Of a stretch of 64,000 nucleotides of DNA, positions 1 through 64,000 are shown piece after piece (within the stretch, counting starts at the first letter, position 1; each line of letters begins with the position of its first letter). The notes under the pieces are model-generated. The model made no database searches and was not told where the DNA came from. It was given only the letters and a program-made list of their open reading frames with translations. Location of the stretch: positions 1,998,954 to 2,062,953 of the forward strand of contig JAWQFM010000004.1 in NCBI GenBank assembly GCA_033442325.1, written 5' to 3'. Source of the DNA: Salpingoeca rosetta. Its lineage: Eukaryota > Protista > Choanoflagellata. The position numbers and the translations under genes were made by a program.

Positions 1-718
1 CTGCACAGCAAACACGCCAACACCAACAGCAGCAGCAGCAGCAGCAGCAAGTGTCTTGCCGTCAGATGGCCAAACAGCACCAACAGCAGCAGCAGCCGCG
101 TCAGGCCGCTCTCAACGCTTCACCGCCGCCGGTCACGCCAACGGTGGCGGCGGCAGCAGGAGGTGGCGGAGGTTCCGTGCAACAGCAGCAACAGCAGCAG
201 CAGCAGCGGTATGTCTTCATTGACAACGGCAACATCTTCGTTGGTGCGCAGAGCCTGGCCAACGGGTCGATGGATCTCGCCATCCGCCTCAACGTGCGCG
301 TGTTCTCGGATCTGATTGAGGAGAAGTGCGTGTGTGCAGCGCGGGAGGTGGCGGCGTCGCGGCCCTCCAATCCGCAGATCTGCAACGCCTGGCGCAAGAT
401 CAACTATGCCGTGTTCAACGACACGCGCAGCCAGACGGCGCACCAGATTGTGACGAGCCGCATTGCCACCGCCATCCGCAACAGCCGCGGCCCCAACACG
501 CTCGTGCTGGCGACCGGCGACGGCAGCCAGTACCCGGACCTTGCTGCCATGGCCGCGGCCAAGCGGTGGCGGGTGATTGTGTGGTCGTGGAACCGCTGCC
601 TCAGCGACAAGTTCCGCAAGCTGCAGTGCCGCTTCCCAGACAACATTGAGATTCGCGCGCTGGACACGTACCGCTCGCAGATTACGTTTATGGCCAACGG
701 CCGCCGCGAGGGCATGAT

Positions 719-753
<35 letters not shown>

Positions 754-869
754 GCGGTGTCGGCAGCACTGGTGCTGATGGTGGTGATGCGCAGGGTGCG
801 GGTGTGTCTGCCGCCACTCGCCGCCAGCACAACCAGCAGCAACAACGGCAGCGACACAGGCACCGCTAG
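1..869 (+). CDS. NYN-domain (PIN-fold) ribonuclease-like protein with poly-Q flanks; probably 5'-partial
   Basis: Motifs YVFIDNGNIF and LVLATGDG..YPDL...WRVIVWSW are typical of NYN/LabA-like domains. The frame is open from the window edge to TAG at 867-869. Confidence 0.8.
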
Positions 870-2150
870 CGTGTTTGTGTGATAGCGATTCTGATATCCA
901 TTGTGATATCCGATTGTGAAACCGATAGTGATGCGAGGCGTCGTGCGTTGCGTGCTCTCGTTTTTGAATTGAATGCGTCCCCCTATCGAAAGCGCGCCTT
1001 TCTTGTCGTTGTCTTTGTTTGCATACAGCACGGGCTGCTGTCCTCCTAGTGATCACTTGCGTTTCGTGTGTTTTGCGTGCTGCCCAAGATCTTCCTCTGT
1101 CCCTCTTTCTCATCTAATCAAGCATATGCATGCTCATGCTTGCAAGCAACGCTGAATGGCGCTGTGCTTGCGTTTCTGTTGTCCTTGTTGTTGGTGTTTT
1201 TCCCTTCATTCCCTCTTCAATTGCTTCTGACTGCTCCTTGCCTGCCTGCTTTGCTTTGCTTCTGTTTGTTGTCGTCGTCGTAAGTGCCATTCGTAAGTGG
1301 TTTTGTTTGCGCGCGTATTCAACCCCCCAAGGAACAACTAAACAACCCCACGTGAACCGTGATGTGACACTTGATGTGCGCGTGTGCGTGTGCGTGTGCG
1401 TGAATATTGTTTGTGAACACTGATTGCGTCTCTCTTCATTTCTCTCTTCATTTCTCTCTTCCCAGAAACCCCCCCCCCGCCCCATGACTCGCTGACTGGA
1501 TTTCTTCCTTCACTCAATTCATCAAATAGCACGTGCACGTGCACGAGAGCGAGCAAGCAACGACCCATGACATGCGAGCGACGCTAAACAACAAACTGCG
1601 GCAGCAGGAGCAGCCGTTGGATTCGGTAACAACGCGAAACGAGCAGATAAAAGCAAGGGGGAGGGGGGTTGAAAGGGAGAGAGACGAGAGGGGAAGGGGA
1701 AGGGCAGAGAAACAAGTTCATACAAACGCACACACAGAGCAAAGCGTGTTTGTATGCACAGCGGTTGTCAACAGCACACGTGTACAGGAAAGAGAAACAA
1801 AGAGATTACAAATACACACAGGCAACAGAGCACCACGTGCCAACGTAACTCGGCAGTGGGCATAGTGAATGAAAGGCAGCCACGCACACACACACATACA
1901 CACGTGCATGCACAAAGCAGCACAGCAGCCAACCATGAGATATAGCATGAAGAGAGGGGAGAGCTGGAATGAAAGTGGGAGGCGCGGTGCAAAGTGGGGA
2001 GGGGGCGGGACGAGGGAAGAACGGCATCACAAACAAAGAAACAGACAGACACACACACACAGACAGACACAGACAGACACACACACACACACGAAAGGTT
2101 GCTGCAGCAACAACCCCAACGCTACCACATCCCCCTCTCCTCCCCAGCCA

Positions 2151-2487
2151 CTAGAAGGTGAGGGTGCGCAGGAGCGAGTAAATATCGTCGGCCTCAGCCA
2201 CCTCCTCGAAAAAGGGGATGAGGTCTCTGAGCGCGGTGTCCGTCGGGTCGTCGATCCACGTCTGTATGGCCACCGCGTTGTTCGGGTGGTACGCGTACGA
2301 CGCAGGCGCATTGTCCACAATGATCGTCTCGTCCACGTTCCGCCCAAGCCGTGACAGGTCCTGATGGGCGTTGGGGGGGGGGGGAATTGGTTGAAGGAGG
2401 TGGAGATGTGTGCGAGAGAGTGAGTGAGTGTGGATGTGGAGTGAGTGAGTGTGTCGTGAGCTTGTGTGTGCGTGCGCGGGTGTGAGA

Positions 2488-2570
<83 letters not shown>

Positions 2571-2904
2571 TCAATCACACACGTGCAAGCCCCCCCCCCA
2601 CACCAACACACCAACATCCCTCCCCTCCACCACCTCCCGTGCGCACCTTGATGAAGACGCCGTGGGACATGACGCAGTGCTCGCGGAACAGGCGGTGGGC
2701 GATGGCGCTCCCGGGATCAAGCAGGTCCGCCACGGGGTCCGCATACTGATGTGAACAAGTGGGGGAAGGGGATGGCGGTGATAGAGGTGAGGGAGTGAGT
2801 GAGTGAGTGAGTGCGAAAGGGGGAAGGTGCAAATGATTAAGAACGCACACACACACACAGACACACACAGACACACACACACACACACAGACGCACAGAC
2901 ACAG

Positions 2905-2935
<31 letters not shown>

Positions 2936-4074
2936 CGCACACACACACACACACACACCAACAACAACACTCCCCCCTTGCCCCCATCCCCAACACCTCG
3001 CCTTCCCCACCTTTGAGAGGCTGGCGGTGAAGAGGACAACCTCGAAGAGACCGCCCACGACACGAAGAAATTCGTCCACGTGCGGGCGCTTCAGCACATA
3101 CACGCGGTGCTGAATCCCGTCAATCTCAATCGGAATCACAAAGTCAGCATTGTCCACGGGCTGAAACAATGATGGTGGGTGGTGATGGGGGTGAGGTGGG
3201 ATGATGGTGAGGTGGGTGTGAGTAAGGTGGCGGTAAGAATGACCGTTGAGCATGCACAGGTGAGAACTTTGGAAACACAAGGCAACACAAGGAAGACATG
3301 CAGCACAGCGTGCACATGATTTATGACGGCAACCGTTGTAAACCCCCTTCCCCCTTCTCAACACAGATGTGCATCGCAATCACCTTGAATGAGCTGTGCA
3401 CGAGGGTCTCGTCCAAGTCCAGCACTAAGCATTTCCTGTTCGTGTGCGGACTCCCGGGCTCCGGCAGCAAGTTGTGGCCAGGATCCCGGTGCTGTCGATG
3501 GAAAGAAAAATGGAGGGGGTGGCATGGGGTCAATGCGAAGCGTTTGAAGCAACGTGTCAGCGTGAGAGCAACAACAAGAACAGCAGCATCACGAGCTTTC
3601 CCTTCTCCACACACACACACACAGACCACCAACTGACCACGGGCGGCTGCCAGGTCACCATTGGCCTCGGTGCCTCTGGTGCATTGTGGCGTTTTCTTCT
3701 GCAGCGCGAAAAGAGAAACCCGCAGAAGCAGGACGTCGACTGCTGGCTATCCTCATCCTCTGCAGCAGCAGTGTGCATGTGCGTGCGTGCGTGTGTATGT
3801 GTGTGTGTGTGTGAAGGAGTGTGTGTTTGTATGCACTGAGCAGTGTCGATTCAGACACAACAACAACAACAACAACTTAAACAACAACAACTTAAACAAC
3901 AACAACTTAAACAACAACAACTTAAACAACAACAACAACAACTTCAACAACAACAACAACTTAAACAACAACAACAAACCCCACAGCCAACACAGTGCAT
4001 CACTCACCATCAACAGGGATGATGGGCGTTGTTTGTCCATTTTGGTCGACTTGCGTCACCAAATTCTCTGCCAT
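2151..4074 (-). CDS. CTDSP: CTD small phosphatase (SCP/NIF family, FCP1-like HAD phosphatase), about 6 exons
   Basis: Exons read [54 protein letters not shown] and DLSRLGR..IIVDN. ATG at 4074, TAG at 2151-2153, GT-AG introns. Confidence 0.92.
3858..3977. repeat. (AAC)n / AACAACAACAACTTA minisatellite in CTDSP intron 1
   Basis: Tandem units directly visible. Confidence 0.85.
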
Positions 4075-4749
4075 CCCGCCTGCCTCAACAGCGTGTATCC
4101 AGAAACAAACGCATGCAGTCACATGAGTACACGCACAACACATGCACAGATCGCAACGCTCCCCACACATTACATTACATCCAACAACAACCAAACCCTC
4201 CACACAACAACAGCGACCTTGCGCACCATGCTGCGCACTCCAAGCCAACCTTCCAACCTGTGCTGGGCGACGGGTATGTGACAGCTGGTTCACTAGGCCT
4301 CCAATCAAGCCAAGCTAACGGCAACTCCTGCAACCCCGTGATGTACAGCAGAGTCAGGTTGATGCCCAACACAGCGATCAAACCAAAACACACACACTCA
4401 CAAACACACACACGCACACACGCACACTCTTCGTTCCCAAACACAACACTCACCAAAGGCGACGGCAAAAAGGAACAAGTCAGTGCGTAAGCGAAGAGGT
4501 GCCAACACTAAACGACGCGCGTGTGTTTGAGTGCGATGCGTGTTGGAGGAGAGGATGACGAAGGGAACGGAGAGGAGAACAACAACAACAACAGTGCCAA
4601 CAACAGCAACAAGGGGTGAGGTGGAAATGGTGGAACGACAACACAACAACAAGCACCACCCACAGTTATGAAGATTTGCTGAAGTTATCAACCAATTTTC
4701 AGCAACCAACAGACAAAGCACACAAAGCACACACGCACAAACAAAGCAC

Positions 4750-5867
4750 ATGGCAGCGAAGATGGAAGGTGTTGGCGAGAGCAAAGCGCTGTTCCAGGCT
4801 GGTGTTGGGCATGCCTTTGATGACTGGGATGTTGTGGGCAAGGCCATCGACAACCAGTGGGGTGGAGAGCACACGGATGAGAAGGTGGAGTGGATGAAGG
4901 AGGTCGTCGCAGAGTGGTTCTTCGAGATTCCTGGCGGTACGCTTTGTGATGCGTGTGCCGTGTGTGTGTGTGTGTGTGGTGTGATATGTGCGTATGTGTG
5001 ACGTGTGTGTGCCGTGTGTGTGTGTGACGCCTTTGTGCCGTGATTGCGTGTGTGTCGTGTGTGATCGCGTTGTGCACAATCTCACACTATTACCACACTA
5101 TTACCACACTGTTCCCACACTGCTCATACTATTACCACGCTACCATCCACGCTACTATCCACACTGCCATCATCTCATCCATCTGCACACCTCCTTGCTC
5201 TGACACCAGAGCCACCAACGGCCCAGGAGGTGGCGTGGTACATTGGGGAGATCTTCACAAACGAGTTCAACGTCATGAACGACGGCAGCATGGCCAGCGA
5301 CGTGAGTGCCCGCTTGTTGACCGCGATTGCTGTGTGATTGTACATGCTGTTGATGTCGTGGGTTTCACGAGCCTTGCCTTGCCTTGCTCAAAATAGTTTG
5401 TCTCACCAACGACCATCTCATGTCGTGGCGTCGCTGCCGTGCAGATTGCGGCAGTGCTGGTGGATCTGTTCCGCCTCCAGGCAAACAACAACACAGCTGA
5501 ACTGCAGAAGTTCTGTGAGGAAGCGGAGGCAAGGCACGCCAAGTCGTCGAGGGCCCGCGGTCGACGACCCCGCCGCGCCGAACCAGACGCGATGGCGGAG
5601 AGCGATGATGCCAGCGGCGACGACGACAGCGATGACGATGACGATGACGATGATGAGGAGGAGGGAGATGGGCAGGACGGTAACGCCAACGAGGAGCAGG
5701 AAGAAGACGATGGCTGGACCACGGTGGGGCCGAAGTCGGGCAAGCAGAAGGGGAAGAAGCAAAAGGGCGGCAAGGGATCAAAGAAGAAACACCAACAGCA
5801 GCAGCAGCAGCAGCAGGCGGTGCCGCAGTTGGAGTCTGGCATGGACAGCGTGCAACTGAATGAGTGA
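4750..5867 (+). CDS. TSR2: Pre-rRNA-processing protein TSR2 (WGG domain), 3 exons, acidic/basic tail
   Basis: FQAGVGHAFDDW...AIDNQWGG..TDEKVEWM in exon 1. Further exons at about 5210-5301 and 5444-5867 with DDGWTTVG in the tail. Confidence 0.88.
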
Positions 5868-5885
5868 AACAAGTGTGCGTGCGTG

Positions 5886-5974
<89 letters not shown>

Positions 5975-6193
5975 GTGTAGTGTGTACATTGGCTTTGAGG
6001 CCGCGATACTTTGGGCGCTGTTGCGTTGAGAGCTCGAGTGATTTCAATTAGACCAAGCGATAGCCGAGAAGAAAGCGGAATGCACAACAGAGGCTGCCTG
6101 TTGGAGAAACAACGCGTGGGCGAGGGCGGACGTGTGTACACAACCCACACCTCACAATTACACCACCACGACGCTACACGATGACCATCACCA

Positions 6194-9612
<3,419 letters not shown>

Positions 9613-9651
9613 CGCAGCGCCGTGTCTGTGCTGGTCTGTGTGTGTGTGTGT

Positions 9652-9704
<53 letters not shown>

Positions 9705-9782
9705 CAGTGTTGTCTTGTCTGTGTGCACACAAACACGAGCGAAAAAACGGCGCCCACAACAACAACAACAACCACAACGACG

Positions 9783-10680
9783 ATGGACAACACGAACCGC
9801 AGCAGCAACGGGCTTGGTGGGTTGGCGCAAGGATGGCGGCACCCGCGGGTGGTGTTCTTCCACATGCTGTTCAAGCTGGGAGCGTTGCTGACGTACATCT
9901 TCTGCACGGTGTTCAGCTCCTCCTTCATCATCAACTTCATCGTCATCACCGTGCTCATCGCCTGCGACTTCTGGATGGTCAAGAACGTCTCTGGCCGCTT
10001 CCTCGTCGGCCTGCGCTGGTGGAATCAGGTATGCATGTGTGCGTGTGTGTATCTGTGTGTGTGTGTGTGTGTGCATCTCTGTGTGTGTCTGTGCGTGTGT
10101 GTGTGTGTGTGTGTGTGTCTACATGTCTACTTCTCTGTCTGCCCTCTGCCTCTCTGTCACCCTGCCACCCACGCTTTGCCTCCCGTCCATTCTTTCTCCC
10201 CCCCCCCCCCAAAAACACAAGCATCCCCCGCAAGGGAACCCCCCCCCCCTCCCTTCTACCTCCACCACCACACTACTCTACTCAACCAGATTGATGACGA
10301 AGGAAACAGCAAGTGGCGCTTCGAGTCACGCAAGGTGTTGCACTTACTGCGCTAGCTGTTGGACATTGTCGCCTTGTCCTCCTGTTAGCGTGCCAGCGCT
10401 TCTTTCGCCTCCTCACCACCACTCTCCCTTTCATTCGCCTCTTCCTTTTCTTCAGGGAGGAGATCCGCCTGATGCGTCAGAGTCGCGCTTGTTCTGGTGG
10501 TCGCTCTACATCTTCACCTTCATCTGGGGTGTCCTCGGCTTCTTTGCCTTGATACGGCTGCGCCTCTCATACCTGGTGTGTGTGTGTCTGTGTGTCTGTG
10601 TGTGTGTGTGTGTGTGGGTCTGTGTGTCTGTGGGTCTGTGTGTCTGTGGGTGTGTGTGTGTGTGTGTGTGTGTCTTTATA

Positions 10681-10718
<38 letters not shown>

Positions 10719-11069
10719 CGAGTCTACTCTGTATGTGTGTGTGTGTGCGCATGCCCGTGTCCCTCTGTGTCTGCTTCTGCGCGTCACTGTCGCCATGTCC
10801 CGTCCACCCCACCACCTCTCACCTCTCACCCCAACCACAACCCCCCCCCCCCCAATCTCACCACCAACACTACAATTCCCTTTTCACCTCAGCTGGTGGT
10901 TGTGATTGCGATACTGCTCAACTCGTCGAACGTGGTCGGCTACCGCAAGTGCCAGCGCAACGCCACCAACCAGCGGCAGGACGTCGCCAGCGCATACATC
11001 AGCTCCCACATCACCCAGTCCCTCACCCAGGCCGTCACGTCGCAGCTGTTCAGGGGACAGGCTGCTTCC

Positions 11070-11101
<32 letters not shown>

Positions 11102-11120
11102 CGCACGGCCCTCCGCATGA
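9783..11120 (+). CDS. TVP23: Golgi apparatus membrane protein TVP23/FAM18, 4 exons
   Basis: HP..FFHMLFK, ACDFWMVKNVSGRFLVGLRWWNQ|IDDEGNSKWRFES, ESRLFWWSLY and NVVGYRKC. Exons about 9783-10028, 10290-10334, 10455-10575 and 10893-11120. Confidence 0.95.
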
Positions 11121-11610
11121 CGACGGCAGCTGGAGAGACGATGATACGGGCATGTAGGAGAGCTGTAGCACTTGTTTTCGTGCGTGCTGTTGTTTGCGAC
11201 ACACTGCTGGTTGCATGCCGTTACACTTGCATTGCAGCACAGTGGCTCTGATCTGATGTGATGATGTGCAGCATAAGATAAACCCAATCCTTCTTCCAGT
11301 CCATGTGTGTGTCTCACACTCTCAAAGTCGATGACATGGCTGCACGGGTAGAATGGGGGGGGGAGTCGTGTATTGTTGTTGAACGGTGGAGGGAAACACA
11401 CGTAGGAAACGCGAGTTGTGGGAATGGAACGCGTGCATGTGCGTCAAGGAAAACGGTGCGCACACGCAAAACGGAACAGCATGACACGAGTGGTGACAGC
11501 GAGGGTGGTGCAGGATGCATCCAGTGTCGTCATCGAGCGTTGACCATCAGCAACTCAGCTTCAGCTCCGCCAACACCAACCACGCGTGCCTGCAAGCACG
11601 TGCTGCGCAC

Positions 11611-13797
11611 TCAGAGGCTGGCCCAGAACGCGTCGTTGGCGATGGAGGAGCTGCGGAGGAAGTTTGCAAAGCCCGCAGCGACGCGGATGGACTCGAGCAC
11701 CTGCTGCACGCGGCGGTCCGTGCCGGGGATCGGATGCTCCTTGAAGAACTGCTCAACCTCCGCAGCGTGCTCTGATGGGGGGAAGAAGGGGGTGGAAAGG
11801 AAGGATGCGGTTTGGTGTTGTAGTGGTGAAGGGTGGGACGAGAAGAACGACACTGGTATCAAAAAGAGGGAATGCACACAACAGCAAAGAATGTGCCGCC
11901 TCCATCTGTAGCTCCTCATCCACACTCCCAAACCCCTACTCTCCTCCACCTCATCTCCTCCCTCTCCACCTCCTGCACTTCAACGCCACAGCTGAACGCA
12001 CCTTCGGTGTTGCCGTATGTGCTGTAGACGATGACGGCGTGCATGAGGCTCGGGTTGGCCTTGCCAATCATCTTGCGGTACTTGTCCACGTTCTTCTTGA
12101 AGTACGACCACGCCAGGCGCTGGCCCATCCGGTTCGACGTCGACACTGGTGTGTGTGTGTGTGTGTGTGTTGGGGGGAACGGTTGAGGCGTGGGTTATCG
12201 TGTGGAATAGGAAAGAGAGACAAAGAGGGAGTACATCCACAACCGTACACGCACAGCCATACACGTACACACGCGCACAACCATCACATGACACTCAACT
12301 CCAACCCCCAAACGCCCCCTCCCTCCACCTTGCTCCGCACCCCCAACATCCCCCCCCACACCCACCCACACACACCCCAACGCACCGCTGGCGATGGTGT
12401 AGAAGAAGTCCTGCAGCTTGACGGCGCCGGACGTGGTCCAGTCGAGCGCAGCCGTCTTCAGCTCCTCCGTGGGGCCAAACCCGAGCGCGTGCAGCACCTG
12501 CTTGCGGTCCGCGTTGTTGTTCAGCGACTCAAACAGGCCAATCAGCTGCTCGTACTCCGTCCGCCCGCCGTTCTTCAGCGCGAGCGAGTACACGGACGTG
12601 CGGTAGTCGCTCGGGCATGCGGCCGTGTCTGCAGGGTTGGCCAGCACGCTCTTGAAGCGGCGCCGCGCCTCAGCCACCACCTGCTCGTCGTCGGAGAACT
12701 TGGCCAGCAGCGCAATGAGCGTCTGCCGCAGCAGCTTCGTCAGGTGCCCGTCGCTCTCCTTGGCGTCCCAGCCCACCTTCTTCGCCGCGGGCTCCACCAG
12801 CGACGCCGCCAGCGCGCGCAGGTGCTTGGACAGCGCCTCGTCGGAGAGCAGCGCCTTGTGCAGGCCGTTGAGGGCCGGGGCAATGGCGTCCCACACCACG
12901 CACTCCTCCTCGCCCTTGTATGCGTTGAGGAGCGTGATGAGGAGCTCGGGCTGGAGCTTCTTGGCATTGGTCAGCGCCATGCAGTCCAGCAGTAGGCCCG
13001 CACGGTCCTGCGTCGGCAGCGTGCGCTCCCTAGGGAAAGAGGGGTGGAGAAGGGAGGGGGATGAAGACGTGTCGTGGGATGTGAGGTGAGAAACGGTGTG
13101 CAGTTGAGGATTCTGGAAGCTGTGCACGCACATGGAGGCGCACACGCATACACACACACACACGCATACACACACAGGCACGCAAACAGGCACACACACA
13201 TAGAGGCGCACAGGTACACAGGCATACACACCACCCAACCACACACACACACACACACACGCACTTACTTGACGCCTGCGCTGAGGCGCTTGAGGAGGTC
13301 TGGCGAGTAGATGACGCGCATGGGGACCGGGTGGCCGAAGTTGACCTTGACCCACTCCCCCGACTTGCACGGCACCTTGAGCGTGAACGTCTCGTCCGAG
13401 ACGAGCTGCACCTTGGCGTCGCGGTGTGAGGCAGAGGCCGCGACAACGGGCAGCGTCCACGTCTTCTTCTCGTCGGGCTTGGCCTCGGAGCCGTCGGCGA
13501 GGAACCACGACTGCGTGCACGTGAGCTCAACCTCGTCTGCAGTTTCGGACTTGATGTCCACCTTGACGACAGGGTAGCCCATCTGCTCCGTCCACGACTT
13601 GGCCAGGTCGCTGGTGGTGGAGTTGGCGCGGGTGGAGGGGGGGGGGGGTTGTGTTGGGTTTGTCATGAGTGATAAGAACCGTGGTCGCAGCAGAACGAGA
13701 CACACATGATGAAACACAAGCATGTGGCAGCATTGGACGTCGGGTACATTTGAGAAAACACACACACGAACACACACACACACACGCACATGCATAT

Positions 13798-13829
<32 letters not shown>

Positions 13830-15317
13830 ACACACACACACATACGTATGCACACGCATGCACATACACGCACCACGGCTGACTTACGCGACGGGCATGC
13901 CGGAAGCGTCGGCCCAGGCCTTCCACAGGTCGGTGGTCTCCGTGTTGCCGTACTTGTGGGCCTCAAAGTACGCGCGAAGGCCCTGCTGGAACGCGGCCTC
14001 CCCAATCACCGTGTTGAGCATGCGGATCACGCACGCGCCCTTGCAGTAGCTGATGGCGTCAAACACCTGCGTTTGTATGTATGTATATGTGTATGTGCGT
14101 GTGTGTGTGTGTATGTGTGCGTGTATGTGTTTGTGTGTGAAAGGAATGTGGCAGGCAATGTGGTTGGTGCACGTTAGCAACAAGGCAACGAACAACCATC
14201 CTATTCCTCCCTCCACCACTGCCACTACCACGGCCACGACCATTGTCCCTCCACGATCCCCCTTCTTCTCCTTCCCCTCCCCCCACCGTCTCTCCCTCCT
14301 CTCCACTCCTCCATTCCTCCTCCATTCCTCCCCCGCCCAGCGCACCTCTTCGACTTCGTGTGCGTGCTTGATGGGGACTTGGATCGGATGGCTGGAGCGC
14401 AGCGAGTCGAGCCGCAGCGCCGCCGCCAGGTCGCTCGTCACAAACTGCTGCCACAGCTGCCACTCGGGATGCAGCTTGTCCGCAGCCCACGTCTGGCGGT
14501 GGTATTGTGGCGGTGGCGGTGGTGTGATCGTGGTGGCAGCGAGCGGCATGTGAGCGCGGTTATTGGGGGGGGGAGTGGGGGTGGATGAACAAGAGGCGCA
14601 GTTTGGCGAGTGGAAGCAACATTGACACAGCACGACACGTGTTACCTGGAGGAAGCAGGCGAATCCCTCGTTGAGCCAGAGGTCGTCCCACCCTGCAATG
14701 TAGATAGAATGGGGTTGATAGAGTGGTGGGTTGATGAGTAGTGGGTCGATGGATGGTGGGTCGGTGCACACAGGAACACAGGAACACACATACACACAAA
14801 CACACACGCACATACACACGCACACACAACGTAGACAAAGGGTGCACAGTAGGTGGATGATGGCTTACAGGCCATGGTGACGAGGTTGCCAAACCACTGG
14901 TGTGCGAGCTATTTTGTGATGGCGGCGGTGATCAAGGGAGTGAGTGCAACATGCAGTTTGAAGATGCAAGCAAGCAGGGCCAGGCAAGTATCCCTTCCTT
15001 GTCATCAACACCCCCGCCATCACCACTCGCCACCATCGTCGCACCTCATGGGTGACGACGGTGCAGACGCGCTGGCGCTGTGCGGATGTGGCGCTCGCCT
15101 CGTCCACCAACAGATCCACTTCACGGTACGTCACCAGACCCCTGGTAGTTGTGGCGGTGAGTTGTGAGGGGAATGGTACATGGGGAACGTTGACAGTGGT
15201 TGCAACAGAAGCACAGACAGGAACAGACACAAACGCACGCACGCACGCAAGAAAGCTAGTGCACACACGACACGACACACACACACACACACACGACATA
15301 CACACACACACACACAC

Positions 15318-15404
<87 letters not shown>

Positions 15405-16438
15405 TACCCCACCCCCCTTTCCCCATCCCAAAACAAACCAGTTCTCCATGGCGCCGGCGGCAAAGTCGGGGATGGCGATCATGTCCATCTTGGGGAGTGG
15501 GAAGGCGATGCCAAAGTAGTCGTCGTACAGGTCGAGGCACTTGACGCCGCAGTCCAGCGCAAAGCGGGCGCGGTCCACCATGCCCGGTGTCGAATAGCAC
15601 CGCATCAGCACGCCGTGCTGAGTCGTGCCCTGCACAAACTCAAACTCGCCCACGCACATGGCGAGCAGGTAGGAGCTCATCTTCGGCGTGTCCATAAAGG
15701 CCACGCGCTTCTTGCCGCCCTTGAGGTACTCCACGCGGCGCTCGGGCATGTTGGACAGCGCCGTCAGGTGGCTGTCGATGACCAGCGTCACGCCAAACGT
15801 GGCCTTGGCGGCAGGCTACGATGATGGTTGGGAGGGGGGGAGGAAGAAAATGAAAGTGANNNNNNNNNNNNNNNNNNNNNNNNNNNNNNNNNNNNNNNNN
15901 NNNNNNNNNNNNNNNNNNNNNNNNNNNNNNNNNNNNNNNNNNNNNNNNNNNNNNNNNNNTGTATATCACTTTCGATTGTGTATCTATATTATAGGTTTCT
16001 TTTTTTTTGTTTTTATTCTTGAATCTCTTTTTTTTAGTTCATTAATTGCTTCATTTTTTTTGTATTTATAAAATATTATTTTATATTTTGCTATTGGGAA
16101 AAATGAAATAAAAATGAATATTAGTGAAAATAAATAACCTGATTTTGTATATAAACAATATTAATTCCTTATAATTTTGTTGTTTGGCTGTATGAAAGAT
16201 AAAGAGTGTAGCGCATGCTAGATGAATGCATGCACGCACGGAGCTGCAGGTAACAGGGCGAAGAACAACACAATCGTGCACAGCAAGTATGCAAACACAC
16301 ACACACACACGCAAACACACACACACACACAAACAAACACAAACACACACACATACACAAAGAACACACCCACAAAACACCCACAACACCAGCACACACA
16401 ACACAAAGCACCCACAACACAAAGCACCCACAACACAA

Positions 16439-16509
<71 letters not shown>

Positions 16510-16966
16510 CGTCCCAGCATGGGAGGATGCGGCGGGCGTCGATGGCCTCGCACTGGGTGGTGACCATGACCTTCTCCTGGCCGTCAATGTCCTTGTACGA
16601 GGAGCGGTAGAACCCGGCCATCTGGTTGTTGTGCTCGCCAAGGTATTCAATGTGGATGCGGCCCTTGCCGAGCGGCACCTCCTTCTCAAACTGGATGGTC
16701 ACCGTCTGCATCTTGGTGTCATAGTTGAAGCCGGTCGCTTCCGTGGAGAAGCCCTTCTCGCCCTCGGACTTGAAGGTGGCAGACTGGATGTACAGCTCGC
16801 GCGAGTGCAGCTGCACGCTGTTCACGGACTTCTGCACGTCGACGTGGATGTCGACGGACGCCTCGAAGATGAACTTCACCAGGTTCGGCGTGATGGTCAC
16901 ATCATAGTGCTTCGGCACAAAGTCCTGCGGCAGCAGAACACGCTCGGCCTTGACCTTCGCAGACAT
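11611..16966 (-). CDS. NPEPPS: Puromycin-sensitive aminopeptidase (M1 metallopeptidase), multi-exon
   Basis: TQCEAIDARR..PCWDE, GAMENW, HE|LAHQWFGNLVTM (HEXXH split by an intron), WDDLWLNEGFA, FDAISYCKG and SWTEQMGYP. ATG at 16966, TGA at 11611-11613. Confidence 0.95.
15860..15959. other. Assembly gap (N run) inside an aminopeptidase intron
   Basis: Ns followed by AT-rich, probably low-quality sequence. Confidence 1.
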
Positions 16967-17197
16967 GGTGGCTGTGGGTGTGAGGTGGGGTTGGAGTGTG
17001 TTTGCTTGTGTCTGACAGAATCGGTGGACAGAAGCAGAAAGTCGTCGCAGTTGGCAGTGGAAACTGTGTGTTTGTGCAACTGAAAAAAGCAACAGGAGCG
17101 CAAGCAATGCAAAGGCAAAATTGACCTCAAGTTGGCTTTTGTGTTGTGTCAACCCTCGTGCATCGACCACGATGATGGCAAAACATGTAAGCGACCA

Positions 17198-17315
17198 TCC
17201 ACTGCACCCTGCACAGCTGCACCCTAGTAGTACAGTACACCCTTCACCCTGCACATTACACCCTACACCCTAGTACAGTACACCCTACACCCTGTACCTT
17301 GAACCCTACATCCCC
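17198..17315. repeat. Degenerate CACCCT(A/G) short tandem repeat
   Basis: Multiple ACCCTA/ACCCTG units interspersed with AGTAC. Confidence 0.6.
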
Positions 17316-17449
17316 TTCTGTGCTCATGGGTGTTTCATGCCCTTGCCACTTGTTGGTTGTTGTGCTTGCTTGCTGCCTTGCTGCAGCTTTCGTCGTGGCT
17401 TGCAGAATTGCTCGAAAGCCCGTTTCGCACAGCGGTGCGCTGTGAGCTC

Positions 17450-18960
17450 ATGTCCAAGATCACAAACTCAGAGCTGGAGCTGGAGCTGGAGCTCGACGAC
17501 CCCTCCGTGTCTGTGCACAAACCCCAGCACCCTGATATGCCGCTACCACAGACGAGCACTGAGCTGCGTGAATCTGTTGAGGAACTTCTCCAGCGCGTGT
17601 GCTTGGATCGGCACAAGCAAGTGGTCCTGACACCATCGCAGCGCACCGTCCTCAACGACATCGTCACGCACGTTTTTGACGTCGTCAGTGGCAACAAAGG
17701 TGCCAGCAACAAGGGCGCTGGTCGCCTGGTCGTCGGACCAAAGGGCACGGGCAAGACGACGCTGCTGCTGCTGTTGGAGAAGCTCCTGAACATGCTGCTG
17801 CCGGCCTCTGTCGTCGTCTTCTACGCCTCTGCACAAACGCACCGTGACCTGTACAAACTGCTCCACAAGGCAATCAAGGAGCGCACGGGACTCTCCATGG
17901 AGCTTCCTGAGGACACGTCTCCATCCGACGCCCCAGGTCACTTTGCCAGATGGCTCAAAGCGAACAAGATCAAAGTGGTGGGCCTCATCGACGAGTACCA
18001 GGCCGTCTACACCTTTGACGAGGATCGCTGGTGGATCATCGCCATGCATGTCTTCGGGCAGTTTGCTGCGCGCTACACGTTTGTGCTCACCGGCAGCTCT
18101 GCTCACCTCCGCGGCCTGTGCTTCGACAAAGCGCCGAAACCGCCCAATTCCGCTGCTACAAGCGTGGCCTCCCCAACCTCAACTGGCAGCGCTACACCAC
18201 TCTCGTGCTGTCGCCCATCCTGACCAAGCACGGGCTGCGCGATGTTGTTGACCACCTCGGCATGCTGCCCATGGCAAGGTTCATACGTGTTGATGGCGAT
18301 GACAACGATGACACCTCTGTTCAGGACGAGGCGCTGCTCCGATTCATCTTCATGCAGACCGCCGGGCTCATGCGCAACATCACCAGCCTGATTCCTGCAA
18401 TGCAGCGCATGGTTGAAGACTCCCTGACACCCGTCCTCCAGGCCTGCTGCGCCATTGACGACGAGGCTCTCGTTGCAACAGCGCGTGAGGTTTGTGGCGT
18501 GGTGCGCAATGCAGAGAGCAGCCTACAGGACAAGGCATCTGCGCTTTTGCGTCTGATCGAGACTGCAGAGGAAGCGGGTGCTACCGTGGAGCGGCCCGTG
18601 TACAGCAGTGATGTGCACCAGACCTTCGACGACACCTTTGTGGCTCGTCACCTCACCAAGCACAGCCGCCTGCTGCATGCCATGGCAGAGTGCCTGGTGC
18701 GGCACGCTGAGGAAAGACGATGGGCTGCGCTGGCCGATGACCCGTGGGCGCTCGTGACGGCACTCCCTGCTGTGGACCTCGAGGCCGAGGGCTTCGGGCC
18801 AAGTGACTTGTACCAGGCTGCAGAAGACGGGGCCGTGGTGTACGGAATGGAGGAGCACATGATCTCCTTTGCCTCGCCGGCCCTGGCGCTTGCCATCTTG
18901 GAGGACCGCGCCAAACGAATTGGTGGCGCCAGGGCGCGATGCTGCATTGCGGACTGGTAG
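17450..18960 (+). pseudogene. Intronless P-loop NTPase (STAND/AAA-like, resembling Crinkler-associated ATPases) split by a frameshift near 18135
   Basis: Walker A VVGPKGTGKT, Walker B VGLIDEYQ and FVLTGSS in ORF 17330-18223. The protein-like sequence continues in another frame (RGLPNLNWQRY...) in ORF 18031-18960. Confidence 0.65.
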
Positions 18961-19808
18961 AAGGGAGAAACTCTGCTGCAGGCTTCTCAAGGTCGTTCGA
19001 CGTGGCTTTCAAGGTCAAGCACACACGTGAGTGCGAAGTGTCAGAAGCGAAGACGATTGCACCCGAGCTGGTGGGCAAGGAGCATTGAGGAGCAGCTGAT
19101 GTGAGAGTGAAGTTCTCGCAGAGTGCCACCTGTGTGTGTGTGTGTGCGTGTGCCACCTCTGTGTGTGTGTGTGTGTGTGAGTACTTGCTGGTTGCGCAGA
19201 TCTCGTCTTGCTGTCGTGCACGCTTTAACTTATTGTTTACAGCGACGCTGCTGTTCAGAAGACGTCGCAAATCGCAAGGCACAAATGACTTCTCACATGT
19301 GCTGTCAAGCTGTGAAGCGACCACCGCGAAGGAGAGCAAGAAGGGGTGCGCTTGATGGCCGAGGACTAGCTTGCTCTTGCGCTTGCTCTTCTTACCGGCC
19401 ACGCACGACAGTGAGCGTGTGTGTCTATGAACAAGGTTGTGTACAGGGATCTGTGCGATCAGGGGCACGTTCTCAGGTGGTCTGGTCGATGCATGCCTGG
19501 CGCCTAATCTTGGTGCACTCACAAGTGTGATTGAGCGCGCGCGCGCGTGTGTGTTGGATTGGCTCCTGCTTGCTTTCTTTATTTATGGCCCTTTCTTTCT
19601 TTCTCGGTCGCTGCTCGGTCGCTCCGCTTTGTGTTCTGTGTGTTCTGCATCTGCCCGACTTGTGTCATCCACCCTTTGCGTGAGAGCCATGCCATGGTAT
19701 GATATCGTTTTCGTGTCACGAGTCATTATGTCCAGTACACAGCACATTCCTTCGAGATATAAGGACAAGCACATACAAGCAAAGCAGCACACAACACACA
19801 TACACATC

Positions 19809-19889
19809 CCACAAGTACACCCCTTGCAAGTCACCGGTGATGGACACGTTCACACATCACACAAGTACACCCCTTGCAAGTCACCGGTG
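19809..19889. repeat. Direct duplication of about 30 bp (CACAAGTACACCCCTTGCAAGTCACCGGTG x2)
   Basis: Two identical copies about 50 bp apart. Confidence 0.85.
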
Positions 19890-19958
19890 CTGCACACGTT
19901 CGCATCTTTCCTGTCGTGTTGCTGCTTCGCACATGTGTTCTCAACACACACACACACC

Positions 19959-19995
<37 letters not shown>

Positions 19996-20021
19996 CAAAC
20001 ACCCACACACTCACTACAAAC

Positions 20022-20071
<50 letters not shown>

Positions 20072-20097
20072 GATCTCTCTCTCTCTCTCGCCCTCGC

Positions 20098-21619
20098 TCA
20101 CCAAAACACCCTACGCTCCTCCTTTTTCATCCCCTTCCTCAGCACGGCCATCATTTCTTCTGGTGCTCGGTTCACCAGCACCACATCCGGCCACGACCAC
20201 ATCCGGTCAAGACTGATGCAGTCGCGCACCACCAGGCAGCTAACCGACGTCAGCGCGCTCAGGTCATCAAACGCACAACAACTCAGTATGAGGCACTGGA
20301 CGTTGCGGAAGCAGGAGAATTCCACGATGCTGCAGTAGTGGAGTCGACACGTGGACACGCGTTGTATGTGCTGGACATGTAGCGGAAACACCCTCACCTT
20401 CTCAAAGCGAAACTTTGGCTTTCTGGCAATGACGGTGGCCTGCTCCAGCCACAGCCATGTGATTCCACTCAAGACAGCAGTGCCCTCACAAGCTATAAGC
20501 GACACGTGGTTGCAGTCGCTGATCTCGCCATCAAGCGTCACGCCCCACATGCGAAGCTGCCTCCGCCCACGCAGGGCATCCACGTCGCGCAGGCGATGGT
20601 GGATGAGGGAAAGCAGCGGGACGTTGGCCAAGCACGTGCCGGAAGCGCGTTCGAAACGAAGGGCGTCACGCGGAATCGCGCCGGTTTCGCACCTGCGAAG
20701 AATTGTGCGGCCATTTGCAGACAGCTCCTTCACGCATGGCGGCAGCACGTTCCCGGTCAGAGGGGTGCGGACGTCGTCCAAGCACACGTGCACGTTGTCT
20801 GGCATATGCAGCAGGTCGCCCAAGGGGTCGCCGGCACCGGTGTGCAGCATGCGTGCGTTGCGAATTACCAGCTTGTCGATGCGGTGTGCCACGCCAGACA
20901 GGTCGACCTCTTCATTGCAGTCGAGATCCAGCACTCGCGCGCGCTCAAACTGTGGAATCTTTGGGTCCCTGCTTTCAATCGCGATCGTGTCGAGGTGTGG
21001 TGGAAGCACAAACTCCACATCCATGTTCCAGGCTCCCTGCGTCAGCCAGAAGTGGGTGGCGTTGGGAAGATGAACGCGAGCCGGCATCTCGCGCGTCAGC
21101 GTAATGCGCTTGGTGTTGAGCGTGTCAATCTCCAGTGGCGCTTGGTGCATATGAAGCTCCTCCACATCTGCAAGCACAGACTGGTCGTCCAAAGTCGCAC
21201 GGTCAAGTACCAGCGTGCGGATGCCAGCAAGCGGTGTCAGGTCCGCGTGTTGGTCTGAAATCCTCATGCAGTGCAAGCCGGCGAACAGTGCAAAGCCATT
21301 GCGCTCGATGCCGTGATAAAAGTTGATGCCGCCGACGTTGGACACTTCGCCTTGGAGGGTAGTTTGCTCGGGCGATATATGGAGCCATCGGATATGCCCA
21401 ATGTCGCGAAAAGTGACGCTTTCCACCTTATGGCGCATGTACTGCAAGACAAGCGTGTTTGCGTTGCACACAGTCAGGGAGGCCAGCGGTGCTGTGGTTG
21501 TGACGTCCAATTTCTCTGCACGCGCACCACCCAACGCTGTGGAACGCAGCTCGTTGAAGCGGTCCACATCTGCTTGGCTGTTGAACTCAACCGTGGCATA
21601 AAACAGACCGGGGTGTGGC

Positions 21620-21683
<64 letters not shown>

Positions 21684-22478
21684 GCTGCGTCTCCTCTTCC
21701 ACTTTGTTGTTGTTGTTGTTGTTGTTGTTGTTGCTGCTGCTTCTCTTCCTCCTTCCTCTGCGCCTTCCTTCCTCTGCCTCCTCCTGCGCCTCTGCGCCTT
21801 CCTCCCACCCCTCTCCTGTCGCTGCCCTGCACGTCCTGCGCTCACTGCAGCAGCCCATGCTTCGATGTCGCGCATGTGTTTGAATATGGTGCGTCCGTGC
21901 TGAGCAAACTGCTGCCAAAAGTCGTCGGTCGAGGGTCGAATGCTTTTCAGCCGCGCTTGCAAAAAGGGGAGGGTGCTGGCCCAGGTCACGCCGAGCCGGG
22001 AGTAGGCAAGGAAGCGGTTCTCCATCCACACCGTGATGCTGTCACTATCGCCACTGCCGCCACTGTCCTCGCTGGTGGTGTCATCAGGGGTTCTTCGCAC
22101 CCGCAGCGGTGGGAGGAGCGCGGCTTGGAAGGTGTCGAGCCAATCTAACACGGTGGGGTAAGGGTCGTCGTCAAATCCCAAGTTGGAATATGCGGGCACG
22201 GAGCCCTGTGCGCCAAAGTGGCTTGGGCGCTCCGCAGTCATGTACCTGGGCTTCTTGTTGCTGACGGCCTGTGCGATCACTTTCGCAAGGTACCATTTGG
22301 GTACGGCCCAGGGCAGGTCATGGTACAGCTCGCGGCAGGTGAACATGAGGTTGAGAAAAGCGCGTGCCTTGGCGCAATCTGCCTTGTGCCTCACGTCAAA
22401 CTTCCTCAGCGTGCCCGACGCATCGTCGCCGTCTGGCATCGACATGACGCGCGCAGCCACCAGCTTCCAGCACTCCAT
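20098..22478 (-). CDS. LRR-like protein with possible F-box-like N-terminus; 2 exons (22478-21846, 21618-20098)
   Basis: A phase-0 intron (GTGAGC...CAACAG, 21845-21619) removes the (CAA)n tract and joins two long ORFs. LRR-like units include DLTPLAGIRTLVL, DVDALRGRRQLRM and DDLSALTSVSCLVV. Confidence 0.65.
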
Positions 22479-22479
22479 G

Positions 22480-22584
<105 letters not shown>

Positions 22585-22594
22585 CGTGCGTGCG

Positions 22595-22661
<67 letters not shown>

Positions 22662-23855
22662 TGTATTGGGTTGCATGGGCTGTACATATTGTGTTCTGTT
22701 GTGCCTTTTGCGTGCTTTCAGGTGGATACTTTTTGCTTTTCTCCCCACTCCTCACGGTATTTGTGACCCACAACACACATGTTGCGTTGTTCAAGTGCCT
22801 GGCGCAGGTTAGCAGGTTTGGAGAGACCCCAAGGACCACCACGTTACTGAATTGCTTGTGTGTTGTTGGTGGGAGGGCAAGGACGCGTTCATGGTGTGTG
22901 CCTGTGTACCTTCTGTCGCGCATTCTTTCGTGTTGTTCATTGCTGGCACCAGCACCATAAATCATGCCTGACGACCCCTTGATGGCACCTCCTTGATTGC
23001 GTGCGTATCAAAGTTCCTTCAACACTTCGTGTTGTGGTGACAATACAATGGTGGCTATGCATCAGCTTGCGCTCAGCACATCAGGTCAGCACTGTTCCAT
23101 GTACCCAGAGTGGAAAAGTGCAAGTCAGCACACAGAGAGGAGATCAAGAACACTGGGTCGCCTGCACTCGATGAGCTGCTGGGCTGGTGTGTGGCATTCA
23201 TCATACCCATGCATTTATGCTTGAGCTTGCCGATGCGTCGACTGCCCACTCGAGTGAGTGAGCACGTCAGAGATCCTGAGATCAAGAGTGAATGTTTGAT
23301 CTATGTAGTGATCTGTTGATTGACCATGATATGAGCGATGATGACCTTGTTGCATGTCTCATTTCGTCCAACTAGCGTATTCTCGACCGCAGCTTTCTCA
23401 AACGAGGGCAAAGTCTTCCTGCCACCACCAAGAAGAAGACTTTACACACCATCAACGCCAGGATCATAAGATCACAGTCACACACACAGACCCTCGCTGA
23501 CAACAGGCTAGTCTTTAAAGTCCTCAGTCGTCGTTGCCATCAGGCCATCAGGTGGGAGGGGGCGTTGCCCAACCAACTGAACACTCACCACGCCCCTTTC
23601 AATTATTTCTTCGTGACATTGCGTTTACGTCGTTTCCCATGTACTCGCTTTTGCGCGTTTTGGCTCTGCGCTGCACACTCCGGCGTGCAGCGCATTTTGT
23701 TTGTTTGCCTGTGCACATGCTTGGTGACGCACTTGCGCTCTTGCAAACAGACACAGCAGACACAGCGTGCGTTCATTTTACTTCACGCCTCACTTCACCC
23801 TCACACCGCCACACCCCACTGTGTCTGCAACCGTCAGCACAGCAAACGAGCAAAG

Positions 23856-24389
23856 ATGGGCTGCCACCAGAGCAAGCTGGCGATGCATGAGGAGCTGGCC
23901 GAGGAGCGCGCAAATGCGAGCGGGAACGCAACAGCGAGCGCAAACACTGCAACCAAGAACACTGACACCAAACAACAAGAGCCATTGCTCCCCGTGTTGT
24001 GGGATGGTGTGTCGCGATCAAAACGTGGCCAGTGGCAGCAGCGCCTGGCCGATGCTGCGCGTGCCAAGCTGGATCCCTGTGAGCGACCAGCTGAGACACT
24101 GAAGCGTGTTTTGGAAGGCGACGCACTTCCCGACAGCGAGATCCAGACACTGGGCACGCGACAGCCGGCCATCCGCCTGTTCCTCTCCTCCACGTTCACT
24201 GACACGGAGGTGGAGCGCAACGCCTTGATCGAGGACGTGTATCCGTACCTCAAGTCCCTCGGACAACGCCTGCGTGTGCAAGTTTACCAGTCCTCCGAGA
24301 TGCGCTGGGGCATTCGTTCTGAGGCCTCTGCCGCCCACGAAACCAGCGAGGTGTGTGTGTATGTGTGTGTGTGTGTGTGTGTGCGTGTG

Positions 24390-24447
<58 letters not shown>

Positions 24448-24460
24448 TGTGTGTGTGTGT

Positions 24461-24503
<43 letters not shown>

Positions 24504-27500
24504 TTGCAGCTTGCAATCCGATAATCCCTTCCCACTCTCAATCTGAGCTTCAACGCGCACACTGACCACCCCACATCCCTCCCCCTCCCACACTCACTCG
24601 TTTCATAGATCTGCATGCGGGAGATCAAGAGGTGCCAGCAAGAATCGAGCGGCATCAGCTATGTGCTCATCCTTGGCAACAAGTATGGCTTCCGCCCCTT
24701 TCCCGCCAAGATCCCTGAGGAGGAGTTCAACCTGCTGAAGGACGAGATGGCCAAGCAAGCCAAGCAAACTGCGTCCACTGTGACCCCAGCTGCGCTCAAC
24801 AAGGCCATGGAGTACATGGACGAGTGGTTCGTCCTGAATGAGAACGTCGTGCCGCCGACCCGCGAGCTCACGCCCGTGAAGAAGGAGCACTCTGATGCGT
24901 GGTGGTCCGACATCTTCCCTACGCTGCAGACGTGTCTGCGCCAGGCGGCAACGGGAGCGCCTGGGCTGTCTGATGAGCGACGCGCCCTGTACGTGCAGAG
25001 CGTGACGGCGGAGGAGATTGAGAACGGCCTGTTCAAGGTGGAGCCGAAAGAGGCGCGCGACAAGGCGTGCTTCGTCTTTGACCGGCGCCTGGAGGGCATC
25101 GACGTTGCATTGGACCCAGACACGGCTAAGCTGTTCATCGACATGGCTGGTGGCGAGGTGGACGAGGAGGCGCAGCAGCAGCTGGAGCGATCGCGTGCGG
25201 AGGCGGTGCCGGCTGCCCTGTCACCATCTCGCATCAAGACCATGACCATCCCATGGGGACCAGGCATCGACCTCGCTCGCACCGACCACGCAGAGTACAT
25301 GCGCACCTTTGCCGACGCCTTCTGCGACACGCTGGCGACGGACATTGAGCGTGTTGCGCGCGAGCACGCGTTTGAGAGCGATACAGTGGTGGAGGAGGCG
25401 GCGGCGCACGCCATGTTCGGCAACCTGCGGCGACGTGGGTTCGTGTCCACAGCAGCCACCCAGCAGACGGTTGATGCTGCCCTTGCACACGTGCAACAAC
25501 GCATTACCGGTGGCAAGGAGGTCGCAGCTCCGTTTGCCATCTGTGGCCCATCTGGCAGTGGCAAGACTTCACTCATGGCCCATATCGCAGGTGCGTTGTG
25601 TGTGTGCGTGCATGCGAATGTCTCTTGTTGTGCTTGCCTTCATGCATGTCCTCATTGTGGGATGCGCTCTGCTTTCCTCTGTCCCATCACATGCTCACAC
25701 ACACACACACACACAAACGCACACATACACACACACGCCATACGCTCACACACTAGGTGCCATCAAAAAAGCCCACCCAGCTGCCGTCGTGGTGTCGCGG
25801 TTCCTGGGCACGTCGCGGGAGAGTGGCACTGCCCGCACCCTGATGGCCAACGTGTACCGCCATATCCACCGCGCACTCAAAGGAAAGAAGCCAGCAGCAG
25901 CGCCAGCAGCCGACTTTGAAAAGCTGACAGAACAGTTCCAGGCCGCCCTCAAGCTTGGCACTGCTCGCAAACCGCTGGTGCTCGTGCTGGACTCGCTTGA
26001 CCAGCTCTCGGACGAGGACCAGGGCCGTAACCTGGAGTGGCTGCCGCTCGCATCACTGCCGCCAAACTGCGCCATCGTCGTCTCCAGTTTGCCGGATGTG
26101 GGCGGATGCTGGGAGGTGCTCAAGGCCTCGCTGCCAGACACCAACCAGCAGCACGTGGCCAAGATCAGCAAAGACGACGCAGACGGCATCCTGAGCACAT
26201 GGCTGGCCGATGCCAAGCGGTCCCTCATCCCTGCACAGCGCAGTGTTGTGCTGGGCGCCTACGAGTCCTGCCCAACACCGCTGTACCTCCGCATCTGCAC
26301 GCAGTTCTTTGCGCTTCGCTGGACCCACAAAGACGCAATTGCACCCGACTTCTTTCCCAAGACGGTGGAGGGCCTGATGGAGAAGGTGTTTGATGAGCTG
26401 GAGACGCGACACGGCAAGGAGACGGTGCGGGCAGCGCTCGGGTACCTCTCTGCCTCGCGCGGCGGGCTGAGCGACAACGAGATGGAGGATCTGCTGTCCT
26501 GCAACGACACCGTCCTGGACGAGATTTACGAGTGGTGGGTGCCGCCCGTCCGCCGCGTTCCCCCGCTCATCTGGGCACGCATCGTGTCTGACCTGGAGGG
26601 CGCGTTGGTGGAGCGTGGCGCTGAGGGCGGTGTCATCATCCGTGCACGGTACCACCGGCAGCACCGCGAGGCAGCAGAGCGACGCTACCTCGGCCTCAAC
26701 TCGCGCAGTGGTGCTGGAAATGACACGGGTGATGGTAGCGACGGTAACGGTGATGGTGCTGGTGACGTCGCCACGTCCTCGTCCTCGTCCACGACCGCTA
26801 CCTCCACTTCCACCACCACCACCACGGCCCTGACGGTGCAGCGGCACGGCGAGCTTGCAGACTACTTCAGCGGCAGGTGGGAGCACGGCCGCCACCTGCA
26901 CGACAAGACGGACGACGCAAGTGCTCTGCGCGACCGCAAAGTGGCCTCCATGAAGACGGTGCTGGCTGGTCGGCTCGATGACCCGCGCTCCGGTGCTGTG
27001 GTCAACGCACGCAAGGTTGCCGTGCTGCCGTTCCACCTCATGCATGCGCAGCGGTGGGAGGAGTGCGCGACAACCCTGTGCGACCTCGAGTTCATTGAGG
27101 CCAAGGCAACAGCGGGGATGGTGCGGCAGCTGGTGGCAGACTTTGAAGACCTGCAGCGCAGTGGTGGTGGTGGTCGTCGTCAAGGTGGCGCACTGGAGAG
27201 CCTGCTCAAGAAACACAGTTTCAACATCTGGACGCGGTTTGTGGCTCGCAACGCCAACATCTTCGAGCGTACACCTGGTGCAGTCATCGCACGCGCCTCG
27301 CTGTATCCAGACCAGACAGCGGTGTTCAAGGCGGCTGAAACTGTGTTGTCAGCGCCAGGTTGCCGCCTACCACGCGTGCGCCAGTTTGAAAAACCGCAAC
27401 AGTTGAGCTCGCTCGCAACCGTGTGCTCCGGGTTTTCGTTTCCGCCAAAGGGCATTGCTTTCACTCGCAATGGCAAGTGGGTGTGCGCCGGCGTGGGCAG

Positions 27501-29467
27501 CAAGCTTCGCGCGTGGGATGCCAATACTGGCAAATCAGTTCTGACACTCAGCATGCCAGGTCAACTGGAATATGTGTGCCGCGTCGTGCAGCTGCCAAAC
27601 GGCCATGTGGCGACGGCGTGTTCGTCTGGGCAGATTCACGTGTGGAACCTCTCGACTCGCGAGCTGGTGTGGACCGTGGAAGTGGCGCAGGCAGAGGAAG
27701 AGTTCCGCTCATTGTATGTACCAGGTGATGATTTGACAGTCCTCGTCATCGTTGGGCCGAAACCGCAGCCGTCTTCTTCTCAGACCGCACAGCCGACCAG
27801 CACGACCACCACTGACCCACGCCGTGTTCACCTGATGCTGTACACACCGGACCTGCGCCAGTGCGTGTGGCGACATGAGATGGACGACACTGTCTTGTCT
27901 TGGCAGCTGCGGGACAACACACTTGTGGCGGGAACCAATGACGGTCGCATTGTGTGGTGGAAGTTGGGCGGCGCGCCGACCATGGCAGCCGCTGTGCAGG
28001 CCATCATGGACCCTATTGAAGGGACGTTGGTGGAGGTGGCAAGCTACGCATTTCTCGTCAAGGAACGAGAGTTGCCATTGCGCCATTTGCCCATGAGTCT
28101 GGTCTCTGGCGGACTTGATGTTGTTGCTGCTGGACGATTCCGAATGCTGTCATACATCAAGGCAGATGGCTCACTTTCAGTGGAGCGACAATTCGAGCAT
28201 GAAATCTCGGCTATTCGTGTTGTGGCAGGCGGCGGCGCGCTGCTGGCCCTCGCTCGCGGCATGTTCGGCATCACCGTTATCAGGGCTGACACGCTGGAGG
28301 CTGTGCATCGAATTCAAGCGCCTGCTAACCGAATCATGGCAGCGACACCTTCTGGCGACCTCCTCGCTTGCTCCGACTTGCAGCAGCCGTTTGTGGCCGT
28401 TTACAGCTTGGAGCAGGTCGATGTGCATGCCAAGGCCTTGACTGATCGAGGGCATCAACAACAGTCACTGATTTCCGAGCCACATGTGGCAATGCTGGCT
28501 GCAGATGGCGCAAGTGGGGCGGGCGAGAAGGAGACTTTACCTGCATTTGCTGTTGGACGCGACGACCTCGGCTTTTACGACGCAGCGACGATGGCGCTTG
28601 TACACACTGTTGCGCTCAAGGAGCACCGGGCGAGTGCCCTGAACGTCAAAGCCGCATCATTGTTTGGTCCATGGCGCAGCCATTTATCGTCCTCGACGCC
28701 GTGCGGCGCAAGATGTACAAGGACGTCATCACATTCCGCGAGATTAAGAATACTGTGGTACCCCCGAGGATGTTGTTCTCTCCAACAAACGACACATCTG
28801 TTGTGGTGGACTGCATGAGCTCCATGCATGTTGTGGCCCTGCCGACATGCAAGTTGGTGTGTAGCCACGGGGTCTGACGACAAGACTGCATGCCTGTGGG
28901 AGCTGACGGCTGACTCTGAAGGTGTCCTCACAGCGTGCGAGATGCTGAGAGGCCGTGACGGCGGTGCTGCTGTGCACAACGACCAGCGATGATGGTGGCG
29001 ATGGTGCGGCTGTTCTTGCCACCTGTGACGGCAACACAATTGTCAAGTTGTGGAGATTGCAGCAAGAAGAGCACCCTTACGTGAGTATCAAGGTGCACAG
29101 CGGATATGCATCGTCTGTGTCGCTGGTGTGGTTGCCAAAGCAGCAGTTGCTGGCGTCTTGTGCACAAGAACAGCATCTCCTGTTGTGGAACCTGGCCGGT
29201 GAGCTTGTGCGAGCAACCAACCTCAAGCCTGCGTGGGCATTTCTGCATCCGAGCTTGAAGTATGTTGTCGCTGAAGCTTATGGTGGCTTGCAGTTTCTCC
29301 ACGCAAGCACGCTTGCACCTGTGTTTCGCGCATACGGGCATGACTTTGGTCTGGAAATCAATACGCGGAACAAACGTGTGCGAATGACGCCCGACGGGCG
29401 CTTCTTTGTTTCTTGGGCCATGGACGATGCCATCCTCGTGCATGACTTCTCGCATCTGACGTTGTGA
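23856..29467 (+). CDS. NACHT/STAND NTPase + WD40 protein (NWD1/NWD2-like, DUF4062-type N-terminus); 3' WD40 region frameshifted
   Basis: MGCHQSK myristoylation-type start; IRLFLSSTFTDTEVERNAL..MRWG; Walker A GPSGSGKT; Walker B LVLVLDSLDQL; GLSDNEMEDLLS; WD repeats. Exons 23856-24350, 24610-25590 and 25758 onward. Frame shifts occur at about 28660, 28860 and 28955. Confidence 0.85.
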
Positions 29468-29484
29468 GAGAGTTATGTGCGTGC

Positions 29485-29627
<143 letters not shown>

Positions 29628-29949
29628 TGCAATGGCTTTCCCTTTGATAGAAGCCGTGCATCCATGAGTGGTTGTTGTGATGGAGGTGGCGTGACTGGCG
29701 AACGGTGATGCAGTTGGTTGCACATACACGTTGGAGATGAACACGGGCAAAGCAAACAACACAAAAAAGGGGGCTGGAATGATGATGCTAGGTGATGCAA
29801 CAAGAAAACGGAGAGCTGAGCACAAGACATGAGCGCACACGCATACACGCACAGAAACAGATGCAGATGCAACTGAAAGGGTGCAGGACGTGTTGTGCCA
29901 ACAGCAGAAGAAAGGGAAAGGCACAGCAGGGTAATGGTCCGTGTGCAGG

Positions 29950-30790
29950 GTGAGGTGCCGTCAACAAGAGTTGAAATGTAGCTGCGATCCGGCAAACAGC
30001 ATCGATATTGACCAGCTCAGCGCACTGGGTCGATGACGAGCACAGACTCGGCGTTGGCGGGCGGACTGCAGTGGACAAGGCCATTCCACAACAAGCAAGC
30101 ACGCCTCCTGATGCTCGTCGTTGATGTTGCGGTTTGATGCAAGCACGCCGCCAGACCACTGCACTGCAATCGCTGCGTGTGGAGCTGTGTTGATGGCAAG
30201 CATCAGGAGGCATCGTCGAACGATCTGCTGGCTGGGACATTGTAGTTGAGGTCGTTGAATGCCTGTGAGGTCGCCTCCCGCACCACGAGTGCCAGAGGAT
30301 GTGCTCCGTGGGATGTAGCCGTAGTGGATGATGCCCTTTTCAGCTGGCATGCTTCATCAGGCAGCTGTGTTGGTGGTTCTTGGATCAATCGAGGATAGTG
30401 GATAGGGTGTTGCAGTCGCTGATGAGGGTATTGTCCTTGTTTGAAACAAGAGGCGATGAGCAGCATGTAGATGGGGTCGCTGCTCGCTGGAACTGTTCAA
30501 ACAGGGGTGGATGGAAGGGATCGACGATGAGCACAGATGCACGTCTCTGCGCACAGATCAAGCGGGTGTTCTCTTGTTGTTGTTGTTGTTGTAGGCCATT
30601 GCAACACCACCCATGCCATATTGTCAATCCCTGTGGTTTGCTGAGGTAATGCACGTCACTTGCCGCTTCAACGTGTCACACGATGGTGCGTTGTGTCTAA
30701 GAGGCGTCCTCACCATTGGTTGATTGATGCTACTGCACCATATGTGCTCCATTCTCTGCTGCACTGGTGCAAGCACACGCTGTTCACGTC
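29950..30790 (-). pseudogene. Decayed copy of the propeller-repeat gene family seen intact at 50257-51489
   Basis: Fragments in different frames: QWSGGVLASN, NGLVHCSPPANAESVLVIDP and RASVLIVDP. Confidence 0.6.
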
Positions 30791-31684
30791 GATCCTGCCC
30801 GTTGACTGACTTGAGTCCATCAGTGGGGATGACTGGTGTTGATGTGTTGATGTGTTGATGTGTTGATGTGGAAGGGAAGGTGTCAACCTTGTGTCAACCA
30901 GAGCTGTGATCCTTCCCCATCAATCGCCTCGCTCGCTTTCTCTTGCACGACACATGATCCTGCCACCACTGTGGTGCACCTGTTTGTGTCTGTGGCAAGA
31001 GTCATCAGTGCAGCAAACGAGGAGGAAGGCGAGGAAGAGCTCAGATGGCGTCCACATGCATCCAAGCAAGCGACAGAGCGAGCAAGCGCTGGCTGGCTGG
31101 CTTGTTGCGGCAGTGGAGAGTGTGGTGCGACAGCACAACAATAACTGCTGTGGTGTATTGTGTATTGTTGTGTTGGTTTATCTTTTCTCTGTGCTGCAGG
31201 GCTGGAAAGTGTTTCCAAATCGGGTGGCAGGTGTTGCCAGAAACGCAAGGATTTTCCTTCTCTGTCAACATGGCAAGCAAAAAAGGAAGCAAACAGCGTG
31301 GGGTGTGTTGTCAATGTGAGCGCCACTTTTCGCCAACAAGAAGCAAAGGACAGAAAACGAGCAAGCACACTGCGTGGATGGTATGGTTTGTGGATGCGAT
31401 CACAAAGAAGAAGGCCTTCCTCGCGTACACGCAAGCCAGCAAGCAAGCAAGCAGCTCGTCGTCGTTGTGGTACAACAAGAGGGACAGCTGCTGTGCGTGT
31501 ATTATTGATCTGTTGCACAAGCAGTGGCAGCCACTCCACGATGCAGTGGGCAATGGAACCGTGCTCTTTGTGTCGCCCACACACAAGGTGGTTCACGAAG
31601 ATGACACAAGTGCTGGACGTGTTCAGCGTGCTGTTGCTTTGAGAGTTTGCACATGAAGAAGGGGCAGGCATAGGCAACAGCAAA

Positions 31685-31768
<84 letters not shown>

Positions 31769-32937
31769 AAAGACAGTGCGTATGCAATAGACACTCCACT
31801 CACTCTACTGACCGCTTCCACCCACCACTGCCTTCGAATCCGATCTGACCACCTTTTCCACCACCCTGCTGCTATCAGGAAGCATCTGCCACAAGAACTA
31901 CCCTTCTCCCCGACTCCCATGCAAGCACCTGCTCAACGCCTCAACCCCCCCCCCCCATGCGCACACAATGTAAGCCGGCTGCAGTCACGTCCCCGTTCAT
32001 CACTTTTATTCCTCCTCAATCACACGCACGCGCACACTCATGCACTTGCACACTGACACGCACACATGTGACATTGCTGCCACCACCTGCAGTCATACAG
32101 CGTGGGCGGCCACAGGAGAGCAGGCTGGGAATGAGCGTGGCTGAAGTGGGCGAGGAAGAGGACAAGGAGCTCGTGCACGAAGCAGAGGACATGGCAGAGA
32201 GGGTGTGCATCCACAGCAATCACAACAGCGCCACCACAATGAACGCGGCACCACTGCTGCAGCTACTGCTTGGGGCGGCATCAGGGCCATTCCCACCAGC
32301 ACTGCCTGCGCCTGTACATGGGCCAGCAGCGCCACCGTCCTTGTCGCATGCCATGATGCCGACGTTGTCAACGACACCAATCATCACAAGCACATTGCCG
32401 CCGCTGCAGCGGGATTGCAGTGCAGCTGCCAACACATGTCGACCTCATCCGCAGCAACGGCAACGACAGCAACAACAGCTGTGATGGCAGCAGAAGCAGC
32501 GGCAGCAGTAGGTCTTGTCCACCTTCCTTTCCTAACACGGTGCCGCCGTTACCTCATGTCTGCGGCGACGGCTACAGCGACAGCGCCACGGCCGTTCAGG
32601 GGCACCCTTCTGTCGCCTACTATCTTGATGCCATCACCATCGTCTTCCTAATCGTCGTCTTCTTGACCCCATCACGGTCATCAACAACAACGACTGAAGC
32701 AGCAGCGGCGTCACCAGCGACAAACACTGTTGCACCACCAGTATCGCTCTCAGCGTATGTAACGCTTGCAGACAGCTGGGGACGGATGAGATTCACACGC
32801 TCGGCTGTCGGTAAGCTATGCACATACCAGTATTGTGGTGTTTGGGGTGTGTTCAGCGCATGCTCGATGGCACAGTGATGTGTTCACTCACCCCTGTGTT
32901 TGTGTGCGTGTGTGTGTGTGTGTGCGTGTGGATGTGT

Positions 32938-33055
32938 GTATGTATGTATGTATGTATTGGTATGTATGTATGTATGTATGTATGTATGTGTGTATGTATG
33001 TATGTATGTATGTATGTATGTATGTATGTATGTATGTATGTATGTGTGTATGTAT
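32938..33055. repeat. (TGTA)n microsatellite
   Basis: Visible tetranucleotide array. Confidence 0.9.
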
Positions 33056-33405
33056 GTGTGGGTGTGTGCGTGCACGTCGTAGGCTGTGGCATCGAGGATT
33101 GGGCGGGCTTTTGAATCCAAGCGCGCTTCGGGGGCAGCGACGACGATGCTCGCAACCACTGACGGTTTGAAGTAGCAGACAGAAGGCGCTTCACTGCCCA
33201 GGTGTGTGTATGCACGTGTGTATGTGTATGCATGGGTGTGCGTGCATGTAGGTAGTTGTGTACATGAGTGTGTGTGTGTCTGTGTGTCTGTCTGTGTCTG
33301 TGTGTCTGTCTGTCTGTCTGTGTGTCTGTCTGTGTCTGTGTGTCTGTCTGTGTGTCTGTGCGTCTCTCTCTCTCTCTCTCTGTGAATCGCCACGCATGTG
33401 TACGC

Positions 33406-33871
33406 ATGCAGTTCGTCTCCTTCACTTCCCTCATTCCCTCACGTCCTCGTCCGCGACGCACGCGCCTGCACTTGCATACAGCTTCAGCGCATTCCTTTCC
33501 TGCGCCATACGACGGCACGGTGTATGTGGCAGACTCATCAACGCAGTCTTCCACCGAGGACAGACAACGGTGTCTGGGCCACCAGCTGCGCAAGCTGTAC
33601 AACATCGAGGCAGACCACGTTGTGCACCTCAGGGATGTGCCACAGCAGCAAGACGGCGTGTCGTGTGGCCTGTTTGCGCTGGCTTACGCCACACTGCCGG
33701 CTGCTGGCCTGCATCCGCTCGACTTGAACTGCGTCAGCATGACGGCACACCAGCTGCGCACGTGGTACTTTCAGTGCATGGCTGATCAGGAGGCAGATGG
33801 TGCGGAGGCGCTGCTCATGAAGTTGCTACAAGGGGCACAACCTAATGACAAAAACAACGACGACAACGACG

Positions 33872-33950
<79 letters not shown>

Positions 33951-34264
33951 AGACGACGACGACAACAGCCTTGAGTCGCGACTCCACCAGCGACGCTGCC
34001 TTTTTGTCTTGCAGAGGCAGCGGGCCCTCCACTTGCAGCCGACAAGAGAAGAGGATCGAATGGCCTTCTCTGCCACAGTGGCCGAGGTGGTTGTGGTGCA
34101 TGACAGGAGCGATGGTGTGGAGGAGGAAAAGGACGTGGTGGTGATTGAGGGTGCTGCGTTCGAAGAGGGTTTCGATGGCGGAGATGTGATCGACTTGTAC
34201 GGAGACAGTTGTGATGACATGGGCGAGCCGCAGCAGCCACACTGGCCACAACAACAACTTCTGC

Positions 34265-34347
<83 letters not shown>

Positions 34348-34729
34348 CTACTACAGCAGCCACACTTGCAACAGCAGTTGCAGTTGCTGCCACAAGTGCA
34401 CCATACCGTCGCTCAGCATGGGCTGCTGAACAATCAGGTCCCGCATTATACCCAGCAACAACAGGCACAGCAACAGCACAACTGCCAGCAGATCCAGCAA
34501 CTGCAGCACTCGGCATCGTGGCAGATTGCGCTGCACCATGCACGAGGCGCCAAGAACAGACGCAGTCGGAGACGACGACGCCAACAGCGCAGACGCAACG
34601 CGCAGAGCACATCAACGTCGTCCGCCTCCATGCCCTGGAATGCGCAGTGTGGTCCCACCACTCCGGTCGCCGTGATGGAGAATTGGCGCATCCCGTCACG
34701 CGGTTCTCGCAGCACGTGGAAGATACACT

Positions 34730-34730
<1 letters not shown>
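33406..34730 (+). pseudogene. Ulp1/C48-like cysteine protease fragment followed by poly-N/poly-Q tracts; possibly a transposon-borne remnant
   Basis: VYVADS...VPQQQDGVSCGLFALAYA matches the Ulp1 Q-x(5)-C-G catalytic motif. No clean upstream His exon was found. Confidence 0.5.
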
Positions 34731-34774
<44 letters not shown>

Positions 34775-35342
34775 GTGCGTGCGTGCGTGCGTGTGTGCGT
34801 GCATGTGTGTGCGTGCATGTGTTTGTTTGTTTGTGTGTTTGCTTGTGTGCGCGTGTGATTGCGTGCACTTGATCCTATGGTCATGTTGTGTTCCAGAGGG
34901 TCACACGACGTGTGTCTTTGTCTGCTTCCACAGCCACTACATCCAGGAGAAACCAGCTTCCGCGTGTTGGAGTACACGCCACCACAGCCGTCACACGTGC
35001 ACGCTGGGGCCAAACAAGCGTAATGAAACAAATTGACAATGGTGCGCGATCAGTTGGCCTGACGCACCGCGTGGTACATTCACATGACGTCAAGCAACTG
35101 CAACGATCTCGTTCACCCTTCCACGCATTGATATGGCAATTATCAGTCATTTTCAATCGTATCAAGCCCACAAATCTCAATGTCGAAGTTGTATGTGAGG
35201 CAGACGTGCAACACCAGCTGGGGAACAGATGGACAGTGCAAGGATTGATGGAAACTCAGTGACAACGAACAAGGTAAGGCGAGGGCGGGAGCCATTGAGT
35301 TCGTGTGCAAGAAGACAACAACAGAAAGGGCTTGACGAGAAA

Positions 35343-36116
35343 TCACTGAACGGGCTGTATGGCGCTTTCTTGAGCAAGTGTCATGTCCTTGTCTTCCTCC
35401 TGAATCAAATTGACTGGCACAAAGTCAGGCAAGCCCGTGGCTTGCGTGTTGGTGAGGAGGAGGGAGGCATCCGCCCTTTCAAAGGCACTTCCCTCCTGTT
35501 CAGCAAAATGCGTAAACCAGGTGGAAAGCTCAATGTGTTGGCACTGGTGTGCTACGGTTACCAGCGTGCAATCGTTGGCCCGAAGACGGTGGGTTGGGCC
35601 TTGTGACAGCCCAATGACGTGCACATTCGCAGGGAGTTCTGCTCCGAGATCAGAGCGAAACTTTTGAGCGAACGTTCCCCCAAAACATTGTGCAAACACG
35701 ACAATTATTTTGAAGTCATCCTTAATCAGGGGCTGCAGATGTTTCTTCAGTCCAGAAAAGCTGTTCCTGCCGTTCCAGAGGCTGTTGGGGCTCCAAAGAA
35801 GGTATTGAGGAGCCATACCCCACAACTTGGACAATGGATATCCGCGAAAGCTGTCCGTGGAAAGACCATGGCAGCATGCCGCAATGACAATCGGCTTCGA
35901 AGAGTCAAACTTCTTGTCGCGGAAGTCCTTTTGCCACCGACTCACTGTCCTAGCCAGCTCTGCCTCCAGCTCTGGCAGGCTGCCGCCGCGCCAGAAACCG
36001 TGGTTTGGCTCGAAGCAATCCTTCATGGAGACATGCAGTGGGATGGTGTAGCGGTCGACCACCTCCTGCGGTTCAGGACTGAACTGGAAGTACAGCGGCA
36101 ACTGTGGGCTTGACAT
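35343..36116 (-). CDS. Intronless 257-aa protein, candidate caspase-hemoglobinase-fold cysteine protease
   Basis: PIVIAACCHG (strand + His-Gly) and KIIVVFAQCFGG (strand + Cys) lie about 60 aa apart, followed by strand VHVIGLS. The ORF is clean and non-repetitive. Confidence 0.55.
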   Translation of the reverse strand: MSSPQLPLYFQFSPEPQEVVDRYTIPLHVSMKDCFEPNHGFWRGGSLPELEAELARTVSRWQKDFRDKKFDSSKPIVIAACCHGLSTDSFRGYPLSKLWGMAPQYLLWSPNSLWNGRNSFSGLKKHLQPLIKDDFKIIVVFAQCFGGTFAQKFRSDLGAELPANVHVIGLSQGPTHRLRANDCTLVTVAHQCQHIELSTWFTHFAEQEGSAFERADASLLLTNTQATGLPDFVPVNLIQEEDKDMTLAQESAIQPVQ

Positions 36117-36563
36117 CGTTCTTGTCTGCTTCTGCTTCCTGCTTTGTGAGACGCGAAGTGATGGTGAAAATGGTGATGTGACATGATGGAGACATGTTTC
36201 GTTTGAAGGATTGTTGTGCTGACCCGATGCGCTCTGCGTGAGTCGTACGCAAAACCGGTGGAACAAGCAAACAGTGCCCACTTTCCCGACCGTACAGTCG
36301 TCCAGTCGACAAATCTATCTCGGATTCTGAAACCCCCAAACACCGAACAATCACGAAATACACCCATTTCCCGAATTGTTGACTGCAATTCCAGAAATCC
36401 ACACACAGTTGAGTTGCATTTCCTGTTGGGGAAGGGGGCACACACCCTCGCGATTTTTTTTCGGGTGCTGCTTGCAGCTCAAAAATATCCGTGTACATTC
36501 ATTCGCCAGTGTCAAAAACAAACCATTTTCGTACGCAAACACTCGCGTTCACCACAGCGAGCC

Positions 36564-37268
36564 ATGGACTTGACTGAGAAGCTCCAGAAGAGAAAACTGC
36601 AGCGCCACCATGGGGACGCTGAGGCGAGGGAAATCCAAGCAGCCCAATCCCAACCCCCCGATGAAGAAGAGTACTGGAAAACACATGGTATGCAAGCCGA
36701 CCAAGGCCCACCAGCTGTTTCGTTCAAACTTTCCAAAAAAGCAAAAGTGAACAGCGAAGGAAAGAAATCACGTTGGACTCGCTATACGTATGCGATTGAC
36801 AAGCAGCCACACGGGGATGTTTCTCTGAATTACGCATCGTCAGGACATGTGCCGGACAGCGTGGAAGAGCTTCTCGATCACATCCACGCGTCTGCCACAA
36901 CGAACTGCCTGCTCACCTGTTTTCAGACGCAATCTCAGCTCATCCTAGAGGCCTTCCAGAGCATCGTGAAGGCAGATAAAGCACAATGGCAAGATCTGGT
37001 GGATCAGCACAACAAGGCAACCCTTGATGGTGGCGACGCGGATGACGCCATCTGTTGGCCATTCGTGGAATCCGCGAAGGATTACCACTGGGCATATCGT
37101 CGCGGCCGATTCTGGATCGAGCAAGCAGGATCTGAGGGACCCCTGCTCATTTGGGAAGCAGACAATGAAGAAGTTGCACAGGACCCAGAACCTTTGTTGA
37201 AGGACGTGGCGTCTCGTGGGGATGGTTCCCGGTATCCAACCCACTTCAAGTTCAAAATCAAGCGTTGA
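36564..37268 (+). CDS. Intronless 234-aa orphan protein, divergent from the caspase-like ORF
   Basis: GCCATGG start context and a complex globular-looking sequence. No motif recognised. Confidence 0.55.
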   Translation: MDLTEKLQKRKLQRHHGDAEAREIQAAQSQPPDEEEYWKTHGMQADQGPPAVSFKLSKKAKVNSEGKKSRWTRYTYAIDKQPHGDVSLNYASSGHVPDSVEELLDHIHASATTNCLLTCFQTQSQLILEAFQSIVKADKAQWQDLVDQHNKATLDGGDADDAICWPFVESAKDYHWAYRRGRFWIEQAGSEGPLLIWEADNEEVAQDPEPLLKDVASRGDGSRYPTHFKFKIKR

Positions 37269-38570
37269 CTGCGTTGAAATCGTCCACTGACGCCACGTTG
37301 CGTTTGGCTTTACATGCGACCACCTCACAGGCCCGGCTCTAAACGTCCTTCACGCCGACTCTGAAACACACATTCTGGCCATGCACTGCACTTGTGCTCT
37401 TTGTTTGGTTGCCACTTGAAAAGGAAGGTTCCCACTTACCTTTCTCGATCTTGTTCGTTCCGTTGAGTTGTGAATCATCAATAGACCTGACGACATGTCA
37501 CATACTCCTCGTCATGACACCGATCAGTTGCTTGTCAGGAGCAACTGAAGGAAAGCAATCACAGTTAACTCTTCGTAGCATGTAGCTCCGAAGTTGGAAC
37601 TTAGGATTGTATTGATTTGTTTGAAACATTCATTGATGAACCGGAATGAGAAAGACATGCTGATGACAAGCGAAATGAGACATGACATGTGAGAGAGAGT
37701 GCGAATTGCCATGGAGATAGGTGTGTGTTTTCAGACCGTCGGCAACTACCATGTCGTGTGAGTTGGTGACACCGTTGTTAAGTTGTTCCGAACACCACCA
37801 TAGCTGTAGTGGTTCTACTCAAGCACTCTCTACTTCCGAACCACCACTACTCTACATACACACACATACACAACACCAACCACCCTTGCTCTTGCACTTG
37901 CCGACTGTCTGTGTTCACTTACTATTGCTGTATCGAGTCCACTCCAATGCACATCTCCTACACTTGGAAGACAACAGAGCACAACGTTGATGACAGCCAT
38001 GAGTTTCTGTTGTTTGATTGTTTCTTCACCTTTTTTTGGCTTTTGTTTCACCTCTCACATCACTTGTTGATTCACACGAAGACTTCAACATTGGTGTTGT
38101 GTGACCTTACCTGCGTGTTTGACAGTTTGTACTTCTGCCTGTCTCTCAAGAATACAACCTCCAGAGGCACATCGAGTCAAGTCAACTGCCCTTCCAACAC
38201 CTGCACAATCGACCCCACCTCTCGCTTGCGGTGAATTCGCAGAGCCTGATTCGCTAGATATCCAGGTGTCTCTTTGCTTTCATCTTGCCGTTTGCTTCTT
38301 GTTGCGCATATTGATTGTGGCAACTATGGTCCCGCTGAGGCACATCGAATACAGTTTCAACATGTAATGGAGGTCAACGAACAATGGGCAACATGCGGCA
38401 AAGAGGCAAGGCATAGAATCGGGGAAACTACAGGAATGTATGCAAAACAACGTGCGCGATGGTGCGAAAGGCACAATAACGAACGAATTCGAATGATCTT
38501 CTTCAACCCCCTTTCCACCACACACCAAAACAACCAACACCCAGCACACACACACACGCACACCACACGC

Positions 38571-40578
38571 TTAAGGTTTCTGAGGAATCATTGTCACGTA
38601 ACCGTCCTCTGACACAATGACAATGAGAACTTGCTGCTTGTTGCGCTTCGCTTGATCATAGTACCTCCACCCACTGTTGAATCTTGCACCGCGACTGCTG
38701 TCACCATTGCGGGACACGGGCCCTGCAGTCATGATTATGCAATGCAAGGAATGAGTGATTTATGGATCTGGAAGGAAGTAGAAGGCGCTGTGCTTATCAG
38801 CGAATTCATGTCACACCAAGGTCCAAGCAGAATGAAACTCACATCAAGCTACATCTCACCGTCAAGGATGACTCCAATGGCGTGACACTTCCCTTTCCGG
38901 TCTAGAAGTACCGCCCCGTCAATACTGGTGACAGCAAGGACCAGCCCTTCATCCAGTAACCTTGAATTCAGCAAACAAGGACGTGAGCTGCTATCAAACG
39001 GCAACCAAATTGTAAGTATTCGAAGCAAACTCATTGCCACCTCCCTCCCTACCTTGGCTGTTTGAGTTTGGTCGACTGGGAGGATAAGCGGTTGGCTTCT
39101 GCTTCAGCGGCGTTGCTGATGACAACCATGGTTCCATGTTTTTGTCTCAGTGCGTGTCCAATAACTGTCCAGATGGCGTGTGAATGGGCGCGATTCCCGA
39201 AAGTGTGTTGGATAGCAGCATTGACATCAGCTTGTCCCAGGCGCTCCTTGGGTAGAGAAACGCCTCCTGAAGCCGAGACAGTGTAGAATGTTGTAAACTC
39301 CTCAGGGCCTCTGCCAGAACTGATCTTGAGCTCCCAACACAGTGGTTTTGTAAACATTACCACAACTTTGTCTCGCTTAATCTCAGCCAAGCGGCAGAGC
39401 CCAACAACTTTGCGAGACGTGTCTAGGATAAGAGCGTGGCCATCGGGAGAAGTCATCTCAAGAAGTTTGCGGGTCCCTTTGATGTCGTCGATGTTGACGG
39501 GGTTTCGAAAAGAGAGAGCGACATGGGCTGGGTCGATGGCGGCAGCAGGGACAATCGCCCCTGTCAAACCGTCGCCCTCATAGGCAGTAGCACTGAGGAT
39601 GACAAGCTCTCTGAATACATTCTTGAGCATCTCGCCTTCCGCAAGCTTGGCCTGGCATGCTCGACGGCGAACTGCAGTGTTATTGCCATTGAAATGTGTC
39701 ATCGGTTGCTGGAGCTCGAGCTTAAGCTGCTCCTTGTTCTTCACGGTGCGATGCAATACAACTACAGTGAGGAATGCCGTGTGTTGGCAACGCACATCTC
39801 GGAAGGCGAAAAAGCATCGAAAGCGTCCATTTTTCCATTTCAGGTTGTTGAGAATGGTCATAAGATGCTCGCCGGGGTCCTCCTCACCATCCTGAGATAG
39901 TTGCAGGTCTTGCATTTCTGGCGCGTCCACCTCGTCGTCTTCACAGGCATCATTGTCTTTGCCGACGCACTGGCTACCACCTGAGTTCTTTCTTGCTTCT
40001 GTCAGTCGCAGGTCGTATCGTTCTCCTTTCGGCTTCTTCGGTGGGAATTGACCCTCGTCGTGCTCAACATCATCAAAATCTTCCTCGTCGTCATCATTAG
40101 GTGCTGGACTGTGCTGACTATTGTCGGTATCATTCTCAGCTTCACCACTCTCTTGGCTGGAAGATGTGGATTTTAGGGTTTTGGCATCATCGAGCACATC
40201 TTGAGATGAAGGCTGATCAACGTCATCTGCGTCCTCGTCGCTGGGTGCCGGCACGTAATCTTCTCCTTGATCTTGAGACTCGTTGCTTTCTTGGCTGCCA
40301 CGCGTCTCCACTTCCTCTGGAAAACGTTGTTTGTGCACGAAATGTGCCATGCTCTGCACCTTTTGGGTGAAGTCTCCTGGCAGAACTTCGAGCGAGCCGC
40401 AGTGGAACTGTCCATTGTTTCGCTCAAAATCGAAGTTGGGGACAGTCAAGGTTTCTTCGGTGATCGTGAGTGAAATCACAGCGCATATCTCCTTGTCTCT
40501 CAGTTCGATTCCATGGTCATGAAGCAACTTGCGAACTAGGTCATGAGCTTCTTGACGAATGCTTTTCACGCTCGTCAT
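38571..40578 (-). CDS. Bacterial-type diadenylate cyclase (DisA_N/DAC domain with N-terminal sensor-like domains), 592 aa; join(40578-39053, 38960-38860, 38722-38571)
   Basis: Splicing two GT-AG introns (39052-38961 phase 2; 38859-38723 phase 1) gives QKHGTMVVIS...AVTSIDGAVLLD..GKCHAIGVILDG...SRGARFNS...VIVSEDGYVTMIPQKP*. The HG, DGA, RGAR and SEDG motifs are all present. The upstream part has AYEG...FRNPVNIDDIKGTRKLLEM. Confidence 0.88.
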
Positions 40579-41256
40579 GTTGCGGCGTTTCTTGAGCTGA
40601 GCAGGGTGGGATTTGTGGTTCTGACACGGGGGTTGTGCTGAATCGCGTTGAAGTGTGTGGTGTGTGGGTGTGTGTGTGAACTAGTGAACTGGTGAACTGG
40701 TGAATGAGTGTGCGTGTGTGTGTGTGCGTGTGTGTGTTTGCTTGTTTGTGTTCGTGTGTGTGAAAATATGTCCGTGCGGACAGTCATTTTGGGGTGAGGC
40801 AGCCACCCTCTTTTGGACACTCATTGATTGACAGAGCTTACATTACCGGTCACCGGATTCTCTGCAAAGCAAATCATCGCAGGGCAATTGCAAGCGTGGA
40901 AGGAAAGTGTTTGCGCAGAAGGAAACAAAGCCAGCTCAAACTGGGAATCCTTTCCTTCCCTGGTGTATTGTTTGTTTTTCTGACTCTTGTTTTTCTTGTG
41001 TGTGTGTTATGCTTTTTCTTCCACTGCCTTCCTTCCCTTCTCCTTCCTTTGGTGTCACATCAACATGCCGCGACGCTCTCCTTCTCTCCCATCTGCTGCT
41101 GCTGCTGCTGTTCGCCCTCATCATCGCTGGGCGCTGTGCTCGCTGTTGCCACCACTGTTGCTGTTGTTGTTGTTGGCAGGCTTGTCGGTGACTCATGTCC
41201 ATGGCAGCATGGCTGCTTGAAGGATGCTGTGAGTGTGAGAGAGAGTGTGTGTGAGT

Positions 41257-41288
<32 letters not shown>

Positions 41289-41724
41289 CTGTGTCGAGCT
41301 TCTTGCTCTTGTTGCCCTCGCGTCTTGCTTCTTTGTCACAACGTGCCTTCTGCTCTGTTCACGGTTGCACTTGCAGCTGCCACCGACTCACACCACCACA
41401 CCACCACATCTCCATCTCGCCACGTCCGTTCCACAACACCAAGGACCGCACGCTGTCCCCCTCCGTGGACACAACATTGAGGCACCTGGAAACAACGCTC
41501 AAAGAGCATCGCGTGCCGTTCGCCACTGGACAGTTGCGTCCACGAACCACTTCTTCCACCACGATTGACCTGTCATCGATCCAACGCATGATGAACGCCT
41601 TTGGGTGCAACAGCAACGGTGTCGAGGAGAGAAATGGGGTAACTCAACACCCATCAACGGCAGCCCATCTCAACCAGACACGACATGCACTGCCCTCCTC
41701 AAGAGCGCACAACTGCACCCCTCA

Positions 41725-42066
41725 TGCACACGCGTGCGACGCGCTGATAGCGACGAACAGCGTGCTGGCCAGTGTACCCTGCAAAGCATCACTGATGGCT
41801 CGTGCGCTGGAGCCTTGGAGCTGACACCCATGGTGCACTGTTCCTCTCGGTTTCTGGCCACGAAGCACGTGGGTGAAGAATTGACGCTGGTGAGCACATG
41901 ACGCGACAGAAGCGTTGAGACAACGACTGTGTGGGATCTGAAGCTGCGATTGCTGCGCGATGTTCTGATGTTGTGAGTTGCCTGAGTGGCATCGCCTTTA
42001 TTCACAGCCTCGACCAGATGCACCGGTGAGTGGAATGATAGTGTGTATGTGTGTGCGTGTGTGTGT

Positions 42067-42097
<31 letters not shown>

Positions 42098-42611
42098 CCT
42101 GCAGCCGCGTGTTTGTTGCTCACCCCTTCATCTCCACCCACCCATCCACCATCCACTTTACAGGGGATCTGAAGAGCGGCAACGTGCTGGTGTCATCATC
42201 GCTTCGCGCCAAGATTACGGACTTTGGGTCCATTTGCCAGTGCTTCACGCGTGACAGAAACCAGCAGCAGCGCACAAGTCTCTCCTCAACTGCAAGCGAT
42301 GACCCTCAGTACAGCCAGCAAGCTGGACTGCAAACGATGACGAGCACGACGCTGACGGCTGGCGTGGGGACATCGCTGTACATGGCGCCAGAGGCACTGA
42401 CGGGCGACAAGTACAGCTTTGAAACCGACATCTTCAGCTTTGGCGTGCTGATGTGGGAGGTGGCGACGCAGCGACCACCTGATCTGATCGAGCAGGAGAA
42501 GGGCAGCGGGTATCGTGGCCCAATCCTCGCCACCATCAGCAACCTGATGAAGGATGGGAAGCGGCTGCGATTTGATGATGGTGAAGAAGATGGTGAGTTG
42601 TGTGTGTGTGC

Positions 42612-42702
<91 letters not shown>

Positions 42703-42916
42703 CGTGTTGTGTGCATGTGTGCTCGTTTAGATTGCGTGACCACGCGTCCATCTCTCTCTCTCTCTCTGTCTCTATCTCACACAAACACACACACACACAT
42801 GCACACGCCTTTCAGCCATCCCCGAGTGGTTCCAGTCGCTGACGTACAAGTGCATGGCGCAGGACCCGCGTGAGCGTCCATCATTTGGAGACCTCAAGGA
42901 CCACCACTTTGCTTGA
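41725..42916 (+). pseudogene. Protein kinase (TK/TKL-like) with intact C-lobe and decayed N-lobe
   Basis: HR|DLKSGNVLV, KITDFG, GTSLYMAPE, DIFSFGVLMWEV and CMAQDPRERPSF. Upstream sequence has stops and frameshifts; no Gly-loop or VAVK found. Confidence 0.75.
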
Positions 42917-45469
42917 TTGCACGTGTGTGTGTGTGTGCACTCGCTTGCTCGTTTTGTGTACGAAGCTGTGAACGTGTCTTCAGCATGCATGTATTGCGGG
43001 GGTTGGAACGACGCAAAGTGCAAGCAATAAACCAACACCAACGCAAAGACAAACCAACAAAACACACCATCAACTTGAAGTCATGTCACATTTCATTCGA
43101 TGATGGTCGGCAGCGTGGCTCTGCACGTGCTGTACTGCATCTCCTTCTTCAGCGCATGCAGCACACCCTCCCGCTGCACGCTGCAGCCACCATTTGAAAA
43201 AAGCGTCGCACATCCACCTCCTCCTCCTCCGCCAGCCACGTAGCAGCTGGAAGTCAAGGTCTGCGCGGTCCAACGTGAGCGCAATCAGCAGGTTCAGCAC
43301 CATGGAGAGGACGCACAGGACGCACAGCAGCCAGCACCACCACTGTAGTCGCCGTCAAAGGTATCCACAGGTCAAAGTCCACCAGCAGCAGCAGCAGCAG
43401 CACGTTGTTGAACACGAGCAGCAAGGCCGTTGCCCGACAATGTGTTGTCGTTGAGCAGCAGCAACAGCCGGAACGACGTCCACCCAGCCAAATTGCTGAT
43501 GCCGAGGACGAGCAGAGCAAGGAAGTGGCGCATGTCGAAGCAGATCGGCCAGGATTATGCCCTGGCTGGAACGGGTGCAGGTGGTACAGCAGAGGAAAGG
43601 AACGTATGTGCGTGGTGGGAAGGGTGCGTGGTGGGAAGGGTGCGTGCTGAGAAGGGTGCGTGCTGGCAAGAGTACGTGCCACGCACCGCAAACACCAGCA
43701 CCACATTCATCACTTCCAACCAACCGAGACTGCCGCACCTCCTGCACCATGTCACAATCAGCCAGCACACCCAGCACCAGCATGATCACCACCGACTCGT
43801 TGTTGTCACCAACTCCCAGCAGCAACTGGGCCGCGTCCTTGCCACTAACGAGGGCGACGGTGAGCATGTACCACGCCGCCTCCCACAGGAACTGCTGCTG
43901 ACGCGAACGATGAAGCTGCCAAACAGCTCCGCATCACCCTTGTCCACCAGTGTCGTCATTCACAAAACCAGGCGCACATGCCAAGTGGCATCACGCGCGC
44001 CCCAGCGTCCTCAGCTCATCAGACAACTTCAGCAGGTTGTGCCAAAACGCGCGGCTGCTCATCTCGCTGATGAATGTCGTGTCTGACTCAGTGAGACAAT
44101 CATGCTCGCTGCTGGTGGTCGAACTGCTTGTCGGCGGTGGACGTCGCAAGCGCAAGCCCACTTGGAAACGTGCACACCAGCAGAATGATGGCTGCCACGA
44201 GTGTGTGCGTCACGCGCAGTGACCAGGGCTTCCCTGCCAGGGCGTGTTGCCCTCCATGATGGCGTCACACCTCGTCCACGATGCACTGCTCTGTGTTGCA
44301 GTCAAGCTAGGGCACACTGGTGGTGCTGAAGATGGCACAGACTGCTGGTGCGTGGCTGACCTTGCTGGCCGGAAACGACAACAGAGGCAGCGGCGTGTCT
44401 GTCCGTGCATCCTGAACGGCGGCGCTAACGGTGGCAGGGAACATGCGCACGGCTCGCTGCAGCTTAGCAACACTGCTCAAGTCAATTGGACACGTGCGAC
44501 TGGGAGCTCAGGGCACAGCCTCGACGTGGCGGGTGACAAGGGGAACGGCTCCAGGCATCGCGCCTTGATGGCCAACAGGGCGGATTGCGACGGCCTTTGT
44601 GTTGGCCATGTTGAAGCTGAGCACACAATACGCAGCCGGCACCGCGAAGCTCGGCCATACAGGAGCACGTGCTTTGCGTCGCGTGCGCAAGTGGCTGATT
44701 CAAAGCTGTACTGGCCGGCGTTGTGCTGTGTGAGGGCTGCCAGCCTCGCATGCTCTACAGCACAACGGCAACACATGTCATGTTCCACTGCTCCAGGATG
44801 GATGCAATCAGGACATGCTCACCATCGCAGGGCTGGTACACACCCCCGCTGTTGCCTCTGATCGATTGTGCTGGCCACCAAACGGGGACTTCAAGGCCAC
44901 ACGACAAGGGCTTGTGCACGTTCCAAACAATTTGCGCCACCGTACCCGGCAGCGAGCACGAGCGCCCTGTTGCAAGAGGGCTGTGTGGATCAGGGACACG
45001 CGCAGCGACGTGGAGGAGGAGGAGGTCAGGCTGAACACCACCCAAAACACAGGCCTCCGGCACAAGCAGGTGCTGCTCTCTGCTCGCAGACACGCTGATG
45101 GTGCCGATGAAGCCATGGCCCTCGCCAAAATGATGCCACAGGCGCACAGGAGAAGGTGACGAAGTGGCGGCTGTTGCGATGGATTGGATCTCCGAGACGT
45201 GGGCGCTGGTGATTTGGAGGATCGCGTGCACTCCGTCGTTGGCGTCGCTGGAGAGGTGGCCACTCGCCACGACCAGTGGATGGCCGCAGCTGCAAAGCCG
45301 CGAAGCCAAAAACGTCAGCGGAGTTGCTCAAAGAGACAACAGCAGCGCACGCGTCGCAGCATCCACCACCTGCACCACACGGCCCAGATGAACCTTGCAG
45401 TGGAGGAGGCGCACGGTCGCGCGCGATAGGTGCATGGCCAGAAAACACCTCCAGCAAGCAGGTTGTCCT

Positions 45470-47885
45470 TGATCATCAGAACGACGTCCGCGGACTCAAT
45501 GTTGATGCCGTCGCCAACTATTGCCACCGCCTCGCCCTTTCGCCTCCATCTCCTGCACGCTGCTGCGAACACGCCGTCGATGCCAATCTCCGCCCCCAAT
45601 GGACCGCGCAGTGCCCTCCCTGTCGCCCGTGAGCATGGCCACGGTCGGGCCGTGCTGGTGTACGCAGCAGGCGCAGCATCTCTCTTCGCCTTTGGGCTTG
45701 CACGTGTCAGCGAGACCTCACATAGCCCAGGCAGAAGGTTGTCGTCTGCCGAGCACGCAACAACCGTGTAGCCACGCGTCTCGTCGTCTTCGTGCATCGT
45801 CTGCCGCTATTTGCCGCTGATGGCGTTGGATTGCCAACACCACAACGTGCATGGCAATGGCAATGGGCATGCCAATGACAATGGGCATGCTGTCTACGGT
45901 TGCTGAGATGCCCCGACCAGAAAATGTCTTGAAGTCTGTCGCGAGAGACAGCGCCGCCGTGCGCCACAATCGCCTGGCCCAGGGCATGTTCGCTGTCTGC
46001 CTCTGCAGCCGTCACCAGCTTCGACGGGGTGCCGTCCTCCGTCTACGTGTCGTCATCACCGAGCACGCGCGCGAGTTTTGGCGATCCAACCGTCAGCGTG
46101 CGCGTCTTGTCAAACACGGCCTGTGAGGAGGGGGAGTTGAGTGGGTGTGTGAGAGAGAGTGTGTGTATGTGTGTGTGTGAAGGTGAGCGTGGGCATGGAG
46201 GTGTGAGTGAGTGTGTGTGTGAGTGTTCTCTAACCACGACACGCGAGCACCAGTACGAAGCACCACACACACGCACACACACACCGAACGTGGGCTCCAA
46301 TGTGTCAGCGACACCCGAGGTTAGCAGCGCAACCGACACACCAACAGCAGCACGATGCCTGACACAAAGCGCGCCGCCAGCTTGTCTGGGAAAGAACACG
46401 GACGGAAAGGAAAGGAGAGATTGTGCGGGTATGTGTGTGAGTGGGAATGTCTGCAGAAACATTGACAGGCACGTGTGAAACGGTGGTGTAGCGTGTCGTA
46501 TCCCGTACACACACACACACACACACCCATGCTGGATGGGCGCCTTTGACAGCTGTGCATTCTCGTTGTCAACATGCGTGGCCTCAAAGACCATTTACCA
46601 TGGTGCCGCCCATATGACAATGTCATCAACGCCTTTGGAGACGAGACAGGATTTGATTCGCCCCGTGATCATGGCCTCGTCCATTTGACCTGCACCCTCC
46701 AGCACGCGTGCATCTAATCCACAGGCACTTTGTCACCAGCAACCATCTGCCACCACCTGCAACCAAGAACGTGCGGAAGGGTGAGCGAGATGCAACGACA
46801 GTGCATTATCTGGCGGCTGCCACAATCTCAGCTGAGGGTTGCAACAACTGCCACATTGCTGCTGCTGCACCCACAACCAACCACCCGCCCATCACCCGCC
46901 ACCACATGTTACGCACCACCACTAGCTCCAACTCCCAAACCCCTCATCACGCACCTGCAGTTTGTCGCCGCGCTGCACGAGCTCGATGTCAATCCGCTCC
47001 TCCACGCGGTTGCATTGACTATATCTTCCTTCAGCAGGCTGGAGGTGTTGCCTTTGGCGAGGTGTTCGATGTACCGCCCGGGCGACACAAAGGTGAAGAG
47101 GGAAAATGCCGGTCTCCAAAGAAGAGGTCGCCACCACCACCACCAGTCAGAGTACTCGTGGGAGGCCGGTGCAACAATGAGGACGACCAGGGAGCACAGG
47201 TACGCAGCCCTGAGGTGGAATTGCACCAACGCAAGCGCAAGTGTGGGTGGATCAGCAACACGTGTGCACGCATGCAAACGTGAGCAAAGAAGGCACGTAC
47301 AGCGCTCTCTCATTCACTGCAGTGGTGGATGTGAAGAGAAAACGCGAAAGTGGTCGCAACACATCACACACACACACACATGCACACACACAGACACACA
47401 CACACACGCACACACACATACCACATTCATGTTGACAGCGCCGTGCATGGTGGACTGCGCCGCGGAGACGAGAAACGGCCGACCGGGAAATGAAGGAGAT
47501 CAGGCCCAGCAGCGTGAGAATGAGGATATGCGTTGCGACATGCCGTCGATCATGCGCGCATCCCAGGAGTCCGGCCGCACGCAGCCACGATGATGGACGC
47601 GACGAAGAAACACGGTGGCACACACGATGAAGGTGATGGGGCAGAAGCGGATCTCGCTCCTGTGGGTGGTGATTCGTGTTCCAGCTCCGCCGCGTACCCC
47701 AGCATCCTTCAGCGCGCTGCGGTCACAAATGGGTGTTGTGTGAAGTGCATGACACAAGGCATTCTTGTGAGCAAGTGGTGGTGGCAAGAAGGCGTTGCAG
47801 CAAGGACAGACACAGAGTCAGTTGGAGGGATTCGGTTGGAGGGGAGCAGAGAAGAAGCAAGACGAAGCGACATGTACAAGTGCAA

Positions 47886-47918
<33 letters not shown>

Positions 47919-48370
47919 ATTATGTTGCGTGGCCCCGTTGCATAGGTCTCGTGCTTGACTTCCACATGGCACGACGCACCATCAACATGCACCATTTGAA
48001 CACCAGGCAGGGTCCTCAGCGTCGCCTGTCGTGCGTGTCCAACAACAACGACAGCGGCAGCAGGAGGGTGAGACGTTGAAGTGGAAAGCAGACATGCGTG
48101 CATACAAGCCACCGTGCGTGCATGCAAGCAAAAGAGACAAGCAGAGATGCAGTGCTGCACACATCACATACCTCATGCTGACGTACGTGGTGTCTTTTTG
48201 ATGTGTGCGTTTCCTCGCGGGCCTTTGTATCCGCCGACCTTGCCGATGCTGGCGATGATGCCTGCAGGGCTTCACCGGCGCGGTGCCAGCGAGCAGGCTC
48301 ACACGGCACAATGCTGTGCACACCGGGGCACGCACGAAGCGCACGACATGCCTGTAGTGCAGCGCAACGG
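45470..48370 (-). pseudogene. Decayed P1B copper-transporting ATPase (ATP7/CCC2-like)
   Basis: Ordered fragments: HMA-like LRTLPGVQMVHVD, GRYIEHLAKG, IDIELVQRGD, MDEAMITG, SKAPIQ, VFDKTRTLTVG (DKTGT mutated), AEADSEHALGQAIV, GRGISATVD and IVGDGIN. Many stops and frameshifts. Confidence 0.8.
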
Positions 48371-48446
48371 TAGATGCAGTGTGTACCAGCGAGAATTATG
48401 TGTGGAAGTGAGGAGGTGCCGAAGTGAGGGGGCACCCCACGACACG

Positions 48447-48507
<61 letters not shown>

Positions 48508-48519
48508 AGACACACAGGC

Positions 48520-48561
<42 letters not shown>

Positions 48562-50256
48562 AATGCACACGCAAGCGCATGCACGCACCCCAGAGGCATG
48601 GGAAGCTGCTGCTGTGCTGGGGTGGGGTGATGGCTTCCGAAGAGTGTCGGCAACAGCATCTTGGTGGTTGTCGGAGGGCGCCGATTCCCCGTTCTCAGGT
48701 GTGCTCGAAACTGAAGCGGAGGTCGTGCATGCCTCGTCAACCAGCCTGCTGCTCTTCACGCTGCTGTGGCAGTGAGACGATTTCAACGGAGTACCCGTCC
48801 GTCGCGTGCAATGTCTGCCAGCTCGCCTGACGACACCTCTGCAAGATGTTCGACAGCAACCGTTTTGTGTTCGATCATGGGTGTGGTCTTGATCACCGTT
48901 GGCCCGACACACTGCTGCTGTCGCATACGATGGCCGCCTTGCCCTGGGCACACAATCCACATGCCACGGTGGACTTTGCCTGAGGAGACGCCATGGCTGT
49001 TGTTGTTGTGGTGGTGGTGGTGGAGTCGAGTGGCCACATGCAGCAGCAGCAGCAGGTTCACGTTGTTCTTCTGCTCCTCCATCCACCGTCTGGCAGCTGG
49101 CTCACACTCAACATCACGCATGCTTGCACCTGTCCTGGTGAAGGAGGAGCACGCCGTGTTAGTGGAGAGGAGGCGTTGCGCATGCATGCTGGTGCCAACC
49201 AGACGGAGGGAGGAAGGGCACACACTCCTCATGATACCGGCAGTGGTGGCTGGGGAGTGTCTGGGACAGAGAGGGACCGCTGCATCACACACGTACATCA
49301 GGTGCACCTGTGTGCGTCCTTGGCTGTGGGGACACTGCGTTCACAGGGGAAAGAGGCAGGGTGGACAAGATGGTGGTGGGAGGAGGAGGAGAGCGTCACG
49401 ATGTCAGACATGATGTCAGAAGCGAGAGGAGGAAAGGTGCACCAGCACAAGCTGGGGGTGATGGAAGAGAGGAAGACGGACATGAGCACGTGTCATATGA
49501 AGCAATGTGTGGAGTATGTGTGCGTATGTGTTTACGTGTGTTGCGCAGATAAGGCTGAGCAATGCAATGCAACGAAATGGAGTGATCTCACACTCACCTT
49601 TGTGTGAGCAGTGCATTCTTCAGTCACGATGCCTGTCTCCTTGACATGAGGTCAATTCACGCCCTCCTTTTGCACTGCGTGATGAAGCTGTGGTGGGGGT
49701 GCAGCACAGCAAGACACCGACATCGCGTGCCGTGTGTGCTCTGTCCTTGTTGGTGCAGTGATGAGCTGATGAAGGCAAGGAAGGATGTTGGATGGAAGGC
49801 TGTCTCAAGGGATGGATGCGTTTCAACGTGCTGCCTTCCACAACACTTTTCTATCTATCTAAGCGGCGCCTGCTCTCACACACATTCGCCCATGCACACC
49901 GCTGCCCTCTGTTTTACCCCTTCCCCATCTCTGAGCGCTGGGAACAGTGTAAGATTTCAGCGAGTTTTCCAATAAAAAGACAACAAACACAACACACCAC
50001 AACAGCGAACTTGCTTGTTGTGTGTGGCTGGAAATCCAATGCACGATTCCCAACAATCGTCCACAACCACAACCAGCCAAAACGCCACAAACAATCCACC
50101 AATCCTGTCTTCTCTTCTCTTCTTCTCTTGGTGCTGCGCCTGCCCTGCAAACAGACACACGCGAACGAGGAAGGAGGGAGGCACACTTCTCTTCTCCTTC
50201 TCTCCTTCTTCTCCTCTCCTCTTCTCTCCTTGTCTTCTCTCTTCTTCTCTGCTTGT

Positions 50257-51489
50257 ATGGTGAGAACGACGGGGTGCCTGCAGGCACGTGGGATGTTGCT
50301 GCTTCCCGTGCTGGTGGCGGTTGCAGTGTGCTGGATGCCGTTCATCAGCAGCGTTGTTGGAGAGGTGACGCTGTTGGAGGATGATGCGGGCGCGCTTCAC
50401 ATCAACACGAGCGACCCCATGAGCCAGCCCGTGTTTGTGAACGGGGTGAACGTGCACGACACGCTCAGCATGTTGATGAGCACCGTGTCGGCGCAGCAGA
50501 GCACAATCGATCGCGTCTATGGAAAAGTGTGCACCCCGAGTGCCAGAACGTTCGGCAAACTTGAGACGTCAGGAAACAAATGGATTGGCGGGGTACTGGC
50601 CAACAACGGCCTAATCTATGCTGTGCCATTCTTCGCGTCCTCCGTGCTCATCATTGACCCCAGCTCTAACACCGTCGACACGACCACTATCGCTGAGTTT
50701 GCTAGAGGCGGAGGCAAATGGGCCGGTGCAGCTTTGTCACACAACGGTCTCATCTACATGTTCCCGTCAAACACGCAGGCGATCCTCACCATCGACCCAG
50801 TCACCAACACAGTTGACACCACGACGTTGGATGATTTGCCACCTTCCAGAAACAAATGGTACAGCGGATTGGCAGCAAACAATGGCCTCATCTTCGGCAT
50901 TCCTTTGTACTCCACATCTGTGTTGATTGTGGATGCGATGACCAACACCACCGACATCACCACGTTGTCAGGGCTTTCCTCGGAGGGTAACAAATGGTAC
51001 GGTGGCGTCCAGGCAGACAACGGCTTCATCTACTGCATTCCGTTGCGGGAAACATCGGTCCTCATCATCAACCCTGTCTCTCTCACGATGGACCTCACGA
51101 CCCTCTTCGGCTTGGACTCGGGCGCTGTTTGGCATGGGGCTGTCCTTGCGAACAATGGTCTCATTTACACTTTCCCTGGTTTTACAAAGAAGGCGCTCGT
51201 CATTGATCCAGCCTCAAACACAATCAGCCCCCTGGTTGTGGCCAGCCCAACTTCTTCAGTCAAGTGGCTTGGTGGCGTGCTCGCACCCAATGGCAACATC
51301 ATTGGCATTCCATTTGGCTCACCAAATGTCTTCATCTTCGATCCAACTACCAACACCACTGACACAACAAGCATCGGTGGACTTGCTGGTACCCAAAAGT
51401 GGTATGATGGCGTGCTCGCACCAAACGGCCTCATCTATGGCATCCCAGACTTCGCAGATACCGTCCTTGTCATCGACCCTGGCTGCTAA
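50257..51489 (+). CDS. Intronless secreted beta-propeller-like repeat protein (410 aa)
   Basis: Signal-peptide-like LLLPVLVAVAVCW, then about 6-7 copies of a roughly 46-aa unit KWxGGVLAxNGLIYxIPxxxxSVLIIDPxTNTxDTT. Confidence 0.85.
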   Translation: MVRTTGCLQARGMLLLPVLVAVAVCWMPFISSVVGEVTLLEDDAGALHINTSDPMSQPVFVNGVNVHDTLSMLMSTVSAQQSTIDRVYGKVCTPSARTFGKLETSGNKWIGGVLANNGLIYAVPFFASSVLIIDPSSNTVDTTTIAEFARGGGKWAGAALSHNGLIYMFPSNTQAILTIDPVTNTVDTTTLDDLPPSRNKWYSGLAANNGLIFGIPLYSTSVLIVDAMTNTTDITTLSGLSSEGNKWYGGVQADNGFIYCIPLRETSVLIINPVSLTMDLTTLFGLDSGAVWHGAVLANNGLIYTFPGFTKKALVIDPASNTISPLVVASPTSSVKWLGGVLAPNGNIIGIPFGSPNVFIFDPTTNTTDTTSIGGLAGTQKWYDGVLAPNGLIYGIPDFADTVLVIDPGC

Positions 51490-51710
51490 TTGCGTCTGTA
51501 TGTCATCACACTAACCCTCCCCCTCCCTCTCTTCGTGTGCGTGCGTTTGTGCGTGCACCAACACCTTATCCCCGAACTACACAATGCATTAGTTTAGCCT
51601 TCCCCACTTCAAACTAAAACGTTCTCCTGCTTCTGTATTGCTCGCTCAACGTCTTTATGCGCATACACGCACACACACGCACATTATGCATAACATGTGC
51701 ACGCATGTGT

Positions 51711-58110
<6,400 letters not shown>

Positions 58111-58407
58111 GGCTCACGCGCGTGGTGGCTGCCGCCTGTGCCGTGATGTGGCTGTTGATGCGGTAGTGTCGTGTGTGTGTGTGCGACTCTTCAACCAACC
58201 AGACAGCTTGCTTGCTTGCTTGCTTTCTGCTGTGTGTCTTGGCTGCTGTCTTGTCTTCGATTTCTGCTGACTCAGCACATTTCCTCAACTTGCACGACAC
58301 ACGACCACTACAGCACACAACCACTTGTCACTGCTGCAACTCAACAGAAGCACAAGCACCCCTTCACCCCTTCACAACAACAACCAGCGCACACGAGCAC
58401 AACAAAC

Positions 58408-59525
58408 ATGTCGCTGCCCTGTGACGACTTTGCCGAGTTCAAGCGGCTCCTGCTGGAGATGCGGGACACGGACGACAAGATTATCTACAAGATGAACACC
58501 ATCATCCCGACAAAGTCCAACGTCGACCACCTCGACGCCACCTCAAACTGCGCAGCCCTCTACCACGAGGTATGCGTTTGTGCGTGCGGTGTGTGTGTTT
58601 GCGGGTGCGCGCGTGTGCGTGTGTAAAAGCGTGTGTGTGTGTGTTTGCGGGTGCGTGTATGCGTTGTGTGTGCGTGCGGGTGCGCGTGTGCACAGACACG
58701 TGACTGTTCGTAGCTCACGCGACATTGTGCTGTGTGCAGTTGAACAGTGCGCACATGCAGCGGCGACAGAGCATGGAGCGCTGCTTGACACAGGTGCAGC
58801 AGGAGATTCGCGACCTCAAGACACAGCTGGTAAGTACATTGTGTGTGTACGTGCGTACCTGCTTGCATGCGAGTTCCGCCCTTTTCACCGCTATCCCCTG
58901 TCACTGCTTTGCCTTTGCGTCGCTCACGTTCCACGACATGTGCCACGCCACACCCGTTTGTGCAATGCAGAACGTCGGTGACAGGGACATGCGTGCAGAA
59001 CAGGGCAAGGTAACAACACAACATGCGGTGCAAGGCGCTTCCCTTCTTCCACCTCCGCCTGTACTTGTTGCTCCACACACACACGAACTCACTGACTGAC
59101 TGACTGACTCACACACACACACGCACACACATACACTCACACACGCATACACACACGCACACACACGCACACGCACACTCATACACACACGCATACGCAC
59201 ACAGGGCAAGACGAGCTTGGAGGGCCAGGCGCTGCGGGAGAAGCAGGCGTTGAGCCGTCAAATCCGGCGCGAACTCGTGGCCGAGGACATTCTGCAGGAG
59301 CAAACAAAGAAGGTGCGCAGCACAGCCACTCACCTGCTCACAGCATGCAAAAGTCTCCATGCGCTTGCCTCCCTGCACTCCCCCCAATACTCCCTCGCCT
59401 CCCTCGCCACAGTGCAAGGCACAACGTACAGCCTCACCACAACTACCCTTCAACCTCAACCCCCCTTTCCCTCACAGGTGTTCAAGGACAGGTGCGGGCG
59501 GTACTACAACCCAAAGGCACAGTAG
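58408..59525 (+). CDS. CCDC58: CCDC58/MIX23 (Cid2 family) mitochondrial intermembrane protein, 5 exons
   Basis: CDDFAEFKRLLLEMRDTDDKIIYKMNTIIPT...C..LY, R...MERC, ELVAEDILQEQTKK|VFKDRC. Phase-0 GT-AG introns. Confidence 0.88.
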
Positions 59526-60090
59526 GAATGACAACCGAATCACGGCCACACCGCACCCTCCCTCCGCCTCTATGCTGCCATCTCTCTCTCTCTCTCTCTC
59601 TCTTTCTTTTTCTTCCATGTAGGCTTGTTGCATCTGCCAACGACACGTGTGTCCACACGACTCAACCATACAACACCTTTCTCTTTTGACCGCTGCTTTC
59701 CATCATGTCTGTTCGTTCGTTCATTTGTTGTTTCCCGTCACCAATTAAACACCGGTTCATGTACTCGTCTCGCAACGACACCACATACACACGTACATGA
59801 GCGCAAGCTTGCGTGCACTGGTTGCCGTTCATTCGATTGGGTGGGGTGTTGGTTAACAAGGAAGGAAAGCAAGCAGTGTGGAAGGACGGGTGCGTGTGTG
59901 TCTGTGAAGTACGGTCGCAGCACGGTAGCAAGGCGCATACAGCCACACATACAGCCACACATACACACAGCCACACATACAGACAGCCACACATACAGCC
60001 ACACATGCATACACAACACAGGCACACACACACACACACACAACAGAGGCACGTCTCAACCACGCAGCAGCCAGCAGCACGTGGAGGCCT

Positions 60091-60502
60091 TTAGAAGGAG
60101 TTGACAGGGTCCTCGGCGGTCTTGCCAAGCTGCACCTCCTTGACCTCAAAGCTGACAGGGGGCAGGGAGCGGAACACCTTGGCGTGCAGGTGCGAGTCGC
60201 CAACGTTCACCTTGATGAAAAAGTGGGTGCCAGCAACAACCTGCGTGTACATGTGTGTGCGTGTGTGTGTGTAAATGTGTGTGTGTGTGTGTGTGCGTGC
60301 GTGCGTGTGTGTGCGTGCAAGTCACTGTGAGCGCAAGACACTGAGCTGTTGTTCTGAATGCTGGCAAAACCAACTCCCAAACACACGCTGCTGGCATGCA
60401 CGTCGTTCCCTGACCTGAGTGGCGTAGGAGACAGGCTCAAAGGTCTCAAACTGCTTGCCAGCCTTGGCCTCAATGTCACCGCGCACCTGCCAACGGAACA
60501 AG

Positions 60503-60556
<54 letters not shown>

Positions 60557-60750
60557 CGTGCGTGTGTGAAACCACAGCCTGTAATGCGGTGCAAGCAAGC
60601 GAGCAAGCGAAGAACGAACAGCGCTCGTGTTTGCCGTTACCACCACACACGCACACACACACGCACACACACACACACCTGGGACACGACGCTGCGGAGC
60701 TCGTCATCGACGGGACGGGCCTGGCCAACACCACCAACCATGGTCGACAT
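60091..60750 (-). CDS. CSTB: Stefin-type (type 1) cystatin, 3 exons
   Basis: MVGG...VVSQ|VRGDIEAKAG..FEPVSYATQ|VVAGTHFFIKV...HAKVFRSLP...KTAEDPVNSF*, containing the QVVAG motif. Confidence 0.93.
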
Positions 60751-61179
60751 TGTTGTTCTGGGTCTTGAAGTGGAGTTGAAGTTGAAGGGGAGGAAGAAGC
60801 GACAAACGTAGCGGATGACTGGATGTGCAAAATAAGCCTGAAAAAGAATGGTCAAAGGGCGAAGATGTTCGTGAGGGAGCGAGTGCGATATCAGTGCGTG
60901 TCTGAAAGCAATGATGCAGTGTTGATGATTGTGTAAATGAACCAGGCAACACACAACCACAACCACAACCGCAACAACAACTGCAACCACAACAACAACC
61001 ACAGGTGTGATCACAAGTCCAAGACATAAACACTGCCACTGGCTCGATCGTCGACAGCGGCGATGATGACGCACCGATTCGTGAAAATGAACCATTTCCT
61101 CCATTTTAGCATAATAAGCTGAATTCAGTTCTATCATAACAAGTACTGAATTCAGGCGCAGTGGGGGGAAACGGCGGCG

Positions 61180-62455
61180 ATGGAGGACGATGACGACCTG
61201 CTGGCGGAGCTTGAGGCTGAGTTGGCAGACCTCGGCGATGATGATGATGGTGGTGAAGACGATAACGATGAACACGTTGGTGGTGACGCTGGTGGTGTAG
61301 ATGAAGGGAAGGAGTTGGAAAGCCATGCGGAGGAAGGCAAAAGGGCTGGAAACAGCAACAACAGCACAGCGGGCAGAACAGCGGGCAGCAGTACCCAGTC
61401 CGGGTTGTCCACGGAGGACTTTGCAGCACTGCAGGTTCGAGCACAGAACGGATGTGCGAATGTGTCTGTGTATGTGTCTGTGTATGTGTTTGTGCGTGCA
61501 AATGTGTGTGTGTGTGTTTATGTGTGTATGTGTGTGTGTGTTAGTGTGTGTGTGTGTTAGTGTGTTGAGATCTGTGCTCGTACGTGCACTGTCCCTGACA
61601 CTGCTTTCGTTTTGTTTCCCTCAACACTTGCAATGGTTTGCACAGGCACAGCTTGTGGAGCTCAAGACTCAGCTGTACGATTCGCAAGGGCGAGAGAAGG
61701 CACTGCGAAAGAAGGTGCATTGTGCGTGTTTGCCTCGATGTTTCCCTTCTTACTCCTCTGCACCTTACCCCCCCCCGGCCCTTGTGTTGCTGGTGCGTTC
61801 CCTATCGACTGTTGTCCCATCCAACTCATTCCCACCATGCACACGCTCGCGACACAGTACAAAGCGCTGAGCAAAGCGACTGCGGCCTCGAGCGGCGGCG
61901 GGTCAAGCGGATCCACATCATCGCGGTCCGCAGCAAAGAAGTTCTTCAGCGGTGCGTGGCGTGCTTCTCATGCGCGCGACTCAGTCGCACACACAAGCAC
62001 ACACACACACATACACACCCTCATGCACTGGTTGAATGCTCTTGTAGATGTGTTCAAGCGAAACAAAGGCGACACACAGCAGCAATCAGAACAACAGCAA
62101 GAACAGCAAGAACAACAACAACAGGACAGGAGCGATGACTCTGCCAAAGATGGCAGGCAGCGGTCATCATCATCAGCGAAGAAGGCAAAGCAGCAGCACG
62201 ACGACACGCTCGTCCGGCAGGTGAGGGGAGGAGGGGTGGGTGATTGGATGTGAGGTGAGAATTGTGGGTGATGAAAGCGTACGTTGATCCCGCCATTTAC
62301 ACGCACACACACACACGCACATGCTCACACGCTCACGCACATACACACACGCACGCCCACGCGGCTGCAGACGGCTGAGATTAAGGAGTTGAAGCAGACA
62401 ATCTCCAACTTGGAGGCTGAAATAGCGCTCCACCGCGAAACAAAGGACGAGGTGG

Positions 62456-62489
<34 letters not shown>

Positions 62490-63924
62490 TGTGTGTGTGT
62501 GTACGTGTGTGTGTGTAAGGTTGCGATTTGATTAATTTCTGATGCGTACGCGCCACTTTTCTGCTCCCATTCCATCACACATCACCTCCATTCCAACACC
62601 GTCACATCTCACCGCCACCACCACGTGTGCACGTGTGCACGTGTGCAGCTGTCGCGAACGGTGCGGGCGTCGCAGCTCGATCTTGAGGACCAGCGCAATC
62701 TGTTCAAGAAGAGCATGGCCGAGGTGTCCCAGCGCAACACCAACCTTGCATCCCAGCTCCGCGTGGTGCAGATGGACAAGCAGTCGCTCGCCAAGCAGTT
62801 CAATGCCGTGCGCAAGGAGAGGGACGACTTGAAGCTACAGCGTGAGTTGAGAAGAGGGCAATTGATGGTGGAGATGAAACGTGGATGTGACGTGTGCGTG
62901 TCCGTGTCCGTGTGTGTGTGTGTGTGCTTGTGTGCTTGTGTGCTTGTGTCTGTGTGTGTGTGTGTGTGTGTGTCTGTGTGTGTGGTGATGACGATTCGCG
63001 TCTGCGTGAGGCTGATACCTGCATTTTCCGTTACTCCAGCATCTCACCCCATCCATGTCACCCAAACCCCTTGCGCTCGTTTCGCGTCAGTTGATGCTGC
63101 ACTCGCTGCACGCGCGGACAAGAACGAGCACCAACACGACGACGACGATGGTGATGAAGGAAGCCAGAGCGTGGCTGATGGCGGTGGTGAAACACAGAAG
63201 GAACAACAACAACAGCCGCAGCAGCAGCAGCAGGAGAAGGAGAATGATGATGGTGGTGAAAGTGATGGTGGCAGTGGTGAGAAGGAAGAGAATGAGGAGA
63301 TGGAAGGTGATGATGGGATGAATGAGGACGGAGAAGCAGTGCGCACACGCGATAGAGACGAGAATGATGCCGAGGCGATGGTGTCACAACAGGAACAGAA
63401 GCACGACAGCCACGACACCAAGCAGCAGCAGGAGGACGAGGAGGGCAGAGGGGAAGACGAAGTGAGTGGAAGCGAAAGCAGAGGCGATCGTGATGGTGGC
63501 AGTGATGACGGCGTTGAAAAGTTGAGGGCGGAACTGGAAGCGCTGCAGGCAAAACTCTTTGCAGCCGAAGACGAGGTGGGAGGAGGGGGTTGCAGTGGTG
63601 TATGTGTGTGTGTGTGTGTTTGCTTGTGTGTAAACGTGTGTGGAAACGCAAATAGCAAGAGTGTATCTTGTGTGCTTTCCGTCCACGCTCACCACCGCCA
63701 CCACCATTATCATCACCATCATCATTCTCGCGGCCATCAGGCGCGCACACTGCGGGACGAGGCTGCAGCGACCAAATGCGAACTGGAACGCGTGCAGAGG
63801 GAACTCAAGGTGGTGAACACCGCTGTGGCGGGAAGGGGGGTGATGGCGGGACTATGTTTGTGGTGTCTTGTGCCCTTGTCACTCACACGCGTAGACATAC
63901 CCACCCACATCACACTTGACCATC

Positions 63925-64000
<76 letters not shown>
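61180..64000 (+). CDS. Multi-exon coiled-coil protein, 3'-partial; N-terminus weakly resembles GRIPAP1/GRASP-1
   Basis: LSTEDFAALQ|AQLVELKTQLYD, heptad-rich exons and acidic linkers, with GT-AG introns. Confidence 0.6.

What the first reader, a model, noticed from the sequence alone, without database searches (positions are those of the whole stretch)
35020..40900. Compositionally distinct three-gene island: protease-like + orphan + DAC
Seen: by eye this 6 kb is less GC-rich, has more A/T-ending codons and lacks the long (CA)n arrays found elsewhere. Its ORFs are intact although the flanks are pseudogenes. Inference: a cassette inserted as a unit (transposon cargo, endogenous virus or HGT), analogous to a CBASS-like synthase-effector operon maintained in a eukaryote.
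Basis: partly seen in the sequence, partly recalled or inferred. Interest (0 to 1): 0.8.

Follow-up and report, generated by a model that had tools for sequence, protein, structure and literature searches.

The report
Bacterial-type diadenylate cyclase gene in choanoflagellate
This stretch of the Salpingoeca rosetta genome is not an inserted three-gene cassette, but one of its genes is an intact, intron-bearing diadenylate cyclase of a bacterial family partly linked to anti-phage defence, which I did not find described in any eukaryote.

Summary
The window is Salpingoeca rosetta scaffold GL832960.1.

**Observation: mostly real but modest.**
- 35020-40900 has the lowest GC of all 5.9-kb windows (0.502 against 0.549).
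- It holds the longest stretch without (CA)n arrays (6.5 kb, P about 0.02).
- It has the largest tetranucleotide distance.
- The flanks are annotated multi-exon genes, not pseudogenes.

**Cassette reading: not supported.**
- There are no terminal repeats, target-site duplications or mobile or viral genes.
- The three genes lie on alternating strands and have different origins.

**The three genes:**
- **DAC gene (PTSG_02954, 38571-39915/40578, minus strand).** It has two GT-AG introns inside the catalytic domain. It belongs to the bacterial CdaG/DS-2C cyclase family (hhalign E 3e-54, 34-40% identity). It keeps 54 of 60 highly conserved columns, including all active-site motifs. It lacks the DACNG domain and the C-terminal helix bundle. 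No other eukaryotic relative appeared.
- **"Protease-like" gene.** It belongs to a small, undescribed family with a caspase-like fold and invariant His-Gly and Gln-Cys-x-Gly. Every member I could place is eukaryotic. It is never next to a DAC elsewhere.
- **Third gene.** It remains an orphan.

**Best reading:** an old bacterium-to-choanoflagellate transfer of a cyclic-di-AMP synthase, sitting by chance beside unrelated genes.

The parts
38571..40578 (-). Diadenylate cyclase gene (PTSG_02954). The annotated CDS is 38571-39915. The exon-1 reading frame stays open upstream to an ATG at 40578.
   Evidence: ORF list. 100% match of the public protein P0001 to three colinear pieces. Annotation. NCBIfam DS2_3_antiphage E 2e-66. 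hhalign E 3e-54.
39053..39915 (-). DAC gene, annotated exon 1. It carries the DACNH domain at about 39325-39618 and the start of the DAC domain from about 39150.
   Evidence: Pfam DACNH E 1e-11. tblastn of P0001 and of 10 bacterial relatives.
39916..40578 (-). Unannotated in-frame 221-codon upstream extension of exon 1. It has a short globular-looking start and a long acidic low-complexity stretch. It matches no family.
   Evidence: ORF 39049-40578. Pfam finds nothing. No DACNG match by hhalign. GC1 0.65, GC2 0.36. Whether it is coding is inferred from ORF length only.
38961..39052 (-). DAC gene intron 1 (92 nt, GT-AG), inside the DAC domain.
   Evidence: Sequence read. Public model. Bacterial proteins align colinearly across it.
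38860..38960 (-). DAC gene exon 2. It carries the Asp-Gly-Ala active-site motif.
38723..38859 (-). DAC gene intron 2 (137 nt, GT-AG), inside the DAC domain.
38571..38722 (-). DAC gene exon 3. It carries the Arg-Gly-Ala-Arg-Phe-Asn-Ser and Ser-Glu-Asp-Gly motifs and the stop codon. The protein ends right after the DAC domain.
35343..36116 (-). Single-exon gene for a 257-aa caspase-like ('protease-like') protein (P0005).
   Evidence: 22 distant relatives. Invariant His83-Gly84 and Gln143-Cys144-x-Gly146. Model pLDDT 80. Caspase-type fold matches, all weak.
36564..37268 (+). Orphan gene. It is an open 234-codon frame. The annotated product is 182 aa, which fits removal of an in-frame GT-AG intron at 36688-36843.
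   Evidence: No family or relative found. Only a non-significant histone H2B-like hit, E 0.03.
36117..36563 (.). 447-bp spacer between the divergently oriented protease-like and orphan genes. A shared promoter region is possible; this is inferred.
   Evidence: Gene coordinates. GC 0.488.
37269..38570 (.). 1.3-kb noncoding spacer between the convergent 3' ends of the orphan and DAC genes. It is the lowest-GC part of the region.
   Evidence: GC 0.471. No remnant of DACNG, of the C-terminal bundle or of other bacterial genes by tblastn. No Rfam match.
34766..41262 (.). Longest stretch of the window without a perfect (CA)8+ or (GT)8+ array.
41065..42916 (+). Right-flank neighbour: a multi-exon protein kinase gene, divergent from the DAC gene. 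It is not part of the feature and not a pseudogene by annotation.
31957..35023 (+). Left-flank neighbour: a multi-exon gene for a 657-aa product. It is not part of the feature and not a pseudogene by annotation.

Best explanation
The 6-kb region is ordinary Salpingoeca rosetta chromosome. It holds three short, intron-poor, unrelated genes, and its lower GC and lack of microsatellites are a local feature, not the scar of an insertion.

The one remarkable gene is the diadenylate cyclase. An ancestor of S. rosetta took up a bacterial CdaG/DS-2C-type cyclase gene. The gene then became a normal eukaryotic gene. It gained two spliceosomal introns. It lost, or diverged beyond recognition in, the N-terminal DACNG domain and the C-terminal helix bundle. 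It probably gained a new N-terminal region with an acidic insert.

**Shown:**
- family membership;
- retention of the DACNH domain and of every active-site motif of the family;
- the intron structure;
- the chromosomal setting.

**Inferred:**
- The protein still forms the head-to-head DAC dimer and condenses two ATP into 3'3'-c-di-AMP, as bacterial DS-2C proteins do in vitro.
- Its output is controlled through the DACNH and N-terminal part.
- The product acts on a receptor encoded elsewhere in the genome.

The caspase-like neighbour is a member of a small family whose placeable members are all eukaryotic, and it probably has its own, unrelated role. Its adjacency to the cyclase is most likely coincidence.
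For: **Identity of the window**
- 100% match to PTSG_02954 on a 2.08-Mb scaffold.

**Family of the cyclase**
- Pfam DACNH E 1e-11.
- NCBIfam DS2_3_antiphage E 2e-66 over profile positions 221-489 of 576.
- hhalign against 27 bacterial members: probability 100, E 3e-54, profile columns 241-506 of 607.
- 1598 word-search hits. The top 120 are bacterial or unnamed metagenomic proteins at 34-40% identity, and the only eukaryotic entry is S. rosetta itself.

**Conservation of the cyclase**
- 54 of 60 columns that are at least 90% conserved are kept.
- His-Gly-Thr, Ile-Asp-Gly-Ala, Arg-Gly-Ala-Arg-x-Asn-Ser and Ser-Glu-Asp-Gly are all kept.
- The one variable motif residue (Phe) is shared with 28 of 120 relatives.

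**Eukaryotic gene structure**
- Two GT-AG introns interrupt the DAC domain.
- Ten bacterial proteins align colinearly across them.

**No cassette**
- No end repeats.
- No mobile or viral genes.
- Neighbours' relatives are absent from 86 bacterial or viral cyclase loci.
- DAC is absent from three eukaryotic loci carrying the protease-like family.

**Origin of the protease-like family**
- Named members come from Amoeboaphelidium and Phalansterium, and one more is an unnamed EukProt entry.

**Activity of bacterial DS-2C**
- 3'3'-c-di-AMP synthesis in vitro (preprint 10.64898/2026.08.10.743927).
Against: - The region really is the compositional outlier of this window, and I have no positive explanation for that.
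- The donor lineage is unresolved. S. rosetta is a long branch: its minimum distance is 1.08 substitutions per site, against a family median of 0.98. Its neighbour-joining partner is an unnamed 2.4-kb contig protein.
- My own Pfam scan did not bring up the DAC model for the spliced protein at E <= 0.1. A precomputed hit is on record.
- The NCBIfam score (224 bits) is far below the equivalog cut-off (630).
- No expression data, enzymatic data or receptor are in hand.
- Only the top 120 of 1598 relatives were visible, so another eukaryotic member further down the list cannot be excluded.
- Adjacency of a cyclase and a caspase-like protein recalls real bacterial signal-effector pairs. Coincidence is argued from absence of linkage elsewhere, not shown.
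Confidence: 0.72

Rival explanations
1. Eukaryote-assembled signalling module. The cyclase and the caspase-like protein were not transferred together, but they came to lie side by side and work together. In this reading the cyclase makes a cyclic dinucleotide on some trigger, and the protease, with or without the orphan, executes the response. That would parallel bacterial cyclase-effector pairs and the adjacent cGLR and STING genes of other choanoflagellates.
For: - The genes lie within 2.5 kb of each other.
- The caspase-like fold has an invariant His/Cys pair.
- Part of the cyclase family is defence-linked in bacteria.
- Choanoflagellates keep cGLR and STING genes adjacent (preprint 10.1101/2025.09.04.674280).
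- An NLR-like NACHT-WD40 gene lies about 6 kb away.
Against: - The 257-aa protein has no recognisable nucleotide-sensor domain. It is only the catalytic-type core plus a disordered tail.
- The linkage is not seen in any other genome examined.
- The cyclase is divergent from the kinase gene, not from the protease gene. The orphan gene lies between the cyclase and protease genes, so no shared promoter is apparent.
Confidence: 0.12
2. One reading: one cassette inserted as a unit (transposon cargo, endogenous virus or a single multi-gene horizontal transfer). Its foreign composition would still be visible.
For: - Lowest GC, largest tetranucleotide distance and longest microsatellite-free stretch of the window.
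- One gene is of bacterial ancestry.
- Cyclase relatives occur on two IMG/VR viral contigs.
- Giant-virus caspase-domain proteins are among the weak fold matches of the neighbour.
Against: - No terminal repeats or duplications.
- No mobility or virion genes.
- No viral-contig relatives of the two neighbours.
- Alternating strands.
- The neighbours have different or unknown origins.
- Introns and about 40% identity imply long residence, which should have erased donor composition.
- The GC3 of the protease-like gene is ordinary.
- The fold matches to viral proteins have TM 0.3-0.43 and about 10% identity, which is fold-level only.
Confidence: 0.06
3. Decaying relic. The cyclase gene is a transferred fragment that lost two of its four domains. 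It is either no longer an enzyme (a pseudo-enzyme) or unexpressed.
For: - DACNG and the C-terminal helix bundle are missing.
- The score is below the NCBIfam cut-off.
- Six highly conserved columns are changed.
- GC3 is low.
- No expression evidence was available to me.
Against: - All three exons are open, and the splice sites are canonical.
- 54 of 60 conserved columns and every active-site motif are retained at only about 40% overall identity, which indicates purifying selection.
- Bacterial or metagenomic members with similarly reduced architectures exist: P0070, P0013 and P0016.
Confidence: 0.09
4. Bacterial contamination or a misassembly. The cyclase would belong to a food bacterium in the culture.
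For: - S. rosetta is grown with Bacteroidota prey.
- An Algoriphagus species carries a family member (L036, 36% identity).
Against: - The gene lies inside a 2.08-Mb scaffold between eukaryotic multi-exon genes.
- It is interrupted by two GT-AG introns.
- It is only 34-40% identical to any bacterial protein.
Confidence: 0.01

Closest known systems
Bacterial CdaG / DS-2C diadenylate cyclases (DACNG-DACNH-DAC-helix bundle; NCBIfam NF053872 'DS2_3_antiphage')
   Same: - DACNH plus DAC domains align end to end (hhalign E 3e-54).
- All family-specific active-site motifs are kept.
- Family members make 3'3'-c-di-AMP in vitro.
   Different: - It is eukaryotic and nuclear, with two spliceosomal introns.
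- It has no detectable DACNG domain and no C-terminal helix bundle.
- It has a different N-terminal region with an acidic insert.
- There is no CD-NTase or 2TM-beta effector nearby.
- Identity is 34-40%.
- The score is below the equivalog cut-off.
CBASS and the related Panoptes/Panoptoo (PanDA) cyclase-effector operons
   Same: A nucleotide cyclase lies next to a candidate executioner-type protein. Part of the cyclase family is found beside CBASS operons.
   Different: - It is not an operon.
- No CD-NTase or minimal DAC is present.
- The neighbour has no sensor domain.
- The pairing is not conserved anywhere else that I looked.
Adjacent cGLR-STING gene pairs of the choanoflagellates Monosiga brevicollis and Salpingoeca macrocollata
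   Same: Both are bacterial-defence-derived cyclic-dinucleotide signalling genes resident in a choanoflagellate nucleus.
   Different: - The enzyme fold is different (DAC, not cGAS-like).
- No receptor has been identified.
- S. rosetta does not occur in that paper's main text (term search).
Clan CD cysteine peptidases (caspases, metacaspases, legumain, the Raptor caspase-like domain)
   Same: - For the 257-aa neighbour, the alpha/beta core has a His after one strand and a Cys after the next, both invariant in the family.
- The best fold matches are the Raptor caspase-like domain, caspase-11, -4 and -8, legumain, a C11 peptidase and giant-virus caspase-domain proteins.
   Different: - No Pfam or PDB sequence match. 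Only one relative reaches Peptidase_C14 at E 0.007.
- TM-scores are only 0.3-0.43.
- SGNH-esterase and other alpha/beta folds appear among the matches.
- Activity is unknown.

Membership tests
CdaG / DS-2C diadenylate cyclase family | DAC (DisA_N) catalytic domain with the family's Asp-Gly-Ala and Arg-containing motifs | tested here: met
   - hhalign covers the whole DAC domain, and so does NCBIfam.
- The motif columns are identical to 116-120 of 120 relatives. The exception is one Phe, shared with 28 of 120.
- Caveat: my Pfam scan did not list PF02457 at E <= 0.1, although a precomputed hit exists.
CdaG / DS-2C diadenylate cyclase family | DACNH domain directly upstream of DAC | tested here: met
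   Pfam PF21750: E 1e-11, 45 bits, cut-off 27.
CdaG / DS-2C diadenylate cyclase family | N-terminal DACNG domain | tested here: not met
   - No Pfam hit in the 509-aa exon-1 ORF or its first 221 residues.
- hhalign aligns nothing before ORF residue 318.
- No remnant in the DNA.
CdaG / DS-2C diadenylate cyclase family | C-terminal helix bundle after the DAC domain | tested here: not met
   - The protein ends 2 residues after the last aligned DAC column.
- No downstream remnant by tblastn.
CdaG / DS-2C diadenylate cyclase family | Score above the NCBIfam equivalog cut-off (630 bits) | tested here: not met
   The S. rosetta protein scores 224 bits. Its Bacillus relative P0003 also falls short, at 597 bits.
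CdaG / DS-2C diadenylate cyclase family | Synthesis of 3'3'-c-di-AMP | not testable with these tools
   Known only for bacterial members.
CBASS-like cyclase-effector system | Cyclase adjacent to an effector that carries a nucleotide-sensor domain | tested here: not met
   - No sensor or effector family in either neighbour (Pfam, NCBIfam, PADLOC, PHROGs).
- No such Pfam hit on any annotated gene within 10 kb.
CBASS-like cyclase-effector system | The gene pairing recurs in other genomes | tested here: not met
   - 86 bacterial or viral loci with the cyclase: no relative of either neighbour.
- Three eukaryotic genomes with the protease-like family: no DAC or orphan nearby.
Mobile element / endogenous virus / transposon cargo | Terminal repeats or target-site duplications at the ends | tested here: not met
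   Only microsatellite-derived matches.
Mobile element / endogenous virus / transposon cargo | Transposase, integrase, polymerase or capsid genes | tested here: not met
   - No family hits.
- No relatives of the two neighbours on viral contigs.
Mobile element / endogenous virus / transposon cargo | Further copies in the genome, or presence/absence between strains | not testable with these tools
   No tool searches the rest of the S. rosetta genome or other isolates.
Clan CD caspase-like cysteine peptidases (257-aa neighbour) | Caspase-haemoglobinase fold | tested here: inconclusive
   - The model is good (pLDDT 80, core above 90).
- Caspase-type proteins dominate the named top matches in two libraries.
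- But all PDB matches have E above 1e-3 and TM 0.25-0.39.
- The viral library gives E 3e-4 to 1e-3 and TM 0.30-0.43.
Clan CD caspase-like cysteine peptidases (257-aa neighbour) | Conserved catalytic His and Cys following consecutive core strands | tested here: met
   - His83-Gly84 and Gln143-Cys144-x-Gly146 are invariant in 17 sequences.
- They follow strands 76-80 and 137-141 of the model.
Clan CD caspase-like cysteine peptidases (257-aa neighbour) | Match to a curated peptidase family model | tested here: not met
   - No Pfam or NCBIfam hit.
- One relative of 17 reaches Peptidase_C14 at E 0.007, below the cut-off.
- The profile search of the PDB was empty.

The most novel reading that the evidence does not exclude
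Salpingoeca rosetta, a close unicellular relative of animals, makes its own cyclic di-AMP (or a related dinucleotide) with a domesticated bacterial CdaG/DS-2C-type cyclase and uses it as an endogenous signal, possibly in defence against bacteria or viruses. That would be a eukaryotic diadenylate-cyclase pathway parallel to cGAS/cGLR-STING. In its boldest form, the adjacent caspase-like protein is the downstream executioner.
Probability: 0.3. Interest if true: 0.8.

Novelty: new member of a known kind. Interest (0 to 1): 0.55.

Why it matters
To my knowledge, cyclic di-AMP is treated as a bacterial and archaeal messenger that eukaryotes only sense. None of the papers my searches listed or that I opened describes a eukaryotic diadenylate cyclase. 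Three of my four searches aimed at this returned nothing or nothing relevant. The fourth matched 30 papers, of which I saw only 12.

This gene is an intact, intron-bearing cyclase with a conserved active site, in the sister group of animals. It belongs to a family that two 2026 preprints tie to anti-phage defence. It would add a second, independent case of a bacterial dinucleotide cyclase taken into the choanoflagellate nucleus, beside cGLR-STING. It also makes testable whether early relatives of animals produce c-di-AMP themselves.

The negative result matters too. The apparent "island" is not a cassette. A low-GC, microsatellite-free patch in this genome should not be read as an insertion without end structures or recurrence.

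Tried and rejected
1. **Cassette ends.** The repeat search of 33.5-42.5 kb gave only microsatellite matches.
2. **Viral origin.**
   - The two neighbours have no relatives in IMG/VR.
   - PHROGs and PADLOC were empty for all three genes.
   - The cyclase family does occur on two viral contigs, but these are phage-type contigs of low GC.
3. **Bacterial partner genes.**
   - tblastn of both neighbours and of the cyclase N-terminus against 5, then 86, cyclase loci found nothing.
   - A profile of the protease-like family against their six-frame ORFs also found nothing.
   - A recurrent weak orphan hit in Hymenobacter loci turned out to be a RidA/L-PSP housekeeping gene: 41 residues, database E 0.2-0.9. 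I rejected it as chance.
4. **A conserved bacterial partner of about 420 aa next to the cyclase in two Bacillales loci.** The two proteins are unrelated, and NCBIfam was empty.
5. **Cryptic DACNG in the N-terminus.** hhalign and Pfam were negative.
6. **Lost exons.** tblastn found no remnant of DACNG or of the C-terminal bundle in the DNA.
7. **Donor lineage.** A neighbour-joining analysis of 120 relatives gave no named sister. The partner, in 70 of 100 bootstraps, is an unnamed 2.4-kb contig protein, and long-branch attraction is possible.
8. **Orphan gene.** Pfam, NCBIfam, PADLOC, PHROGs, PDB sequences, viral contigs and metagenome contigs gave nothing significant. The H2B-like hit at E 0.03 was not accepted.
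9. **Single-sequence structure model of the protease-like protein.** It was too poor to use (pLDDT 46) and was replaced by the alignment-based model.
10. **An alpha/beta-hydrolase reading of the protease-like protein.** I considered it because esterase folds appear among the weak matches. I ranked it below the caspase-like reading because caspase-type proteins dominate both lists and one relative touches Peptidase_C14.
11. **Literature.** The Galperin 2023 paper that defines CdaG is not held.

Full report
**Where the window comes from.** The 509-codon ORF at 39049-40578 (minus strand) matched a public protein at 100% identity: the hypothetical protein PTSG_02954 of Salpingoeca rosetta, listed in UniRef as a DAC domain-containing protein. 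An exact look-up placed that protein on the 2.08-Mb scaffold GL832960.1 of assembly GCA_000188695.1. The window is therefore nuclear DNA of a choanoflagellate. Nothing in it looks human or like a virus of animals.

**The observation.**
- The region 35020-40900 has GC 0.502. That is the lowest of all 5.9-kb windows, against 0.549 for the whole window. Masking microsatellites does not change this.
- Against eight non-overlapping outside windows (mean 0.556, sd 0.024), z = -2.25.
- Tandem Repeats Finder reports no array between 34857 and 40676.
- The window holds 77 perfect (CA)8+ or (GT)8+ arrays. The longest gap between them is 34765-41263 (6.5 kb; the next is 3.8 kb). With random placement, such a gap has P about 0.02.
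- The tetranucleotide distance is the largest of 117 windows.
- Third-position GC is 0.50-0.55 in the cyclase gene, 0.56 in the orphan and 0.62 in the protease-like gene. Other long ORFs give 0.51-0.73. Noncoding DNA inside the region is 0.47-0.49.

The compositional observation is therefore real but modest. 2-kb patches with equally low GC occur at three other places in the window. I could not compare with the rest of the genome.

The statement that the flanks are pseudogenes is not borne out. The public annotation has intact multi-exon genes on both sides: a 657-aa product at 31957-35023 and a protein kinase at 41065-42916 (the kinase domain is also seen). The cyclase gene itself is split.

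**The cyclase gene.**
- The public 371-aa model maps to three colinear pieces.
- Reading the DNA gives:
  - exon 1 ending at 39053;
  - a 92-nt GT-AG intron (38961-39052);
  - exon 2 (38860-38960);
  - a 137-nt GT-AG intron (38723-38859);
  - exon 3 running to the stop at 38571.
- Ten bacterial relatives align colinearly across the same three pieces and nowhere else in the region. Homology therefore supports the splice model.
- Pfam finds the DACNH domain (E 1e-11).
- NCBIfam finds NF053872, 'DS2_3_antiphage'. The score is E 3e-28 for exon 1 alone and E 2e-66 for the spliced public protein, over profile positions 221-489 of 576.
- A profile of 27 bacterial members aligns to it with probability 100 and E 3e-54, over profile columns 241-506 of 607. 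That span is DACNH plus DAC.
- The first 317 residues of the long ORF match nothing, neither DACNG nor any Pfam family.
- The protein stops two residues after the DAC domain, where bacterial members continue for about 90 residues.
- The exon-1 frame is open for 221 codons upstream of the annotated start, to an ATG at 40578. It includes a long acidic stretch. At about 50% GC, a chance run of that length has a probability of about 2e-5 (my calculation). I take that part as probably coding, but this is inference.

**What the family is.** Two preprints of August 2026 describe it.
- One calls the roughly 550-aa proteins DS-2C. It describes them as DACNG-DACNH-DAC proteins found in a CBASS variant called DS-2, and shows that three purified members make 3'3'-c-di-AMP (10.64898/2026.08.10.743927).
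- The other calls the family CdaG, after Galperin 2023. It notes a C-terminal helix bundle and finds only a subset next to CD-NTases and 2TM-beta effectors (10.64898/2026.08.10.743972).
- My own look at the closest bacterial relatives agrees that the context is mixed:
  - a prophage or defence-like island in Salimicrobium;
  - an unannotated neighbourhood in Bacillus;
  - plainly housekeeping surroundings in Pedobacter and Hymenobacter.

The S. rosetta protein is thus a member of the wider CdaG family. It cannot be called an orthologue of the anti-phage subset. Its score of 224 bits is far below the equivalog cut-off of 630, and even its Bacillus relative falls short at 597 bits.

**Is it still an enzyme?** I aligned the protein with 120 relatives.
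- It keeps 54 of the 60 columns that are at least 90% conserved.
- It keeps every residue of the His-Gly-Thr, Ile-Asp-Gly-Ala, Gly-Val-Ile-Leu-Asp-Gly, Arg-Gly-Ala-Arg-x-Asn-Ser and Ser-Glu-Asp-Gly blocks.
- The one variable position is Phe, which 28 of 120 relatives share.

At about 40% overall identity, this pattern indicates purifying selection on the active site. Activity itself is inferred.

**Origin.**
- The word search restricted to DACNH+DAC gave 1598 hits. The best 120 are bacterial or unnamed metagenomic proteins at 34-40% identity. The named ones are Bacillales, Bacteroidota such as Pedobacter, Hymenobacter and Siphonobacter, and Sorangium. The only entry from a eukaryotic source is S. 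rosetta itself.
- The scan of one genome per prokaryotic species gave 146 confirmed relatives, again mainly Bacteroidota.
- A neighbour-joining analysis shows S. rosetta as a long branch inside the family. Its minimum distance is 1.08 substitutions per site, against a family median of 0.98. It has no named sister.
- Its partner, in 70 of 100 bootstraps, is P0070, from an AT-rich 2.4-kb contig. P0070 also lacks a DACNG hit and ends right after the DAC domain.
- The donor is therefore unresolved.
- Contamination is excluded by the introns, the scaffold context and the low identity.

**The protease-like neighbour (35343-36116, minus strand, 257 aa).**
- The word search found only the protein itself.
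- The exhaustive HMMER search found 22 distant relatives (E 1e-13 to 6e-4).
- Those that carry a name come from Amoeboaphelidium occidentale and Phalansterium solitarium. One more comes from EukProt without an organism name. The rest are short transcriptome-like contigs or long contigs with eukaryote-type gene content.
- Seventeen sequences share invariant His83-Gly84, Gln143-Cys144-x-Gly146, Ser171 and Thr175.
- With that alignment the AlphaFold model reaches pLDDT 80, with the core above 90. The His and the Cys each follow a core strand.
- Foldseek gives weak but consistent caspase-type matches:
  - In the PDB: the Raptor caspase-like domain, caspase-11, -4 and -8, legumain and a C11 peptidase. 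All have E above 1e-3 and TM 0.25-0.39.
  - In the viral library: giant-virus caspase-domain proteins, with E 3e-4 to 1e-3 and TM 0.30-0.43.
- One relative touches Pfam Peptidase_C14 at E 0.007.
- I read this as an undescribed caspase-like family. 'Protease-like' is fair, and activity is unknown.
- None of the three genomic contexts examined has a DAC or a relative of the orphan nearby.

**The orphan (36564-37268, plus strand).**
- It is an open 234-codon frame. The annotation gives 182 residues, which fits an in-frame GT-AG intron at 36688-36843.
- No family, viral, metagenomic or structural-sequence relative was found.
- A histone H2B-like hit at E 0.03 is not significant.

**Is it a unit?**
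- The strands alternate.
- The protease-like and orphan genes are divergent, 447 bp apart.
- The orphan and cyclase genes are convergent, 1.3 kb apart.
- The cyclase gene is divergent from the kinase gene.
- There are no end repeats, no mobility genes, no tRNA and no Rfam match.
- In 86 bacterial or viral loci carrying the cyclase family (1.5 Mb), neither neighbour has a relative.

The first half is not met, because the composition does deviate from the window.

**Verdict.** The cassette is not supported. The cyclase is a genuine, apparently functional, horizontally acquired CdaG-type diadenylate cyclase in a close relative of animals. It is annotated in public databases only by domain. I did not find it discussed in the searchable literature. 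Three of my four searches aimed at it returned nothing or nothing relevant. The fourth matched 30 papers, of which I saw only 12. The choanoflagellate cGLR-STING preprint, found by a separate search, does not contain 'rosetta', 'diadenylate' or 'DAC' in its main text.

Noticed in passing
window about 24600-29467 (+): A large NLR-like gene (annotated product 1652 aa) with DUF4062, NACHT/AAA_16, an NWD1-type winged helix, an APAF1-type helical domain and WD40 repeats. It ends about 6 kb left of the region. It is an innate-immunity-type STAND NTPase near the cyclase.
   Followed up: partly
window 39916-40578 (-): The cyclase's first exon stays open for 221 codons upstream of the annotated start. 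This stretch includes a long acidic low-complexity run. The public gene model may be truncated at its 5' end.
   Followed up: partly
window 36564-37268 (+): The orphan protein gives a weak histone H2B-like hit (E 0.03, residues 44-132). The annotated in-frame intron (36688-36843) would remove most of that stretch. The hit is not significant.
   Followed up: partly
L009/L010, L011/L012, L013: Relatives of the caspase-like protein occur as duplicated copies on single eukaryotic contigs. In L011/L012 the copy lies about 2 kb from ORFs with Ty3-type reverse transcriptase and integrase domains. I did nothing with that element.
   Followed up: no
L014 (protein P0070): An unnamed protein on a 2.4-kb contig of 30% GC is the neighbour-joining partner of the S. 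rosetta cyclase (70 of 100 bootstraps). Like the S. rosetta protein, it has no DACNG hit and ends right after the DAC domain.
   Followed up: partly
L036; L007, L008: Algoriphagus iocasae carries a family member (36% identity). To my knowledge this is the genus of a bacterium cultured with S. rosetta. Two IMG/VR viral contigs also carry family members (38% and 30% identity).
   Followed up: no
L023 and other Hymenobacter loci: In Hymenobacter the CdaG-type cyclase is a conserved chromosomal gene. It lies next to TonB, RidA/L-PSP and RNA-ligase genes, not in a CBASS operon.
   Followed up: partly
window 49792-51489 (+): A 565-codon uninterrupted ORF with DUF5074 (E 2e-9) and DUF6923 repeats.
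   Followed up: no
whole window: The window is very rich in (CA)n/(GT)n arrays: 77 perfect arrays of 8 or more units in 64 kb, about 7% of all bases. Many appear to lie inside introns of annotated genes.
   Followed up: partly

What the first reader, a model, noticed from the sequence alone, without database searches (positions are those of the whole stretch)
38571..40578. Intron-containing bacterial-type diadenylate cyclase in a eukaryotic genome
Seen: the 509-aa ORF stops just after HGTMVVIS..AEANRL..Q. Removing two small GT-AG introns with matching phases completes a DAC domain (SIDGAVLLD, AIGVILDG, RGARFNS, IVSEDG) that ends at a natural stop, 592 aa in total. Known: DisA_N/DAC enzymes make c-di-AMP and are regarded as bacterial/archaeal. 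The RGAR-type with YEG...RKLLE N-terminal domains resembles, from my recollection, bacterial conflict-system DACs (DACNG/DACNH-type sensors) rather than housekeeping CdaA/DisA. Inference: a horizontally acquired, domesticated enzyme. The introns and the acidic disordered N-terminal extension argue against contamination. It could give a close animal relative its own cyclic-dinucleotide messenger, separate from cGAS.
Basis: partly seen in the sequence, partly recalled or inferred. Interest (0 to 1): 0.95.

Follow-up and report, generated by a model that had tools for sequence, protein, structure and literature searches.

The report
Bacterial-type diadenylate cyclase gene in a choanoflagellate
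The choanoflagellate Salpingoeca rosetta carries an intact nuclear gene with two introns that it acquired from bacteria. The gene encodes a sensor-linked diadenylate cyclase of the family bacteria use next to anti-phage systems, so this close relative of animals may make cyclic di-AMP itself, though nobody has tested that.

Summary
On the minus strand a 509-codon ORF (40578..39049) continues through two GT..AG introns (39052..38961 and 38859..38723) into two short exons and ends at TAA 38573..38571, giving 592 aa.

The window is Salpingoeca rosetta. The public model PTSG_02954 (371 aa, on a 2.08-Mb scaffold) uses exactly these junctions but starts at Met222.

The three exons match one bacterial profile (NCBIfam NF053872, DS-2 anti-phage protein) in unbroken order. 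Pfam finds the DACNH sensor domain. An AlphaFold model (residues 80-371, pLDDT mostly above 85) matches only DisA/CdaA/DacA/CdaM structures.

All family-invariant residues are kept: YEG, RKLLE, HGTM, DGA, RGAR-F-N and SEDG. Bacterial proteins with the same motifs were reported to make 3'3'-c-di-AMP in vitro.

Relatives are found in more than 580 bacterial and archaeal species at 31-41% identity. No other eukaryote and no close orthologue was found. The donor lineage is unresolved.

The protein lacks the DACNG domain, the C-terminal helix bundle and the CD-NTase/Cap15 partner genes, so it is not a canonical DS-2C/CdaG. It resembles the stand-alone bacterial forms without the bundle.

Enzyme activity, receptor and biological role are untested. 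The gene is in databases with domain labels, but I found no paper about it.

The parts
38571..40578 (-). Whole gene (S. rosetta PTSG_02954, long model): 3 exons and 2 introns, giving a 592-aa product. The public model has 371 aa and starts at the ATG at 39915..39913.
39053..40578 (-). Exon 1. It ends in phase 2 (...CCA AG|G).
   Evidence: The junction is identical in P0001.
39916..40578 (-). N-terminal 221 codons, absent from the public model. They are probably coding. No homologue or domain was found.
   Evidence: The frame is open for 255 codons, versus 6-19 stops in the other frames; 0 of 20000 shuffles were open. GC by codon position is like the rest of the gene. There were no Pfam or NCBIfam hits. 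The AF2 model shows only two helices at pLDDT 70-79 in residues 1-37.
39871..40293 (-). Acidic low-complexity stretch, residues 96-236: 46 of 141 residues are D or E. Predicted disordered.
   Evidence: pLDDT below 50
39325..39618 (-). DACNH domain (ORF residues 321-418) carrying the invariant YEG, RKLLE and WEL motifs.
   Evidence: Pfam PF21750, E = 1.1e-11, 45 bits against a cut-off of 27. Invariant columns. pLDDT above 88.
39053..39240 (-). First part of the DAC domain, from about residue 447, including HGTMVVIS and AEAEANRL.
38961..39052 (-). Intron 1: 92 nt, GT..AG, with in-frame stops if it were retained.
38860..38960 (-). Exon 2: the middle of the DAC domain.
   Evidence: NF053872 profile positions 413-444, E = 1.4e-11
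38912..38920 (-). DGA active-site motif: D523-G524-A525 in the 592-aa model, D302-A304 in P0001.
   Evidence: Invariant in 67 sequences. Aligned to the DGA of PDB 2fb5.
38723..38859 (-). Intron 2: 137 nt, GT..AG.
38571..38722 (-). Exon 3: the end of the DAC domain and the TAA stop (38573..38571). The protein ends 2-3 residues after the domain.
   Evidence: NF053872 profile positions 448-489, E = 1.5e-12
38676..38693 (-). RGARFN motif, the family's counterpart of the canonical G-T-R-H-R. The first Arg is kept, His is replaced by Phe, and the second Arg by Asn.
   Evidence: Alignment to 2fb5. R, G, R and N are invariant in the family.
38601..38612 (-). SEDG motif, the counterpart of the canonical (V)SEE.

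Best explanation
This is a real nuclear gene of Salpingoeca rosetta, PTSG_02954. It descends from a bacterial DACNH-DAC diadenylate cyclase of the CdaG/DS-2C lineage, the DAC family that bacteria encode in defence islands.

After transfer it gained two spliceosomal introns inside the catalytic domain. Its N-terminal part is now unrecognisable and partly acidic and disordered. It has no C-terminal helix bundle, like the stand-alone bacterial forms.

Shown: the gene structure, the family, the fold, and retention of every family-invariant residue.

Inferred:
- The protein is a soluble sensor-cyclase.
- Two DAC domains pair head to head, each holding one ATP.
- Together they form 3'3'-c-di-AMP, using D523/G524 and R556.
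- The DACNH domain, with its own invariant YEG / RKLLE / WEL site, gates this step.

The signal that is sensed and the receptor of the product in S. rosetta are unknown. S. rosetta is reported to lack STING, so any pathway would not run through cGAS-STING.
For: **Structure and identity**
- Gene structure. Identity with P0001 on a 2.08-Mb scaffold.
- The NF053872 profile is matched in unbroken order across the three exons. On the spliced protein it scores 2.2e-66, residues 94-369 against profile positions 221-489.
- Pfam DACNH: 1.2e-11.
- AF2 model: mean pLDDT 82.6, and about 90 or more in most 10-residue blocks from residue 100.
- Foldseek against the PDB: the top 50 hits are all diadenylate cyclases, E from 3.5e-5, with TM about 0.6 when normalised to CdaA.
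- The DAC-only profile hits 2fb5 at 3.9e-4, with the DGA, G-x-R and SE(D/E) motifs aligned.

**Conservation**
- All 19 columns invariant in 67 sequences are kept by the S. rosetta protein.

**Activity of bacterial relatives**
- DS-2C proteins from Hymenobacter and Flagellimonas were reported active in vitro. LC-MS identified c-di-AMP as the product of the two Hymenobacter enzymes (bioRxiv 10.64898/2026.08.10.743927).
- The Flagellimonas okinawensis gene is locus L030 here, at 36% identity.

**Distribution**
- 1891 relatives, the best non-self at 41% identity.
- 581 bacterial or archaeal loci matched in the genome collection.
- The named members nearest S. rosetta are Desulfovibrio, Priestia and Halanaerobium.
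- In three trees the protein always sits among bacterial rows.

**Eukaryotic setting**
- Eukaryotic flanks.
- Only M. brevicollis and S. macrocollata are reported to have both STING and cGAS homologues, and S. rosetta was not killed by 2'3'-cGAMP (PMC8592570).
Against: - No transcript, protein or product data could be reached.
- The Pfam DAC model does not hit the spliced protein at E <= 0.1 in this copy. Exon 3 alone gives E = 0.1. The link to canonical DACs therefore rests on fold, on the family profile, and on bacterial relatives that do hit Pfam DAC (1e-11 and 8e-9).
- The canonical RHR motif is changed to R-F-N.
- The score against NF053872 is 224 bits, against an equivalog cut-off of 630.
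- DACNG, the helix bundle and the partner genes are missing, so regulation may differ from any studied system.
- The branch is long (1.5-1.7 substitutions per site) and the sister group changes with sampling.
- GC3 of the gene (0.50-0.57) is below that of neighbouring genes (0.60-0.73). This fits a foreign gene but also a weakly expressed one.
Confidence: 0.72

Rival explanations
1. Bacterial contamination or a chimeric assembly. S. rosetta cultures contain Bacteroidota prey, and the DAC gene could be bacterial DNA joined to eukaryotic sequence by mistake.
For: The family is common in Bacteroidota, including Algoriphagus (L034). The gene's GC3 is lower than that of its neighbours.
Against: - Two GT..AG introns interrupt the conserved domain, and the profile match continues exactly across them.
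- The best bacterial identity is only 41%.
- The gene lies inside a 2.08-Mb scaffold, with eukaryotic genes and CA microsatellites on both sides, within 200 nt of the gene.
- The N-terminal 315 residues have no bacterial counterpart.
Confidence: 0.02
2. A decaying relic: a transferred gene that is no longer functional or no longer a cyclase, kept open by chance or used only as a nucleotide-binding module.
For: - It occurs in a single species.
- The branch is long.
- DACNG and the helix bundle are lost.
- The Pfam DAC score is below threshold.
- The codon composition is atypical.
Against: - The 592-codon frame is intact across three exons.
- All 19 family-invariant residues, including DGA, R..N and S.D, are kept despite about 60% overall divergence.
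- Both structured domains are modelled with confidence.
- Intact bacterial relatives also lack the bundle, and Hymenobacter copies here have that form (L023 and L036). The DS-2C proteins reported active came from other Hymenobacter species, which I did not examine.
Confidence: 0.12
3. An active nucleotide cyclase whose product is not 3'3'-c-di-AMP, for example a mixed purine-pyrimidine dinucleotide.
For: A defence-associated DAC (PanS) was reported to make 3'3'-cUA through remodelling of a lid loop. The RHR motif is altered here.
Against: The proteins that make cUA belong to the minimal DisA_N/PanS class, not to the DACNG/DACNH class. The two DS-2C proteins analysed by LC-MS made c-di-AMP, and S. 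rosetta shares their motifs.
Confidence: 0.12

Closest known systems
DS-2C / CdaG: bacterial DACNG-DACNH-DAC-helix-bundle proteins of the DS-2 variant of CBASS (NCBIfam NF053872)
   Same: - The DACNH and DAC domains match with all invariant motifs (YEG, RKLLE, WEL, HGTM, DGA, GVILDG, RGAR-x-N, SEDG).
- The profile match is 2e-66, at 31-41% identity.
   Different: - No DACNG is detectable.
- There is no C-terminal helix bundle.
- There is no neighbouring CD-NTase or Cap15-type effector. L030 has SMODS plus Cap15_CD_rec directly upstream.
- The host is a eukaryote and the gene has two introns.
- The first roughly 315 residues are new, and part of them is acidic.
- The score is far below the equivalog cut-off.
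Stand-alone bacterial DACNH-DAC proteins without the helix bundle, for example from Hymenobacter, Priestia, Halanaerobium, Desulfovibrio and the metagenomic P0014/P0160. From memory of Galperin 2023 this may be the 'CdaH' type; that paper was not available to check.
   Same: - The protein ends 0-3 residues after the DAC domain.
- The gene has no CBASS partner genes beside it.
- It shares an insertion in a DACNH hairpin with P0014 and P0029.
- It groups with them in two of three trees.
   Different: - Their N-terminal part is still a recognisable, divergent DACNG (hhalign 81%, E = 1e-5). That of S. rosetta is not.
- Support for the grouping is weak and depends on sampling. The careful tree instead pairs the protein with P0011.
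Housekeeping diadenylate cyclases: DisA, CdaA/DacA and CdaM (Pfam PF02457)
   Same: - The catalytic fold is the same.
- The DGA motif, the first Arg of RHR and the SE(D/E) strand are aligned.
   Different: - Sequence similarity is marginal: there is no Pfam hit on the whole protein and identity in structural alignments is 12-22%.
- RHR is replaced by R-F-N.
- There is no transmembrane segment or HhH DNA-binding domain. A DACNH domain lies upstream instead.
Eukaryotic cyclic-dinucleotide signalling acquired from or shared with bacteria: cGAS/cGLR-STING, and Dictyostelium c-di-GMP
   Same: The idea is the same: a eukaryote using a bacterial-type cyclic-dinucleotide synthase.
   Different: The enzyme fold is unrelated (DAC versus CD-NTase or GGDEF). 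S. rosetta is reported to have no STING homologue. No receptor is known, and nothing has been shown experimentally.

Membership tests
DAC superfamily (DisA_N, PF02457) | Significant match to the Pfam DAC model | tested here: inconclusive
   There is no hit at E <= 0.1 on P0001 with PF02457.21. Exon 3 alone gives E = 0.1 and 12.6 bits. The collection's precomputed table lists PF02457.22 for P0001. Bacterial relatives hit at 1e-11 and 8e-9.
DAC superfamily (DisA_N, PF02457) | DAC fold | tested here: met
   AF2 pLDDT is 83 or more in every 10-residue block over residues 225-370. The top 50 PDB matches are all DisA/CdaA/DacA/CdaM, with E from 3.5e-5.
DAC superfamily (DisA_N, PF02457) | DGA active-site motif | tested here: met
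   D302-G303-A304 of P0001 are invariant or nearly so in the family. They align to the DGA of 2fb5.
DAC superfamily (DisA_N, PF02457) | RHR active-site motif | tested here: not met
   The aligned residues are R335-F336-N337, so only the first Arg is kept. This is the family-wide state (RGAR[YF]N). Bacterial proteins of this class are reported active.
DAC superfamily (DisA_N, PF02457) | Synthesis of c-di-AMP from ATP | not testable with these tools
   This needs a biochemical assay.
DS-2C / CdaG (NF053872) | Score above the equivalog cut-off (630 bits) over the full length | tested here: not met
   The score is 224 bits and covers only profile positions 221-489 of 576.
DS-2C / CdaG (NF053872) | DACNG N-terminal domain | tested here: not met
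   - There is no Pfam hit on the 509-aa ORF at E <= 1.
- hhalign of residues 1-330 against a 38-sequence DACNG alignment gives a probability below 1%.
- The AF2 model of the N-terminus has low confidence.
DS-2C / CdaG (NF053872) | DACNH domain | tested here: met
   PF21750, E = 1.1e-11, 45 bits against a cut-off of 27.
DS-2C / CdaG (NF053872) | C-terminal helix bundle of about 90 aa | tested here: not met
   The protein ends 2-3 residues after the DAC domain at a TAA stop.
DS-2C / CdaG (NF053872) | Gene neighbourhood with a CD-NTase and a Cap15-type 2TM-beta effector | tested here: not met
   The neighbours in the window are an orphan ORF, a NACHT-WD40 gene and a kinase, with no SMODS or Cap15 hit. 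The bacterial L030 does have both. Only long ORFs of this one window were scanned, not the whole genome.
Bundle-less stand-alone DACNH-DAC proteins | DACNH followed by DAC, ending at the DAC domain, with no CBASS partner genes | tested here: met
Bundle-less stand-alone DACNH-DAC proteins | Phylogenetic placement inside that group | tested here: inconclusive
   - Tree 1: SH-aLRT 96, but with a long-branch warning.
- Tree 3: inside a 20-row clade with support 39, 80 and 90.
- Tree 2: paired with the bundle-bearing P0011 at 98/93.

The most novel reading that the evidence does not exclude
S. rosetta runs an endogenous, STING-independent second-messenger pathway. The DACNH-DAC enzyme is switched on by a microbial or viral cue and makes c-di-AMP, which a still unknown eukaryotic receptor reads. 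This would be the first DAC-based cyclic-dinucleotide signalling system in a eukaryote, and a further case of a bacterial anti-phage module reused by a close relative of animals.
Probability: 0.25. Interest if true: 0.85.

Novelty: new member of a known kind. Interest (0 to 1): 0.62.

Why it matters
Diadenylate cyclases are treated as enzymes of bacteria and archaea. In animals, c-di-AMP is known as a foreign molecule that betrays bacteria to STING and other sensors. A eukaryote that makes it would blur that distinction.

It would also extend the list of bacterial immune signalling enzymes taken up by eukaryotes (CD-NTases, STING, TIR, viperin) to the last major cyclase fold.

The case can be tested directly, because transfection and CRISPR editing have been developed for S. 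rosetta (cited in PMC8592570). The bacterial sister proteins were shown to be active only in 2026 preprints, and the role of DACNH is open there too, so the choanoflagellate copy offers an independent view of that domain.

Two things temper this. Gene transfer from prey bacteria into choanoflagellates is reported as frequent (PMC4046809). And this is one gene in one species, with no functional data.

Tried and rejected
- **PADLOC models:** no hit for any exon.
- **Full-length family profile against PDB sequences:** only chance hits. The domain-only profile was needed.
- **Is the N-terminus a hidden DACNG?**
  - hhalign against the bacterial DACNG alignment found nothing.
  - hhalign against the N-termini of the nearest clade found nothing.
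  - AF2 on the exon-1 ORF with 62 homologues gave low confidence for residues 38-300.
  - This is left unresolved rather than disproved.
- **Is the 312-aa ORF downstream (35343..36281) a transferred partner gene?**
  - BLASTP against the gene that follows the Flagellimonas nanhaiensis DAC showed no similarity.
  - Pfam, NCBIfam and PDB gave no hits.
  - The 5.8-billion-protein search returned only the protein itself.
- **Viral route:** six IMG/VR contigs carry the family. None was close (38% identity or less), and there was no BFVD fold match.
- **Donor lineage:** three trees gave three different nearest neighbours, so I name no donor.
- **Literature:**
  - No paper mentions PTSG_02954.
  - The two papers that contain both 'diadenylate cyclase' and 'choanoflagellate' are about bacterial STING and cGAMP signalling, judging by title and abstract. 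I did not open them.
  - No paper on transferred eukaryotic DACs turned up.
  - Galperin 2023 (PMC10127676), which defined DACNG and DACNH, is not held, so the 'CdaH' label rests on memory only.
Full report
**1. What is in the sequence**

On the minus strand an ATG at 40578 opens a 509-codon ORF that runs into a TAG at 39051..39049. Eight nucleotides before the end of that ORF lies a GT (39052..39051). Treating 39052..38961 (92 nt, GT..AG) and 38859..38723 (137 nt, GT..AG) as introns joins the ORF in phase to a 101-nt exon and a 152-nt exon ending in TAA. The CDS is then 1779 nt, or 592 codons, with no internal stop.

Neither intron length is divisible by three, and intron 1 carries stops in the exon-1 frame.

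**2. Where it comes from**

The ORF is 100% identical to 'hypothetical protein PTSG_02954 [Salpingoeca rosetta]'. UniRef names this protein 'DAC domain-containing protein'. It has 371 aa and lies on a contig of 2,078,128 bp.

That public protein is an exact suffix of my 592-aa model, starting at residue 222. The public annotation therefore uses the same two splice junctions but a later start codon (ATG 39915..39913).

The rest of the window is ordinary choanoflagellate sequence:
- an NWD1-like NACHT-WD40 gene (25309..29464)
- a protein kinase (around 42 kb)
- a multi-exon M1 aminopeptidase
- a UBA protein
- 95 CA/TG microsatellites, and no tRNA or Rfam match

Contamination or chimerism is very unlikely. 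No contig seen here was taken to be human.

**3. What the protein is**

- Pfam finds DACNH on ORF residues 321-418 (E = 1e-11, above the cut-off).
- NCBIfam NF053872 ('DS2_3 anti-phage protein') matches the three exons separately and in unbroken order, at profile positions 222-409, 413-444 and 448-489. This is independent proof of the splice model.
- The same profile matches the spliced protein at 2e-66.
- An AlphaFold2 model built with 66 homologues has mean pLDDT 82.6. Most blocks from residue 100 to 370 are near or above 90.
- Its 50 best matches among solved structures are all diadenylate cyclases: DisA, CdaA, DacA and CdaM.
- A profile of the DAC domain alone reaches the Bacillus cereus DAC structure 2fb5 at E = 4e-4. 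That alignment puts:
  - family DGA on canonical DGA
  - family G-A-R-[YF]-N on canonical G-T-R-H-R
  - family SED on canonical SEE
- The Pfam DAC model does not reach significance on this protein in the copy used here. It does on bacterial relatives (1e-11 and 8e-9).

**4. Relatives**

An exhaustive HMMER search of 1.84 billion cluster representatives gives 1891 relatives. The best non-self hit is 41% identical.

A scan of one genome for each of 185,579 prokaryotic species gives 581 confirmed loci. They fall in Bacteroidota (Pedobacter, Hymenobacter, Flagellimonas, Algoriphagus), Bacillota, Actinomycetota, Cyanobacteria, Myxococcota and Chloroflexota, plus a few methanogens, at 31-40% identity.

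No other eukaryotic sequence appeared in any search. The collection does include EukProt, which holds P0001. I cannot exclude a eukaryotic copy among the unnamed metagenomic hits.

Two 2026 preprints describe the bacterial proteins. They call them DS-2C or CdaG and give the architecture as DACNG-DACNH-DAC plus a C-terminal helix bundle. The genes lie next to a CD-NTase and a 2TM-beta effector. DS-2C proteins from Hymenobacter and Flagellimonas were active in vitro, and LC-MS identified c-di-AMP for the two Hymenobacter enzymes. I confirmed that operon in Flagellimonas okinawensis: SMODS, Cap15_CD_rec, the DAC gene, then an integrase.

**5. How the S. rosetta protein differs**

- It keeps every column that is invariant in 67 sequences.
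- It has no detectable DACNG.
- It ends 2-3 residues after the DAC domain.
- It has no partner genes nearby.

A bacterial subgroup has the same short C-terminus and stands alone in the genome. It includes Hymenobacter, Priestia, Halanaerobium, Desulfovibrio and the metagenomic P0014/P0160.

The trees place the protein as follows:
- In two of three trees S. rosetta falls with that subgroup.
- In the third, careful but smaller, tree it pairs with a bundle-bearing metagenomic protein, P0011.
- Its branch is long (1.5-1.7 substitutions per site), so the donor is unresolved.
- It is always nested among bacterial rows.

**6. The N-terminus**

The 221 codons upstream of the annotated start are open together with 34 further upstream codons. 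The other five frames have 6-19 stops over the same stretch, and shuffles almost never give an open frame. GC by codon position resembles the rest of the gene.

It has no homologue or domain, however. Residues 96-236 are acidic and predicted disordered, and AF2 is confident only for two short helices at the very start. The start codon needs transcript data.

**7. Mechanism**

Shown: an intact, intron-bearing gene with a DACNH-DAC core that retains the family's catalytic and sensor-domain residues.

Inferred:
- From the established mechanism of DAC enzymes, two domains pair, one ATP binds to each, and the DGA and Arg residues contact phosphate and ribose.
- From the reported activity of bacterial DS-2C, the protein most likely makes 3'3'-c-di-AMP under control of DACNH.

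What it senses and what reads the product are unknown. S. rosetta is reported to lack a STING homologue and did not respond to 2'3'-cGAMP (PMC8592570).

**8. Novelty and score**

The gene model and its domain labels are already in public databases. I found no paper that mentions the gene or any transferred eukaryotic DAC.

It is a new, eukaryotic member of a known bacterial family, not a new kind of system. Interest is moderate to high. The host and the family are a striking combination and the question is directly testable. But this is a single-species transfer with no functional data, and gene transfer into choanoflagellates is reported as common (PMC4046809).

Noticed in passing
window 35343-36281 (-): An orphan gene lies 2.3 kb downstream of the DAC gene on the same strand, in the same low-GC (0.50) stretch. 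It is annotated as P0288 (257 aa). It has no homologue among 5.8 billion proteins and no Pfam, NCBIfam or PDB hit. It contains ...AACCHG... and ...AQCFGG..., which from memory resemble a caspase-like His/Cys pair, but no search supports that.
   Followed up: partly
window 36216-37268 (+): A 350-aa ORF with no family match overlaps the 5' end of the orphan ORF on the opposite strand. I cannot tell whether it is a gene.
   Followed up: partly
window 38571-40578 versus neighbouring genes: GC3 of the DAC gene (0.50-0.57) is lower than that of six neighbouring coding stretches (0.60-0.73). The 36-40 kb stretch has among the lowest GC in the window (0.498). This is consistent with incomplete adaptation of a foreign gene, or with low expression.
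   Followed up: partly
window 25309-29464 (+): A large NWD1-like STAND NTPase gene (AAA_16/NACHT, an NWD1 winged helix and an APAF1-like helical domain, followed by WD40 repeats) lies 9 kb from the DAC gene. It has an innate-immunity-type architecture. No link to the DAC gene was shown.
   Followed up: no
window 49792-51489 (+): A 565-aa ORF made of beta-propeller-like repeats matches DUF5074 (1.6e-9) and DUF6923. From memory these families are mostly bacterial, so this may be another transferred gene.
   Followed up: no
window 33268-34872 (+): A long ORF contains runs of about 25 Asn and about 30 Gln. Low-complexity coding or microsatellite-like sequence of this kind is typical of the window.
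   Followed up: no
window 39913-39915 versus 40576-40578: The public model PTSG_02954 starts at Met222 of a frame that stays open for 255 codons further upstream. The annotation may be truncated at its 5' end.
   Followed up: partly
L030 5801-10889; L023, L044, L048, L081: The bacterial family comes in two forms. One has a C-terminal helix bundle; the one case examined (L030) sits in a SMODS + Cap15 operon next to an integrase. The other lacks the bundle and stands alone; in Ureibacillus (L044) it lies next to an AbiC-like gene.
   Followed up: partly
L011 (Methanobrevibacter) and L033 (Methanosarcinaceae): Archaeal copies sit inside bacterial clades. L011 pairs with a Bacteroidota MAG (SH-aLRT 92, below the tree's star threshold), so the family also appears to move between domains among prokaryotes.
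   Followed up: no
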